This document shows, one piece after another, positions 1 through 64,000 of a stretch of DNA of 64,000 bases (position 1 is the stretch's first letter; each line of letters starts with the position of its first letter). The DNA is from Euglena gracilis (lineage: Eukaryota), in the NCBI GenBank assembly GCA_039621445.1, contig CP154954.1, positions 39,269,816 to 39,333,815 on the forward strand. Direction: 5' to 3'. The translations under genes were made by a program, and so were the position numbers. Under the pieces are notes generated by a model. It ran no database searches. It saw nothing but the letters and a program-made list of their open reading frames with translations, and had not been told where the DNA came from.

Positions 1-597
1 GAGGAACAGCCAAAAATGGGAGTTGAAGAAATTTTCCGTTTTGTTGAGCGAAAATTGTCATCCAGGGACTCTCAAGACATGATACACAGTTCCAGGGAGC
101 CAAATCCATTTGGAAACCGGAGGGCCAGGTCTGCTAAGGCAGATCGGGCCAAGGGGTCCAGGACACCCTCCCCAACACGGTCAGCAAAGGGGGGCGAAAC
201 GGTGGCAAAACTGTCCGTTGGAAAATCAGATTCACAGGTGGCAGCCCCTGCGACCAATGCAAACATGAACCCCCCCGTGCAAAATCCAGTGCCAGTGGTT
301 CGATCACAGTCATTGCCACCCCCCCAGCAATCTCAATTTGGCAATGGGGGGGGATGGAGAAATGATTCTGGGTGGAATTCCAATGCCAATGCCAATTTTC
401 AGGGAAATCAGTGGTGGCATTCAAATCAACAGAATTTTGACTCACAGTCTGGTGGAGGCAAAGGCAAAGGCAAAGGCAAGGGCAAAGGAAACAATTCTTG
501 GGGGAAAGGAAACAATGGAAATGACTGGTCTAGGGGAAAGGGCCAGGATGGTGGAAAAGGCAAAGGAAAAGGAAGGGGGAAAGGAAACCGTTGCTAG
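1..597 (+). CDS. gag: Gag-like protein, C-terminal part (5'-truncated by window), with G/K/N/W-rich tail
   Basis: Frame open from base 1 to TAG 595-597 and lies upstream of pol. Ends in GKGKGKGKG low-complexity sequence. No CCHC knuckle visible. Confidence 0.65.
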   Translation, partial: EEQPKMGVEEIFRFVERKLSSRDSQDMIHSSREPNPFGNRRARSAKADRAKGSRTPSPTRSAKGGETVAKLSVGKSDSQVAAPATNANMNPPVQNPVPVVRSQSLPPPQQSQFGNGGGWRNDSGWNSNANANFQGNQWWHSNQQNFDSQSGGGKGKGKGKGKGNNSWGKGNNGNDWSRGKGQDGGKGKGKGRGKGNRC

Positions 598-1450
598 GAC
601 AGCCGGGGTGGACCGTTGGGGGCGGGAGCCGCCCCGGGCTCGCATACCCAGCCCCACACAAAGACATACGCAACTCCCAAATGGCATGAAAAATCTCGTG
701 CGAGTGAAAACACGATGAAAAATCTGCCATCCCAGGAGACCTTTGCGCAAGGTGTGTCCAGTGTGTCGGGTGCGTGCGTGCGTGACGTGCAAATCTGTGA
801 TTCAGCCCAAATCTGTAAAAAACCAGACCTCATAAGAGGTCGTGCACAGCCTTCCGTAAAGAAAAGAGCTTTAGACCTTTTTTGCGGTAAAGGCTCGGTT
901 GGGGATTGCCTGAGAGAGCAGGGGTTTAAGGTTGTGTCAGTGGACATAAACCCCAGATTTAACCCAACCCACTGTGCAAATATTTTGGAATGGAGATATT
1001 GGAGGTACCCCCCCGGATATTTTCAGATCATCGCTGCGGGGGTGCCCTGTACAGAATATAGCTTGGCCAAAACATTGGGAGTCAGAAATTTGGAGGTGGC
1101 AGATCGGCTGGTCAAAAAAACTTTGGAGATTGTCGAATATTTCAAACAAAAATGGTGGTGGATTGAAAATGCCGGTAATGGACTTTTGCGGAAAAGACCC
1201 TGTGTTCAAAATCTGACTTTTTGATGTTGATTATTGTCAATTTTCAGATTGGGGATATCAAAAGCCCACCCGAATCTGGGGGAGCGAAAATCTGAGCAAG
1301 CTACAAAACAAACTTTGTGATGGCCAGACCTGCCCGAATTTGATTCCTGGGGGGAGGAGTCACCGAGAAAAGTTGGGAGGATATGGAATGACAGTTGGCA
1401 CCCAGAAAAAATGGAGGATGCCCAAACAACTGGTGGAGTATTTGTTAACC
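598..1450 (+). CDS. C5-cytosine DNA methyltransferase domain (split by +1 frameshift at 1218-1224)
   Basis: Motif I LDLFCGKGS (~871-897), VVSVDI, catalytic motif IV AGVPCTEYS (~1036-1062), motif VI WWIENAG. After the shift: DYCQFSDWGYQKPTRIW (motif VIII-like) and WRMPKQLVEYLL (motif X-like). Confidence 0.88.
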
Positions 1451-4400
1451 GTGTTGGAACGAAAAAGCGGATATCGTAGGGAGGATTATGCTGTTAGGAA
1501 AGTTTGTATGGAGGAAATTGAGAAGGAATTTCGGGTTAAGGCGGAACGGGATTGTTTTGCAACCAGCCAAAATGCCAGGTGTGAAAAGTTTTACGGGGAG
1601 GATGATGATGCCATGAAAAAGGATTGGGGGGCGGAGGAAACGTTGTGGATGAACCCCCCCTGGACTTTGTGGCCTGAGGTGGCTGAAAAATTGCAAAATT
1701 CCAATTGTCGGGCAATTTGTATTTGCCCAGACTGGAATAGGAGGTGGGTGAAAAATCTGGTGGCTATGGCTGTCAAAAAGATTTATTTTCCCAAGGGGAC
1801 AAAGTTGTTTGAGGCTGATGGGAGGATTTTGAGGGGTACCCGTTGGGGGGTGTGGGCCTTGTTGATGGATAGAAGGCAACCCTCCCAGGGGGGGGCAGCC
1901 CCAGGGAAGAAAAAATTGGTACGGCTGAAAAAAAGAATGTTGAGGGGGACAAAAACTCGGGGAGGAGCAAAGAAACTCGGGGAGGACAGACAACTGCTGT
2001 TAAAAACACAGATTCGGTTGGCAAAAAAAAAAAAAAAAACAGTCCGAATTTTGATTGACACGGGGGCGGAGGCAAACCTCATTCGACAAGGGTTGATAGG
2101 GGACCACCTAATGTATCCTGCTAAGGACCCGTTAAGGTTTGAAACTGCCAATGGGCAAACTTTGGCGGGGGGGAGCAGATGTGCAAAGGTGAAAATGATC
2201 CTACAACAAAATTGGAATGAGGAAAGGGAAATTGAGAGGGTGGAATATGATGTTGAATTTTATGAGGCAAATATCAAAGTTGATGCCATTCTTTCTTATC
2301 CATGGTTGGCAGAGGCAAAACTGGGAATTTTTCCACACCACAAGGCGTTGGTGAAAGACAGCCCCGACCTGATTTTTTTGCGGGGTGTTGAAAGACGGAG
2401 GGGTCCGCAAAAATTCAGGGATGACACAAAATTTTCAGTGGACAATGTGACTGTGGCGGACGGGTCTTCGTTTGGGTTGCAAAAACTTGGTCTTTGTTTG
2501 CCATTGGAAGGGTTGGACCAGGAATTGCAATTTTTGAGCGATGAGGACCTGGGGGAGGTAGCCACAAATTTGGAGGGAAGTGACCCCCCAGTGCAAGTTA
2601 TCAACCGAATGATAATTGCAAGGGAGGGGGAGGACAAAAAAGAGGATGAACGGGTAGTCAAGTTGAGGGAACAAGTTTTGGAAGATTACCGGGGGACGGT
2701 ATTTCGGTCATCGCCATTTCCAGACCCCCCCGAAAGAGGACAATATGGTTATGCATACATACCTTTGAAGGAGGGGGCAAAGCCAACCAGACAGAAACCT
2801 TTTTTCATGCACGGTGAGCGGAAAGAGGCACTTGAAAAAATCACACAAGACTGGCTAGACAAAAAATACATTGAGCCAGCCACAGCCAAAAATTCTGAAT
2901 GGCTGTCCCAGACTTTTCCAGTTCCAAAAAAATCCAACGATTTTCCTTGGAGGGGGGTGGTGGACCTCAGGGGGCCAAACAGCCAAACAAGGCGATGCAA
3001 CTACCCCCTACCCAAAATTGAAGACATTTTGGTCAAACATGGTGCAAACCAAATGTTTTCGATCATCGATTTGAAGCAAGCTTTCCACCAACAACCCCTA
3101 CACCCAGAAAGTCGACCCATAACGTGTTGTTTCACCCCCAAAGGGATTTTTCAGTGGAGGGTGAACGTAATGGGTTTGACAAATGCCCCCCAACAATTTC
3201 AGCAAATGATCGATGACCGTTTGACACCAGTAAGGGATATCGCCACAGGGTATATAGACGACATACTGGTGGGGACAACGGTCGGGGAAGGGGAGGATCT
3301 AGTGGGGGCACACGAAAAAGATTTGAGGAGGGTGTTGGAAGTGCTCAAAACAGAACTTTTGGTGGCTGATGAATTCAAAGCCAAACTTTTTGTGGAGGAG
3401 GTTGAATTTTGTGGACAAATTTTAGGAAACGGGACTAGGAGGCCTGCACCGGGTAAGTTACGAGCGATCGAAAAGTGGGAGATTCCAAAAACAATTACGG
3501 CTTTGAGAGCCTTTTTGGGATTCACAAATTATTACAATGCATACATTCACATGTATGCGGAAGTAGCTGCCCGGTTGCAAGACAAATTGAAAGTCCCCAG
3601 GGAGGTGGGAAAGAAAGGAAGTCGAAAACCTGTGGAATTTGATGGGGAGGATTTAAAAGCTTTTGAGGAGCTGAAAAAAAGGTTGTGTTCGGGCCTAATG
3701 TTGCAACGGGTAGACCCAGATAAACCCTTTGTGCTAAGGGTTGATGCCAGTGGGTACGCCTTGGGGGCAACGTTAGAGCAAATGAAGGAGGGGGGAGGAA
3801 GACCCACAGCCCAGGATGTGATTGAGAAAAAAACTGTGCCAGTGGCTTTTATGTCTCGAAAATTGACCGAGGGGCAAAGAAAATGGACCCCCAGGGAGTT
3901 GGAGACGTACGCCATAATTTTGGCACTACAAAAATGGGAAAGTTGGATAGGATTGCAACCCGTTTTGGTTTTAACCGACCACCAAAGTTTGGAGTCTTGG
4001 ACAAGGGAGGTCCTAGACACCCCCAGTGGTCCGGTTGGGAGGAGGGCGAGATGGCATCAAATTTTCTCCAAGTATGACTTGACGGTGGGATATATCCCGG
4101 GTAAAGAAAATACCATAGCCGATATCCTTAGTCGGTGGGCGTACCCAGCTTCACAGGCCTTAAGGGATATAAGTAAGCACGGGTCAGCCGAAGACAAGGA
4201 TGAAATGGAAAATTTTATCCGGGAGGAAAAAGAAGAGGAAAAACAGTGTTTGGAGATAAGAATCAAAAACCAGCCCAATGTACGTAATGCCTGGATACGA
4301 GGGGTGACAACCCGTAGTGGCAAAAACGTAACACCCGAGGAGGAAAAAGGAGAGTGCACAAGGAGGGGAACCGAGGGTGGGGTAGACCCAGGAGGAAAAG

Positions 4401-6064
4401 ACACCCCTGTGGACACCCACTCACAAGGGCCCAGGAAAGAAAAGAAACGAGTTCATTTTTGGGATGAGAAAGTGGGGGGGGAGACGACCCCTGTCCCGGA
4501 GACGGCTGAAAGTTCGAGGGGGGACACTTGTATGGAAGTGGGGGACGCCCTGCCAAGTACGACCCCTAAGGATATTAAGCCCGTATGGGAGCGTGATTGG
4601 GGGGAAGCATATTCCCGATGCCCCACATGGAAAGAAAAATGGGAGGCTACCAAAGGTGATTCAGTTTGGCCCAAAAGCTATAAAGTCTTGAACGGTCAAC
4701 TGTTTTTCGAGGAAAAGTTGTGTGTGCCTGAAAGTTTCCAACACTTGGTGATTCAAGAAAATCACGAGTTTTTGGGGCACGTTGGCCCTGAAAAAGTTTG
4801 GAAACACATGACAATCCGTTTTGTTTGGGCTGATGAAAAGGCTGCAAAGCAACTCAACCAAAATTGCAGCAAAAACTGTTCCACATGCCAAGCGAGTGTG
4901 AGGGGGGAGAGTTTGAAAGGACCGATCGAGTCCACACCCATACCCCCTGCACTAATGACAAGTGTTGCCATCGATTTGTTTCGGATGCCAAGGGTTTTAC
5001 ACGATGGGGGGGAGTATGACACCCTAGCCCTTTGTGTGGATAGGCATTCGGGTTGGATTGTGGGGGTTGCATGCAAGGACAAGGGATTGACCGGTGCCAA
5101 GTTGGCTAAGGAAATGGTGAAAAATCAGTGGAGGCCTTTTGGGGTTCCCTCGGTCATCTCAAGTGACCAAGGGAGCCATTTCACAAGCACTTGGTGGAAA
5201 AACATGTGTGCGCTTTTGGGGATTAGGCAAGCGTATTCCCAAGCATACCACCACCAAGCAAACGGGAGGGTTGAGAGAGCCGGACAACAGGTAATGGAGG
5301 TGTTGAGAAAATTGTATGTGGAAGAAAAAATTAATTGGGTTGAAGCTTTACCCCAAGTTTTGGACCGAATTCATGACGTAAAAGGGGAAAGCGGATTGAG
5401 CCCATATGAAATTGTGACGGGAAGGGAAAGACCATTGGCAGGGGTACCCTACCAACCACCCAAAGAATGTGAGGATTCGGTGGAGTTTTTCCGAAGGATG
5501 CAAGACATTGATGGGAGGGTGGCTAGGATACTCAACAATAAACATGAGGATGGGGAGGCAAGGATAAATAAGGGGAGGAAAGAAATGGAACCCCTAAAGG
5601 TGGGGATGATGGTTTGGTATAGGAGACCCGAAGGGTCGGGTGATAAGCTTGACTCTAGGTGGGTGGGACCTGGGGTCGTGAAGGGTAGAGAAGGGGAACG
5701 GAGTTATGTTATCGAAATGAAATCTGGGGTGGAGACAAAAGCTCATAGGAGTTTTTTGAAGGAATATCGAGAACCCCAAGTGGAAGGTAAGGGGGTGCCT
5801 CTTTTTTATTATAAACGGACCGAAAAAGAAGAAGAGGCATTACCTGATGAGTGGGAGGTGGAAAAAATTCTAAAGCACCGGAAAGGAAAGGATGGAAAGT
5901 GGGAATTTTTGACAAAGTGGGTCGGATATGAGGATGGGGAGGAAACCTGGGAACCGGCTGGAAATTTCATTCACAGATTTAGTGAAGAGTTTGTGAAATA
6001 TTGTCGTGAGAAAAAAGTGAAAGTGGACGTAATGTCCGAATTAAAAATTGACGGTGGGCCATAA
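1223..6064 (+). CDS. pol: Pol polyprotein: DNMT C-terminus, Dam-like MTase, aspartic protease, RT, RNase H, integrase, chromodomain
   Basis: ILIDTGAEAN (protease, ~2057), YIDD (3251-3262), VDASG/RELE/LTDH (RNase H), H..GH...C..C plus SDQG/NGRVE (integrase), WVGP, WEVEKILKHR...KWVGY...TWEP (chromodomain). The frame is uninterrupted. Confidence 0.95.
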   Translation, partial: DVDYCQFSDWGYQKPTRIWGSENLSKLQNKLCDGQTCPNLIPGGRSHREKLGGYGMTVGTQKKWRMPKQLVEYLLTVLERKSGYRREDYAVRKVCMEEIEKEFRVKAERDCFATSQNARCEKFYGEDDDAMKKDWGAEETLWMNPPWTLWPEVAEKLQNSNCRAICICPDWNRRWVKNLVAMAVKKIYFPKGTKLFEADGRILRGTRWGVWALLMDRRQPSQGGAAPGKKKLVRLKKRMLRGTKTRGGAKKLGEDRQLLLKTQIRLAKKKKKTVRILIDTGAEANLIRQGLIGDHLMYPAKDPLRFETANGQTLAGGSRCAKVKMILQQNWNEEREIERVEYDVEFYEANIKVDAILSYPWLAEAKLGIFPHHKALVKDSPDLIFLRGVERRRGPQKFRDDTKFSVDNVTVADGSSFGLQKLGLCLPLEGLDQELQFLSDEDLGEVATNLEGSDPPVQVINRMIIAREGEDKKEDERVVKLREQVLEDYRGTVFRSSPFPDPPERGQYGYAYIPLKEGAKPTRQKPFFMHGERKEALEKITQDWLDKKYIEPATAKNSEWLSQTFPVPKKSNDFPWRGVVDLRGPNSQTRRCNYPLPKIEDILVKHGANQMFSIIDLKQAFHQQPLHPESRPITCCFTPKGIFQWRVNVMGLTNAPQQFQQMIDDRLTPVRDIATGYIDDILVGTTVGEGEDLVGAHEKDLRRVLEVLKTELLVADEFKAKLFVEEVEFCGQILGNGTRRPAPGKLRAIEKWEIPKTITALRAFLGFTNYYNAYIHMYAEVAARLQDKLKVPREVGKKGSRKPVEFDGEDLKAFEELKKRLCSGLMLQRVDPDKPFVLRVDASGYALGATLEQMKEGGGRPTAQDVIEKKTVPVAFMSRKLTEGQRKWTPRELETYAIILALQKWESWIGLQPVLVLTDHQSLESWTREVLDTPSGPVGRRARWHQIFSKYDLTVGYIPGKENTIADILSRWAYPASQALRDISKHGSAEDKDEMENFIREEKEEEKQCLEIRIKNQPNVRNAWIRGVTTRSGKNVTPEEEKGECTRRGTEGGVDPGGKDTPVDTHSQGPRKEKKRVHFWDEKVGGETTPVPETAESSRGDTCMEVGDALPSTTPKDIKPVWERDWGEAYSRCPTWKEKWEATKGDSVWPKSYKVLNGQLFFEEKLCVPESFQHLVIQENHEFLGHVGPEKVWKHMTIRFVWADEKAAKQLNQNCSKNCSTCQASVRGESLKGPIESTPIPPALMTSVAIDLFRMPRVLHDGGEYDTLALCVDRHSGWIVGVACKDKGLTGAKLAKEMVKNQWRPFGVPSVISSDQGSHFTSTWWKNMCALLGIRQAYSQAYHHQANGRVERAGQQVMEVLRKLYVEEKINWVEALPQVLDRIHDVKGESGLSPYEIVTGRERPLAGVPYQPPKECEDSVEFFRRMQDIDGRVARILNNKHEDGEARINKGRKEMEPLKVGMMVWYRRPEGSGDKLDSRWVGPGVVKGREGERSYVIEMKSGVETKAHRSFLKEYREPQVEGKGVPLFYYKRTEKEEEALPDEWEVEKILKHRKGKDGKWEFLTKWVGYEDGEETWEPAGNFIHRFSEEFVKYCREKKVKVDVMSELKIDGGP
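1480..1870 (+). other. Dam-like (phage/DIRS-type) DNA N6-adenine methyltransferase domain within pol, upstream of protease
   Basis: RDCFATSQNARCEKFY (DxFA SAM-binding motif), LWMNPPW (NPPW catalytic motif, codon at 1652), ICICPDW...W. Confidence 0.85.
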
Positions 6065-6100
6065 GCTCTTGAGAGAGCTAGGAGGCCTTGACTCAAGATT

Positions 6101-6114
6101 AAGGGAAGGCAAAG
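6101..6114 (+). promoter_or_regulatory. Polypurine tract of family A
   Basis: AAGGGAAGGCAAAG immediately before the LTR start TGTTTTTCACC; repeated at 11940-11953. Confidence 0.7.
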
Positions 6115-6117
6115 TGC

Positions 6118-8142
6118 TGTTTTTCACCCATCATTAAAATTCCAAATCCGGATTTGCATGTCTGTGTGTGTGCTCGCGCGCACGTGTGTGTGCGCAAATG
6201 CGCATGAGTGTGTGGAGGAGGGAATGGTCACACCCAAGCAACAAGAATCTGCCATGGAAAGAGAATGGAGAAAGGCAGAAAAAGGCCCCGCACGGGGGCC
6301 GGAGTGCAAAGGGGCACCACTGTATATACACCGCCCATTTATTATATTGCCGTTCGCTGTCCCTCTTCCCATCCCTTCCCTCTCCCTACCCCTCGCGTTG
6401 CTTCCCCTCGCATCACAGTTATGCGGTGGTGTTATAAGGGTTCCACAAATCATTCGGATGAGGATGGATTACACCATGGTTGGGAGTCCATGGTCACATT
6501 ATGAACCCCCACTCGGTTTGTTAAGGGGACAGAGTTTTGACAAAAATTCCCCCGGCCCGAGGAGGGGGGGGAGGGCGCCTTGATTTTTTGATAAAAATTC
6601 CCCCGGCCCGAGGAGGGGGGGGGGCGCCTCGATTTTTTGACAAAAATCCCCCCGGCCCGAGGAGGGGGGGGGGGGCGTTCGATTTTTTGACAAAAATCCC
6701 CCCGGCCCGAGGGGGGGCGCCTCGATTTTTTGACAAAAACCCCCCCGGCCCGAGGAGGGGGGGGGGGCGCCTCGATTTTTTGATAAAAATCCCCCCGGCC
6801 CGAGGAGGGGGGGGGGCGTTCGAGTTTTTTGACAAAAATCCCCCCGGCCCGAGGAGGGGGGGGGGGGGCGCTTGATTTTTTGACAAAAATCCCCCCGGCC
6901 CGAGGAGGGGGGGGGGCGCCTTGAATTTTTTTGGACAAAAATCCCCCCGGCCCGAGGAGGGGGGGGGCGTTCGATTTTTTTGACAAAAATTCCCCCGACC
7001 CGAAAAGGGGGGGGGCGCCAACCGAATTTTTACCAAAAATCCCCCGACCCGTTGGAAGGGGGGGGGCAGAACTTGGTGAAGACCCTCATACCACCCGTGA
7101 GAAGCGGGGGGGGGGGCAGCCTAATATTCATTGGTTGGTGAACCAAGTCTTTCCCAAAGGTTTGAAGGCACTTGAAAGCCATAGTCCCTGAAGTTTGTTT
7201 CCCATTTGTTGATTCAAGGAAGAATGGGTGTGGGACATAGGCTTTGGATGAAAGAGTGCCGAATGGAGGATTTCCCCCCCATTGTTGAGGAACGGGGGGG
7301 GGGACGAATTTTTTGGTGTCCGACTAAGGTCGCAAGGGAGGGGGTGTCGGCCGCCGGCTTGCGCCGGCAGCCAAAAATTGCCAGAAGGCGCAAATTTCAA
7401 AGTCGCGGCTAACAGCCAATCAGTTAAAAAAACCCGCGACTTAAATTGGAAGCGGGTCAAATTTCGAAGCGCCTTCGAATTTGTTTTTTTTCACAGAACT
7501 TGAGGGGTTTTCCCCAATATTTGGCAAGAAGGGATACTTTGAAGTTGAATTTGTCATTTGGACTTTGAATCGGAGTATCAAGTTGAGTTTCATTGTTGGT
7601 CATTGATCTATTGAAGTCAATTGTTGTGAAGGAGCCTTTAACACCACCGCCCACCTCCCTATATCCCCGCCATCTTCACCTCCGTCTTCGCCTCCGACGA
7701 CCACTCCTTACCCCAGGTTTGCACATTCCAAAGTTTGCACATTTCACAGTTTTCAGTTTCTCAATTCAAGGTCCCAAAGTCCCAAAGTGGGTTGGTTTGT
7801 GGTTGGCCTTTGGGTTGGTTTGCCATCAAGGTGTGCAAGAGAGAGAGAAGTGAGGTTTTCACATCAAAATGGCAGATCTTTCAGTTTTCACTAAGTTTTC
7901 GGAAACCGTTCAAAAAACGATCCTACGCACCGGCTGGGGGTGGGGAAACCACCTGGGTGAACAAACGGGGGTTGACTTGAGCCCACCAAACCCCGGAGAA
8001 AGCGCAGGCCCCACCCCGGAAACACCACCCCCCCTGTCGGTGGTCCTCCCCACTGGCGAGGACCCCCCTGGGCCCTCGGCCCGAAGGGACTCGGCGGTCG
8101 CGGAGGCGACCGACAGCCCGGGGGTGGCGGACCCGGTGAACA
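6118..8142 (+). repeat. Family A LTR (~2.0 kb), shared between the two tandem units
   Basis: Starts TGTTTTTCACC and ends GGTGAACA (imperfect terminal inverted repeat). Preceded by the PPT, followed directly by the PBS, and duplicated at 11957-14002. Confidence 0.88.
6535..7070. repeat. ~48-50 bp tandem array (about 11 units) inside LTR
   Basis: Unit TTTTTTGACAAAAATCCCCCCGGCCCGAGGAG(G)nCGCCTCGA with variable homopolymer lengths. Confidence 0.9.
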
Positions 8143-11100
8143 TGGTAGCAGAGGCAAAACTGGGAATTTTTCCACACCACAAGGCGTTGGTGAAAGACAG
8201 CCCCGACCTGATTTTTTTGCGGGGTGTTGAAAGACGGAGGGGTCCGCAAAAATTCAGGGATGACACAAAATTTTCAGTGGACAATGTGACTGTGGCGGAC
8301 GGGTCTTCGTTTGGGTTGCAAAAACTTGGTCTTTGTTTGCCATTGGAAGGGTTGGACCAGGAATTGCAATTTTTGAGCGATGAGGACCTGGGGGAGGTAG
8401 CCACAAATTTGGAGGGAAGTGACCCCCCAGTGCAAGTTATCAACCGAATGATAATTGCAAGGGAGGGGGAGGACAAAAAAGAGGATGAACGGGTAGTCAA
8501 GTTGAGGGAACAAGTTTTGGAAGATTACCGGGGGACGGTATTTCGGTCATCGCCATTTCCAGACCCCCCCGAAAGAGGACAATATGGTTATGCATACATA
8601 CCTTTGAAGGAGGGGGCAAAGCCAACCAGACAGAAACCTTTTTTCATGCACGGTGAGCGGAAAGAGGCACTTGAAAAAATCACACAAGACTGGCTAGAAA
8701 AAAAATACATTGAGCCAGCCACAGCCAAAAATTCTGAATGGCTGTCCCAGACTTTTCCAGTTCCAAAAAAATCCAACGATTTTCCTTGGAGGGGGGTGGT
8801 GGACCTCAGGGGGCCAAACAGCCAAACAAGGCGATGCAACTACCCCCTACCCAAAATTGAAGACATTTTGGTCAAACATGGTGCAAACCAAATGTTTTCG
8901 ATCATCGATTTGAAGCAAGCTTTTCATCAACAACCCCTACACCCAGAAAGTCGACCCATAACGTGTTGTTTCACCCCCAAAGGGATTTTTCAGTGGAGGG
9001 TGAACGTAATGGGTTTGACAAATGCCCCCCAACAATTTCAGCAAATGATCGATGACCGTTTGACACCAGTAAGGGATATCGCCACAGGGTATATAGACGA
9101 CATACTGGTGGGGACAACGGTCGGGGAAGGGGAGGATCTAGTGGGGGCACACGAAAAAGATTTGAGGAGGGTGTTGGAAGTGCTCAAAACAGAACTTTTG
9201 GTGGCTGATGAATTCAAAGCCAAACTTTTTGTGGAGGAGGTTGAATTTTGTGGACAAATTTTAGGAAACGGGACTAGGAGGCCTGCACCGGGTAAGTTAC
9301 GAGCGATCGAAAAGTGGGAGATTCCAAAAACAATTACGGCTTTGAGAGCCTTTTTGGGATTCACAAATTATTACAATGCATACATTCACATGTATGCGGA
9401 AGTAGCTGCCCGGTTGCAAGACAAATTGAAAGTCCCCAGGGAGGTGGGAAAGAAAGGAAGTCGAAAACCTGTGGAATTTGATGGGGAGGATTTAAAAGCT
9501 TTTGAGGAGCTGAAAAAAAGGTTGTGTTCGGGCCTAATGTTGCAACGGGTAGACCCAGATAAACCCTTTGTGCTAAGGGTTGATGCCAGTGGGTACGCCG
9601 TGGGGGCAACGTTAGAGCAAATGAAGGAGGGGGGAGGAAGACCCACAGCCCAGGATGTGATTGAGAAAAAAACTGTGCCAGTGGCTTTTATGTCTCGAAA
9701 ATTGACCGAGGGGCAAAGAAAATGGACCCCCAGGGAGTTGGAGACGTACGCCATAATTTTGGCACTACAAAAATGGGAAAGTTGGATTGGATTGCAACCC
9801 GTTTTGGTTTTAACCGACCACCAAAGTTTGGAGTCTTGGACAAGGGAGGTCCTAGACACCCCCAGTGGTCCGGTTGGGAGGAGGGCGAGATGGCATCAAA
9901 TTTTCTCCAAGTATGACTTGACGGTGGGATATATCCCGGGTAAAGAAAATACCATAGCCGATATCCTTAGTCGGTGGGCGTACCCAGCTTCACAGGCCTT
10001 AAGGGATATAAGTAAGCACGGGTCAGCCGAAGACAAGGATGAAATGGAAAATTTTATCCGGGAGGAAAAAGAAGAGGAAAAACAGTGTTTGGAGATAAGA
10101 ATCAAAAACCAGCCCAATGTACGTAATGCCTGGATACGAGGGGTGACAACCCGTAGTGGCAAAAACGTAACACCCGAGGAGGAAAAAGGAGAGTGCACAA
10201 GGAGGGGAACCGAGGGTGGGGTAGACCCAGGAGGAAAAGACACCCCTGTGGACACCCACTCACAAGGGCCCAGGAAAGAAAAGAAACGAGTTCATTTTTG
10301 GGATGAGAAAGTGGGGGGGGAGACGACCCCTGTCCCGGAGACGGCTGAAAGTTCGAGGGGGGACACTTGTATGGAAGTGGGGGACGCCCTGCCAAGTACG
10401 ACCCCTAAGGATATTAAGCCCGTATGGGAGCGTGATTGGGGGGAAGCATATTCCCGATGCCCCACATGGAAAGAAAAATGGGAGGCTACCAAAGGTGATT
10501 CAGTTTGGCCCAAAAGCTATAAAGTCTTGAACGGTCAACTGTTTTTCGAGGAAAAGTTGTGTGTGCCTGAAAGTTTCCAACACTTGGTGATTCAAGAAAA
10601 TCACGAGTTTTTGGGGCACGTTGGCCCTGAAAAAGTTTGGAAACACATGACAATCCGTTTTGTTTGGGCTGATGAAAAGGCTGCAAAGCAACTCAACCAA
10701 AATTGCAGCAAAAACTGTTCCACATGCCAAGCGAGTGTGAGGGGGGAGAGTTTGAAAGGACCGATCGAGTCCACACCCATACCCCCTGCACTAATGACAA
10801 GTGTTGCCATCGATTTGTTTCGGATGCCAAGGGTTTTACACGATGGGGGGGAGTATGACACCCTAGCCCTTTGTGTGGATAGGCATTCGGGTTGGATTGT
10901 GGGGGTTGCATGCAAGGACAAGGGATTGACCGGTGCCAAGTTGGCTAAGGAAATGGTGAAAAATCAGTGGAGGCCTTTTGGGGTTCCCTCGGTCATCTCA
11001 AGTGACCAAGGGAGCCATTTCACAAGCACTTGGTGGAAAAACATGTGTGCGCTTTTGGGGATTAGGCAAGCGTATTCCCAAGCATACCACCACCAAGCAA

Positions 11101-11903
11101 ACGGGAGGGTTGAGAGAGCCGGACAACAGGTAATGGAGGTGTTGAGAAAATTGTATATAAAAAAAAAAATTAATTGGGTTGAAGCTTTACCCCAAGTTTT
11201 GGACCGAATTCATGACGTAAAAGGGGAAAGCGGATTGAGCCCATATGAAATTGTGACGGGAAGGGAAAGACCATTGGCAGGGGTACCCTACCAACCACCC
11301 AAAGAATGTGAGGATTCGGTGGAGTTTTTCCGAAGGATGCAAGACATTGATGGGAGGGTGGCTAGGATACTCAACAAAAAACATGAGGAGGAGGTGGCAA
11401 GGATAAATAAGGGGAGGAAAGAAATGGAACCCCTAAAGGTGGGGATGATGGTTTGGTATAGGAGACCCGAAGGGTCGGGTGATAAGCTTGACTCTAGGTG
11501 GGTGGGACCTGGGGTCGTGAAGGGTAGAGAAGGGGAACGGAGTTATGTTATCGAAATGAAATCTGGGGTGGAGACAAAAGCTCATAGGAGTTTTTTGAAG
11601 GAATATCGAGAACCCCAAGTGGAAGGTAAGGGGGTGCCTCTTTTTTATTATAAACGGACCGAAAAAGAAGAAGAGGCATTACCTGATGAGTGGGAGGTGG
11701 AAAAAATTCTAAAGCACCGGAAAGGAAAGGATGGAAAGTGGGAATTTTTGACAAAGTGGGTCGGATATGAGGATGGGGAGGAAACCTGGGAACCGGCTGG
11801 AAATTTCATTCACAGATTTAGTGAAGAGTTTGTGAAATATTGTCGTGAGAAAAAAGTGAAAGTGGACGTAATGTCCGAATTAAAAATTGACGGTGGGCCA
11901 TAA
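7869..11903 (+). CDS. pol: Chimeric ORF: LTR-encoded leader fused in frame to protease tail-RT-RNaseH-integrase-chromodomain (1344 aa)
   Basis: Uninterrupted ORF. From ...VAEAKLGIFPHH onward it is nearly identical to the first pol. Confidence 0.85.
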   Translation: MADLSVFTKFSETVQKTILRTGWGWGNHLGEQTGVDLSPPNPGESAGPTPETPPPLSVVLPTGEDPPGPSARRDSAVAEATDSPGVADPVNMVAEAKLGIFPHHKALVKDSPDLIFLRGVERRRGPQKFRDDTKFSVDNVTVADGSSFGLQKLGLCLPLEGLDQELQFLSDEDLGEVATNLEGSDPPVQVINRMIIAREGEDKKEDERVVKLREQVLEDYRGTVFRSSPFPDPPERGQYGYAYIPLKEGAKPTRQKPFFMHGERKEALEKITQDWLEKKYIEPATAKNSEWLSQTFPVPKKSNDFPWRGVVDLRGPNSQTRRCNYPLPKIEDILVKHGANQMFSIIDLKQAFHQQPLHPESRPITCCFTPKGIFQWRVNVMGLTNAPQQFQQMIDDRLTPVRDIATGYIDDILVGTTVGEGEDLVGAHEKDLRRVLEVLKTELLVADEFKAKLFVEEVEFCGQILGNGTRRPAPGKLRAIEKWEIPKTITALRAFLGFTNYYNAYIHMYAEVAARLQDKLKVPREVGKKGSRKPVEFDGEDLKAFEELKKRLCSGLMLQRVDPDKPFVLRVDASGYAVGATLEQMKEGGGRPTAQDVIEKKTVPVAFMSRKLTEGQRKWTPRELETYAIILALQKWESWIGLQPVLVLTDHQSLESWTREVLDTPSGPVGRRARWHQIFSKYDLTVGYIPGKENTIADILSRWAYPASQALRDISKHGSAEDKDEMENFIREEKEEEKQCLEIRIKNQPNVRNAWIRGVTTRSGKNVTPEEEKGECTRRGTEGGVDPGGKDTPVDTHSQGPRKEKKRVHFWDEKVGGETTPVPETAESSRGDTCMEVGDALPSTTPKDIKPVWERDWGEAYSRCPTWKEKWEATKGDSVWPKSYKVLNGQLFFEEKLCVPESFQHLVIQENHEFLGHVGPEKVWKHMTIRFVWADEKAAKQLNQNCSKNCSTCQASVRGESLKGPIESTPIPPALMTSVAIDLFRMPRVLHDGGEYDTLALCVDRHSGWIVGVACKDKGLTGAKLAKEMVKNQWRPFGVPSVISSDQGSHFTSTWWKNMCALLGIRQAYSQAYHHQANGRVERAGQQVMEVLRKLYIKKKINWVEALPQVLDRIHDVKGESGLSPYEIVTGRERPLAGVPYQPPKECEDSVEFFRRMQDIDGRVARILNKKHEEEVARINKGRKEMEPLKVGMMVWYRRPEGSGDKLDSRWVGPGVVKGREGERSYVIEMKSGVETKAHRSFLKEYREPQVEGKGVPLFYYKRTEKEEEALPDEWEVEKILKHRKGKDGKWEFLTKWVGYEDGEETWEPAGNFIHRFSEEFVKYCREKKVKVDVMSELKIDGGP
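8143..8153 (+). promoter_or_regulatory. Primer binding site, tRNA-iMet
   Basis: TGGTAGCAGAG directly after the LTR-terminal CA, complementary to the 3' end of eukaryotic initiator tRNA-Met (...CUCUGCUACCA). Confidence 0.85.
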
Positions 11904-11956
11904 GCTCTTGAGAGAGCTAGGAGGCCTTGACTCAAGATTAAGGGAAGGCAAAGTGC

Positions 11957-14002
11957 TGTTTTTCACCCATCATTAAAATTCCAAATCCGGATTTGCATGT
12001 CTGTGTGTGTGCTCGCGCGCACGTGTGTGTGCGCAAATGCGCATGAGTGTGTGGAGGAGGGAATGGTCACACCCAAGCAACAAGAATCTGCCATGGAAAG
12101 AGAATGGAGAAAGGCAGAAAAAGGCCCCGCACGGGGGCCGGAGTGCAAAGGGGCACCACTGTATATACACCGCCCATTTATTATATTGCCGTTCGCTGTC
12201 CCTCTTCCCATCCCTTCCCTCTCCCTACCCCTCGCGTTGCTTCCCCTCGCATCACAGTTATGCGGTGGTGTTATAAGGGTTCCACAAATCATTCGGATGA
12301 GGATGGATTACACCATGGTTGGGAGTCCATGGTCACATTATGAACCCCCACTCGGTTTGTTAAGGGGACAGAGTTTTGACAAAAATTCCCCCGGCCCGAG
12401 GAGGGGGGGGAGGGCGCCTTGATTTTTTGATAAAAATTCCCCCGGCCCGAGGAGGGGGGGGGGCGCCTCGATTTTTTGACAAAAATCCCCCCGGCCCGAG
12501 GAGGGGGGGGGGGCGTTCGATTTTTTGACAAAAATCCCCCCGGCCAGAGGGGGGGCGCCTCGATTTTTTGACAAAAACCCCCCCGGCCCGAGGGGGGGGG
12601 GGGGCGCCTCGATTTTTTGACAAAAATCCCCCCGGCCCGAGGAGGGGGGGGGGCGTTCGAGTTTTTTGACAAAAATCCCCCCGGCCCGAGGAGGTGGGGG
12701 GGGGGGGGGCTGGGGGGGGGGGCGCTTGATTTTTTGACAAAAATCCCCCCGGCCCGAGGAGGGGGGGGGGGCGCCTTGAATTTTTTTGGACAAAAATCCC
12801 CCCGGCCCGAGGAGGGGGGGGGCGTTCGATTTTTTTGACAAAAATTCCCCCGACCCGAAAAGGGGGGGGGCGCCAACCGAATTTTTACCAAAAATCCCCC
12901 GACCCGTTGGAAGGGGGGGGGCAGAACTTGGTGAAGACCCTCATACCACCCGTGAGAAGCGGGGGGGGGGGGGGCAGCCTAATATTCATTGGTTGGTGAA
13001 CCAAGTCTTTCCCAAAGGTTTGAAGGCACTTGAAAGCCATAGTCCCTGAAGTTTGTTTCCCATTTGTTGATTCAAGGAAGAATGGGTGTGGGACATAGGC
13101 TTTAGATGAAAGAGTGCCGAATGGAGGATTTCCCCCCCATTGTTGAGGAACGGGGGGGGGGACGAATTTTTTGGTGTCCGACTAAGGTCGCAAGGGAGGG
13201 GGTGTCGGCCGCCGGCTTGCGCCGGCAGCCAAAAATTGCCAGAAGGCGCAAATTTCAAAGTCGCGGCTAACAGCCAATCAGTTAAAAAAACCCGCGACTT
13301 AAATTGGAAGCGGGTCAAATTTCGAAGCGCCTTCGAATTTGTTTTTTTTCACAGAAATTGAGGGGTTTTCCCCAATATTTGGCAAGAAGGGATACTTTGA
13401 AGTTGAATTTGTCATTTGGACTTTGAATCGGAGTATCAAGTTGAGTTTCATTGTTGGTCATTGATCTATTGAAGTCAATTGTTGTGAAGGAGCCTTTAAC
13501 ACCACCGCCCACCTCCCTATATCCCCGCCATCTTCACCTCCGTCTTCGCCTCCGACGACCACTCCTTACCCCAGGTTTGCACATTCCAAAGTTTGCACAT
13601 TTCACAGTTTTCAGTTTCTCAATTCAAGGTCCCAAAGTCCCAAAGTGGGTTGGTTTGTGGTTGGCCTTTGGGTTGGTTTGCCATCAAGGTGTGTGTGAGA
13701 GAGAGAAGTGAGATTTGCAATGCAAATGGCAGATTTTTCGATTTTGAGCAAAATTTCGGAAACCGCTAAAAAAACGATCCTACGCGCCGGCTGGGGTTGG
13801 GGAAACCACCTGGGTGAAAAAAAGGGGGTTGACTTGAGCCCACCAACCCCCGGAGAAAGCGCAGGCCCCACCCCGGAAACACCCACCCCCCTGCTGTCGG
13901 TGGTCCTCCCCACCGGCGAGGACCCCCCGGGGCCCTCGGCCCGAAGGGACTCGGCGGTCGCGGGGGCGACCGGCAGTCCGGGGGTGGCGAACCCGGTAAA
14001 CA
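11957..14002 (+). repeat. Family A 3' LTR
   Basis: Copy of 6118-8142 ending GGTAAACA. Contains the same tandem array (~12374-12925). The last ~310 bp are diverged from the first LTR. Confidence 0.88.
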
Positions 14003-14071
14003 ATTTGCCCCGGGGGGTATAAACGCGTAACATTCACATAAAACACACACATTCTCCAAAACGAAATCTTT

Positions 14072-17000
14072 TCAGAAAGTGTTATTGTTTATGTCTATGT
14101 TATTGCGCTTGTTTCACAGCTTCCAATCCTGCTGGATATATCCAAAAAAACTGGATGCTGGCTCCCAAGTGTCCTCCTCTGGCCCATACCCTTTCCAGCG
14201 AACTTTCCAGTAGTGCACACCCCTGTCGACCTTGTGGTCTATTATCTTATCGACCACAAAGTCGTCCGTTTCAGGTAATCTGGAACGGGGCTTGAAATAT
14301 AAGCAGGGGATAGCTTTTCCGTCTGGGGGGTTTAGGTACGGTTTGAAATCGTCCATATGGACGTCCTCAATCCCGTTGGGCAAGGCAACTTTACATCGCC
14401 CGCTACTTCCTAACCTGTTCAAAATTTCGCATGGGACGAGCCAAAGAGGATGTAGCTTGGAAGATTGCATGCGGGTGCGGTTATTCCGTACCCACACGCG
14501 GTCACCTGGACTATACACAGGTGTGTTGAAATTTTGTAAAAACGATTTCCGTTTGTTGGAATGAATTTCTGTGATACGTGATTGGACTGCAGAGCGGAGT
14601 TGATTCCACTTCTGCAAACCACGTTTCACAGCTAACACTACTTCGGGCGGGTCTCTCCGAGGGGATATCTCCTATGGCCGGAGGGTCTCGTCCGAAAACA
14701 ATTTTCTACGGTGAGTGTGGTAATACCAACCCTGGCAAGGTATTGATGTAAAATAAACACCAATGAAGAATGGGTATCGAATTCTTACCCGAGTCAGCCA
14801 GTGAAAGGCGTAGCATATTGACAACGGATTTCACGGCTGCCTCAGCTCCACCGTTGCCTTTCGGGCGGTATATAATGGACAAATGCTGCTCAATGCCGAG
14901 TAAACCGCACAAAGTTGTGAAAAACCGCGACGAGATCAAGTGATCTTGATCACTCACGATTTCGTTCGGTAAACCCATTAAGCAGATTCATTTCTCCAGG
15001 AATATGGATGCCAAAATTTGGGCTGTCAACCCTTCTTTCCGGCATGGAATGGCTACTATGTACCCACTCAGCCGACAGACAACAACGAAAACGTAATCGT
15101 AAATTTTGTCATCTGATAGTTTGCAAGGTTCAAGTTCCAGAAAATCCATGCAGAGTGACGTAAAAATGTCCGGTGGTACGGGGAAAAAATCCATCGTACC
15201 AGGGGGGGTGCCTCTGCGCGATTTCACAGCCTGACAAATTGGGCACCGCTGCGAAATTCGCAAACAGCGCGAATATAAATCTTTTTCACTCAGGGTTGTG
15301 CAATACCTGCGACCCACCAGTGAAAGAAGTTTGGGGGCCCCAGGGTGACCATGGTTGTGATAGCTCAAAATTACATCATCAACCAGGTCTTGGGGTATAC
15401 AATATTTATAACCAGAATCATTCCGGAAAAAAAGTCGCAATGGTGATAGAGAGTAGTTCTCTATGGATTCACCATTACGGAGTCTATTCACAATGGTACT
15501 ATATACAGGGTCACGCGAATAATCCCATTCGCGGAAAAATAGGGGGGTAGGAGTTTCCGTACGCGTAATGTGACGGGGTCCGGCAGTGCGTCCAAGCCGG
15601 CGCCTTCCACGCAATGGTGAAATGGCGACGCTTCGATACACCCGGGAAACGGGTAGTGAATCGAGCATGTTGTCGGCAGCGCCGGATCGACGTGCGAACT
15701 GGTCAGCCTCATGGCTGCCATGAAAAGTCGCATCACCCTCATCAGGGTTCCCAGGATAATACCAGGGGGCTCGGCTGAGAGGATCCGCCACTTTTTGCGT
15801 ACGACCTGGGATATATACTACCACCAGGTTAAACTGGCTCAAGAACTCATGCCATCGGCATCGTCTGCCAACTGATGACATGGCCTTGTTCAGGTCCTCG
15901 GTATACCAGTGTTGAAGGCTCTCATGATCTGTCAACACCAGTATCTGGACCAGGCTGCTGGCTATCCAGCTGCGGAATTTCTGGAGAATTAGCACAATGG
16001 CATATGTCTCCTTTTCGCGAGTGCTCCATTTAACCTGTCCTTTCCCATTGTCGCACTGTAGCTTCCTGCTGAAGAGAGCCACAGGTCGGAGTTCATTTGC
16101 CGCATTATGCTGGCTAAGAACCCCGCCAACAGCGTAATCGCTGCTGTCGACCTCCAGGACGTACGATTTGTATGGATCCGCGATATCGAGAACCACGTTC
16201 TCGAGGAGCAAGTCCTTGATTTTATTCAAGGCCTCGCGCATTTGGTCATCCCAAATGACTTTTGCGTTATCGGGTGTCCGATTTTTAAGTTGTCGGGTTA
16301 GGGGTACCGCGATTTTCGCGAAATCTGTCATCGCGTAGTATTGGGCTAATCCCAAAAATCCCTTTAAATGCGTTAAGGTCTTAATGACCTCAGGAGTCCA
16401 TTTCTTAGTGGCCTCCATCTTGCTGTGTGCAGCTTTACGCTGGCCGTTGCTCAGGATATGCCCGCAAAACTTAATAATTTTGCGAAACAGGTGCATTTTG
16501 GAACCCTTGACAAAAAGCACGTGCTTTTTGAACGCGGATAATACCGCCCGCACATCGCGATAATGCGGTTCGAGGATATCCTTGCCCTATTTCGCGGATG
16601 GCGGTGGGGTTCCCACCAGTACATCATCGATGTACACCAGAGCAAACGGTAATTCGCGCAAAACCCACTGGATCATGCGTTGAAACATGGCTGGGCCATT
16701 CTTAACACCCATGGGGAGTACCGTCCATTGGTACACACCCTTGGATGTCACGAATGCCGTGTACGGTTGTGAGTAAGGGTGCAAGTGCATCTGATGAAAA
16801 CCGTCTTCTACATCAAAGATTGACCACAACCGGTTATCCGATTGTTTGGTGATCAAATCCTCGATCAGCAGTAACGGGAAGAGGTCATCCTTCGTTTGGG
16901 AGTTCAGGTACCGGTAATCCAGCACCAGCCTGCACTTCTTCTGACCAGACTGGTCAGCGGGTTTGGGCACCACAAAAGCTTGTGATGTCCATTCGCTCTT

Positions 17001-18824
17001 GGAAGGGATAATCCACTTCCGCTGGATGAGCTTCTCAATCATCTCGTTGAGAGCTTGTTCGCGTTTAACCGAACAACGGAAGAATTTCCGGTGCATGGGC
17101 TCAGCGCCATCCTTGAGCTCGATTTTGCAAACACCGAACGGACCGCGAATCGCGGGGTCGATGTCGCAGGCGTAAACTGGGTTATCCAGTACACCATGGA
17201 ATTCGCGAGTAATTCGCGAACAATAGTCAGCAGACTTGGGGTGTTGGTCCGCACGCTCAATAACCGCAGAAATCTGCGTTGAGGGTGTGGCATCCCTACT
17301 GGTACCAAGGTATCTTGGCACACGCAAATCGGATATTCCGAATGCGTCGAAGAAACAAACGCCAAAAATGATTTCTTTAACAGGTGGTAATAATATACCA
17401 CAAAAATCCCCGAATAGTGGTACATCAGCGGGTAAATCCCACCAATGAAAACATACATAGGAGAATTGGTGAAACCAATGCGCATTCGGATTGGCGGGTG
17501 TGAGGAGAGCTCCTCGCGCTTCATCGCGGAGCATTTTCCCACCACATCCGGAAAAAGTGTAGGGGGAGGGTTCAACCAAAGCACCGTATCATCCCAAAAC
17601 TTAAGAAATGCGTTGGAGTGTCGCGACCAATATCGCGACAAGCGCGCGTGCGCTTGTGATAAAAACGCATAAATTTTCAACAATAAAGCGAAGGAATCGG
17701 CCAAAACCGCGATTTTGGAGAACCATTCCTCCAAAATACGGTATTGACCAAAATTGAATGCGTTCCATACGCGCATCGCGTGTGTGTCAACCTGGTTTGC
17801 GGGTTGAAGAGCGGTAATGCAATTCAGGGATCCGCAAACATAGGCCAAGGGTGTGTCATCCACACTCCTAAGGGGCATTCCCAAGGAATGATGGGTTGGA
17901 TGGGTGCATACCCAGTCCATATCATGCCAGATGGAGGTGGTGGAGGTGTGTGACACGGATTTCGCGGTCCCAAACAACAAGGCAATACCTCGTTGTTGCA
18001 GCACTTGATGTTCGGTCGCGCATTGTGATCCGCAACCAAGTGTATGGGTTCGCGAAATCGGTATTAGTGTTGATGTTTGGACTAAACATCCACAATCGAA
18101 ATCTCGCTGGGCGGAAATTCTCCTACAGTGCACACATTGGTAGTAAGTGTCGGAGTAGTGGTCCTGGTCGCGCATGTTGGTCTGGTGGGGTTGTTCGTAA
18201 AAGTTGGGTTGCGCTTGTGTAGCTGCTGGGGGGCGTACAGGTGTATCTGAAAGCGATACATCTGGCAGAAAACGGGGTATTGGTGCACCTGAGCGACTAC
18301 TCGACACCGTGATCACTTCAGGCCTTTGGGATTTCGTCTTGTAACCCAGTGGAACGAGGGCTACCGCTACTTGCTTGCCCTGCCTCATGGGGAACGGAAG
18401 TTGGTGTGTCAATGGGCAGGGGGTGAACTTTCTCGGTACACCCGGTGTGGAAAACGTTGGTAGGTGTGGTTGGTAACGGGGTAAAAGTTTTCGAAAACGG
18501 TGTGGAAAAATTGGTGGCTGTCGTGGTTGACGCCACAGGTGATGAGGGTTTGGGGGGCAATGAAGAGAACGGTGATGTGCGGAAACCGTTGGAGTGGCAA
18601 TCCACTACCAGCCGGTGCTGACGTAAAAAGGGGCATCCCAGAATTACGTCAGACCCATGCATTCCGGATTCTTATCCCCAGGTATCCGGAAAATTTTGCG
18701 GTTGGGGGGGTGTGAGTGGTGCTTGGGGATGAGGGGTAGGACTAAGTCCAAAATGCATCCCAAGTCACCATCGCACATGGGGGTGTTGTCAGCCGTTGTA
18801 ATTTTGATCCGCTTCTTGGCTTTC
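14072..18824 (-). pseudogene. pol: Family B pol (PR C-term, Dam-like MTase, RT, RNase H, integrase, chromodomain) with stops and frameshifts
   Basis: Fragments: DVILGCPFL, WLNPPP, LPMG...YIDD, VDSSDYAVGG/LTDH, HNHGH...[17 protein letters not shown]...RWKGY...TWEP. Confidence 0.9.
17340..17760 (-). other. Dam-like N6-adenine MTase domain between PR and RT (degenerate)
   Basis: YAFLSQAHAR (eroded DAF motif), FWDDTVLWLNPPP, ARGALLTP...HW; homologous to 40975-41400. Confidence 0.7.
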
Positions 18825-19258
18825 AGTGTACGTCCCCTGACTCTATTCCCACTGCCTGTCGGCCTACTTACACCCTCCCGTGGGAACAGAACCAGGAGAG
18901 TAACAAAAAAGAAAGTCTTTCACTTAACTATTAGTTTTTATTGCCTTTGGGCTTATGCAGAGCACAAGGCAGGTGGAGGAGCCCTATGGGCTACGGAAAT
19001 CGATGCCAAGTTCTTGGCTGTCCTTTCCGGACTTCAAATCAGAAAAATCAAACTTGAAACTCAAGTCTTGAATCAAAGACCAGAATGGAATAAAATAATA
19101 CCACCTGTGAAAAGAGAAGGCAGATCCGAGATAGGATAGGCCATTCCTAATTCTGCAATTTGTATTGCAGAACCTGGAATGATACTATCTGGCATGCCAC
19201 TGTACATTCTGCAGATTGCTGCTATGCACAGTGCCATGTTCATGCTGCCTGGTACACA
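18825..19258 (-). repeat. 3' LTR of gag-only element
   Basis: Direct repeat of 27359-27792. On the minus strand it reads TGTGTACCAGGC...GACGTACACT and is preceded by the PPT GGGAGGGGA (19259-19267 region). Confidence 0.93.
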
Positions 19259-20421
19259 TCCCCCTCCCAGGGCTTTGCCCGATTTCCTTAATGGACCAGG
19301 CCAGCAAGGATTCAAGCATAGCTCTAAGACTGAGGAATGTACACCAGGAAAGCATATCTTGGGTCTGCTTCTCCATCACAAGGTAAAAAACCAGAAAGGG
19401 AAGGAAGGAAGAGAGGGGAACCCAAAAAACCCAAAACGCGCAAAAGAGGTTACCCGCTTATGCGGCTACCTACTTATTGCGGTAAAGGGGTGGAAGTGGA
19501 AGAGCCCACTTGGAAAGTGGGGCTGGAAGGTTTCCATTCCAGAAAGTCCCATCCACCCGGTTTGGGGTGTGTCTATGACACGCGGGGAGGTCTCATTCCA
19601 TAATCGGAAAAGATTGAAGGGTAGGGTGTGGAAGGAGGGGCACCTGGCCAGTCATACCTGACCAGGGAGGAAAGCCTATTTACAAAACCAACTGCCGGCG
19701 ACAGCGATTTTGCCCGGGGGGGAAAGGGGAGAGGGGTGGGGGGCTGGTCTAAAGACCTTACAAAGAATTTTTGCTGTCTGGCAGTCTTATGGGGGCCTTA
19801 AGGCCGAAAAGTAACAAGTTGGCCCTATTATTACGGTGTGCGCGCTGTACGCTGTGCGTCTTCTTACTGCGGCATATACCGCTGTGAAGTCTTCACAGTG
19901 CAGCGCGAGCACGATGTTGTCGATGGGGTATCCCCAGAGGCGTATACCTCATAATAGCGGGCAGTAGCCCTAAAAACTGTAGATTTGGCATTTGTGCCAT
20001 GGGTGTGCAGCCTGTAGGCTGAAGGGTTGGCATTAGCCAAAAATAATGGGGGGGGTAGGCTTTATCGCCCAGAAACATTGCCTTGCGGAATATGCATGGC
20101 ACAAAAATACTAATGGGTGTATACCCGAATCAAAAATTTCGGCAGATTGCCAAAAAGATCATACTGATGTGTACAACCGCAGAAAAAAAAATGCGGAATT
20201 GTGGCAGGGTGCTGCCAAATCACAGAACAACTGTGGTTGGTGTGGCTTATACCACTTTGAAAAACCGCAAATGAACTGTGAATGCACATAAAAGGATGGA
20301 ACATTGTTCCAGTGCGGTGAAATTCATCACAAAAAGCCGGATTTCACCATTTTTGAGCTATGGTTCTTATAAACCTTGCAGAATGACACCATTGGTGTTG
20401 CACATGATGACCTTTGGGTCT

Positions 20422-20520
20422 TCCGAATTATATCGGTAAGGGGATCCCACTGAATGAAGTGGGGGGGGGTCCGAATTATATCGGTAAGGGGGTCCCACTG
20501 AATAAAGTGGGGGGGGGGGG
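20422..20520. repeat. 49 bp tandem duplication
   Basis: CCGAATTATATCGGTAAGGGG(A/G)TCCCACTGAAT(G/A)AAGTG(G)n occurs twice. Confidence 0.85.
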
Positions 20521-22845
20521 GCAAGAATGCCGTTAGTGTGGTAAGCAGAAAAAAATACTGCAAATATGACAAAATCTCATCATTTGTGACTATGTCACTG
20601 AGAAATACTGACTTTTGTCAGATTTTTAGGGAAATCCCTATCAGGATTCAGGGCAGAAATGCAGATTCTGTGTCGAGAGTTGCATTTCTGTAACCAAAAG
20701 TGCAACTTTGTTGCATTTCGAGGCATTTAAGACTGCAAATTTGCCAAGTGCACATAGTGCTTGCTGAGAGTGTCCAATAACACTGCATGTTTGCTGTTGC
20801 ATAGATTTTGGGACTTGGGTGTCTAATAACACCACATCACCCACAAATCTGTAAAATTGTGCAAAAATATCGCAAAAAAAGCAAAAATACGCTTGAAAAT
20901 ACAAGTAAAACATGTCTACGACATCTTGAGCAAAGGCAAAATTGCCATTATCAGCATATCCCTTTGCATTCCATTCTGGCATAGTGCCTCATGGTCACTC
21001 CCATTAGGGATATGAGTGCCAGAATTGGGAAAAATCACCAAAAATTGCAGAAAATCAATGATTTCAATGAAAATTTGCACATAAGTGCTCCTAAAAATGA
21101 TTCTAGTGAGTCGAAATGGTTCCAAATTGTGGGCTATAGCCCTCTGAACTGTACCAGGCCTAATAGCCCATACAGAGGGGGTAATGGGCAGAATGCTGCC
21201 AAAGGTACTAAAAAATGGCCATTAGCCAATCTGGTAACCAATGGTAATTAGCCATCAGAAACGATGTAGGGAACTGTGTAGAAGCCTTTCAGGCTGATTT
21301 GCCAGTCTGGTACACGATCGTACAAGATCTGGCCCAAAATTTGGCTTTTGGCCAGATTGGCTGGGCTTAATTCAATTTTTCACGATCTCCTCAAATAAGA
21401 GTACCGTGCAGAGTTACAGCGATCTGTTTGCACCGCTGGACGGCTCATCGAACGAGCTTTCGAATGAGGGGTAACATGGCCTATCGGCCAGCTACAGGCG
21501 CTGAGATACGTCTTTGATCTTTTGCCTGTGTGAGTGAGCTTTTGCTATAAGCTCCCATAATTTATTCTACAAAGACAACTTTTGGTTTATATCTCATACG
21601 CACTACTACATACAGTCAAAACCTCATGGCACGAGGTGCCAGAAATTTTGAAGCTTTTGTGGTGGTTTTGAGGCTATGCCAAAGTGACACTTATGCAAAT
21701 CTGCAAAACTAGCCTATTTGGCTTGTTTTGGCCAATTCAGCCACTTTCAGCAATGTAATATGGCTTTTTGTGCCATTTTTTGAGGTCCTATGGACTTTTC
21801 ACTTTATAATATGGATTTGTGGACCTTTGGTCCTTTTGGTCCTTGCAATTTGTGCAAATTGGTCCTATGGACCCATGGACCACATGGGTAATGGCCCATA
21901 GGCCTTGCACATCATAGGGTGTATTGGTCACATAGACCTAAGGCTAAGTGGTCAAGACCACAAAAATGCATGTTTGAATTAATTTTCTTCATTTTCTTTT
22001 TTTTTGGGGGGGGGCAACTATGGGGGGCACATAAAAGAAATGAAATTGTGAGCATTTTCCCATATCGGGATTGCATTTTGCCAAAGTATATGCCATTTAG
22101 GCACAAAACTGCTATTTAAGCACAAGTTGGATAAGTTTTCGGGAAAAATGCAGTATTTGCAATACATCCCAAAAACTTTATCACATGACTTGTGTTGCTC
22201 TATAGAGCTTTGGGAACACCAAAATATTTTTGGTGTGGGAGTGGATTGTGCAAAAAACCGTATTCACATAAAACTTCACTTCTTGTTTGCTGTCATCAAA
22301 CAAAATCTGCAATTTGATGATGTGGTACAGAAACAAACATCCATGAACAGAGTTGCGGATTTACACACATATATCTTTGGGAATGATTCCCAAAAGAATA
22401 TGGGGGCTTTGGGCGTATACCCATGTGTCATAAATGCACGATGGTGCTCACACGACATTGTGAGAAAGGTTGCTAAGGTGGGTGGCGCGATACGCGCGGG
22501 TTCTAGCGCGATACGCGCATGATATGGCGCGATACGCGCGGGGGGGGGGGCAGTTACTGCACAACATGTGCGTGGGGGGGGGGTAGGCTTGGAAGCGCGA
22601 TATGCGCAGGATTCGCGCGACTCGCGGTGTGCGCAATTAGCGCTTGGGGGGAATGTGAGCTATGCGCATGCATTGATGTGCGCTATGCGCTTCGGGGGGA
22701 ATGTGCACATAGTGCTGAATTTCTCTTGCACTTGACAAAAATCGGTCGATGAATAGAGCTCTCCGTTGGAGATAGAGTGTGGGGGGATTAGTTTTGATGT
22801 ATATATTCACCTTTGTGTTTGGTTGGTGATTGTGTGGAAAGTTCT

Positions 22846-23533
22846 CCTAGAGTGCACACCATGGGGGGGAGGTGCGGAGTAGTTGTCCTGGTCGCGCATG
22901 TCGGTCTGCGGGGGTGAGTGTGTAAAAAATATTGAGCATGCGAATTTTGGAGCTGCTGGGGGTGTACAGGATTGTCTGAATCGACAAACCTGGTGGAAAA
23001 CGAAAGTTGAAAGCAGCTGGGCGACTACTCGACACCGTTTAAACTTCAGGCCTTTGGGCTTTCGTCTTTGGAACCCAGTGGAACGAATGGGGGTTAAGCT
23101 ACTTGTTACCCCTACCGCATGTGGAACGTTTGTGGATATGCGGTGGGTAGGGGGGGCACTTTCTCTTTACCCCTGGGTTGATAACGGTGTTGGTGTTGTG
23201 GAAAACGGTGTTGCTGTCATCGAAAACGGTATGTAAAAGTGATGATGAGTGGAAGTTTGAGGGGGGGGAAGAATTTTGCGGTGTAGTGTGCGTTCTTGGA
23301 GCGGGAATCCACTCAACCACATGGACATTCATGGGCTATCCCATGATAAACCACAACCGGAAACACAAAAGTGTCTATATGTCAAAGGTTCATGTAAATT
23401 TTGAGTGGGGACACCAGAAAATCCTTGCACAATGACCAGAAAGGATACTGGGCAGGGGATGACTAGGGTCGCGACTCCTGTCACCTCCTTTCTAGTAGCC
23501 TCTGTAGTCCGCATCCTTGGATTTTTGGTTCCT
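22846..23533 (-). pseudogene. Eroded remnant of family-B-like post-protease pol linker
   Basis: Nucleotide blocks such as TCAGGCCTTTGGG.TTTCGTCTT and GTCCTGGTCGCGCATG match 18150-18560; no intact frame. Confidence 0.7.
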
Positions 23534-26500
23534 TCACTCAAAAACCGAACCGGTGGCCATATCAGCCGTTGACTTTCTTGACGCATATACGTCTCTGACT
23601 ATATGAGCGCTAAAGCGGGGATGATCCCTTTGGTTACGTGGGGTATCATCCCCCTCCCTGCCCGAAGCCGGGTCATAATCCTCAATAGAGGTTGTTCGTT
23701 GACCTACCTTATGCCTTTTGGCTGAAGTATGATCTTTTGAACTGCGAATCATATCGCGATGGCTATGGCTTGGGTGGGGAGGAGTCGCATAGCGACATTT
23801 AGGTGAGGGGTGTTTATAGGATCCGCAATGCGAACATTTGGATCGCGAGTGCGGATATTTACTGGTATCAAACCTGTTTTGGGATTTTTGCGATTGCGCA
23901 TATGATGAGGCTGATCCTCTTGGGCTTGTGTTGCGCTTTCGCGCTGCGGGATTTGGACAATGGCAAGATATATGACCCTTTGTGTTGCACAAAAAGCACA
24001 ATTTGTCCGAGAATTCTTCTGAAGAGCGCGAATCGCGCAATTTGGATTCCGCCATACCGGTATGGGATAAGCGTGATACATTTTTCATAAAACTAACTTG
24101 GATAGCGGGTATTCCTGCTGTGGGGTGGCTCGTATAAGCCGACTGAATTTGTCCGAGAAGCTGTGATAGCTTCAATTGTTTGGAAACATAGTTCCATCGC
24201 TCATCGAGCGTCAAAATATGTCCTGCGAGTTCCTCGCGGTGAATTTCTTTGATGAGTTTGGGTATAAAGTGCAGTAATACTGCGTCAAATTGCTCTTTCA
24301 TTTGGGTTTCGCCTAACTCGTCTACTTCGGCTGCCAAACAGAGCCATTTTGAGTACCATAGGTCTATCGACCTCCATTTTCGATCATGGGGGGCATATTG
24401 CCGCCATTTTTTCTCCAGAGTGATTCTGGAAACTAAACTGGAACATGATGAAGCATATTGCTCTACCAAATCCTGAAAAGTAATGCGCCCGCGAATGACC
24501 AATAGTCTGGCGCGTTCCTTTTCATCTTTTGGTAGACAATCTATGAATTCCATTTTGATCACCTCTGGGTTTCCGTTGTGGGTTGATCCTTTCAGATCCC
24601 AATAATATTCCCAATCACGGAAAAACTGTTTCCATGTTGTTGGGTCACCGTCCCATTGGGGCTTTACCTTTTTCGCGATAGCGATGATTCCTTTTATATC
24701 TTTCTGAGACTCCCATGGCCCTTCGGTGGTATTCAAGGAGGTTGGGTCTGGGCGCAAAACCGCACCATGCACGGGTACCTCGGCGGTTGCACCAAGTGTA
24801 CTTTTGGGTGTATTTTGCGAATGCGCATTCAATTTTCCACTTGGTGTACCATAGGTACCTTGCAAACTTGGTGAATCGCGAATGCGCGAATGGTGATGCT
24901 GATGCATCTCAGGATGAATACCATGTGCGGTAGTGCGGTTCATACCGCGACAAAGTTCATATTCCCAAATTTTTCGATTTCTTTGAGGGTTTTGCTTGGC
25001 TTTCTCTTGAAAACCAACCCCATCATCGAAAAAATGGTCCATTGGGACTGGTAACGCTGGGGGAGGGACCACTGCATGAGCAGCATCGTAATTTTGTGGC
25101 AACGTGCCAATGGGCTCTGCCACAGGTGCGCTATTAGCGCTTTTGAAGCTGGAATCTGCGGCAAGTGTGCCTGCAACACCCATATCGGGTTTTTGTTGTA
25201 AAAAACGCAATTGTGCGTGTACTTGATCCAAATTTTCTGTAAAGTCACGAAAATTTTTCTCCAAATCATCGAGAGTTTTCAGATGATCGGTGATTGCACC
25301 AATATCTTCCTGCAAGCGCTTAATACGCCTGCGGTGTTTGGACATATCGTCCAGAAGAGGGATTTTGTCAGAAATCAACAGGAAATCCTGCGAAATTGCA
25401 CCAAAAACAGTGTCCAATTCTTGAACTCGTACTGCTAAAGTGCGTATCGCACTGGAAATGATCTCCAATTGTGGAGATGGTTGGTCCGAATGCGGACTTT
25501 TGACTATTTCAGCCTTTGGCTGTTCCATCAAGACCGAAACTTGCGCGGATAGCGCAATAATGTCATTTTGCAGTTTTGTGACATCCTGCTTCACCGTTTT
25601 CTCGGTGTTCATGAGACTATCACAAAATCCTTGCATAATTTCGTGATTTTCCGCGCGCATTTCAGCGCAAAACTGCTCCAAGTGTAGGGATGTGAGTGTG
25701 GGTATGGGTGTGGTCGACGGCAATGCGTCTGGGGTTGGTGATTGCACCTGAAGCAATTTTGTGCTTAATTCTTGCATGCATATCTGCAAATCCGCTATCG
25801 CGGTTTGAATTCCGGTCACATCCGTTATTTTGCGGGTCACTTCCGCATGGCGGGTATAAGCCTTAGCCAAAGCGGCTTCGATTTGTGCCATGTCACTTTG
25901 CCGCTGTTGTTGCAAATCCTCAAACCTACTCGCAATATTTGCGATTTGGGTGTGAAAACTTGCAACTTCAGCAGGAACTTCCCCACAATGGCAAGGTTTC
26001 TGCTCCAATCGAGAAATTCTTTCCTCCAATTCTTGCACATAAGTGCGGGAGGCAAAACTTTCACGTTGTTGGGCATGAAAGTGGGAAACATTCGCGGAAT
26101 CGCCGCTGAGTTGGAAAATGCACTGTTGTGCTTCCTGAAAAGCAGTTGCAAGGGTGGAAAACTGCTCCACTGTAATGAATTGTCCCAAATCGGGATATTT
26201 GGTGGGAGGTTCATGCAACTTTTGCTGTAATTGTGGAAAAATTGCCGTAATTGGCTCCAGTTGATCAGACAAAGCCTGCAAACTATGTTGCAAGTGGGAA
26301 AACTTCGCATCATTGCGGGATTGTATTTCACACACTGTCCCACTCACTTTTTGGAATTTTTGCGGCAATTGTGCCTTTAAATTAGCCGAGTCCATGCAAG
26401 GCATGGCAGGAAAAGAACCCGTATCGGGTGGGGATGGCAATTGTCCGATCAGAGTTGGAGGTGGGTGAGAATGGGGGGGCTGGAAATAACATGGTGTTTC

Positions 26501-27040
26501 CAACCCATCCTCAACAAAACGTTGTTGTGGTGTAACCGCCTCAGGGTCATATGTGCCTATCGGCATTGGTGCGAGATCTCGCTGGGGCGAATACCTGTCA
26601 GCCGATCGGCTTTCCAACAAGAGTGGTTGAGCCTGTTGGGCTATGGGCAGCTCGATAGAGCTGCTGGACACCGATAGGTGTGGGGGAGCCCATTGGGCGG
26701 GGGGATGAGGCACCATTAGGTTTGCACCCCGTTGGGGTTGGGAATGCTCGATAGAGCTGGACAATTGGGTGGTGGGGTGCTCAATAGAGCTGTTAATTTG
26801 GGTGGGGGGATGCTCAATGGAGCTGGGGATTTGGGTGGGGGGATGCTCAATAGAGCTGGGGATTTGTGTGGCGGGATGCTCAATAGAGCTGAGGACTTGT
26901 GTGGGGGGATGCTCAATAGAGCTGGGGGTATACCTTGATTGGAGCTTATACTCCTCTTGTGACAATTCATGTGAAGTGCTTCTCAAAGAACCAATCAATT
27001 CTTGGTAATCAATGAGTGTGTTGGTGCTTGAGCTCTGCAT
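23534..27040 (-). CDS. gag: Intact Gag (~1168 aa): coiled coils, capsid-like region, two CCHC zinc knuckles
   Basis: ATG at 27040 (MQSSSTN, equivalent to MQSTG of family B), KPQWDGDPTTWKQFFRDW, CFLCNTKGHISCHC, CSHCGSYKHPSPKC. Confidence 0.88.
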   Translation of the reverse strand: MQSSSTNTLIDYQELIGSLRSTSHELSQEEYKLQSRYTPSSIEHPPTQVLSSIEHPATQIPSSIEHPPTQIPSSIEHPPTQINSSIEHPTTQLSSSIEHSQPQRGANLMVPHPPAQWAPPHLSVSSSSIELPIAQQAQPLLLESRSADRYSPQRDLAPMPIGTYDPEAVTPQQRFVEDGLETPCYFQPPHSHPPPTLIGQLPSPPDTGSFPAMPCMDSANLKAQLPQKFQKVSGTVCEIQSRNDAKFSHLQHSLQALSDQLEPITAIFPQLQQKLHEPPTKYPDLGQFITVEQFSTLATAFQEAQQCIFQLSGDSANVSHFHAQQRESFASRTYVQELEERISRLEQKPCHCGEVPAEVASFHTQIANIASRFEDLQQQRQSDMAQIEAALAKAYTRHAEVTRKITDVTGIQTAIADLQICMQELSTKLLQVQSPTPDALPSTTPIPTLTSLHLEQFCAEMRAENHEIMQGFCDSLMNTEKTVKQDVTKLQNDIIALSAQVSVLMEQPKAEIVKSPHSDQPSPQLEIISSAIRTLAVRVQELDTVFGAISQDFLLISDKIPLLDDMSKHRRRIKRLQEDIGAITDHLKTLDDLEKNFRDFTENLDQVHAQLRFLQQKPDMGVAGTLAADSSFKSANSAPVAEPIGTLPQNYDAAHAVVPPPALPVPMDHFFDDGVGFQEKAKQNPQRNRKIWEYELCRGMNRTTAHGIHPEMHQHHHSRIRDSPSLQGTYGTPSGKLNAHSQNTPKSTLGATAEVPVHGAVLRPDPTSLNTTEGPWESQKDIKGIIAIAKKVKPQWDGDPTTWKQFFRDWEYYWDLKGSTHNGNPEVIKMEFIDCLPKDEKERARLLVIRGRITFQDLVEQYASSCSSLVSRITLEKKWRQYAPHDRKWRSIDLWYSKWLCLAAEVDELGETQMKEQFDAVLLHFIPKLIKEIHREELAGHILTLDERWNYVSKQLKLSQLLGQIQSAYTSHPTAGIPAIQVSFMKNVSRLSHTGMAESKLRDSRSSEEFSDKLCFLCNTKGHISCHCPNPAARKRNTSPRGSASSYAQSQKSQNRFDTSKYPHSRSKCSHCGSYKHPSPKCRYATPPHPSHSHRDMIRSSKDHTSAKRHKVGQRTTSIEDYDPASGREGDDTPRNQRDHPRFSAHIVRDVYASRKSTADMATGSVFE
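26740..26930 (-). repeat. 33 bp coding tandem repeat (SSIEHPPTQIP, ~6 units) in gag
   Basis: Seen directly in DNA (GATGCTCAATAGAGCTG) and in the translation. Confidence 0.9.
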
Positions 27041-27282
27041 ATTTTTTTTTGCAGAAAAAAACACAAGCAAACCCAAAAAGGTAAGCAAAGGAACAAACTT
27101 AGAAGGATATGGCAGCGTATACTGCCCAGAGCCTCCTGAAGCTTGTACCTGTGCTTCGAAGTTGGCTCCAAACAGCTCGTGGATGCTTTGTAGCCTATAG
27201 GCTCAGCACCACTCACTGTTTGAAGTCACCTGTTAAGATGAGGGGGAGAAGGGGGGAGAAGGGGCGTAGGAAAGAAACCAAA

Positions 27283-27358
27283 TCTGCTACCAAGTGTATT
27301 CCCTGGTAGTCTTTCTGTTTGTGAAGAATGTGTAGGTTCGTAACCTATTCTGCTACCA
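27283..27358 (-). promoter_or_regulatory. Two tandem tRNA-iMet PBS motifs 66 bp apart
   Basis: TCTGCTACCA at 27283-27292 and 27349-27358 (TGGTAGCAGA on minus strand). Confidence 0.85.
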
Positions 27359-27792
27359 AGTGTACGTCCCCTGACTCTATTCCCACTGCCTGTCGGCCTA
27401 CTTACACCCTCCCGTGGGAACAGAACCAGGAGAGTAACAAAAAAGAAAGTCTTTCACTTAACTATTAGTTTTTATTGCCTTTGGGCTTATGCAGAGCACA
27501 AGGCAGGTGGAGGAGCCCTATGGGCTACGGAAATCGATGCCAAGTTCTTGGCTGTCCTTTCCGGACTTCAAATCAGAAAAATCAAACTTGAAACTCAAGT
27601 CTTGAATCAAAGACCAGAATGGAATAAAATAATACCACCTGTGAAAAGAGAAGGCAGATCCGAGATAGGATAGGCCATTCCTAATTCTGCAATTTGTATT
27701 GCAGAACCTGGAATGATACTATCTGGCATGCCACTGTACATTCTGCAGATTGCTGCTATGCACAGTGCCATGTTCATGCTGCCTGGTACACA
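27359..27792 (-). repeat. 5' LTR of gag-only element
   Basis: Direct repeat of 18825-19258, adjacent to the PBS. Confidence 0.93.
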
Positions 27793-30700
27793 CTTTCACC
27801 AAGGGGGGTGTTGGTATGAACCCGTACCGAAAAAGTAGTGCAATGCGACAACCAGTGTCAATGAGAATTTTGACTTTTGCACAAAAATTTTGGCTTCTGA
27901 TTTCCGCTTGGGCCAAAAGTTCCATGGGGGGTAAGCAAAGTGAAGGTTCTGGCGAAAATACGTTTTCTTGCCAGCTTTCCCATGAACCCTTTCCGACTTT
28001 GCACAACATTCCGAGCGGAAAGTTGGAGTGGGGGGTGGGGGACCCGAAAATTTTCCGGGTACCGACCAGTAAGGTCGGTACCCGGGGGGGCAGGGTTGAT
28101 CAGGTCCTACCTCCATCTGTTCATCAGCCCACAGGTCCGTGCCCTCGGACCTCGGACTCCCCTACTCCTGGTCCGGACCGGCCGAATAGCCGGCTACGGG
28201 CCTTTTAGAGGTGTAAACGGATTTCAACGTGTGCACCGCCATGCGGGCCTCGTCGAAATCGGTATCCGTGGTCTCATCCCCCTCCCTGCCCGAAGCCGGG
28301 GTGTCATCCTCCAAACAAGATATCTTGAAACCGACTTTATGGCGGTTGGAGGAATGACCCTTGTCACCGCGATTCATACCGCGATGACGTTGGCTAGGGC
28401 GGGGAGAACGAGAACGCGGACACTTGGATGAGTGGTGACCACTCGATCCACAAAGCGAACACTGAGATTTGTGTCGCGAATCTGGATAACGGGGGGATCG
28501 GTTTCCCGATTTCCCGTCAAACCGTCGTGGTGACCGGGTATCCCGTCGACCATGACCGGTGTATCGGGGTTTTCCCAATGAGGATCGCGAAGAGGATGAT
28601 CCGCTTCGCGAACGCGATCGCGATGTCTCGCGATAAGAATCACGCTTCTTGGCAGGGGCACCGGGTGACCTGCCCCGAGGGGTACCGTGTTTCCGCTCAT
28701 CGCGGAACGGGATCCGGGGGCTAATACCACCGGAACGGGGACCCGATGACCGTGAATTGCCCGATTGGCGTGAAAACGCGGAGGAATCCAAACCCCGTGA
28801 CGAGGTCGAGCCTCGCGGACTCTGACCACGCTTTTGTGCTTCAGGGTTAGGACATTCCCGAGACATATGCCCCGATTTGTAGCACAGAAAGCACACTTTA
28901 TCCGTGGCTTGGTCCGAAGAACGCGGGTATCACGTTTTCGTTACCGTGTTTGGTGAAGTGGGTGAAACCGGTGATTTTTGCAATGCGTTCACTGAACCAG
29001 CCGGTAATCCCGCGGTTGGGTGTACGGTATACGCGGATTGAATCTGACCAAGAAGCTGTGATAGCTTCAACTGCTTGGAAACGTAATTCCAGCGTTGGTG
29101 GATATGGATATCCAGCGTTCAAGGATATGGATATCCTTGAGGAGGCTAGGCGTGAAATGCATGAGAACAGCGTCAAACTGTTCGTGCATTTGCTTTTCAC
29201 TGAGTTCATCACTTCAGCAGCAAGTCCTAACCATTTGGTATACCAAAGGTCAATGGACTTCCACTTGCGATCGGGTGGAACGCATTGCCGCCACTTGGTC
29301 TCTAGGGTGATCCTAGCGACCAAACTTGAGCTGGTGGAAGCGTATTGCTCTACAACGTCATCAAAGGAAACGCGGTAGCGAATGACGAGTTGTCGCGCGC
29401 GCTCCTTCTCATCCCTTGGGAGGCAATCGATGAATTCCATCTTGATCACCTCCGGGTTTGGGTCCTGGGTTGGCCCCTTCAATGCCCAGTAGTACACCCA
29501 GTCCCGGAAAAACTGTCTCCATGTGGTTGGATCACCATCCCATTGGGGTTTCACCTTGTTCGCGATTGCGATTGTGCCTTTGAAGTCTTTCTGAGAAACC
29601 CAACGACCCTCGGTGGTATTCCGCGGTTTTGGGCCTGGGTACGCTCGAGCACCAAGCGTATCCTGTCCGGATTCTTGTCGGAATAGCGAAATTTCTGGTG
29701 AAGGTGAATCCTGGTACCGGATATCCGGTCGCAAACCCTGTTGGTAACCCGTAATAGGGGGACACTCCGGTGTGGGGGTATGTCGCGCATACAACATGTG
29801 ACCCACTCCCGGTGTACGGGTTTGGCTCATCCCACGCACAAGCATGGAATGATGGATTTCTTGGTGGAGACTTGGCGGAATCGCCGTGTTTTCCGAAAAT
29901 TCGGTTCCCGTAATGGGATGTTCATCCGAAAACTAGGTTTGGGTTGTGGGCAAGGCCAATGGTGGCACAATTCGCGGAATCGCGGATTGTGACACGTGGG
30001 ACACGGGTGGTGGTGGTGCATGTGCACCTGGAGTCGGGGTGTGGAAACGCGACTCTGGAACATTCGGCGCGTCTTCGGCAATGCATACTGTCGAATCACG
30101 ATGTGGAACCCGCTGTTGGTTGGACACATTATCCAAACCGACAGACAAGTCATGCACACTTTGCTCCAAATGCTCAACGAGCTGGAGTTGGCCGCAAATA
30201 CGGTCAACCTCATCCTCCAAAGCGCGAATACGCTTGCGGTCACAGGAAAAATCATCTGTGTGCGGAATCCTTTCGGAAATTCCGGTGACATCTTGGACAA
30301 GTTTCCCGTGAGACTCATCCAATAGTTGGAGTTGTCCCGTTAATGCTTTTACAGCTGTTGAGAGAATCTGCAAAGGTGGTGTTACCTTGGATGGTGTGGT
30401 AGTGGGTGCAACCGGTGTAGGGTTATCCGATACCGGGGTTGTGCTACCCACGGGCAAATTTCCGGGTTGTGGCTTATCCAGAAACGCGGAAATTCGCTCA
30501 TCCAACCTGGTAATCTCACCTTGCGTGGATCGGGCATTCCGATTCACCGATTCCTCAAGCCGTAATAGGCTGTTGCAGAAACCTTGCAAAGTTTCCTGAT
30601 TGTCAGTGAGCATTTTGTCATAAAATGCCTTGAAATCAGGGTTCTCGGTAATCCGTGAAATGGAACCTGCAGGCAAAGACTGCATTTCCATAATTTTGGT

Positions 30701-30975
30701 AGACACCGGTGCATACCGGGTCTGGAGTTCCCCAATAGCAGTCTGAATACCGCTATTGTCCGGGACTCGGTGGGAAAGTGCGGAATAGCTTTGTTGCAAA
30801 CCCGCAATGGCCGAGTTAATCCCGCCAACGTCGGACTGCAACTGCAACTGCAGGGATTCCTGCCGTTGTGCCATTTTTGCGACTTTCGCGCTCAGATTGG
30901 ATAATCCAACCTGATTCGCGTCATAATAGCAGGTTTTCTCCTCCAAATGGGAAAGTCGCTCCTCCAACTGCGGCA
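27793..30975 (-). pseudogene. gag: Family B gag (partial) and protease N-terminus, frameshifted
   Basis: KPQWDGDPTTWRQFF, CFLCYKSGHMSREC, CSLCGSSGHHSSKC, TAG at 28162-28164, KILIDTGCRIAL. Confidence 0.88.
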
Positions 30976-32544
30976 TTTTTGGAATGGGAATTTGTGGAAC
31001 AAAGTCAGCCAAAAACCTGTTAAAAACCTCATTTTTCCAGTCCGGGGGACCCCCGGACCCCCCCCCCTCGGGGGGAGCGGGTCTAGCTAGTCCACTTCTT
31101 CCAGTGTCTAGTCGATTGGCTAGCCGGTACCCCCCCCGGGGGGTCCTTAAGCAAAAGCCTGGTCGGGAACCAAAATCTTGTGAAATGTGTCATAAAGCTT
31201 TTGATGCCGTTCCCCTTGAGGGATAACTGGAAAAGGAAAACCCTGTGGAGGATGTTCGCTAACCTCTCATCCTTGGGCAAGAGCACACCTCAACCCCCTC
31301 TGCACCCTTCGATCGAATTTCCAATACCCACATCTTTTCTGTTCATTTCCTGGAAAATTTGCCTCAATCTCACACTTGAAAATGATCCAGTATTTCATCC
31401 AGTTCACCGATTGCCATTTTTCTGTTTGCCCCCAATTGACCCCCCCCCCCAATTGCCTTTGGGGCATTTGTTCAAACGGTTCCGGCAAAAATGGCGTTTT
31501 TGGTGGTGGGGAACCCAGCCGACCTGGTCCCGGGGGCTGGTCACGTTTTTTTTTGGCACCCCCCGGTTCTTGGCATTGGGGCAATCTGGCCACGACCATC
31601 ACGCCCCCACCCTGATTAACACAGAAAAAATTACCAAGATTTCATTTTTGTGGCCCGTTGAACCCTGTGCTAATGGGGTTTGGGGGGGTCAGCTGGTCCA
31701 ACATTTTGGCACTCCCCCCCCAAGTTCTTGGCATTGAGGCAATCCCCGTCCCACAATTTGCCCGTTGTTTCTGGGGCAAAAAGAAACATATGTTCAGTAA
31801 TTTTGCGTTTCGCACCAGGCGGGCGGGAGGGCATTTTTGCCATTGCGTCCCAGAGAACCAGTGCCCCCCGTCACTCCCCTCCTTTGGTGGTGTGCAGGGC
31901 GAGGACGTCCCCGCGTCGCCGGCGGCCCACACCCTCCCCCCCCTTCCACCGCCGCCGCCACCGCATCGACGCGGGGGGCCGGCAGGGCGGCGTAGGGCAG
32001 AACCGGAATCGGCCAAAACAGCCAGGGTGGTCGGTGGATGGTTCCCCTCCCCCGCCGCCTTCTTGTACTTCAAGGAGCACCAATATCTGGATCCCAAATT
32101 TTTTTTAAGAGAATAAATCTCAGTGAAATTTGATTGTGCCAAGCTTTTCTTCACTTTTTTTTGTCTTTCGTTTCTTTCAACCCCTTTCCAAAAAGTACCA
32201 GTTTCTGAACCATGTTTTTCCAGTATTTTTGTGAAAAATTGTTGTCTTCACCTAAAAAGCATGCATTTCAACAGTTTTCCCCGGCCAAAATTTCCGTTTT
32301 CTCAAAATTGGTTGGGGGGGGGGCGACCCCCGCCCACCAGACCTTCCCGTTCTGCCGTGGGGCAGCGGGGAAGGTGGCCAGCGTTGCCGCAGCAGTCTGC
32401 CTGGCGTCCCCTTTGGTGGTGGTTTTTGCCACTTTTTTTGTTTTTTGTTGTTTGTTTTCCCAAAAGTTTGTCATTGACGTTCAATTGGCATTTCCCGAAG
32501 TTTTAGTCCGGCTTGATGTTTTTTTTTCCCGCAATGACGCAACG

Positions 32545-34898
32545 ACCGAAGCAAGAAAATGGCCGTGTGGCCGAAGCAAGCAAATGGTTGCTAGTTTAGC
32601 CGAAGCAAGCAAATGGCTGCAAGCGCACCAAAGCAAGCAAATGTCCGGTCCGGAGCAAGCAAATGGTTGCCGGTGTGATGGAAGCAAGCAAATGGCTGCA
32701 AGCAAATTGTCGGTCCAAAGCAAGCAAATGGCTGCTGGTGCGGCCGAACCAAGCTAATGGCGGGTTTGGACGAAGCAAGCGAATGGCTGCTAGTGTGGCC
32801 GAAGCAAGGAAATGGCTGCTAGGCGGCCGAAGCTAGAAAATGGCCGGAGTTGCCGAAGAAAGCTAGTAGCTGCTGGTGTTGCTGAAGCAAGCAAATGGCT
32901 GTAAGTGTGGCCGACGCAAGCAAATGGCTGCTACTGCGGCCGAAGCAAGCAAATGGCTGATAGTGCGGCCGAAGCAAGCAAATGGCTGCCGGTGCTGCCG
33001 AAGCAAGCAAATTGCCGGTGTGGTCGAAGCAAGAAAATGGCTGATACGGCGGCCGAAGCAAGCAAATGGCCAGTCTGAAGCAAGTAAATGGTTGCAAGCA
33101 CACCAAAGCAAGCAAATGGCTGCTGGCGCGGCCGAAGCAAGCAAATGGCTGATAGCGTTGCCGAAGCGCGCATATGTCCGCTAGAGCGGCCGGAGCAAGC
33201 AAATGACCGGTGTGGTCGAAGCAAGCAAATGGCTGCTAGTGCGGCCGAAGCAATCTAATGGCCGATAGTGCGGCCGAAGCAATCAAATGGCTGCTGCCAC
33301 AGCCGAAGCAAGCAAATGGCTACGGGCGGGGCCAAAGCAAACAAATGGCCGCTAGTGCGGCCGAAGCAAGCAAATGGCCTGTGTGATAAAAAAAGCAAAT
33401 GCTGGTGCGGCCGAAGCAAGCTATTGGCTATGGCTGCGAGTGCGGTTGAAGCAAACAAATGACTGCTGGTGTGGCCGAAGCAAGCAAATGGCTGCTGGTG
33501 CGGCCGAAGCAAGCCAATGGCTGCTAGTGCGGCCGAAGCAAGCAGATGCCTGATGGCGCGGCCGAAGCAAGCAAATGGCCGGTCTGAAGTAAGCAAATGG
33601 TTGCAAGCACACCAAAGCAAGAAAGTGGCCAGTCCGAAGCAGGCAAATGGCTGCTGGGGCGGCTGAAGCAAGCCAATGGCTGCTAGTGCGGCAGAAGCAA
33701 GCAAATGGCCGCTGGCGCGGCCGAAGCAAGCAAATGGCTGCTGGCGCGGCCGAAGCAACTAAAGGGCTGCTGGTGCGGCCGAAGCAAGCAAATGGCCGGT
33801 GTGGCCGAGGCAAGCAAATGGCCGGTCTGAAATAAGCAAATGGTTGCACACCAAAGCAAGAAAGTGGCCAGGCAAATGGCTGCTGGCGCGGCCGAAGCAA
33901 GCAAATTGCCGGTGTAGCCGAAGCAAGCAAATGGTTGCTAGTGCGGCCGAAGCAAGCAAATGGCTGCTATTACGGCCAAAGCAAGCAAAAATGGCCGAAG
34001 CAAGCAAAAAAAAAGTGGCTGCTACGGCGGCCGATGCAAGAAAATGGCCGCTAGTGCGGCCGAGGCAAGCAAATGGTTGCTAGTGCAGCCGAAACAAGCA
34101 AATGGTTGCTAGTTTAGCCGAAGCAAGCAAATGGCTGCAAGCGCACCAAAGCAAGCAAATGTCCGGTCCGGAGCAAGCAAATGGTTGCTGGTGTGATGGA
34201 AGCAAGCAAATGGCTGCAAGCAAATTGTCGGTCCAAGGCAAGCAAATGGCAGCTGGTGCGGCCGAACCAAGCTAATGGCGGGTGTGGACGAAGCAACCAA
34301 ATGGCTGCTAGTGTGGCCGAAGCAAGGAAATGGCTGCTAGCGTTGCAGAAGCGAGCAAATGGCTGCTAGGCGGCCGAAGCTAGCAAATGGCCGGTGTTGC
34401 CGAAGAAAGCTAGTAGCTGCTGGTGTTGCTGAAGCAAGCAAATGGCTGTAAGTGTGGCCGAAGCAAGCAAATGGCTTCTACTGCGGCCGAAGCAAGCAAA
34501 TGGCTGCTACTGCGGCCGAAGCAAGCCAATGGCTGCTAGTGCGGCCGAAGCAAGCCAATGGCTGCCGGTGCGGCCGAAGCAAGCAGATGCCTGCTGGCGC
34601 GGCCGAAACATGCAAATGGCCGGTCTGAAGTAAGCAAATGGTTGCAAGCACACCAAAGCAAGAAAGTGGCCAGTCCGAAGCAGGCAAATGGCTGCTGGGG
34701 CGGCTGAAGCAAGCAAATGGCCGCTGGTGTGGCCGAAGCAAGCACATGGCCGGTGAGGCCGAAGCAAGCAAACGGCTGCTAGTGCGGCCGAAGCAAGCAA
34801 ATGGCTGCTGGCGCGGCCAAAGCAAGCAAATGGCTTCTAGTGCGGCCGAAGCAAGCAAATGGCTGCTGGTGCGGCCGAGGCAAGCAAATGGCTGCTGG
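32545..34898. repeat. Satellite/minisatellite, ~29 bp unit, with higher-order blocks
   Basis: Consensus GCAAGCAAATGGCTGCTAGTGCGGCCGAA repeated with variants over ~2.35 kb. Confidence 0.95.
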
Positions 34899-35212
34899 TG
34901 TGTACCAGGCGTACGCTTCTGTCCCCTTCCCGTTGAGGAAGTTAGGATGGAAGCGGATCCTATTAGGATTTCCTAATGGGTGCCCCTTCTCTCTCCACAG
35001 GTGGTATTCTTTATTCTGTTTGTCTTCCTTTTCTCCGGACCGGACTTGGATATCCAGTCCGTCCTCCCTGTAATGCTCTGTGCTTTGCTTCTTGGGAAGT
35101 GGGAAAAGGGTTTTCTGTTACTCTGATTTTCAGTTCCCAAGTAGGTGCGCCAAGGCGAAAGCGAAAGCTTTTGGGAATTGGGAAAGGGGAATTGGGGAAT
35201 CAGACGTACACT
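34899..35212 (+). repeat. Family B 5' LTR (314 bp)
   Basis: TGTGTACCAGGC...GACGTACACT termini match those of the 434 bp LTRs, and a PBS follows. No second copy seen in the window. Confidence 0.78.
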
Positions 35213-35367
35213 TGGTAGCAGATTTGGTTACGATCCTACACATACTTCACAGAAAGAAAAGCTATCAGGTTTTACAGTTGGTAGCAGATTTGATTACGAT
35301 CCTACACATACTTCACAGAAAGAAAAGCTTCCAGGTTTTACACTTGGTAGCAGATTGGTTCGATCCT
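35213..35367 (+). promoter_or_regulatory. Three tandem tRNA-iMet PBS motifs, 66 bp period
   Basis: TGGTAGCAGA at 35213, 35279 and 35345, each followed by a TTGGTT(A)CGATCC-like extension. Confidence 0.85.
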
Positions 35368-35558
35368 ACGCTGACTGGCAGCGGAGGGCCCCTGCACCGT
35401 TATTACACGGTCGCAGCGTCAGCTCCCGGCTTCTAGTCAACGTCTAAGCAGACGAGCAGGCTCCGGAAGGCTCTGTACGGTATTACCCGTTACAGCCCCT
35501 CTGGTGCCAGCACAACTGCTTAGTTTTGTGGGTTTTTGTTGTTTTTGCCATCAGAAAG

Positions 35559-38500
35559 ATGCAAAGCACAGGCCCCAGCCATCAATTCAACTATGCCTTA
35601 TTACAGGCATCATTGCAAGACATTGACCAAGAAACAGGGGTTTGGAAGCTTTTATGTGAAAGTGCTTCCAGTTCCTACGCCGATGAGGCAAAATTGGCTC
35701 AATTGTCAAGACTGCAACAATTGTCATCATTGACAGTGGTCGGCGATGAGCCCTCCACATTATTGGCTTCAGAGGCCAATGCGGCCTCTTCCGCACTCAC
35801 CTTGCCACAACGGGGGTATTCGCCTCTGTTTGCGGCAATGGTGCAGCTGCATACACCAGAGAGACCTGTGGTGATTCCGCCACCGGGCTTCTCTGGTGAT
35901 GGTGGACTAGAATCACCGTGTTTCTTTCAACCCCCACCCGCTCTTCCACCGGCAAACCCTTACAGAGCTTTGCCACCACCACCCGATCTTGGGTGCTATC
36001 CGGCACTGCCTTGGCAAGTGGAGACTCGTCTAGTGGTACCGGAATTCTCCGGTACATCCCAACCCATGGATGGCTAAGGGAAGGGCACTGGTGAGCTCCT
36101 CACTGCTGAGGATGTGCAGGATATCGTTGCTCGGCTTCCAGGGGATCACCCACTTGTGAGGCAGTTCAACCATGTGCAACAATGCGTTGCAGAATGTGCA
36201 ACCGCACTGAACAAAGTGCTTCAGTTTGATGAGGACAGCCAGAAACATGTCTTCACCAAGCTGGAACACTGCTGGAATTACTTGCAGGAAGTTGGCAAAT
36301 ATTGCCAGAGGAATTTTGAAAGTGCGGGTATTGACCTTGCAAACTTTCGGGAAACCTTTGACAGAATGTGCCAACAACTCCCGCAGAACTTCCGGCAAAT
36401 TAGTGAATGCATGCATGAAGCGGAAACGCGGAATGACTCCAAGTTTCTGCACTTGCATGACTCACTACAACACCTATCGGGACAAATGGAGTCCTGTTCA
36501 TCCGCGTTGTTGCATTTGCAACAACACTTGCATGCACGAGATTCCTCGTCAGCAACATCCAGTACTGGTGGATTTGTGTCTATGGACCATTTCACCACCC
36601 TATCCGCAACTTTCCATGAATCGCAACACCGCATTATGCTGTTGTGCGATGAAACGGTAAATTTTCGGCTATTCCAGTCACAAGCCAACGAGAATTTTGC
36701 TCCCCACACGTATGTGCGGCAGTTGGAGGAGTGACTTTCCCGTTTTGAGCAGAAAACCTGCTATTGTGACGCGAATCAGGTTGGATTATCCAATCTGAGC
36801 GCGAAAGTCGCGGAAATGGAACAACGGCAGGAATCCCTGCAGTTGCAGTTGCAGTCCGACGTTGGCGGGATTAACTCGGCCATTGCGGGTTTGCAACAAA
36901 GCTATTCCGCACTTTCCCACCGAGTTCCGGACATTAGCGGTATTCAGACAGCTATTGGGGAACTCCAGACCCGGTATGCATCGGTGTCTACCAAATTAAC
37001 GGAAATGCAGTCTTTGCCAGCAGATTCCAGTTCACGGATTACCAAGAACTAGAAACCTAATTTCAAGGCATTTTATGACAAAATGCTCACCGACAATCAG
37101 GAAACCTTGCAAGATTTTTGCAACAGCCTATTACGGCTTGAAGAATCGGTGAATCGGAATGCCCGATCCACGCATGGTGAGATTACCAGGTTGGACGAGC
37201 GAATTTCCGCGTTTTTGGATAAGCCACAACCCGGAAATTTGCCCGTGGGTACCACAAACACGTTGTCGGATGACCCTGCACCGGTTGTACCCACTACCAC
37301 ACCAACCGAGGTGACACCACCTTTGCAGATTCTCTCAAAAGCTGTAAAAGCATTAACGGGACAACTCCAATTACTGGATGAGTCTCACGGGAAACTTGTC
37401 CAAGATGTCACCGGAATTTCCGAAAGAATTCCGCACTTGGATGACTTTTCCCGTTACCGCAAGCGTATTCGCGCTTTGGAGGATGAGGTTGACCGTATTT
37501 GCGGCCAACTGCAACTCGTTGAGCATTTGGAGCAAAGTGTGCATGACTTGTCTGTGGGTCTGGACAATGTGTCCAACCAACAGCGGGTTTCACACCGAAA
37601 TTCGGCAGTATGCATTGCCGAAGATTCGCCAAATGTTCCAGATTCGCGTTTTCACAACCCGAATCTAGGTGCACATGCACCACCACCACCCGTGTCCCGA
37701 CTGTCACAACCCGCGATTCCGCGAATTGTGCCACCATTGGCCTTGCCCAAAACCCAAAACCAGTTTTCGGATGAATTTCCCGTTAAGGGAACCGAATTTT
37801 CGGAAAACACGGCGATTCCGCCAAGTCTCCACCAAGAAATCCATCATTCCATGCTTGTGCGTGGAATGAGCCAAACCTGTACACCGGGAGTGGGTCACAT
37901 GTTGCATGCGCGACATACCCCCACACCGGAGTGTCCCCCTATTACGGGTGACCAACAGGGTTTGGGAACGGATTTCCGGTACCAGGATTCACCTTCACCA
38001 GAAATTTCGCTATTCCGACAAGAATCCGGAAAGGATACGCTTGGTGCTCGAGCGTACCCGGGCCCGATTCCACGGAATACCACCGAGGGTCATTGGGTTT
38101 CTCAGAAAGACTTCAAAGGCACCGTCGCAATCGCGAACAAGGTGAAACCCCAGTGGGACGGTGATCCAACCACATTGAGACAGTTTTTCCGGGACTGGGA
38201 GTATTACTGGGCATTGAAGGGGCCAACCCAGGACACAAACCCGGAGGTGATCAAGATGGAATTCATCGATTGCCTCCCAAGGGATGAGAAGGAGCGCGCG
38301 CGACAACTCGTCATTCGCTATCGCGTTTCCTTTGATGACCTGGTGGAGCAATACGCTTCCACCAGTTCAAGTTTGGTCGCTAGGATTACCCTAGAGACCA
38401 AGTATCGGCAATGCGCCCCACCAGATCGCAAGTGGAAGTGCATTGACCATTGGTATGCCAAATGGTTAGGACTTGCTCCTGAAGTGGATGAACTCAGTGA

Positions 38501-39542
38501 AAAGCAAATGCGCGAACAGTTTGACGCTGTTCTCATGCATCTCACGCCTAGCCTCCTCAAGGATATCCACCGTGAGGAGTTGGCGAGTCATCCCATGACT
38601 CTTGACCAACGCTGGAATTACGTTTCCAAGCAGTTGAAGCTATCACAGCTCCTTGGTCAGATTCAATCCGCGTATACCGTACGCCCAACCGCGGGATTAC
38701 CGGCTGGTTCGGTGAACGCATTGCAAAAATCACCGGTTTCACCCACTTCACCAAACACGGTATCGAAAACGCGATACCCGCGTTCTTCGGACCAAGCCAC
38801 GGATAAAGTGTGCTTTTTGTGCAACAAATCGGGGCATATGTCTCGGGAATGTCCTAACCCTGAAGCACAAAAGCGTGGTCAAAGTCCGCGAGGCTCGACC
38901 TCATCACGGGGTTTGGATTCCTCCGCGTTTTCACGCCAATCGGGTAATTCACGGTCATCGGGTCCCCGTTCCGGTGGTATTAGCCCCCGGATCCCGTTCC
39001 GCGATGAGCGGAAACACGGTACCCCTCGGGGTAGGTCACCCGGTGCCCCTGCCAAGAAGCGTGATCCTTATCGCGAGACATCGCGATCGCGTTCACGAAG
39101 CGGATCATCCTCTTCGCGATCCTGATTGGGAAAACCCCGATACACCGGTCATGGTCGACGGGATACCCGGTCACCACGACGATTTGACGGGAAATCGGGA
39201 AACCGATCCCCCCGTTATCCATAGTCGCGACACAAATCTCGGTGTTCGCTTTGTGGATCGAGTGGTCACCACTCATCCAAATGTCCGCGTTCTCGTTCTC
39301 CCCGCTCTGGCCAACGTCATCGCGGTATGAATCGCGGTGACAAGGGTCACTCCTCCAACCGCCATAAAGTCGGTTTCAAGGTATCTTGTTTGGAGGATGA
39401 CACCCCGGCTTCGGGCAGGGAGGGGGATGAGACCACGGATACCGATTTTGACGACGCCCGCATGGCGGTGCGCACGTTGAAATCCGTTTTTACCTCTAAA
39501 AGGCCCATAGCCGGCTATTCGGCCGGTTCGGACCTGGAGTAG
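35559..39542 (+). pseudogene. gag: Family B gag with several premature stops and frameshifts
   Basis: ORF pieces 35559-36077, 36114-36734, 36816-37052, 37083-39125, 39327-39542 are collinear with the intact gag at 23534-27040; two CCHC knuckles. Confidence 0.88.
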
Positions 39543-42500
39543 GGGAGCCCGAGGTCGGAGGGCACGGACCTCTGGGCTGATGAACAGATGGAGGTAGGAC
39601 CTGATCAACCCTGCCCCCCCCCTGCCCATCTGCCTTCCTGGTCGGTACGCGGAAAATTTTCGGGTCCCCCACCCCCCACAACAACTTTCCGCTCGGAATT
39701 TTTGTGCAAAGTAGGAAAGGGTTCATGGGAAAGCTGGCAAGAAAACGTATTTTCGCCAGACCCTTCACTTTGCTTACCCCCCATGGAACTTATGGTCCAA
39801 GCGGAAATCAAAACCCAAAAATTTTTGTGCAAAAGTCAAAATTCTCATTGACACTGGTTGCCGCATTGCACTACTTTTTGGGTTCGGGTTGATACCGACC
39901 ACCCTCTTGGTGAAAGCCAAGAAGCCGATCAAAGTAACGACGGCTGACAACACCCCCATGTGCGGTGGTGACTTGTGATGCATTTTGGACTTAGTCCTAC
40001 CCCTCATCCCCAAGCACCACTCACACCCCCCACAACCGCAAAATTTTCCGGATACCTGGGGATAAGAATCCGGAATGCATGGGTCTGACGTAATTCTGGG
40101 ATGCCCCTTTTTACGTCAGCACCGGCTGGTAGTGTATTGCCACTCCAACGGTTTCCGCACATCACCGTTCTCTTCATTGCCCCCCAAACCCTCATCACCC
40201 GTGGCGTCAACCACAACAGCCACCAATTTTTGCACACAGTTTTCGAAAACTTTTACCCCGTTACCAACCACACCTACCAACGTTTTCTACACCGGGTGTA
40301 CCGAGAGAGTTCACCCCCTGCCCATCCACACACCAACTTCCGTTCCCCACGAGGCAGGGCAAGCAAGTAGCGGTACCCCTCGTTCCACTGGGTTACAAGA
40401 CGAAAGCCCAAAGGCCTGAAGTAATTACGGTGTCGAGTAGTCGCCCAGCTGCACCAATACCCCGTTTTCCACCAGATGTATCGCTTTCAGATACATCTGT
40501 ACACCCCCCAGCAGCTACAAAAGCGCATTCCAACTTTTACACACACCCCCACCAGACCAACATGCGCGACCAGGACCACTACTCCGACACTTCCTTCCAA
40601 TGTGTGCACTGTAGGAGAATTTCCGCCCAGCCAGATTTCGATTGTGGATGTTTAGTCCAAACGCCAACACTAATACCGATTTCGCGTACCCATACACTTG
40701 GTTGCGGATCGCAATGCGCGACCGTACATCAAGTGCTACAACAACGAGGTATTGCCTTGTTGTTTGGGACCGCGAAATCCGTGTCACACACCTCCACCAC
40801 CTCCATCTGGCATGTTATGGCCTGGGTATGCACCCATCCAACCCATCATTCCTTGGGAATGCCCCTTGGGAGTGTGGATGACACACCCTTGGCCTATGTT
40901 TGCGGTTCCCTGAATTGCGTTACCGCTCTTCAACCCGCAAACCAGGTCGATACATACGCGATACGCGTATGGAACGCATTTAATTTTGGTCAATACCGTA
41001 TTTTGGAGGAATGGTTCTCCAAAATCGCGGCTTTGGCTGATTCCTTCGATTTGTCGTTGGAAATTGATGCGTTTTCATCACAAGCGCATGCACGCTTTTC
41101 GCGACATTGGTCGCGACACTCCAATGCATTCCTTAAATTTTGGGGTGATACGGTGCTTTGGTTGAACCCTCCCCCAAAACTTCTTCCGGATGTGGTGGAG
41201 AAAATCCTCCGCGATGAAGCGCGAGGATCTCTCCTCATACCCGTCAATCCGAATGCGCATTGGTTTCATCAACTATCCTATGTCTGTTTTCATTGGTGGG
41301 ATTTACCCGCTGATGTACCACTATTCGAGGACTTTTGTGGTATATTTTTACCACCTGTTAAAGAAATCATTTTTCGCGTTTGTTTCTTTGACACATTCGG
41401 TATATCCGATTTGCGTGTGCCAAGATACCTTGGTACCAATGGGGATGCCACACCCTCAACGCAGATTTCTGGCGGTTATTGAGAGTGCGGACCAACACCC
41501 CAAGTCTGCTGACTATTGTTCGCGTTTTACTCGCGAATTCCATGGTGTACTGGATAACCCAGTTTACGCCTGCGACATCGACCCCGCGATTCGCGTTCTG
41601 TTCGGTGTTTGCAAAATCGAGCTCAAGGATGGCGCTAAGCCCATGCACGGGAAATTCTTCCGTTGTTCGGTTAAACGCGAACAAGCTCTCAACGAGATGA
41701 TTGAGAAGCTCATCCAGCGGAAGTGGATTATCCCTTCCAAGAGCGAATGGACATCACAAGCTTTTGTAGTGCCCAAACCCGCTGACCAGTCTGGTCAGAA
41801 GAAGTGGAGACTGGTGCTGGATTACCGGTACCTGAACTCCCAAACGAAGGATGACCCCTTCCCGTTACTGCTGATCGAGGATTTGATCACCAAACAATCG
41901 GATAACAGGTTGTGGTCAATCTTTGATCTAGAAGACGGTTTTCATCAGATGCATTTGCACCCGATTCACAACCGTACACGGCATTCGTGACATCCAAGGG
42001 TGTGTGCCAATGGACGGTACTCCCTATGGGTGTTAAGAATGGCCCAGCCATGTTTCAACGCATGATCCAGTGGGTTTTGCGCGATTTACCGTTCGCTCTG
42101 GTGTACATCGATGATGTACTGGTGGGAACCCAACCGCCATCCGCGAAATCGGGCAAGGATATCCTCGAACCGCATTATCGCGATGTGCGGGCGGTATTAT
42201 CCGCGTTCAAAAAGCAATGTGCTTTTTGTGAAGGGTTCCAAAATGCACCTGTTTCGCAAAATTGTTGAGTTTTGCGGGCATATCCTGAGCAACGGGCAGC
42301 GTCAAGCCGCACCCAGCAAGATGGAGGCCACTAAGAAATGGACTCCTGAGGTCACTAAGACCTTAACGCATTTAAAGGGATTTTTGGGATTAGCCCAATA
42401 CTACGCGATTTACATCTAAGATTTCGCGAAAATCGCGGTACCCCTAACCCGACAACTCAAAAATCGGACACCCGATAACGCAAAAGTCATTTGGGATGAC

Positions 42501-44673
42501 CAAATGCGCGAGGCCTTGAATAAAATCAAGGACTTGCTCCTCGAGAACGTGGTTCTCGATATCGCGGATCCATACAAACCGTATGTCCTGGAGGTCGACA
42601 GCAGCGATTACGCTGTTGGCGGGGTTCTTAGACAGCATAATGTGGCGAATGAACTCCGACCTCTGGCTTTCTTTAGCAGGAAGCTACACGGCGACAACAG
42701 CAAAGGACAGGTTAAACGGAGCGTTCGCGAAAAGGAGACATACGCCATTGTGCTTATTCTCCAGAAATTCCGCAGCTGGATAGCCAGCAGCCTGGTCCAG
42801 ATACTGGTGTTGACGGATCATGAGAGCCTTCAACACTGGTATACCGAGGACCTGAACAAGGCCATGTCATCAGTTGGCAGACGATGCCGATGGCATGAGT
42901 TCTTGAGCCAGTTTAACCTGGTGGTATTTTATACCCCAGGTCATACGCAAAAAGTGGCGGATCCTCTCAGCCGAGCCCCCTGGTATTATCCTGGGAACCC
43001 GGATGAGGGTGATGCGACTTTTCATGGCAGCCATGGGGCTGACCAGTTCGCACGTCGATCCGACGCTGTGGACAACATGCTCGACTCACTACCCGTTTCC
43101 CGGGTGTATCGCAGCATTGCCATTTCACCATTGCGTGGAAGGCGCCGGCGTGGACGCACTGCCGGACCCCGTCGCATTACGCGTACGGAAACTCCTACCC
43201 CCCTATTTTTCCGCGAATGGGATTATTCGCGTGACCTTGTATATAGTACCATTGTGAATAGACTCCGTAATAGTGAGTCCATAGAGAATTACTCTCTATC
43301 ACCATTGCGACCTATCTTCCGGCATGCTTCTGGTTATAAATATTGTATACCCCAAGACCTGGTTGATGATGTGATTTTGAGCTATCACAACCATGGTCAC
43401 CCTGGGGCCCTGAAACTTCTTTCACTGGTGGGTCGCAGATATTGCACAACCCTGAGTGAAAAAGATTTATATTCGCGCTGTTTGCGAATTTCGCAGCGGT
43501 GCCCAATTTGTCAGGCTGTGAAACCGCGCAGAGGTACCCCCCCTGGTACGATGGATTCTTTCCCCGTACCACCGGACATTTTTACGTCCCTCTGCATGGA
43601 TTTTCTCGAACTCGAACCTTGCAAAGGATCAGATGACAAAATTTACGATTACGTTTTTGTTGTCGTCTGTCGGCTGAGTGGGTACATAGTAGCCATTCCA
43701 TGCCGGAAAGCAGGGTTGACAGCCCAAATTTTGGCATCCATATTCCTGAAAAAATGTATCTGCTTAATGGGTTTACCGAACGAAATAGTGAGTGATCAAG
43801 ATCACTTGATCTCGTCGCGGTTTTTCACGACTTTGTGCGGTTTACTCGGTATTGAGCAGCATTTGTCCATTATATACCGCCCGAAAGGCAACGGTGGAGC
43901 TGAGGCAGCCGTGAAATCTGTTGTCAATATGCTACGCCTTTCACTGGCTGACTCGGGTAAGAATTGGATATCCATTCTTCATTGGTGTTTATTTTACATC
44001 AATACCTTGCCAGGGGTGGTATTACCACACTCACCGTATAAAATTCTTTTCGGACGAGACCCTCCGGCCATAGGGGATATCCCCTCGGAGAGACCCGCCC
44101 GAAGTAGTGTTAGCTGTGAAACGTGGTTTGCAGAAGTGGAATCAAATCCGCTCTGCAGTTCAATCACTTATCACAGAAATTCATTCCAACAAACGGAAAT
44201 CGTTTTTACAAAATTTCAACACACCTGTGTATAGTCCAGGTGACCGCGTGTGGGTACGGAATAACCGCACCCGCATGCAATCTTCCAAGCTACATCCTCT
44301 TTGGCTCGTCCCATGCGAAATTTTGAACAGGTTAGGAAGTAGCGGGCGATGTAAAGTTGCCTTGCCCAACGGGATTGAGGACGTCCATATGGACGATTTC
44401 AAACCGTACCTAAGCCCCCCAGACGGAAAAGCTATCCCCTGCTTATATTTCAAGCCCCGTTCCAGATTACCTGAAACGGACGACTTTGTGGTTGATAAGA
44501 TAATAGACCACAAGGTCAACAGGGGTGTGCACTACTGGAAAGTTCGCTGGAAGGGGTATGGGCCAGAGGAGGACACTTGGGAGCCAGCATCCAGTTTTGT
44601 TGGATACGTCCAACAGGATTGGAAGCTGTGGAACAAGCGCAATAACATAGACATAAACATAAACACTTTCTGA
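39543..44673 (+). pseudogene. pol: Family B pol (PR, Dam-like MTase, RT, RNase H, integrase, chromodomain), frameshifted
   Basis: ILIDTG (~39841-39858), WRLVLDYRYLN, YIDD (~42104), RNase H and integrase motifs, C-terminal chromodomain. Confidence 0.92.
40975..41400 (+). other. Dam-like N6-adenine MTase domain between PR and RT
   Basis: EIDAFSSQAHARFSRHW, FWGDTVLWLNPPPKLLPDVVEKILRDEARGSLLIP...HW...PADVPLFE. Collinear with the family A domain (LWMNPPWTLWPEVAEKL...PKGTKLFE). Confidence 0.8.
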
Positions 44674-44866
44674 AACGATTTCGTTTTGGAGAATGTGTGT
44701 GTTTTATGTGAATGTTCCGCGTTTATACCCCCCCCCTGCACTGCATCTTCTGTCTTTCTCACACAGTTTTTGATAAGGATAGAAGCATCTTCTTTTTCAG
44801 TGCCTAGCACTCAAAGCGACTGACAACAAGGTTATCCTTCGTTGTCGTCGTCGTTCGGGGAGCATC

Positions 44867-47510
44867 ATGCTGCCTGGGCGCGGACCAGGACCAGGTCCAC
44901 CATGGCCGCAGCCTCCGGGCGCACCATACTCCCAGTACCCTGAGTATGGTGAGGTCCCGATTCCGGGTGCCCCACATGCTGAAAGGGGTCCAGCCCCGGT
45001 ATTCGCCGCGGCTACCAGCAGCCGGTCCGCATATGCGGTACCAGATCCATCAGCCGTCCAGCAGCCGGCACCCCAGCCACCAGTGCAGCGCAGATTGCGG
45101 CTGCCCCTGTATGCGGGAGAGATGATCTTCCACACTACGGAGACGTTGGAGCGGGCGATGCGTATGTGCGCACGCCCTCCAACGGAGCCCTTTATGCAAG
45201 CCCTTTGGGATGCATACTGCGCTCAGTTGTTGGTGGTAGCCAACACCCCTGTGGCTCAGTGGTGTCCCTGTGGTCAGGCCCTGATGACAGGGAGACGGTA
45301 TTTCTCGTCGGCATCCGATTCCGGATTTGAGCCTGGCGAGACCGGGATGGACCTGGGCGTGTATGTGCCGCCCATGCTGCAAACGCAGACGCCGGTGGGA
45401 TACCACACCGTGCACATGCGTGAGCACACGCCCCCACCGGTAGGTGAGGCTGTGCATGTCCCACCTGGGATGACGAGAATATTTGCTCGCCCGCCCTCGC
45501 CGCAGCGAACGCCGCTGCGCGAGCCGCCAGCGGAGCAATTTGCCTCGCAGTACGCGACGCACGCGGACTACCCACGTGGCGCACACGTACTCCCAGCCGG
45601 ACAGTTGGACGTGCCCCCTGAGGCATACGTCCAACACATGTTCACGCACCGGATGCCACAGGCATCACCGGTCGCCCCTGCCCCTGGCGTTGAGCCACGG
45701 CGGCAGGTGGAGCCCATAGTGGTGGAGGATGAACCTCTCCACCGTGCGGCAACCCGACCGCCCAGTGCACCTCCTGTCCAAACCGGGGATGTCCCGCGTC
45801 GGCAGGAGGCTCCCTACTACCACATGGCACCTCCGGGAACCGAGCAGGATGAACTTGCTCGGCATTTCCTGCAGGAGCCAGTATTCGCGTCTGAAGAGCA
45901 CCGGGCGAGGTATTATTCTTCGCTGGCTGCCCTTCAGGGCCGTGGATACACCCCATACCATCCGTACCAACCGCAGCTGCGGGTGGCAACCCCGGTATTA
46001 CCCGGTGAGCCCCCGGCAGGAGCGGCAGGATTACCTGCCACCCTGAAGCGCCATAGGGCTACGGAGGACCTTACCCCACAGCCCAGGCGACCCAGCCCAA
46101 GGGACGCGGAAGGCGGTTCGGCAATGCAGGTGGAAGCCAGCCAGGATACCCTGGCTAGACAACCACCGGCAGAGGCACAGGCAGCGATGAGCCGTCCTGC
46201 TGACGCCATGCCACCGCCGATCCCTCCGGTATGGAAGGAGCTGCGACCCCCTACGCCGAAACCAAGCCCACGCCAGGCTCCTAGCCAGCGCCCAGCCACG
46301 CCATCACCGCGACGTGCAGCGGAACGGCAAGGCCCCTCCCCAGAGAAGGAATGGGAAGGTACCGAACCGACTGCTGCCGCACCGAGCGCCCGACCCGCTG
46401 GTATTTACCAGACGGGGAAGGACAAAGGTACGGCTGAGGGCAAAGGCAAGGGAGAAGGCAAAGGCGTGGCTGGCAAAGGCAAAGGTGAGGGCAAGGGTAA
46501 GGGTACAGCCCGTGAGCAGGAGGAAGAACCAGCAGAAGTCCTCTCGGACTTTGAGCATATGCTCAGGTTCAAGGAGGAGCTGGAAGACGAAGGCTGGCGA
46601 ATGCAGCATGATTACCATGTTGCAGGAAACCGCCCCGTCACTCCTCCAGAGACAGTCATCGATGTGGTATTACACCACACCGAGAACAGAGTCAGACTAT
46701 TCCATTACGGAATAGATCTGTACGCCTTCGAAGGTGAAGGTGGCAGACCTTTTCTGGATGCCCAGCCGGGCTTTTGGAGCTATGGTTTTGGCTGGGATAC
46801 CCCTGCCAGAACTGGGGTCTCTTCAGCAACTCCACTGGTCGCAGTTATCTGCACCAGTTGGGACTGGCGTTCCGGGACCAGCAGGTGTTGGCCCGGATGC
46901 TGAAGGCCTACTTCGAATGTATCCATTCAGTAGGACCCCTCGGAGTCCAGTGGAGATACTTCCCACTGCACCCCGAAGTAGGACGCCTGATTGAGGTGTT
47001 GTGGTGGAACAACCTCCAGGTGCGGCTGGTGAGCCATTACGGCTCAACCTTCCGCGTTCAGCGCGTTTCCCTGGCTTACCCACAGAGGTATGACCTCTGT
47101 TGTAATAAATGGCAGGAGGGAATTCACTGTCGACTTCTGGGGATTCGGCGTGCGTGGAAGCCCTCCACCGCCTCGGGATAACCCGGGCCTGGAGATGGGA
47201 CGCCGCATGCTTATGCATGTGTGCCGCGACGCCCCGGATGTCCAGGGCAGAAGTCGCCGCGTCCACAAGCAGCGTATTCTTATGCTGCAGCAGTTCTGGT
47301 GGCGAGCCTGGACCACCTACGTCATGGAGGTGTATATACGTCTCCGTGACCCCCAGGACGATGGACCAGGTATGGAAAGTCTGCCACCAGACTACGGCGA
47401 CCCCGTTGAGGGACCTCGTCGTCGTCGGGTCATCGCCGACCTGCGCCCCAACTGGCACCTGGCCGGTATCGACCTGGAAGAACTTTTGCGGCGACATTTC
47501 CGGAAGGGGA
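44867..47510 (+). pseudogene. Unknown Pro/Ala-rich protein with GKGKG tract and globular C-terminal region (678 aa ORF plus two frameshifted continuations)
   Basis: ORF 44867-46903 from ATG; overlapping ORFs 46774-47181 and 47090-47551 read as ordered protein. No motif recognised. Confidence 0.5.
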
Positions 47511-47759
47511 AAAAAATGGTTAGAAATGCGCATTCTTTGTGTCTGTTTTAGAGAAGAATCAAAACACTGTTGAACAGTTTTGGTCTGTCGTCCGGCCTTT
47601 TGACAATTCATATGATCCCTCCCCCCTCCATCTTTGGAGGCAGGTGGGGGGGTGTTGGACTCCCCCTCGGCTTCCCATACATCCCTGCCGCACCCACGGT
47701 TCTTCCCCGAGAAGGTGTGGCAATGCTGTTATGCTGTCAAGAGCTCTAATTTGATTGGG
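47506..47759 (+). repeat. ~255 bp dispersed direct repeat, copy 1
   Basis: Aligns with 57231-57487, with scattered mismatches. Confidence 0.85.
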
Positions 47760-48568
47760 CGGGGTGGGAGGGGGTTGAATCCCAGCTTGCCAGCCCCATT
47801 GCTGGGTCTGCTTTTTTGCGGCGGAGGACTGACTGGTTTTTTATCTCCAAAGTGATTCTTTGTTGTTTTGCCCAGTCAGGAGTGCTTTTAGTCTTGGACC
47901 CTGAGTGTGGGGGGGTAGGGTGGGTGGTTGGGTCTGGCCAACCGCCCCCCCGGGATATATTTTTCGGCGCCGAAGGCAGGAGCCTTTTTTTTTAGGATTT
48001 TCTTTATTTTTTGGTCAATTTCATGGAAAAGTGTGTGGGGCCCATGGGGGGGACCCCCCGGTCTTAGTCCCCCCGTGTGTGAATTTCTGTTTTATTTGGA
48101 ACAGTGGAAGTGAACATGTGTGTGGGGAGGGGGGAGGGGAAATGTGTGCAAGTTTGTCGAAAATTTTTTTCCCGTTGCCAGGTGCTGAAGGCATTGGACA
48201 CTGTGGTCGAAAAATAATCTTCATGCAGGTGGGCTTTGCACAAGGTATGTCTCCAAATAAATAGATCCCGTTCCTGCAGCCATTTTCAGCCGGTCTTTGT
48301 TGTTGGTTGGCAGACAACGTTAGGAGAGAAGGGTGAGCTGGGGCTCTCTAGGGCCAGAATGATTTTCAAAAAAAGTGGCTGATTGTTCATTTTTGAAAAT
48401 CAATAGTGTTCGTCAGCGCCAGCATGGTAGCGTGCACGTGGGGGTGGGGGTGGGGGTGGGGGTGGGGGGGGGTTCGGTCGGAGCGGTGAGGGGGACCTCA
48501 CCGCGGGGCGCTGTCTAGGCCGTGATGACCGTGATCACCACGATGCCAAGCGCCCCATCCCTTTTCCA

Positions 48569-51500
48569 TCAGGTCGGTGGACCCTCAGCCGCTCGCCCAT
48601 GACGGGGTAGCGGTGCCCTCGCAGGTTGCCGCCAACAGTCCAAGGTGGACTGACGCTTTGGTGGGGGCACATCCGCCTCGGCGTCCGGAGACCGCGCCCT
48701 GGTTGACGACCTCGGCAGGGCGGGGGGCTTGGCTGACGCTGCTCGTGCCGGAGGGGCCGTCCGCCGTCTCTTCACTGGAGCCAGGTCCTCCACCGCTCGA
48801 GCCCGCCGGTGATCCGCCTCCTCCGGCGGCGCCGAGACGCGCAAATACGACAGATACTCCTTCCACCGTTGCTGGAACAGCTCGTACCAGGCAGCTGGCT
48901 CCCCGGGGGCGGGCGTCACGATCTGCACCGGCCAGCGCTGGTTGTGGCTGTCCCGCAGGCCCGGTCCCAAAGCGCCGACCACATCTCGGGGGATCATGTA
49001 ATCCCGCAGCTCGTCGTCCAGGCCCACCTGGCGACGCAGGCGTCGGGTGAAGCCCAAGACCAGCGCGGACTCCGAGCTGCCCGCGGTGGACGGGAAGGGC
49101 ATGCCCTTGTCCACCTCCCACAACAGAAGGAGCGCTTTGCTCGGCAACCCCTGCTCCACCGCCGCCGCCCGCAGGTGGGGGTGATACCGCAGCCAAGCAG
49201 CAAGGCCTGCGTCCACCTCCTCGATGGTTGCCGCTGGTCGGGGTACCGGACGGGCAGCTAGTTCGCGTTCAGCCCGCTGGCGCCATCGGTCCGCATCCCA
49301 ATGCATGCTGGGGGTGCGGTTATACAGCCACCAAACCGCCACCCAAGGAGTGCCGCTGGAGGGGGGGGCTCAGGTCCGCGGCGCCCACCAGATTGGCCAA
49401 CGCCTTGGCGAAGCCGGACAGGCGGTGAGCTGGCAAGGAGCCAGGTGTCGTGGTGTAGTGCTCCCCCACCAACTCCTCAAAGAGATCCAGAAAAACCTCC
49501 GACCGGCAGCCGCGGCTGGCAGGGAAGACCACCGTATGCTCCCGCAGCAGCACGACCAAGCGGGACTGCAGCCACCGACGGCGGAAGCTTCCACACCGTG
49601 GGGGCCCGCGGGGGGCCTGCAGGGGGCGGCGGAGCAGGGTGCTGCTGTCGCTGCCGCAGCTCCAGGGACCGCAGCTCGGGGACGCTGAGACGCAGCCCCG
49701 GGGGGAGTGCGTAGGAGGGACTGCTTGCTGCTGGCGTCGTCGACAGGTCCGCGTCGTCAGCAGGGGGTCGGTCAGAGGGCGCTGCTGCCACCACAGGGGA
49801 GGTGGCGATGAGCTCACCGCGACGGCGGAGGAGTTCAGCCGTGCGCTCAGCCAGGGCCATGTGCAGCGCCAGCATGAACCGTGCCGCATCCGCCGTTGGA
49901 AGGGCGTGGTGGTGCAGCACAGTGGAGGGGATGAGCGCCGCCAGCAGAGGGAAGCAGTGTGCCGTCAGCCAGGTCGTCGGGGGGAGCGGCACGCCGAGAT
50001 TCGAGGTGGCACAGGCCAGCGCCCACACGTCCATCAGGGCCGGGAGTGGGGGGGCAGCGCCGGTGGCCGGATAGCTCGCCAGCACGTGGGCGTCGTCCTC
50101 CGCCTCCACCCCGCAGCAGAGGCAGACAGGGGACACCACGCCGCCGATGCCGTGTCGTGCCAGACGCCCCCGAGTAGCGAGACAGCCACCACGTACACGG
50201 GCGACCCACTTGATCACCCGCGGGGCCACCTTGTGCACAAAGCCGCTGGGCTGGACCACCCGGCGGAAGATGGCGGTGGAGGAGGCCCAGTCGAAGTCCA
50301 AGCCCACAGGGAAGAGGATGTCCAGCCGGGGGCGAGGTCCCTTGGAGGACCACAGTCGCCGACAACGTCGCCACCACGCCGCCGGGAAAGAGGAGGGGAC
50401 GCTGAGCACCACCGAACCACTGCCATCCAGCAGCACAACCGGGTCGCCCGCCGGGCCCACCATCGGGACGTCCTCCGGGGGCTGGACAGACGGTGAGGTC
50501 GTCCCCGTCGCAGCCTGCTTGGCCAGGGCATCGGCAGCATCATTGCCCACCGCCTTCGGCAGTCCACGCTGGAGCCCGCGGTCGTCATGGGCCCGCACCT
50601 TCTCCAGCACCACGGGCAGGATGCACGCCTTGGCTGCTGCCAGTACCCGACGCACTTCCACTCGATCCAGGCAGCATAATCGCCGCGTCTCCGACATCGA
50701 GCCCCAGCCACGGAGGAGCTGCAGCGCGCACAGCGAGTCGGTGAGGACCTGAGATGGCTGCAAGCTCAGCGCCAGCTCCAGGGCGAGCAGTTCGCAGTGG
50801 GTGCTGCTGCGCGGGGCTGGGACGTGGAGCAGCAGGGACTCGCCATCCATTGGACGCCACACCGCGGCTCCCCCTCCTCCAGCGCAAACCGAGCCGTCCG
50901 TGAACACCGCCTGCTCATGGGGGTCGTTGATGTCGTCCGCGGTAAGCAGGGACACGCCCGTCAGTGACGGCTCCGGGAGCAACCGTGGCCAGGATGCGGA
51001 TCGGCTGCACTGCGCGTTCCGCTCGATGGACCAGCCCACCGCCGCCAGAGCAGACCGCAGCGCCAGGGAGGGCTCGCGCCACACCATGGAAGGGCAGGCC
51101 ACAGCCCGGTGGATGATGCTCGCGATGCCCTCGCCGTTCACCAGGAGGTGCAGCCAACGCAGTTGGAGCAGGCGGGCGAAGGCCATGGGGTGCAGCGGCG
51201 CGGAGTCCCCCGGCCGCCAGCCCAGCGCCACCTCCGGTGCGTTCCAAGCATTCAGCGCCAGCGGCGGCTTGGTGCACACAGCAGACTTTGCCGCAGCCAC
51301 CAGTGGGGCCAGCTGTGTGGCCGTGATGTTGCGCAGCTCACAGCCGTAGAGGGCCTTGGGCAGCACTGTCGTCCGCCACAGAACCGCGTTCAGGGCGGCG
51401 GGCAGCTGGAGGCAGCGCAATCGTTGAGCCGCGGACAGCGCCTTGTCCAGCCTGGGCAGCCAATGCGCGGAGTCCCCCACCCGGTTGGGCAGACCCAGCT

Positions 51501-54062
51501 CCACCCCGACGAAGCGGAACTCGGCCGTGGTCAGGACGGAGGAGTCGCCGATGGACACAGCCTGCCCCGGGCCCAGCGTGGACCAGACCTGGACCTTCGT
51601 GACCTTCACGCCCAGCAATGCGCACCACTCCAGGTACGCCGCGATCAGCGCCTCCACTGCCGGTTGGGATGGGGCCAGCAGCACCAGGTCGTCGGCGAAG
51701 CTGACGGATGCCACGTGGAGGCCCGCCACCTCCACCCCCAGGCGCTGAGCGGCGGCCCACCGATGGAAGGTCTCGAACAGGATGTTCAGCAAGTCGGGGC
51801 TTGCCGGGCAGCCCTGCGCGAGGCCGTCGCATGCCTGCCACGGCTCGCCGAAGACGGTGCCATAGCGGAACCGCCTGCGCACGTCCCGGTAGAACGCGGG
51901 GAATGTGGCCACCACGTCCTCCGGCACGCCCGCCTGCCACAGGACCCGGAACACAGCCCACCACGGCAAGCTGTCGTAGCACTTCGCCAGGTCGAAAGAG
52001 GCCACCCACAGCTCCGCGCGGCGGTGGCGCTGCAGGCGCATGATGTCCTGAACCACCTACGCAGCATGCAGGGTACCGCGGCCCGGGCGGAAGCCGAAGG
52101 CGGTGTCCGAGAGGTAGACGGTCTGCAGAGTTGGTGTCCACGCGGTCACGATCCCCTTTGCCCACAGCCGGTACAGGACCTCGAGGACGGTGATGGGGCG
52201 TTGGTCTTGTGGGCGCGCACCTCCGGACGCCTTGGGGATCATGGCCACGTACGCGTCCAGCCAGCAGGAGGGCCACCGCTGCTGCGCCTGCACCAGCGTC
52301 AGCAGACGCGCGACGGCCTCCGGCCACGGAGGTGGCAGCGACCTCCACACCGCGATGGGGAACCCGGCCAGACCCGGCGCAGCACCTTCCCGCATCGAAC
52401 GCAGGGCCGCAGACACCCGCGCTGCAGTCCAGGGCGAGGAGGGCCATGTGGTGACGGGAATGTAGGTGCCGAAGCGGGAGCCGATGAACGCCCTCCAGCG
52501 CTCCTCTTCATCTAGCCCCGCATGTTGCCGCAGCACCTAGTCGACCCAGAAAGCGCGCACAGCCCCATCCACAGCCGCCGCGGTGAGGCACTGCTGCCCC
52601 GAGGCGTCCAGGACAGGGCGCGAGCCCCACGGCACCCCAGGGGTCTGCAGCCACCGTTGGATCACGCCCAGGTCCTCCTTCCACAAGCGGGGCAGCACAG
52701 CCTTGAACCGCTTGCAACGCTCCGCACGATGGCGCCGCAGGAGGGCTTGCAGGTCTGGGAGTCGGGCAGAGATGGCGTTCTGCACTGCCGCTGCCAGCAC
52801 AGCCACCGGCACATCCCGCGGCAGGGCCACCCCACGGCGCTCCAGGTCGTCGAGCAGAGCCATCCAGTGGTGTGGCCAGCAGCCGGGGGACGAGGCATCC
52901 AGCAGCGCGCGGGGGCACTGCGCAGCCAGGCGGTGAAGGACATCCAGCTGGCCGCGGAGGCAGCGTACCTCCTTGGAGTCGTACGCCAAGCGCCGCTTGC
53001 GGGGCCGCACAGTCCAGCCGCCAGCCAACGACACCAGGTGCTCCAGCGCCGCACGGAGAGCAGCCGCGAGGGAGTCGAGCGACTCGCAGGTTGGGGATGG
53101 AGTGCCACGACAGCCGGGGAGAGCAGCCAGCGCTCCACGAGGTCGGACCACTACGCAAGGTCGGAGGAGGCTTCATAGAGCAGCGGCGGGGGGCGAGGGC
53201 GAGGCGGCTGCCAGTCAATGCGGCCCGCGTCGAGGGACAAAGACACCAGCACAGGGCAATGGCCGCCGTCATTGAGCCCCTCGAGGACCGAGGCCTCCCG
53301 AACCAGCCGCATCGCCGCGATGTTGGCCAGGACCAGATCGATCCGTGATGCCATTGTCGATCCACCAGAGCCGGGCTGGTGGTACGTGAAGGGCAGTGGC
53401 GCCGGCAGCAGCAGTCGATGGACATCCACCCAGGGACGACCAGGGCCAAGGAGATCGGCGAGCAGGCTGCAGGGAGGGCGGCGGCCGGAGTTGAGGAAGT
53501 CGGTTGCTGGGCTCAGGGACCCATTGAAGTCGCCCAGCAGCAGCGTGGGCACCTGCATGTCCAGGGCGAAGACCAGCGCTGCGAACTCCAGGTCGAAGGG
53601 GCGGCGCTCTGCTTGGTGTGCGAGTGGCGCGTAGACGGACAGCAAGAGCAGCCCCAGCGGCAGTCCGGGACGTGGGGCGAGACGCACTCCATGCAGTCGT
53701 CGCATCGCGTGCAGGCGACGCCATGCGGGGCAGGCCGGCATGGCAGGGAGGACGGCGATGTCCTGGCGCCAGAGGAAGCCCACGCCGCAAGACTTCCCGT
53801 GCTCGGAGCGGTTGGTCGACTGCACAGGACGCCCATGGTGCAGATGAAGACCAGCATTTGCCGCTGTCGTGTGGGCGGAGAGCAGCGGCACCTGCGCCAG
53901 GTGCGTCTCCTGCACCGCCAGCACGTCAGCCGACACCAAAGCAGCCACCATGGACACCTTCGCAGCCGTCCAGTGGCTCATGTTCCAGGTCGCGACCCGC
54001 AGCACCGAGGCCGGGACTCCTCCAGGGGGGGCAGCAGCCCCCGACAGCAAGTTCTCAGGCAT
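48569..54062 (-). pseudogene. LINE ORF2: AP endonuclease, RT, RNase H, C-terminal zinc-binding remnant; 3 in-frame TAGs and frameshifts
   Basis: VATWN, AVQETH, SVYAP, LGDFN, SRIDLV (APE); RPITVL, GFRPGR, DLAKCYD, QGCPASP, FADD (RT); FTDGS, ELLAL, TDS, KVRAH, GNDAADALAK (RNase H); CLCC...EDDAHVL. Confidence 0.92.
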
Positions 54063-54221
54063 CGCGCCGCGCCCCCTCCGAGGCAGCGCGCACTGGCTTC
54101 TTCAGCGCCGGCTTCTCCGGGGTGAGCTCGCCAGCATCCCGAGTGCGACCGCGGCTGTCCTCCTCCGGGCCCTCCATCGGCAGGGCACCTCCACAGGGCA
54201 CCACCTGTCCTCGAGGAGTTT

Positions 54222-56420
54222 TCAGGGCTGCCGCCAACGGGCCGCCACCCGCTCATCCTGGCTCAAAAGCGCCGCAGCATCCGGCCGATGAGGGACAGGG
54301 ACACCAGCAGGAGACGGGAGGGCGTACGGCTGATGCTGGAAGTGCTCGGCGTGCTCCACCGCATGCCCCCGTCGCGACGCCGCGAGCTGGGCCCGCAGGT
54401 CGGCGTTCTCCCGGCGCAGCTCCTCCAGCTGCCACTGCTGCCGCTCCATAGCCTGGCGCAGAGCCCGCATCTCTGCCAGCACAGCATCCAAGGGGGATGA
54501 AGAGGGGGAAGCCGGAGCCACGAAGGGGACGATCTCGGTGACCGACGCTTTCTTGGCCGCACGGCGAGCAGCACGACAACCTGGTGCTGGCAGTAGAGAT
54601 GCCGGACATTGGCCAGGATCCGGCGGTCGTGGCGCCCGCGACGGCTGCGACGGTGGTGACTGTCGATGGTTGGTGGCGGGGGCCTGCCGCGGAGCGGAAA
54701 TCTTCCGCGCACCACCCCAGGTCGACGAGGATGGCAGGCCAGGCGCTGCAGAGCTCTGCGAGGGAGCTGGCCGGGCAGTTGACGGAGTACGTGCAGTCGG
54801 CGGGCGTCGTTGTGGAGGACTGGCCGGAGACAACTGCGCACTGCAGGACCGCTGCCCCCAGCCACCATCGTCCAGGGAGGTCCGCGTTGGCTGCCCAGCC
54901 GCTTGGAAGAAGGCCACCCGGCGGAATGGCCCCGCAGCACCGAGACGCACTTCACCCCGGAGAGGGTCCAAGCCCACCATCGCGATGAGCTCCCGCACTC
55001 GGAAGACGTCGGCGTCCGTCAGGGGGCCCAGCCTCCACCACGACGCCCCAGGCGTGGGCTGCCGCAGGGCCGCATTGGGGTCGTTCAGCACCGCGCGGAC
55101 CTTCCCCTGGATGACCGCAGGGTCTGCCCCACCCCGCACGCTGATCCGCACCGCGAGGTCCTTCTCCGCAGGGAGAAGACCGACGACACCCGGCACGTCG
55201 TGAAGGGCGTCCCACAGCGCTGCGGCATCCGCCCTCCGGCCTCGCAGGTACAGCAGGTTGAACTGCTCCCGCTGCAAGGCTGGTGCCGTCTCCTTCGTCC
55301 AGAACGGCCGAATGAACAGGCCGCCACTGCCGCTGCCGCGCATCCACAGCAGCGCTTCCGCCCGCGGCACGACGAGGATGGCGAGGACCTAGCCACTGTG
55401 TAGGGTCTGCAGACCCTGCACGCGATGGGCCGCCCCGAACACCACGCCCACCGCGCCAGCCAGCTTGCCCAGCGCGCGCCGCAGCTCACGCTCCGCATTC
55501 CGTTGCCGCACTGTCGGTGGCAGCTGGAACTCCACCCGCAGCAGCTCCAAGCCGCTCGGCTCCGGGTCGGGGAGTGTCCCCCGCACCCAGCGGTTGGCCA
55601 CCTCCACCTCAGCCGCGGGGCGCCGCAGGTTGAGGAAGAGCAGCACTTGACTGCGGGGCAGGAACCCCGGCTCCCACTTCTCAGGCGGCAAGCACTTCAC
55701 CGTGGCGGGGATGCGCAGCACCGGCGCACGCTCAGCCAAGGCCACCACCTCCACCTGCAAGCGGGGGTCGTCGAACAGGGCGGCAGCCTCTCCAAGCTGG
55801 GGACGCAAGGCGGCCACGTCCAAGTCGGCAGGGCACCGGTGGCGATCCACGAGGACCGCCAAAGAGATCAGCGACGCTGGGTGTTCCACCTCGGCGCGCC
55901 GCCGCAGGGCCAAGACCAGCTCCCGCAGGTGAGGTCGCGGCGGGATCACCAGATGGCGGGGCTCGTCGGACCATCGCTTCGTGTCGGGGCACGCCGCGAC
56001 GTCCGCATCGGTCAGGTCGGCTCCCGAGGCGAAATCGCCTCGCACCACCCAAGCCTGGTCGGACTCGTCCAGGCTTCGGAGGTCGGCTGCCAGCTGCAGC
56101 AGCCACTCCTTCGGGATGCGAGTGTCGTACACCCGCACCGGCAGCTTGTTGTCGACAGCGGCGGGAAGCGTCCAGCCAGCCGCACGCAGCTTGCCCGCCT
56201 CCTGCAGCTTCTGCAGCTGCTGCCGGTCGAGGAGGCCGGGGCGTTGCGTCGGGGGTGGGTTGCCGTTGAGCGCGTGCTGCAGCCGGTTGCGGGCCTTGTG
56301 GCTGAGGGCCCAGGCCACCGCAGTGGGGGGCAGCACAACGCAGGTGTCGTGGTCGAACGAGGCCGGGACAGGGGTACCAAGCAGTCGGAGCGTGTCGGTG
56401 GAGTCCAATTCGGTCAGCAT
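54222..56420 (-). pseudogene. LINE ORF1 (~730 codons, one in-frame TAG at 55389-55391), C-terminal coiled coil
   Basis: ATG at 56420 about 47 nt inside the element. ORFs 55389-56420 and 54222-55370 are in the same frame. Confidence 0.75.
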
Positions 56421-57230
56421 CAGGAGGAGGGGCTCCGATCGAACCAAGCCGCTAACGCGGCTTCCAAACGTGGGGGTGGGGGTGGGGGTTGGTGGGCGGC
56501 TGTGCATGTGTTCGCATGTGTTTTTGATGGTGTCCACCACCATACATCTCCCCATTCTCAGGTGAAGAAACGGCAGATGGAGGAGGCGCATTTTGTTCCC
56601 CCACAAGAAGCAGTCACTGGACCAGACCATTGCTTAACACTTGTCCCCCCCCCAGGGTGGTGACTGACTGATTTTTTTGGGGGGGCAGAAATCACCCAAA
56701 AGTGGCTGAGTGGCCAACCCCGAAGGCGCCAGAGAAAATTTTGGCCAAGAAATGGCTTTGAAAGGCCAAAAAGTGACTGGTTTGTCTGAGTGGCCAACCT
56801 CCCCCTGGGGGGGGTAAAGTGACTGAATGGCTTGGCCGAATAAAGTGACTGACTGTTTTTTTTTGGAGTGGAAGTGACCCCCTCCCCCCCCCCAGGGGAT
56901 CGCTAAGCTATGGTATGTACTGGACCTGGGTGGCTGCAGCAGGTGGATTTCAAGCCCTGTTTTGAGAATTTCCAGATGTTTGGATGCTCCCCAACAAGGA
57001 GGTGCAGTACCCGCACCCCAGGGATGTATGGGAAGCCCTTCAATTTGGGTAGATGGTGGGTGGGGGGTCCCAACCCCCTGCCCCGCCCCAATGGGGAATG
57101 GTGGTTGGGTCCAGCCCCCTCTGGTTCCAAAAACATCGGACAGTTTTCTGCCAGCGCTGCATTTCAAAATTTGCTCCCCCCTCATTCTTTCAGGATATTG
57201 CACATTGTCAGTGCTCTGATGTTTTCCGCA

Positions 57231-57487
57231 GGGGAAAAAATGGTTAAAAGTGAACATTTTTTTGTGTTTATTTTAAAGAAGAATCAAAAAAACTGTTGTT
57301 GAACATTTTTGGTTTGTCATCCGGCCTTTTGACAGTCCATATGATCCCTCCCCCTTCCATCTTCGGAGGCAGGGGGGGGGTTTGGACTCTGCCTCGGCTT
57401 CCCATACATCCCTGCTGCACCCACGGTTCTTCCCCGAGAAGGTGTGACAATGCTGTTATGCTGTCAAGAGCTCTAATTTCATTGGGA
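57231..57487 (+). repeat. ~255 bp dispersed direct repeat, copy 2
   Basis: Aligns with 47506-47759. Confidence 0.85.
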
Positions 57488-60225
57488 GGGTGGGGGGCAC
57501 TCGACGATAAAATGAACTTTTGCAAGGCATCACCATGTCCTTTGGGGGTGGAGAAGCATTAAGGGAGAGCATTTGTTTTATTTCTGTGAGGACCGCCCCT
57601 CTCCTCTCTCCCTCTCCCTTTCGGGCAAAGGGCCGGCTAAAGGCCTCGAACGGGGGCAAAATAGAAACATTCGAAAAACACAGTTTTTGATGATTTGGGT
57701 GGATGTCTAAGGGTGACAGGAATCAATTTTTCCCCTACACCGAACCCCCAATCTTTCGCAATTCACACCGTATTGTTTGCACTTCCGGTGAATATTTTTT
57801 GCAATTTATCTCAAAAAGGTTTGCATTTTATCTCAAAAATATTTGTCTCCGTTCCGAAATTTTTTGCACACGGATCGGGTTTTTTGCACAGTTGGCTTTA
57901 AGTCTGCGTTTTAGGTGCAAGATCTCAGGACTGCATCTAAGGCGCTGGACTTCAGGCATGAGGTCTGTGTCTTAAGGCGGAGATTCTGTCCAAAGTACTG
58001 CGCTTTGAATAATGGTTTTGTTGGAGCCCCCCGAAATCGACCGCGGAGATGTCATTGCTGCAAAAGCTGGTTCACCGCAGAATTTGTGATTTCATTCCAA
58101 CTTTTGACAAATAAGTCACATTGGACCGTTTCAAGCCTTCTTGATCTGTTTTTTTTCTTTCAAATTTAATGAAGCAGAAACAATGAAACTCCAATGCCAA
58201 CACGCGGTTTTGCGAAAAATCAAAGGAGTTTTTTTTTACATTTCCAAAGGCCGAAAAATCAAAGAAAGGAGTTTTTTGACATTTCCAAAGGCTGAAAACC
58301 CAAAGAAAGGAGTTTTTTAACATTTCCAGAGGCCAATTTTGGTTTTGGACGACTTTTCGCATGCATTCATGGTTGTGAAAAATCTTGACCATCACAAATG
58401 CATTACTCATTGAGTGTAGTTCGTTACGTGAATGTTGGAAAAAAGAGACATAGCGACGCGATGTATGGTGATGATTTTTCTTTGCAAAGAAAAACATTGC
58501 ATGTGTGGGCACCTTGCACGTAAACCCCCCCAAAATTGGAAATGATTAGCAAAATTTCTGCCATTGGAGCCATTTTTGGCTGGTTTTCCACCATTTCAGG
58601 CAGTTTTTTTTTGGCATTTCTGAATCTTTTTTGGGGCCAATTCATGGTCATTGTTGATTTTTGATGATTTTTTGATGTTCAATCCATTGAGGGTTCGTTT
58701 TGAACAGTTTTTGGCAGATTGTCAATGATTTTTGGGATATCAAATCTATCAAATATTTTTGATTGATTTAGGAAATGCTGGGCCTTTTGTGTCATTTCAG
58801 GTTATTTCTGACCAAATTTTGAACCGTGTCCATCCTTTCTGGCCATTTTGGCTGTCGCACAAGGCCTCCTGTTGGCTTAGCGCAAATAGGGTGTTCACCA
58901 ACTGTACGTTGATCGAACACAATAAACATAAATAAATTCGATAAGGCTTTTTTCATTGTTCAAAAACAAAAGGACGGAGGGCAAATATTTTTTGAGGAAG
59001 TGCAAATATTTTTGGCGGTGCAGTACAAAAAATTTGAGGCTTTTGGGCAATTTTTTTTGAGGGCACTGGGCGAAAATTCTGACTGGTTTGGGCGAATCTT
59101 TTTGTCAGCCGTGGGCAAACATTTCAGACCCTGGGTGTAATGGTGACCGGTGCCCGCAGAGAAAAGCCAAAGTTTCTTGCCCATTTTCCTGTATATATTC
59201 CCTGAGTGTCCTGGGACAGCGGAGGTTTTTTTCATATTTGCTTAAGGAACGCCGCACCCCCACCCCACTCCACCCACAGTCAAATCTAGCCCAGAGTTTT
59301 TTTTGAATTTTGTGACCCGGGGGGGGAGTCCCGGCCTAGTTGAGTGGGAATCATGCATTGCGATTTGTGGATGCCCATCCATACATCTCTCTAAGGTTTT
59401 GCGAACCCCCGTGGGGGGCGCCTGCAGCCGGGCCCCGATTTGGGCCCAGCCCAGCCGCAGCAGCACCCCCCCCCCCACGGGGGCGTTGCTGGCCAAGCTA
59501 GCCAGCCCCTTTTTTGGGGGTCCAGCCCAGAATTTTTTCGGCCAAAGCGCCGAAATTTTTTGAAAAACTGTGTTCATAGTGGCCAAAAATGGGGTTTGGG
59601 GGACGTTTGGGGTATTTTTGGGGGGTTTCGGATGCATCATTTTTTTAAAATTATATTTTACAGGTCATTTTTGAGCATTTTTCCGATTTCAGTCCAGCGG
59701 GGCAAATACCCCCCCTGGGGGGGGCGGGCTAGCCAGCCCAAATTTCTAGCCCTAGCCCAGCAACCCCCCCGAAGTTCTTGAAGAGATGTATGTGCCCATC
59801 TTCACTGCGTCACGACGAGAATTTTTTCTAACAATTTTGTTTTGTTTTTTTTTCCCCCCTCGGTGCACTCAGGCCGGCCTGGACTCGGCAACCACCTCCA
59901 GTGCACCCTTGAACCATGGTGCTGTTGCAGCTGCCACCGCATCCAATTCAGTGCCCCCTGCTTCCCCCCGCGGCAGCTCACCGGTTCTGGGTTGCCCTCA
60001 ACCGTGGACGCTAGTACGCACCCCCAGGAGTGTGCACTGAACACGTGCGATGGACCCGTGTGTGGAGGGGGGCATATGATGGTGGAATGGAAGCATGGTT
60101 TACCCCCACCTCAACCCCAGCGTGGTGTTTGCAGTGGTCACTGAAGGGTCGTTGTTTAGGTTGTTGCCTCCCTCAGGTTGCAATATAATCCACAGACATG
60201 CAGATGTGCACGCTTTTGGAGATCG

Positions 60226-60229
<4 letters not shown>

Positions 60230-60262
<33 letters not shown>
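60230..60262. repeat. (CA)n microsatellite
   Basis: About 16 CA units. Confidence 0.95.
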
Positions 60263-60264
<2 letters not shown>

Positions 60265-62647
60265 AATGAAGGTTCAACGTCCAACGCATGACGCACGACA
60301 CAGGCAGTTGGCGTTTTTCCCCAGTGGGCCCATCACGGTGGTAGCGTCCGCATCTCGTAAGAAAGTTGTTGTCAGCGATTCTTGTAATAATAGGTTTTTT
60401 CACGCCGCTTCGAAGGCCTCTTTGTCAGTCTCGTCTTGCAGTTGTTTGAATTGCATGATCAGCTTGAGTAATTTGGTTACAGATCCGTGCCAAAAGGACG
60501 ATTATGATCCATAGGTGTTGAAGTGGGGGGTCGGGGGGGGGGCCGCCCCCACCGAGATTTTGGGAAGAAAAATGTTTTTGCAAGGTGTGTGGTTTACTCA
60601 CCACATTCTCTGTGCTTTTTAAATTTCCCACAAAAGTTCACAACTTTTCATTGAGCTTTTTGGCTATTTTTGATGTTGAATGTCGCCACCGTCTCGCCGC
60701 CCTTCGGGCGGCAAAACCAGTCCAAAACTCATGGGTCAGAGGGGGCAAAAATCTTTTTCCAAGGGGCGGAAACAAACCGCATGTGTTTTGACATGATTTT
60801 TAAAATTCATTTTTTCATAAACACACCATTCCTGTTGACAGATTTGCCTCTTTTTGGGGAAACCTTTTGGAAAAATGCATTACCGTCTCGCCGCCCTTCG
60901 GGCGGCAATACATTTCTTTTCTGTTTCATGCAAAATGGCTCAGGGGGCCGGTTTTTCTCATTGCCGTCTTTTTCATATTTGCACTCTTTTTTTGGAATCC
61001 CAAAACACAAAAGGCATCAATGTTAAAATTACCACATTTTCCCCACATTCAATGGGGGCTGGGCACGGCGGGGTGGGGGGGGGCTGAGGGCGGGGAGTGG
61101 TTCAGTGGCGACTGAAATTTCTGGCCCCCGGAAATATCACGAAGTTTCAAAATTTTTTACTTTTTTATTTCCGACAGTTTTCCACGAATGTCACCACCAT
61201 ATCGAGCAGGGGTCCAAGGAAGGGTCCGATTGGGCCATCATTTAACGGGCCCGATTTTTTGGGGGGGTCCCCGTCCCCCCCCACCGGGGGGTCCTGAGCC
61301 ACCCTGGGGTGGGTGGGTGGGTCAGACGCCACGAGCGATGCGCCAAAACCCCCAACGCCATCTTTTATGGAAAAAAAAAGCCTTACTGTCTGGCCGCCCT
61401 TTGGGCGGCTGGGGAAAACTTGTCATAATGGGCCTTGTCAGGAAGTTATTGTTTCCTTGCCCCCGAGAAAAAACAAAACTTCTACACCCCTGCTATGATC
61501 CGCCTACTTCGGCAAAGAAAAGCAGTAAGAAGCACCACAACCAACACCACACACCAAAAAACAACAGCCAGAAAGAAGATCAGGACATCACTGGAGTTTT
61601 TTGCGGAGCGGCAGCTGTCTCTGCCTCTCGTTATCCCGAATACTTGCATTCCTAAAGGATTCTCATAAAATCCCTGTTTCGTCATTGGTTTTTCACCCGT
61701 CCGAACCCCAAGGGCCCACCGACCCCCACCGACCAAAAATTTCCATCTGAGAGTGTTACTGCTGGTGTAAGGCACTTATTTGGACCCATCCGGACCATTT
61801 CCGGGTGGTTTGGACCCTCCACAGACCATTTTTATGACCACTGACTAGCTACCGATTAGTTTGCATACAACTTTCTTCAAAAAAGTCAGTGAGACTTTCC
61901 CGTAACTACGTTGGAGTGGGTCGTAGGCCGACTAGTCCGCCGACCACCAAGGACCCCCCTCCTGTCTCGGCGACGAGCTGCCGGCCAGGCCTAGTCGGCC
62001 GACCAATTTGTCGGTCGGCCGACCACCCAGGACCCCCCCCCCCCAGTCCCCCCCAGTCAGCTGTGGAGGCGCGGGATTTCCCCTGCCCCTTAGTCTGAGG
62101 CTTCGGCTGGGAGGTTCGCCCATAGCCGGAAGACGTAACCTGTGTGAATCCTTGTCTCGAGATTAATCCCCGAGCAGAGGATGCAGCACCCTGGCCGCCA
62201 GTACCTCCACCGCCTTTCGGTGTGGGCTGGTCACCAGATTTCGGTGGGGGTTTACAAGGTGCGGCGCCCGGCTTTGATTTGGCCGGGGCCTTCGGGCTTC
62301 CGGTTTCCGGAGGGTCCGAGGGCCGCCTGTCGGCGTGACGCTTGCTCGCCCAGGTGCGTGGTGACGCTTGGGACGGGGGTCTTTTCCCAGACACCGAGCG
62401 ACGTTGCCCTTCAGCAGGGGTTTCTGGAGCTGAGGGTCGTCCTACATGTTCCTTTGCGGCGCCCATGGTTTTTCCAGGGGTGGCCTTGGGGGAGGGTGTA
62501 GGAGTAGGTGTGGCCGGCGCGTTTCGCGCTGGTTGGGCCTGTGGTGGAGGCATGGACGTCCCCTCAGCCTGTTTTTCAGGTGCGCATGTCCCAGTGCCTG
62601 GACGCTTAATCGTGGTGACTCTGGCTGTGCCCTGAGGTGCGGGTTGT

Positions 62648-63563
62648 CAGTCTTGCTGGACATACCCAACGAAACTGGTTGCTGGCTCCCAAGTGTCCTC
62701 CTCGGGCCCATACCCTTTCCAGCGGACTTTCCAAAGGTACATACCTTTATCGAGTTTGTGATTGATGATTTTATCGACTACAAAATCGTCCGTCTCAGGT
62801 AATCTGGGACAGGGCTTGAAATGCAAGCACGGGATGGGTATCCCATCCGGTTGTGACAGGTATGGTTTGCAGTCGTCCATATGAACGTCCTCAACACCAT
62901 TCGGTAATGCAACCTTATATCGCCAGCTGGTACCTAGTCTTTCTAAAATTTCACAGGGTCCGAGCCAAGGGGGGTCCAGCTTGGAAGGCCCGCATGCGAG
63001 TACGGCTACTCCGTACCCACACGCGGTCACCGGGACTATACACAGGTGACTTGAAATGCTGCAAAAACGATTTCCGTTTATTTGCATGAATATCAGTTAT
63101 TCGCTTCTGGACTGCAGAACGTACATTTTCTACTTCCGCAAACCAGGTCTCGCAAATGACACTCTTTCGGTCGGGTCTCTCCGAAGGGACATCCCCTATA
63201 GCCGGAGCGTCCGAAAACTAGTTTATAGGGGGAGTGAGGTAAAACCAGCCCTGATAAGGTACTAATATAGAACAAAGACCATGGTAGCACTGATATCCAG
63301 TTGCTGCGCGAGTCAGCCAGTGAAAGGCGATGCATATTCACGACGGATTTCACGGCTGCCTCGGCTCTACCATCGCCTTTGGGTTGGTATATAATGGAAA
63401 AATGTTGCTCGATTCCGAGTAAACCGCATAAGGTGGTGAAAAACGTTGAAGAAATCAAATGGTGTTGATCACTCAAAATTTCATTCGGTAAAGCATTTAT
63501 GCAAATGCATTTCTCCAAAAATATAACCGCCAAACTTTGGGCAGTCAACCCTGACTTCTGGCA
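62648..63563 (-). pseudogene. Diverged family-B-like integrase C-terminal half and chromodomain fragment
   Basis: LPNEILSDQ...[29 protein letters not shown]...[14 protein letters not shown]; frameshifted. Confidence 0.88.
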
Positions 63564-64000
63564 ACAGGCAACCGGAAACAGGGAGGTTGAGGCGTAATAC
63601 CTCAGGCGTGTGGGGTACCGTCTCTGTCGGGTTTTCCCGCGGAGGGGTCGGTACGCCTGTTGTACTCAGCGAGGTCGGCGAGAGCGGTACAGGTGAAAAC
63701 TCACCTGCCGGTGCTGCCGGTTCCTGGGCCATTTCCGCCACAGTATCCAGCGTCACTACCGATGGGCTACGGGTTTACCGTGCCGGAGGTTCTACTGGCT
63801 GAGGTTCAGCCTCGGCCATGGGAACTGCTTCTTCCTCCTGTTCTTCTTCCTCCTCCGCTTCCGGAGGGGATTCCTCGGTACGCAGCTGTGCTGCAGAACG
63901 CGGGCCTTCCCGGCTCTGTAGCACCCTTGTGCGTCTGACAGGCCGTAAAGGCTTATACTTTCACTCCTGTCAGAGTTCGGGTATGGCATTGGCCACGTCG

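What the first reader, a model, noticed from the sequence alone, without database searches (positions are those of the whole stretch)
598..6064. Gypsy chromodomain retrotransposon encoding both a C5-cytosine and an N6-adenine DNA methyltransferase in its pol polyprotein
Seen: between gag and protease lie two adjacent MTase domains. The first is a C5 DNMT (LDLFCGKGS, catalytic PC in AGVPCTEYS, IEN, YCQF..GYQKPTRIW). The second is a Dam-like amino-MTase (DCFATSQN, intact NPPW) fused in frame to PR-RT-RH-IN-chromodomain. Established: Dam-like MT domains are typical of DIRS (tyrosine recombinase) retroelements, and C5 DNMTs are known in retrotransposons of Symbiodiniaceae and charophyte algae. I do not know of a DDE-integrase LTR element with both chemistries in tandem plus a chromodomain. 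Inference: the element packages two writers that could mark its own cDNA (5mC and 6mA or 4mC) to mimic host chromatin or evade defence, while the chromodomain steers integration.
Basis: partly seen in the sequence, partly recalled or inferred. Interest (0 to 1): 0.92.

Follow-up and report, generated by a model that had tools for sequence, protein, structure and literature searches.

The report
Retrotransposon carrying two DNA methyltransferases
This is a damaged copy of a Euglena jumping gene whose family carries a cytosine and an adenine DNA methyltransferase plus a chromatin-reading domain, a real and unusual design that a 2026 preprint has already described.

Summary
Window 1-6064 holds a Ty3/gypsy chromodomain element, cut at its 5' end by the window start. 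Between gag and protease lie a C5-cytosine MTase domain (862-1447) and a Dam-like PF05869 domain (1481-1870). Folds, profiles and motifs support both assignments.

This copy is damaged. The C5-MTase is split over two frames at 1221/1222, where other copies carry two more letters. Five private amino-acid changes cluster around motif VI, and an in-frame TAG (595-597) separates gag from pol.

The nearest named protein (99% identity) is a Euglena gracilis transcript. A May 2026 bioRxiv preprint (10.64898/2026.05.21.726589) already reports E. gracilis LTR elements with DAM, DNMT and a chromodomain, named "EpiLTRs". The architecture is therefore no longer new.

Three points go beyond what I read in that preprint. 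They rest on relatives outside the window:
- The C5 module belongs to a large family of ~200-aa mini-MTases, and its stand-alone members sit in giant-virus contigs.
- All 48 retroelement-borne copies fall on one side of one tree branch.
- Relatives show all six orders of DNMT, DAM and protease.

Both MTase domains look constrained. Enzyme activity and targets remain untested.

Novelty: overtaken. bioRxiv 10.64898/2026.05.21.726589 (section 8 read) describes LTR elements with DAM, DNMT and a chromodomain in Cymbomonas tetramitiformis and in Euglena gracilis. E. gracilis is the source of the window's 99%-identical transcript protein.

Mechanism: self-marking of cDNA, mimicry or evasion of defence remains inference. 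Nothing here tests activity. The preprint reports no gain of 6mA when representative eukaryotic DAMs were expressed in dam- E. coli (section 9).

This copy cannot make an intact DNMT, so any function belongs to the family and not to this locus.

The parts
1..594 (+). C-terminal part of gag, with a Gly/Lys-rich tail. The 5' end and the 5' LTR lie off the window.
   Evidence: ORF open at its 5' end. No Pfam hit. Called gag from its position upstream of pol, which is inference.
595..597 (+). In-frame TAG between gag and the MTase/pol frame
   Evidence: Whether it is a read-through stop or a private nonsense change could not be told. No row for it appears among the 40 shown of 282 differences.
862..1221 (+). 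C5-cytosine MTase domain, N-part in frame 1. It holds motif I (LDLFCGKGS), motif IV (VPC) and motif VI (IEN-AG; other copies read ENPR).
1219..1224 (+). Frame break inside the DNMT (TTT TGA). Other copies have two more letters after 1221 and 1222, giving F-V-D.
   Evidence: read-laying table 4, contigs carrying the two letters: X1 11, X2 11, X15 1, X20 2. The two window pieces abut on relatives.
1223..1447 (+). C5-MTase domain, C-part in frame 2. It holds DVDYCQF..GYQKPTR, a conserved Cys-Cys-His stretch (CDGQTCPNL..H) and the final helix (KWRMPKQLVEYLL).
1481..1870 (+). Dam-like N6-adenine MTase domain (PF05869) with RDCFA and NPPW
   Evidence: Pfam 42 bits against a cut-off of 28.1. Model pLDDT 89.7. 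Folds: PCIF1 Z 10.2, T4 Dam Z 8.6, EcoDam Z 8.4.
2024..2040 (+). A17 run coding KKKKK, where the transcript protein and relatives read NGEE or similar. A private, in-frame oddity of this copy.
   Evidence: Contigs are cut at 2013-2048.
2051..2330 (+). Aspartic protease (LIDTGAE)
   Evidence: Weak Pfam hits to gag-asp_proteas and Asp_protease_2. Motif position.
2924..4075 (+). Reverse transcriptase (YIDD at 3251-3262) and RNase H
   Evidence: PF00078, PF17917 and PF17919. Ty3 RT 4ol8 E 5e-49.
4724..5281 (+). Integrase: H2C2 zinc domain and DDE core
   Evidence: PF17921 and PF00665. PFV integrase E 1.5e-10.
5846..5986 (+). C-terminal chromodomain (DEWEVEKIL..LTKWVGY..ETWEP)
   Evidence: PF00385 39.2 bits. 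CDYL2 chromodomain E 1e-9.
6101..6114 (+). Purine-rich tract (AAGGGAAGGCAAAG), a candidate polypurine tract
   Evidence: Sequence. Inference.
6115..8142 (+). Inferred LTR (TG...CA) holding a 50-nt tandem repeat array at 6535-7118. It is shared with a second, 5'-deleted element downstream.
   Evidence: Repeat with 11954-14002. It ends in CA at both copies and is followed at 8143 by a tRNAi-Met-type primer binding site. The summed contig depth falls about tenfold after 6077. The 5' edge is inferred only.
8143..11903 (+). Second internal region: primer-binding-site-like TGGTAGCAGAGG (8143-8154) joined directly to the end of the protease coding region, then RT-RH-IN-chromodomain. It has no gag and no MTases.
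   Evidence: 99.2-100% identical to 2301-6064 in 500-nt bins.
11954..14002 (+). Third LTR copy of the tandem arrangement

Best explanation
Identity: the stretch is one decayed copy of a very abundant Euglena gracilis Ty3/gypsy (chromovirus-like) LTR retrotransposon of the kind recently named EpiLTR. Its layout is gag - [C5-cytosine MTase - Dam-like N6-adenine MTase - protease - RT - RNase H - integrase - chromodomain].

Shown here by computation:
- the identity and folds of the domains;
- conservation of their catalytic motifs across relatives;
- constraint on both MTase domains comparable to protease and RT;
- other copies with an unbroken DNMT frame;
- a 99%-identical protein in a transcriptome.

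This copy has a frame break and private substitutions in the DNMT, so it cannot supply that enzyme itself.

How the family most likely works (inferred, not shown):
1. The two MTases are made as part of Gag-Pol, upstream of the protease, so they are carried into the particle or released next to the new cDNA.
2. The C5 enzyme gives the new copy the CG methylation that is the default state of Euglena DNA.
3. The adenine enzyme adds 6mA, a mark tied in this host to a minority of active promoters.
4. The chromodomain on the integrase steers insertion towards methyl-lysine-marked chromatin.

Both MTase modules are of virus/prokaryote type rather than host DNMT1/3 type. The C5 module is a ~200-aa mini-enzyme whose stand-alone relatives lie in giant-virus contigs.
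For: Domains:
- Pfam on the window finds Dam, RVT_1, RNase H, rve, H2C2 and Chromo.
- PF00145 is above its cut-off in 5 of 6 intact relatives scanned.
- A profile of the DNMT domain hits DNMT1 catalytic motifs IV-VI first in the PDB, E 9e-4.
- The DNMT model has pLDDT 89.9. Every listed Foldseek match is a C5 DNA MTase: DNMT3A/B/C, DNMT1, DIM2, MET1 and M.HaeIII, E 7e-9 to 3e-7, with 205 matches at E<=1e-3.
- The DAM model has pLDDT 89.7. It matches N6-adenine MTases: PCIF1 Z 10.2, T4 Dam Z 8.6 at rmsd 2.5, EcoDam Z 8.4.
- Phage families: phrog_363/757 for the DNMT, phrog_111 and TIGR01712 for the DAM.

Conservation:
- 46 of 51 retroelement-context DNMT domains keep all four motif patterns tested.
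- 26 of 26 DAM domains of at least 100 aa keep NPP[W/F/Y] and D.F[A/S].

Constraint:
- For the locus pair L003/L007, dS is saturated while dN is 0.249 (DNMT), 0.257 (DAM) and 0.348 (protease). RT of L003/L008 has dN 0.211.

Family in the host:
- 99% identity to EP00667_Euglena_gracilis_P000113.
- About 15,000-20,000 contig pieces laid per DNA run.
- Contigs with the two extra letters at 1221/1222 are seen in all 4 runs laid, including a metatranscriptome.
- The majority of copies read ENPR where the window reads ENAG.

Host epigenome, and DAM-LTRs more often 6mA-marked in E. gracilis: preprint section 10. De novo CG methylation by other retrotransposon DNMTs: abstract of PMC5890265.

Giant-virus link:
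- 34 IMG/VR loci encode stand-alone homologues, 4 on contigs named GVMAG.
- 4 of 5 records tested also encode the NCLDV major capsid protein.
Against: - No enzyme activity was tested.
- The preprint found no rise in 6mA with representative eukaryotic DAMs in dam- E. coli. It also reports low or undetectable LTR expression in E. gracilis.
- The window copy itself is broken.
- PF00145 on the window piece is below its cut-off (19.1 against 22 bits).
- The DAM fold matches RNA adenine MTases (PCIF1, KsgA, Erm) at least as well as DNA ones, so the substrate is open.
- Evidence for transcription is thin. It rests on one transcriptome-derived ORF that starts inside the DAM domain and on contigs from runs that may hold DNA.
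- The dN/dS evidence comes from environmental relatives, not from Euglena copies.
- The preprint places the EpiLTR DNMT as sister to DNMT4. I could not test that against the giant-virus link.
Confidence: 0.75

Rival explanations
1. The Dam-like domain is not a DNA 6mA writer. It methylates RNA (for example the element's own transcript or its cap), or RNA:DNA hybrids, or ssDNA during reverse transcription. Alternatively it has only a structural or binding role.
For: - The best fold matches are RNA N6-adenosine MTases: PCIF1 at E 1e-4 and Z 10.2, then KsgA/DIMT1/Erm at Z 8.3-8.6.
- The domain is only ~135 aa.
- The preprint reports no gain of 6mA in dam- E. coli and itself raises a hybrid substrate.
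Against: - Sequence families that match are phage DNA adenine MTases: PF05869 at 42 bits, TIGR01712 and phrog_111.
- T4 Dam and EcoDam match with the lowest rmsd, 2.5-2.8 A at Z 8.4-8.6.
- NPP[W/F/Y] and D.F[A/S] are kept in 26 of 26 domains, which argues against a purely structural role.
- DAM-LTRs are more often 6mA-marked in E. gracilis according to the preprint.
Confidence: 0.25
2. The MTases act mainly in trans on the host genome or on other elements. With this many copies they would help to make or keep the near-complete CG methylation of Euglena, rather than marking the element's own cDNA.
For: - The family is extremely abundant.
- E. gracilis has near-default CG methylation.
- For Symbiodinium, the 2018 paper raised the possibility that retrotransposon DNMTs affect the host epigenome (abstract).
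Against: - There is no direct evidence here.
- LTR expression in E. gracilis is reported as low or undetectable.
- The position of the domains inside Gag-Pol, upstream of the protease, favours action inside the particle.
- The two readings do not exclude each other.
Confidence: 0.3
3. The dual-MTase arrangement is an artefact: a nested insertion, an assembly chimera, or two relic domains drifting neutrally.
For: - The window copy has a frame break.
- The region is repeat-rich with a tandem LTR-internal-LTR arrangement.
- The preprint warns of nested insertions and assembly artefacts in E. gracilis.
Against: - The order DNMT-DAM-PR-RT is seen in one open frame in 9 stored proteins of 8 clusters at 50-60% identity.
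- Contigs of 4 of 4 laid runs span the DNMT with the frame kept.
- Catalytic motifs are conserved.
- dN is far below a saturated dS.
Confidence: 0.03

Closest known systems
Euglena gracilis 'EpiLTR' (DAM + DNMT + chromodomain LTR retrotransposons; bioRxiv 10.64898/2026.05.21.726589, sections 6-11 read)
   Same: Same host, by the 99%-identical transcript protein. Same class (Ty3/gypsy-like LTR element). Same three epigenetic modules.
   Different: The main text I read does not give the Euglena domain order or sequences, and supplements were closed, so identity of family could not be checked. The window copy is broken in the DNMT.
Cymbomonas tetramitiformis EpiLTR (same preprint)
   Same: Chromovirus-like element with DAM, DNMT and a chromodomain. 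Its DNMT is said to group with the Euglena one (bootstrap 100).
   Different: There the DNMT is appended to the 3' end of pol. Here DNMT and DAM lie between gag and protease.
KnitGypsy-Dnmt3 of Klebsormidium nitens, and SymbioDIRS-DNMT3 / SymbioLINE-DNMT of Symbiodiniaceae (PMC5890265; abstract and section 9 read)
   Same: A C5 MTase inside a retrotransposon ORF. Conserved catalytic residues and purifying selection. The idea of self-methylating the cDNA.
   Different: Those DNMTs are Dnmt3-type or another type, and they have no adenine MTase partner. The present module is a ~200-aa mini-enzyme with giant-virus stand-alone relatives.
DIRS retroelements with a Dam-like MT domain (PF05869)
   Same: The same adenine-MTase family. 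The preprint derives LTR-borne DAMs from DIRS ones.
   Different: DIRS elements use a tyrosine recombinase. This element has a DDE integrase, LTR-type ends and a tRNAi-Met-type primer binding site.
Chromoviruses (Ty3/gypsy elements with a C-terminal integrase chromodomain)
   Same: PR-RT-RH-IN-chromodomain order. Best solved relative is Ty3.
   Different: Ordinary chromoviruses carry no DNA methyltransferase.
Stand-alone ~200-aa C5 MTases of giant-virus and phage-like contigs (phrog_757/363; loci L016-L064)
   Same: Same compact domain, with motifs I, IV, VI, the 'YC..K.T' motif and the Cys-Cys-His stretch, at 33-50% identity.
   Different: They are free genes under their own purifying selection (dN/dS about 0.1), not part of a polyprotein.

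Membership tests
Ty3/gypsy LTR retrotransposon (chromovirus type) | PR, RT (YxDD), RNase H, and integrase with HHCC and DDE, in that order | tested here: met
   Pfam; motif positions; Ty3 Gag-Pol 7q5b E 5e-63
Ty3/gypsy LTR retrotransposon (chromovirus type) | Chromodomain at the C-terminus of the integrase | tested here: met
   PF00385 39.2 bits; CDYL2 chromodomain E 1e-9. The aromatic W/W/Y positions were read from the sequence; their role as a cage is recalled.
Ty3/gypsy LTR retrotransposon (chromovirus type) | Two LTRs, a primer binding site, a polypurine tract and a target-site duplication | tested here: inconclusive
   The 5' LTR lies off the window. The 3' LTR 6115-8142 is inferred from the repeat, its CA end and the following TGGTAGCAGAGG, which equals the start of a tRNAi-Met primer binding site (passage in PMC1797187). 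The target-site duplication cannot be seen.
C5-cytosine DNA methyltransferase (PF00145 fold) | Motif I (FxGxG-type), motif IV Pro-Cys, motif VI ENV-type | tested here: met
   LDLFCGKGS, VPC and IEN in the window. They align to DNMT1 motifs. Nearly invariant in 44 rows. The window has A-G where the family has P-R after EN.
C5-cytosine DNA methyltransferase (PF00145 fold) | Pfam score above the gathering cut-off | tested here: inconclusive
   The window piece scores 19.1 against 22 bits. 5 of 6 intact relatives score 24.4-28.2 bits, matching profile positions 2-118 of 324 only.
C5-cytosine DNA methyltransferase (PF00145 fold) | Fold of the catalytic domain | tested here: met
   The model of relative P0039 has pLDDT 89.9. 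All listed Foldseek matches are C5 DNA MTases, best E 7e-9. This is a model of a relative at 55-63% identity, not of the broken window copy.
C5-cytosine DNA methyltransferase (PF00145 fold) | Ordinary target-recognition domain between motifs VIII and IX | tested here: not met
   Only about 50 residues lie there, with nearly invariant Cys, Cys and His (C152, C157, H170 of P0039) plus C125. A zinc site is my inference.
C5-cytosine DNA methyltransferase (PF00145 fold) | Intact reading frame in this copy | tested here: not met
   Frame break at 1221/1222
Dam-like N6-adenine MTase (PF05869) | Pfam score above the cut-off and the (D/N)PP(Y/F/W) motif | tested here: met
   42 bits against 28.1. NPPW at 1652-1663. 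Invariant D, F, W, N, P, P in alignment A3.
Dam-like N6-adenine MTase (PF05869) | Amino-MTase fold | tested here: met
   pLDDT 89.7. PCIF1 Z 10.2, T4 Dam Z 8.6, EcoDam Z 8.4. Z values near 8 are middling by the tool's own note.
Dam-like N6-adenine MTase (PF05869) | DNA adenine methylation activity | not testable with these tools
   The preprint reports a negative result for representative eukaryotic DAMs in E. coli.
EpiLTR (preprint definition) | LTR retrotransposon with DAM, DNMT and a chromodomain in one unit | tested here: met
EpiLTR (preprint definition) | DNMT in the clade sister to DNMT4, grouping with the Cymbomonas EpiLTR DNMT | not tested
   No reference DNMT4 or Cymbomonas sequences were in hand, and supplements were closed.

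The most novel reading that the evidence does not exclude
The C5 module is not a derivative of a host DNMT. It is a giant-virus-type mini-methyltransferase of about 200 aa, with a Cys/His stretch in place of the usual target-recognition domain. One Ty3/gypsy lineage acquired it once. That lineage then spread through many uncultured protists and repeatedly reshuffled DNMT, DAM and protease; all six orders are found, along with forms lacking DAM. Euglena EpiLTRs would then be one tip of a large, so far undescribed radiation of retroelements that carry virus-derived DNA-modifying enzymes.
Probability: 0.35. Interest if true: 0.65.

Novelty: already known. Interest (0 to 1): 0.4.

Why it matters
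A mobile element that brings its own 5mC writer, 6mA writer and chromatin reader could set the epigenetic state of each new insertion instead of leaving that to the host. That bears on how genomes such as Euglena's became almost fully CG-methylated.

The class has been published as a preprint, so this locus adds a worked example, and a broken one, rather than a discovery.

The possibly new value lies in the relatives:
- the link of the C5 module to giant-virus mini-MTases;
- a tree pattern compatible with a single capture;
- free permutation of the three N-terminal modules.

Together these give a testable account of where the toolkit came from.

Tried and rejected
- Own genome: the genome search 'own' found no genome held. 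Copy-by-copy Ka/Ks in the host was therefore impossible.
- The search for related loci with alignment A1 found no conserved stretch, because the two window rows are half gaps. I redid it with A4.
The DAM alignment was instead made from whole stored proteins and window references. As a result, DAM domains of relatives with the window's domain order are not in A3.
- The search for homologous proteins for DAM-length proteins gave only 4 hits.
- Earlier findings of this scan: three look-ups returned nothing.
- The 21-nt continuation that other copies show after 6069 is not elsewhere in the window. The window's 3' flank differs from that of the contigs, and I did not resolve why.
- No tRNA gene lies in the window, so the host's own tRNAi-Met 3' end was not checked.
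- RNA evidence: X15 is only guessed to be RNA, and X20 is a metatranscriptome that may hold DNA. I do not count these as proof of transcription.
- The first dN/dS script timed out and was rewritten. Pairs among retroelement loci had saturated dS, so no ratio can be quoted.
- I considered reading the window DNMT through its break with a four-letter step and dropped the idea. It would also shift the frame at the in-frame TTT-T of motif I.
- Depth is summed over contigs and is not a copy number.


Full report
**What is in the window**

Positions 1-597 are the 3' part of a gag-like frame that runs off the window start and ends in TAG (595-597).

The same frame goes on from 598 to a TGA at 1222-1224. 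It carries these motifs:
- KRALDLFCGKGS (862-897)
- GVPCTEYS (1039-1062)
- WWIENAGNG (1156-1182)

A second frame, open from 1217 to 6064 (1615 codons), carries:
- DVDYCQFSDWGYQKPTRIWG (1223-1282)
- a Cys/His-rich stretch
- RDCFATS (1547-1567) and LWMNPPWTL (1643-1669)
- protease (LIDTGAEA, 2051-2074)
- RT (YIDD, 3251-3262) and RNase H
- an integrase with its zinc and DDE parts
- a chromodomain (5846-5986)

Pfam on the window gives the following:

| Family | E-value or score | Note |
|---|---|---|
| RT_RNaseH | 8.5e-24 | |
| RVT_1 | 7.5e-18 | |
| rve | 2.6e-10 | |
| Chromo | 6.4e-10 | |
| Integrase_H2C2 | 6.8e-6 | |
| Dam PF05869 | 42 bits | cut-off 28.1 |
| DNA_methylase PF00145 | 19.1 bits | cut-off 22, so below threshold |

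The best solved relative of the long frame is Ty3 Gag-Pol (7q5b, E 5.4e-63), followed by Ty3 RT (4ol8, 5.4e-49). The C5 domain is split over two frames, and an in-frame stop separates gag from it.

**The break is private to this copy**

On intact relatives the frame-1 piece ends, and the frame-2 piece begins, at the same alignment position.

I laid Logan contigs of four runs on 1-6500. Contigs with two more letters, one after 1221 and one after 1222, were found in all four runs:

| Run | Contigs with the two letters | Depth with them / depth |
|---|---|---|
| X1 | 11 | 26,504 / 132,137 |
| X2 | 11 | not quoted |
| X15 | 1 | 86.3 / 91.6 |
| X20 | 2 | 9.68 / 17.7 |

With those letters the text reads F-V-D-V-D-Y-C-Q-F, as in relatives.

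I translated 38 of the 40 best-supported single-letter differences that one search shows (282 in all). Five are amino-acid changes within 1097-1174. At each the other copies carry the family's usual residue. For example, the window reads ENAG where others read ENPR. In PR-RT-RH-IN-chromodomain, 15 of 20 differences are synonymous.

An A17 run at 2024-2040 codes KKKKK where the transcript protein and relatives have NGEE-like residues. So the locus is a decayed member of a family whose majority keeps the DNMT.

**Host and abundance**

No genome is held for the window.

The best protein match to the long frame is 99% identical, 1540 aa, and named EG_transcript_113 / EP00667_Euglena_gracilis_P000113. 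That ORF starts inside the DAM domain, so it does not show an expressed DNMT.

20 of 24 listed runs hold the stretch. 19 of the 20 bear one coded organism label, and the other is a leaf-litter metatranscriptome.

About 20,000 contig pieces of X1 and 15,500 of X2 lie on the element. Summed depth falls about tenfold after 6077. Depth summed over contigs is not a copy number.

**Are the two domains what they seem?**

*C5 domain.*
- PF00145 is above its cut-off in 5 of 6 intact relatives scanned (24.4-28.2 bits), matching profile positions 2-118 only.
- A 12-row profile of the domain finds DNMT1 catalytic domains first in the PDB (E 9e-4, motifs IV-VI). M.HaeIII comes at E 0.28.
- A 44-row alignment shows these nearly invariant residues, in P0039 numbering: L3, L5, F6, G8, S11, D27, C62, S66, E101, N102, P103, Y124, C125, K134, T136, C152, C157, H170 and P190.
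- The AlphaFold model of relative P0039 (55-63% identical to the window pieces) has pLDDT 89.9 and pTM 0.79.
- Every listed Foldseek match is a C5 DNA methyltransferase (DNMT3A/B/C, DNMT1, DIM2, MET1, M.HaeIII), with E from 7e-9 to 2.6e-7. There are 205 matches at E<=1e-3.
- The domain is short, about 205 aa. Only about 50 residues lie where a target-recognition domain normally sits, and that segment holds the conserved Cys, Cys and His. A zinc site there is my inference.

*Dam-like domain.*
- In an 11-row alignment D32, F34, W64, N66, P67 and P68 are invariant.
- The model of the window's own domain has pLDDT 89.7 and pTM 0.85.
- Foldseek puts PCIF1 (cap N6-adenosine MTase) first at E 1.1e-4, then KsgA/DIMT1. 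MTA1c and CcrM come lower.
- The Foldseek-independent search gives PCIF1 Z 10.2, T4 Dam Z 8.6 (rmsd 2.5, 104 aligned), Erm/KsgA Z 8.3-8.6 and EcoDam Z 8.4.
- By the tool's own note, Z near 8 is middling. The fold says 'N6-adenine-type MTase' but does not tell DNA from RNA.
- Sequence families are phage DNA MTases: phrog_111 at 1.5e-11, and TIGR01712 at 7e-11, which is below its cut-off.

**Relatives, constraint and shuffling**

Word-based searches found polyproteins at about 50-60% identity with the same order in one frame, DNMT-DAM-PR-RT-RH-IN-chromodomain. Others had different orders.

A full HMMER scan with the DNMT profile found 6,833 representative proteins at E<=1e-3. Of these, 2,949 were at E<=1e-10 and 715 at E<=1e-30.

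I assigned domain order among the 185 stored proteins by local hmmsearch and blastp:

| Order | Proteins | Ids |
|---|---|---|
| DNMT-DAM-PR | 9 (8 clusters) | P0002, P0003, P0004, P0005, P0006, P0012, P0020, P0025, P0031 |
| PR-DAM-DNMT | 5 (4 clusters) | P0007, P0008, P0009, P0010, P0032 |
| DAM-PR-DNMT | 4 (3 clusters) | P0024, P0033, P0077, P0087 |
| PR-DNMT-DAM | 2 | P0029, P0065 |
| DAM-DNMT-PR | 1 | P0068 |
| DNMT-PR-DAM | 1 | P0049 |

All six orders therefore occur, two of them on single proteins only. There are also forms with a DNMT but no DAM. Many of the stored proteins are fragments, so 'no DAM' is often uncertain. Metagenome loci L002-L004 and L007 also show DAM-PR-DNMT-RT.

Motif patterns are kept in 104 of 127 DNMT domains of at least 185 aa. 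The figure is 46 of 51 for those in retroelement context, and most misses are N-terminally cut rows. All 26 of 26 DAM domains of at least 100 aa keep NPP[W/F/Y] and D.F[A/S].

For the locus pair L003/L007, dS is saturated while dN is 0.249 (DNMT), 0.257 (DAM) and 0.348 (protease). RT of L003/L008 has dN 0.211. The two MTase domains are thus at least as constrained as the protease. No ratio can be quoted, and these are environmental relatives, not Euglena copies.

**Where the C5 module comes from**

Many hits are free proteins of about 200-210 aa that match the profile end to end.
- Metagenome loci L016-L027 hold such a gene without RT nearby, under dN/dS about 0.08-0.15 among close pairs.
- Next to it L025 has a D5-type primase (phrog_1156, 2e-35). 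L016 has a collagen-repeat protein and a Herpes_ori_bp-type helicase.
- A scan of IMG/VR found 34 loci, 4 of them on contigs named GVMAG.
- 4 of 5 viral records tested also encode the NCLDV major capsid protein above its cut-off, and 0 of 14 control genomes do.
- The protein-atlas look-up names about 210-aa 'DNA cytosine methyltransferase' clusters labelled Viruses/Uroviricota or Archaea. This is a lead only.

In a quick ML tree of 126 domains, one branch (SH-aLRT 99) separates two groups. One side holds 34 rows: 29 free proteins and 5 of unknown context. The other holds 92 rows, including all 48 retroelement-context rows.

With 35 virus or no-RT loci added (169 rows), the labels 'retroelement' and 'virus' need one change only. 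The separating branches have SH-aLRT 65-92.

The tree is unrooted, so the direction of transfer is not shown. The preprint places the EpiLTR DNMTs as sister to DNMT4 in a tree of eukaryotic families. I had no reference sequences to test that.

**What is already in print**

Three full-text searches returned one work that describes this architecture. The search terms were:
- retrotransposon + cytosine methyltransferase + dinoflagellate + DNMT
- Euglena + retrotransposon + DNA methyltransferase + chromodomain
- 'EpiLTR'

That work is bioRxiv 10.64898/2026.05.21.726589, dated 22 May 2026. I read its outline, sections 6-10 and passages of 5 and 11. It reports the following:
- DAM domains in non-DIRS LTR elements in several lineages.
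- 'EpiLTRs' with DAM, DNMT and a chromodomain in C. tetramitiformis (DNMT at the 3' end of pol) and in E. gracilis ('structurally distinct configuration').
- Near-default CG methylation in E. gracilis, with 6mA at a subset of promoters.
- More DAM-LTRs 6mA-marked in E. gracilis.
- Low or undetectable LTR expression there.
- No 6mA gain from eukaryotic DAMs in dam- E. coli.

PMC5890265 (abstract and section 9 read) describes earlier DNMT-bearing retrotransposons and their de novo CG activity.

**Structure around the element**

2301-8142 recurs at 8141-14002 with 98.7% identity. In 500-nt bins the internal part is 99.2-100% identical, and the last ~640 nt are 94-96% identical.

Both units end in ...AACA (8142 and 14002). 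After 8142 comes TGGTAGCAGAGG. This equals the first 12 letters of a primer binding site made complementary to human tRNAi-Met (passage in PMC1797187). That string is joined directly to the end of the protease coding region, where the first copy reads TGGTTGGCAGAGG.

I read this as LTR (6115-8142, preceded by a purine tract at 6101-6114), then a primer binding site, then a 5'-deleted second element, then a third LTR (11954-14002). The deletion may have arisen by mispairing at the site-like stretch. This last step and the LTR's 5' edge are inference. An assembly artefact is not excluded.

**Verdict**

The finding is a true dual-methyltransferase chromodomain Gypsy element, seen here as a broken copy. 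The host is one for which the class was described months ago. The mechanism (self-marking of new copies with 5mC and 6mA, with chromodomain-guided integration) is plausible and remains untested. The possibly new points come from relatives, not from the window: the giant-virus link of the mini-DNMT, the pattern compatible with a single capture, and the permutation of modules.

Noticed in passing
window 14988-18604 (-) and 40133-44234 (+): Two copies of a second LTR-element family. It has a Dam-like domain whose motif reads NPPP instead of NPP[W/F/Y] (PF05869 E 4.6e-4, below its cut-off), followed by RT, RNase H and integrase. No C5 MTase or chromodomain was detected. The minus-strand copy has a frame break inside the Dam-like domain.
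   Followed up: partly
window 49477-54101 (-): A GC-rich (65-70%) non-LTR retrotransposon with an Exo_endo_phos endonuclease, RT and RNase H. It lies in a block whose composition differs sharply from the ~50% GC around it.
   Followed up: partly
window 6115-8142, 8143-11903, 11954-14002: Tandem LTR-internal-LTR arrangement. The second internal region starts with a tRNAi-Met-type primer binding site (TGGTAGCAGAGG) joined straight to the protease end, so it lacks gag and both MTases. The first copy has a look-alike stretch (TGGTTGGCAGAGG, 2303-2315) at the joint.
   Followed up: partly
window 6535-7118 and 12374-12973: An array of about 50-nt tandem repeats inside the inferred LTR. It gives Pro/Gly-rich open frames on both strands that are probably not genes.
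   Followed up: no
window 2024-2040: A run of 17 A, in frame, codes KKKKK just upstream of the protease active site. The 99%-identical transcript protein has NGEEK there.
   Followed up: partly
window 23534-27202 (-), 28162-31189 (-), 35448-39125 (+): Long gag-like frames with coiled-coil-like regions and CCHC zinc knuckles (PF00098 in 37053-39122). They probably belong to the second LTR family. One of them is 1222 aa long with no clear family.
   Followed up: no
L025 7980-9421; L016 1283-2053; L031-L064: Free ~200-300-aa homologues of the element's C5 MTase lie in giant-virus-type contigs. 4 of 5 records tested have an NCLDV capsid gene. In L025 the next ORF weakly matches an adenine MTase family (EcoRI_methylase, E 2.5e-4).
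   Followed up: partly
stored proteins P0029, P0049, P0065, P0068, P0077, P0087 and others: Among environmental relatives the three modules DNMT, DAM and protease occur in all six possible orders ahead of RT. Two of these orders are seen on single proteins only.
   Followed up: partly
alignment A5 (P0039 residues 125, 152, 157, 170); window 1316-1381: Nearly invariant Cys-Cys-Cys-His in the short segment that replaces the usual target-recognition domain of the mini C5 MTase. This is a possible zinc site and was not tested.
   Followed up: no

Follow-up and report, generated by a model that had tools for sequence, protein, structure and literature searches.

Organization of the family B elements

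The stretch of Euglena gracilis DNA analyzed here (the window) comprises 64,000 nucleotides of contig CP154954.1, positions 39,269,816 to 39,333,815 of the forward strand. It contains two copies, B1 and B2, of a Ty3/gypsy-type retroelement (family B), together with domains of a second gypsy family (family A). The features of B2 are as follows, with positions counted within the window.

36715..44733, + strand, family B copy B2, the segment common to B1 (self-blastn, Pfam)
37053..39125, + strand, gag-like ORF (Pfam zf-CCHC, E 2.7e-5)
38811-38852, + strand, first CCHC zinc knuckle, inside the gag-like ORF
39243-39284, + strand, second CCHC knuckle, in the ORF after the gag-like ORF
39784..40161, + strand, aspartic protease, PR (ORF translations, tblastn with relative P0008)
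40162..40927, + strand, Pro/Thr/His-rich linker from PR to MT (translation)
40928..41407, + strand, Dam-like (PF05869-related) methyltransferase-fold domain, MT, 160 residues (Pfam, AF2 model)
41165..41176, + strand, motif IV of MT, N-P-P-P (codons AAC CCT CCC CCA)
41470..41471, + strand, 1-nt insertion private to B2 that shifts RT out of the MT frame (B1/B2 alignment)
41472..42172, + strand, reverse transcriptase, RT, with further frameshifts (Pfam RVT_1)
42420..44234, + strand, ORF of RNase H and integrase, H2C2 plus rve (Pfam)

The domains of B2 follow one another as gag, PR, linker, MT, RT, RNase H and integrase. The protease is split between two frames (ORFs 39715-39978 and 40066-40419) and carries the motifs ILIDTGC (DTG from 39850) and, further on, VILGCPFL; the protease of P0008 aligns to it at 35.9% over 145 residues (tblastn, E 1.2e-19), and the RT of the same relative aligns to the B2 RT at 74% over 164 residues. 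MT is encoded in the frame of the plus-strand ORF 40133-41482, and its Pfam-matched part covers about 41027-41272. In the sequence-only reading the domain came after the protease, with RT following directly, and this placement is borne out, with PR at 39784-40161, MT at 40928-41407 and RT from about 41472.

The second copy lies on the opposite strand and is interrupted by another element.

14012..18825, - strand, 3' part of B1: MT, RT, RNase H and integrase (self-blastn, Pfam)
17331..17809, - strand, Dam-like domain of B1 (two tblastn segments, 84.8% and 75.6% identical)
18825-27792, nested LTR element between the two parts of B1
27793..30975, - strand, 5' part of B1: gag to PR (self-blastn)

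B2 matches B1 at 95.5% and 93.6% identity (self-blastn), and the pair could represent both halves of a single inverted duplication. Both copies are broken by frameshifts and by an in-frame stop in RT. A 1-nt deletion private to B1, a little past the codons for NPPP, puts its MT in two frames (alignment). Once the private indels of B1 and B2 are removed, MT and RT share one frame, and in the relatives P0005 and P0008 a single ORF spans MT into RT.

The pol order PR-RT-RNase H-integrase (rve) and the CCHC gag of family B are those of Ty3/gypsy elements. Long terminal direct repeats, a further character of this group, were not found at the two ends of the segment that B1 and B2 have in common. 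Local alignment of the B2 ends scores 23, whereas 30 shuffles reach up to 27; truncation of the copies is possible. A C5 DNA methyltransferase (DNMT) is lacking in family B, as had been noted from the letters: none appears in Pfam scans of the B ORFs, and a DNMT-bearing relative used as a tblastn query matches only family A, at 862-1285. Rfam and tRNA scans found no RNA genes in the window.

Homology and fold of the methyltransferase domain

The B domain had been described as collinear with the Dam-like domain of family A, and the two do align, with 30% identity over 96 residues (E 1.9e-10; B2 MT against window 1529-1813). The relevant features of family A are these.

862-1285, C5 DNMT, before the Dam-like domain
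1358..1870, + strand, Dam-like domain (Pfam Dam 39.4 bits, tblastn with five relatives)
1652-1663, + strand, motif IV, NPPW
1964-2389, protease, after the Dam-like domain

Against the Pfam Dam family (PF05869), B2 MT has an E-value of 4.6e-4 (20.3 bits) within its ORF and 6.5e-5 (23.1 bits) alone, covering only profile positions 20-105 of 169. These scores fall below the gathering score of 28.1 bits, which the family A domain exceeds. HMMER searches of 1.84 billion representative proteins with the B MT returned 392 matches at E≤1e-3, 87 of them at E≤1e-10. The relatives derive from metagenome and read-set assemblies, and decayed copies may be among them; the clusters retrieved for such matches from the ESM Atlas are eukaryotic. 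In an alignment of 49 members (B2, A and 47 short HMMER matches), 40 reach E≤1e-3 against PF05869, with 2.6e-12 as the lowest value. The homology of the B domain to PF05869 holds by this transitive sequence evidence. Word-indexed protein searches with the B MT gave no match, which carries no weight given that HMMER finds hundreds of relatives; sequence searches of the PDB gave no meaningful match for either the B or the A domain.

An AF2 model of B2 MT, built from the family alignment, is of high confidence (pLDDT 94.2, pTM 0.88). Its top structural matches (VIA-align) are PCIF1 (Z 10.9), METTL5 (8.8) and KsgA (8.5), followed by T4 Dam (8.2), M.TaqI (7.9) and EcoDam (7.8), at sequence identities of 8–16% and with Z scores only modestly over the stated background of 7–8. 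PCIF1/CAPAM, METTL5, KsgA/DIMT1, T4 Dam and M.TaqI are solved structures and are all adenine-N6 methyltransferases. Foldseek aligns the model with PCIF1 at a TMq of 0.59–0.61; against the PDB it gives nothing at E≤1e-3, the best value being 1.4e-3. According to the model, the B domain has a class I SAM-methyltransferase fold of the adenine-methyltransferase type, and the earlier assignment of the region to the amino-methyltransferases stands. The domain resembles phage and bacterial Dam in sequence family and methyltransferase fold, but differs in lacking the aromatic residue of motif IV and in being embedded in a polyprotein.

Elements of this kind have been described recently. A bioRxiv preprint of May 2026 (Fernandez-Moreno et al., 10.64898/2026.05.21.726589) reports "EpiLTR" retrotransposons and LTR elements that carry a DAM domain (DAM-LTRs), with Euglena gracilis among the hosts both of these and of dual-methyltransferase elements combining DAM, DNMT and chromodomain, a combination that fits family A. 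DAM-LTRs are, like family B, Ty3/gypsy-like with a PF05869-type DAM domain. B2 falls under the definition of a DAM-LTR, being a non-DIRS, integrase-bearing element with DAM and RVT_1; its MT (E 6.5e-5) fails the HMM cut-off of 1e-5 given in the preprint.

Degeneration of motif IV

Family A keeps the canonical NPPW at motif IV, whereas both copies of family B read NPPP, in B1 at 17572-17561 on the minus strand (codons AAC CCT CCC CCT), and in both the residues W-L directly precede it. Motif IV of N6-adenine amino methyltransferases is (D/N/S)-P-P-(Y/F/W), and its aromatic residue stacks on the flipped adenine. We know of no characterized active N6-adenine methyltransferase without an aromatic residue at this position.

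The loss of this residue is not confined to the window. The canonical motif [NDS]PP[FWY] occurs in none of the 22 rows of B's MT clade, in none of the 31 rows of the next larger clade and in 34 of the remaining 56; by RT clade, it is found in 5/20 rows of B's clade versus 27/28 elsewhere. The hit lists behind these counts were seeded with the MT of B and the RT of A and are not a random sample. The fourth position is occupied by I, V, L, P, H, Q or A in close relatives of B, a diversity that suggests lost constraint there rather than a new catalytic solution. The first position varies too: the related representatives P0016 and P0052 read HPPP, P0016 being the most similar representative (69% identical across 78 matched residues), and in two DNA runs 85 and 83 contigs, with ~99.8% of the summed contig depth, have A>C at 41165, which changes Asn to His. 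The fourth codon in the bulk of copies is inferred, not read, as these contig differences are the 40 with the best support out of 408. On the sequences compared, the loss of the aromatic residue is much deeper than the split between B1 and B2, and NPPP is not copy-specific decay, in agreement with the earlier proposal that the change predates the two copies.

A domain that still methylates adenine through a non-canonical motif IV, placing 6mA on the cDNA of the element or on its integrated copy as the preprint proposes for DAM-LTRs generally, seems unlikely to us. Such an enzyme would fit the Asn-Pro-Pro core, which is intact in both window copies, the conserved fold and D-x-F motif, and the purifying selection on the domain (see below), but it would have to dispense with the aromatic residue shared by the known active enzymes, while in most related contigs the Asn is replaced as well and close relatives have varied residues at the motif position. 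The experimental findings in the preprint's main text cut both ways: the share of 6mA-methylated insertions is higher among DAM-LTRs than among other LTR elements, E. gracilis included, yet even canonical eukaryotic DAMs expressed in E. coli gave no 6mA (10.64898/2026.05.21.726589). According to the same source, preservation extends to the catalytic pocket, where Asn-Pro-Pro is followed by an aromatic residue, which B lacks. Its main text makes no mention of protease position or of inactive or degenerate DAM subclades, and B-like families may be in its set.

Constraint on the domain and copies in read sets

Between B1 and B2, dN/dS is 0.36 in MT, 0.88 in the adjoining linker, 0.45 in RT and 0.35 in RNase H-integrase, by a simple Nei-Gojobori count in which the MT value derives from 36 changes. 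Of these changes, 15 are synonymous (binomial P 0.006). Values below 1 between the two copies argue that they diverged in part while the elements were still active. Seven positions (D47, F49, W72, P81, G100, P105 and W123) are each at least 95% conserved in the 22-row MT clade. The median ratio of MT to RT patristic distances is 1.12 in B's group and is not above those of the canonical groups (2.38 and 2.78). In P0005, P0008, P0021 and P0277 the degenerate MT lies within an uninterrupted ORF; the last encodes an intact polyprotein of 1677 residues in which a B-like MT (46% identity, motif HPMF) precedes RT, RNase H, integrase and chromodomain.

Family B-like sequence at ≥80% identity is found in 18,176 and 22,643 contigs, indicating many diverged copies. 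One nucleotide is missing at 41471 in 20 contigs of one DNA run and 19 of the other, which account for a minority of the summed depth at this position, and also in the single contig that each RNA-library run has at that place. Two RNA-library runs contain B-like sequence, in 92 and 66 contigs, which were not counted as expression since DNA carry-over is possible.

The pseudogenized state of B1 and B2 and this very large number of diverged copies are what one would expect if the B domain were a functionless relic, with NPPP having arisen by neutral decay once copies of a family that used to be canonical had died. We consider this quite improbable, because MT evolves under stronger constraint than the linker beside it, its structural positions are conserved with variation only at motif IV, the family alignment yields a confident fold, the ORFs named above remain continuous, and non-canonical motifs are common to the whole clade at 40–50% identity. 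The domain has been kept, probably in a catalytically impaired state, as judged from a single motif; a catalytically altered or binding-only domain, as the sequence-only reading had suggested, is the best reading of the motif loss.

Domain order and phylogeny

The sequence-only reading had set the position of the domain in family B apart from that in family A; among its relatives, the arrangement of B is not unusual. Among matches to B's MT, PR precedes MT in 22/22 and MT precedes RT in 16/16 where both were detected. The order PR-MT-RT is compatible with 27 of 28 multi-domain matches, and the remaining one has a DIRS-like RH-MT order. Thus, PR-MT-RT is the usual order among the relatives sampled, and B is not the odd one.

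The RT of B belongs to a 25-row clade (support 97), whose rows, where they reach far enough upstream, have MT before RT, save one with PR and RT but no MT. The MT and RT trees recover the same six-member group holding B and the same sister, P0008. The MT data do not reject a tree in which the MTs carried by B's RT clade form a single group (AU p 0.48). In the 87-row MT tree the clades have SH-aLRT supports of 86–92, below the star threshold of the tool; nine-taxon MT and RT trees were too poorly resolved, and the 48- and 121-row trees were used instead. The agreement of the MT and RT trees points to vertical descent of the MT with its RT in family B, rather than a separate capture.

Family A behaves differently. 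Its MT lies before PR, unlike all five of its nearest MT relatives (5/5, tblastn), and the history of its MT is at odds with that of its RT (AU p 6e-5 and 1e-40). The domain orders and tree tests show that shuffling and exchange concern family A, the rearranged, recombinant one; family A, not B, was assembled by exchange of modules. Modular exchange of the DAM domain is also reported in the preprint (10.64898/2026.05.21.726589). The sequence-only reading had offered independent capture or domain shuffling to account for the two positions of the domain: the difference in position and the shuffling are upheld, the latter for A, and a separate capture by B is not. The comparison of MT and RT phylogenies that it had put forward is likewise congruent for B and incongruent for A.

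A domain of the same family as that of B, with the pattern D-x-F-A ... N-P-P-aromatic, occurs in DIRS1-group retrotransposons, where Goodwin and Poulter are said to have described a methyltransferase domain. In DIRS elements, which rely on a tyrosine recombinase, MT follows RT and RNase H, whereas in B the MT is upstream of RT and an rve integrase is present. The DIRS1-group domain is mentioned as well in the preprint and in PMC9940879, and the preprint's main text infers at least four DIRS-to-LTR transfers, with a complex situation in Euglena that includes two mixed DIRS/LTR clades (10.64898/2026.05.21.726589). These transfers, and the distance between the A and B domains in the MT tree, could be read as two captures in co-resident families, B having obtained its MT independently of A, for instance from a DIRS element. 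We doubt this, at least at the level sampled: B's MT tracks its RT among the sampled gypsy elements (DIRS domains being sparsely sampled), the PR-MT-RT order extends across MT clades, relatives of A's MT included, and the DIRS-like order appears in just the one match noted above.

Proposed role of the domain as an RT-attached module

We favor, with some reserve, the view that family B is a PR-MT-RT Ty3/gypsy element with a vertically inherited Dam-like domain of degenerate motif, kept as an RT-fused module. The family would represent a widespread, chromovirus-related lineage of Ty3/gypsy type in which MT sits between PR and RT, in the RT frame. Motif IV would have degenerated inside the branch of B, while its fold would have been kept, as would D-x-F and the conserved positions of Trp, Pro and Lys. 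After processing, MT may stay on the N-terminus of RT, where it could serve to bind or scaffold nucleic acid, and perhaps S-adenosylmethionine, while itself contributing little if any methyl transfer. A parallel is METTL14, a pseudo-enzyme with the degenerate motif IV EPPL that is the catalytically dead partner of METTL3 and serves as a substrate-binding scaffold. METTL14 belongs to a different methyltransferase family, so the likeness to the B domain lies in the retained adenine-methyltransferase fold, and the idea that the B module works in the manner of METTL14 supporting METTL3 is an analogy only.

A broader version of this reading is possible, though we put it forward tentatively. An entire clade of PR-MT-RT gypsy elements could carry a Dam-derived pseudo-methyltransferase that has lost catalysis yet is maintained by selection, attached to RT and reading or binding adenine, 6mA or nucleic acid, perhaps alongside active Dam domains of co-resident dual-methyltransferase elements such as family A. 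Retroelements would then have their own version of the METTL3/METTL14 division of labor. A degenerate motif under constraint in the PR-MT-RT branch would mean that the advantage of the domain there is not methyl transfer alone. The recent description of DAM-LTRs assumes a preserved pocket and, in its main text, proposes self-marking by 6mA (10.64898/2026.05.21.726589); one large PR-MT-RT branch departs from this. One family of the degenerate branch has a very high copy number in this genome, and the presence of canonical family A and degenerate family B in one genome offers a natural experimental contrast.

The Dam-like domain of family B

Family B, one of two Ty3/gypsy-type families in the window, is represented by two copies, oriented head to head, that self-comparison delimits as follows, with identities of 95.5% and 93.6%.

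36715-44733, plus strand, copy B2
14012-18825 plus 27793-30975, minus strand, copy B1

A 160-residue stretch at 40928-41407 is Dam-like (MT). Its match to PF05869 is weak (20.3 to 23.1 bits, under the 28.1 cut-off); its alignment to the family A domain has an E-value of 1.9e-10, and when B2, A and 47 short hits were aligned, 40 of these 49 sequences individually matched PF05869. An HMMER search of 1.84 billion representative proteins found 392 relatives with E<=1e-3. The protease (PR) lies upstream, with DTG from 39850 and then VILGCPFL, and 39784-40161 is aligned by the protease of a relative; the reverse transcriptase (RT) starts at ~41472. No C5-DNMT was found in family B by Pfam scans or by a search with a DNMT-bearing relative. 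The sequence-only reading had placed such a domain between PR and RT, without a C5-DNMT, and had read W-L-N-P-P-P in both copies; both points are confirmed, the motif lying at 41165-41176 in B2 and 17572-17561 in B1. Its finding is real and correctly located, and its interpretation is right in part.

Each copy carries a private 1-nt indel, a deletion directly past the motif in B1 and an insertion at ~41470 in B2. Once both are removed from the B1/B2 alignment, MT and RT form a single frame; additionally, one open reading frame spans MT into RT in the related proteins P0005 and P0008.

The AlphaFold2 model of the B2 domain, built from the 49-row alignment, has a pLDDT of 94.2 and a pTM of 0.88. 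Foldseek gave no match to it at E<=1e-3 (best KsgA, 1.4e-3; PCIF1, TMq 0.59-0.61). A structure search independent of Foldseek placed adenine-N6 methyltransferases on top (PCIF1, Z 10.9; PH1948, 9.6; METTL5, 8.8), with further matches to KsgA (8.5), T4 Dam (8.2), M.TaqI (7.9) and EcoDam (7.8). Since the background stated by the tool is ~Z 7-8, these matches support the fold class and not the function. The kinship with amino-methyltransferases on which the initial reading depended is thus upheld by PF05869 relatives and fold matches. In the model, NPPP follows the strand formed by residues 76-79, the position of motif IV in the methyltransferase fold.

Domain order and inheritance

Family A encodes the following open reading frame (Pfam).

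1217-6061, 1615 residues: C5-DNMT end, Dam, protease, RT, RNase H, integrase, chromodomain

Its Dam domain scores 39.4 bits, exceeding the PF05869 gathering score, and its RT-RNase H part is 100% identical to the protein eukprot:EG_transcript_113; identifiers of this type appear together with Euglena gracilis in published work, which makes that species the probable source of the window. The placement of MT in family B is not unusual among its relatives. Among the best 150 matches to the family B MT, window-derived queries detected another retroelement domain in 28; MT followed PR in all 22 with both domains detected and preceded RT in 16 of 16, and in one match RNase H came before MT. A search with the family A RT-RNase H yielded 337 polyproteins, of which the best 120 were considered and 119 analysed; these display PR-MT-RT, DNMT-MT-PR, PR-MT-DNMT, DNMT-PR-MT, MT-PR-DNMT, RT-RH-MT-INT and other arrangements. 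In a 121-row RT tree (FastTree; RT stretches <140 aa left out), family B falls in a 25-row clade (support 97) in which MT lies immediately upstream of RT in all rows reaching far enough, bar one with PR and RT and no MT. The family A order is DNMT (862-1285), MT (1358-1870), PR (1964-2389), and PR precedes MT in 5/5 of its nearest MT relatives. Judged by these orders, family A, and not family B, is the rearranged one.

The sequence-only reading had proposed independent capture or domain shuffling, to be judged by comparing MT and RT phylogenies. We made this comparison on the 48 elements represented in the RT tree whose MT stretch is 95 aa or longer, and found congruence for the B lineage and incongruence for the A lineage. 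The group of B, P0008, P0021, P0059, P0037 and P0033 recurs in both trees (MT-tree support 97), with P0008 as sister of family B in each, and a single clade for the 20 MTs of B's RT clade is not rejected by the MT data (lnL difference 0.06, p-AU 0.48). The seven rows of the family A MT group, with the order DNMT-MT-PR, have as their sister group (support 99) seven PR-MT-DNMT elements from another RT clade. The RT data reject this grouping (lnL difference 140.7, p-AU 1e-40); a single clade for the MTs of the RT clade of A is in turn rejected by the MT data (lnL difference 66.1, p-AU 6e-5). The distance from A to P0214, a related element, is 1.44 for RT and only 1.33 for MT, compared to within-group MT/RT ratios of 2.4-2.8. 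Thus, the agreement in B and the conflict in A argue that the B domain was inherited vertically with its RT, among sampled gypsy elements with DIRS domains barely represented, and that the A module was exchanged between gypsy lineages. The proposal therefore holds for A, as module exchange; for B, a separate capture is unlikely. DNMT and MT modules appear to move both between and within gypsy lineages.

Degeneration of motif IV

The aromatic residue of the catalytic motif IV, [NDS]PP[FWY], stacks on the flipped adenine. Among the best 150 matches to the B domain, 139 of 151 aligned stretches span all four motif positions; at the fourth, F occurs 79 times, W 10 times, Y 7 times and P 4 times. 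An 87-row MT tree (85 of these matches with at least 100 aligned residues, plus A and B2) places family B among 22 rows that form a clade with an SH-aLRT of 91, below the star threshold of the tool. The canonical motif occurs in 0/22 rows of this clade, 0/31 of the next larger clade and 34/56 of the remaining rows; motifs in the 22-row clade include NPPI, NPPV, NPPL, NPPH, NPPQ, NPPA, NPHY, HPPF, HPMF and YPPI. By RT clade, the canonical motif is present in 5/20 in B's clade versus 27/28 elsewhere, counts that are not phylogenetically independent; others in B's RT clade are NAP[FW] (seven), HCPR (four) and HGSL (one). P0016, the most B2-like representative (69% identity over its 78 matched residues), reads M-H-P-P-P, and P0052 reads HPPP. 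The loss of the aromatic residue is thus older than the B1/B2 divergence, as had been supposed.

Part of the stretch was found in 20 of 24 listed public runs, none with more than 0.49 of the sampled words. Logan contigs of two DNA and two RNA-library runs were placed on 39700-42000 at >=80% identity; the counts of 18,176 and 22,643 for the DNA runs indicate that family B is very abundant, and the RNA-library runs gave 92 and 66. Position 41165 is C rather than A in 85 and 83 DNA-run contigs (~99.8% of summed depth), changing Asn to His, and in all 2+2 RNA-library contigs; at 41162, T>A changes Leu to Met. The fourth motif codon has no majority change among the 40 best-supported of 408 contig differences, which is not proof. 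Given the contig His and the HPPP relatives, NPPP is not copy-specific decay from a canonical motif in B1 and B2, and the bulk of family B seems, from these contigs, to lie further from that motif than NPPP.

Two further relatives with PR-MT-RT order, P0238 and P0222, represent clusters of 2,833 and 4,545 members on contigs as long as 5 Mb. They are high-copy families, the host genomes being apparently those of other eukaryotes, and their motif IV, HCPR or HGSL, is fully degenerate. P0121 (483 aa) has a tandem pair of Dam-like stretches, one with NPPH and the other with NPPF.

Constraint and possible function

The family B domain combines a methyltransferase fold, in-frame fusion to RT and a non-canonical motif IV with purifying selection. 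The linker served as internal control for dN/dS.

dN/dS between B1 and B2, by region
gag: 0.39
linker: 0.88
MT: 0.36
RT: 0.45
RNase H-integrase: 0.35

In MT, 15/36 changes are synonymous versus 22% expected (binomial P 0.006; small counts, simple method). Conservation in the 22-row clade reaches at least 95% at each of D47, F49, W72, P81, G100, P105 and W123. The median MT/RT patristic ratio of B's six-row group, 1.12, is not above those of canonical-motif groups (2.38 and 2.78). P0277, a continuous 1677-aa polyprotein, retains an MT resembling that of B (46% identity at E 4e-38, with HPMF as motif IV) upstream of RT, RNase H, integrase and chromodomain. A pure relic, the least probable reading of a domain with these values, is very unlikely. 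As the aromatic residue is absent, and the Asn too in most copies, the domain is probably no longer efficient at methyl transfer; some residual activity is improbable. An inefficient domain would then be an RT-attached module for binding or scaffolding.

A preprint of 22 May 2026 (bioRxiv 10.64898/2026.05.21.726589) describes, in its available text, LTR elements outside DIRS that carry DAM domains, repeated transfers from DIRS to LTR elements and, for Euglena gracilis, a complex picture. It names elements with DAM, DNMT and chromodomain "EpiLTRs", a description that family A fits, reports the Asn-Pro-Pro triplet and the next aromatic residue as well conserved, and obtained no 6mA upon heterologous DAM expression; that text contains none of the terms protease, aromatic, inactive or pseudo. 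By this account the general kind, a DAM-carrying LTR element, is already known, and family B is a modestly new variant of it. Added here are a PR-MT-RT branch whose catalytic motif is degenerate while the domain is retained and constrained, the vertical inheritance of that domain in family B, and the module exchange in family A.

Neighbouring elements

Retroelements make up nearly the entire window (self-comparison and Pfam scans).

1-14002, family A retroelement
2301-8142 and 8141-14002, 5.86-kb tandem duplication in family A, 98.7% identity
18825-27792, LTR element nested inside B1, with identical 434-bp LTRs (100%) and a 6-bp target duplication, CTTTCA

The duplicated family A unit is the RT-to-3'-end segment, with DNMT, Dam and PR preceding the first unit only; it could be a genuine tandem array or an assembly artefact. 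In the 1222-aa open reading frame of the nested element (23537-27202, minus strand), Pfam recognises no retroelement domain, and a search of the element for pol was negative. Some of its stretches are 74-77% identical in DNA to the gag and linker regions of family B, and the element could be a non-autonomous derivative of recent origin, mobilised by B-type elements. The 5.7-kb spacer separating B1 from B2 contains a ~2.3-kb array of diverged 29-bp tandem repeats (32543-34900). A block at 48000-56000 has ~70% G+C versus ~50% elsewhere and encodes, on the minus strand, an 859-aa open reading frame (49480-52056) in which RVT_1 is joined by an RNase H of cellular type (PF00075). These features point to a non-LTR retroelement whose composition is very different. 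Another B-like fragment, the third in the window and a more diverged one, is an integrase end at 62648-63563 (minus strand) with ~78% identity to 43701-44621.
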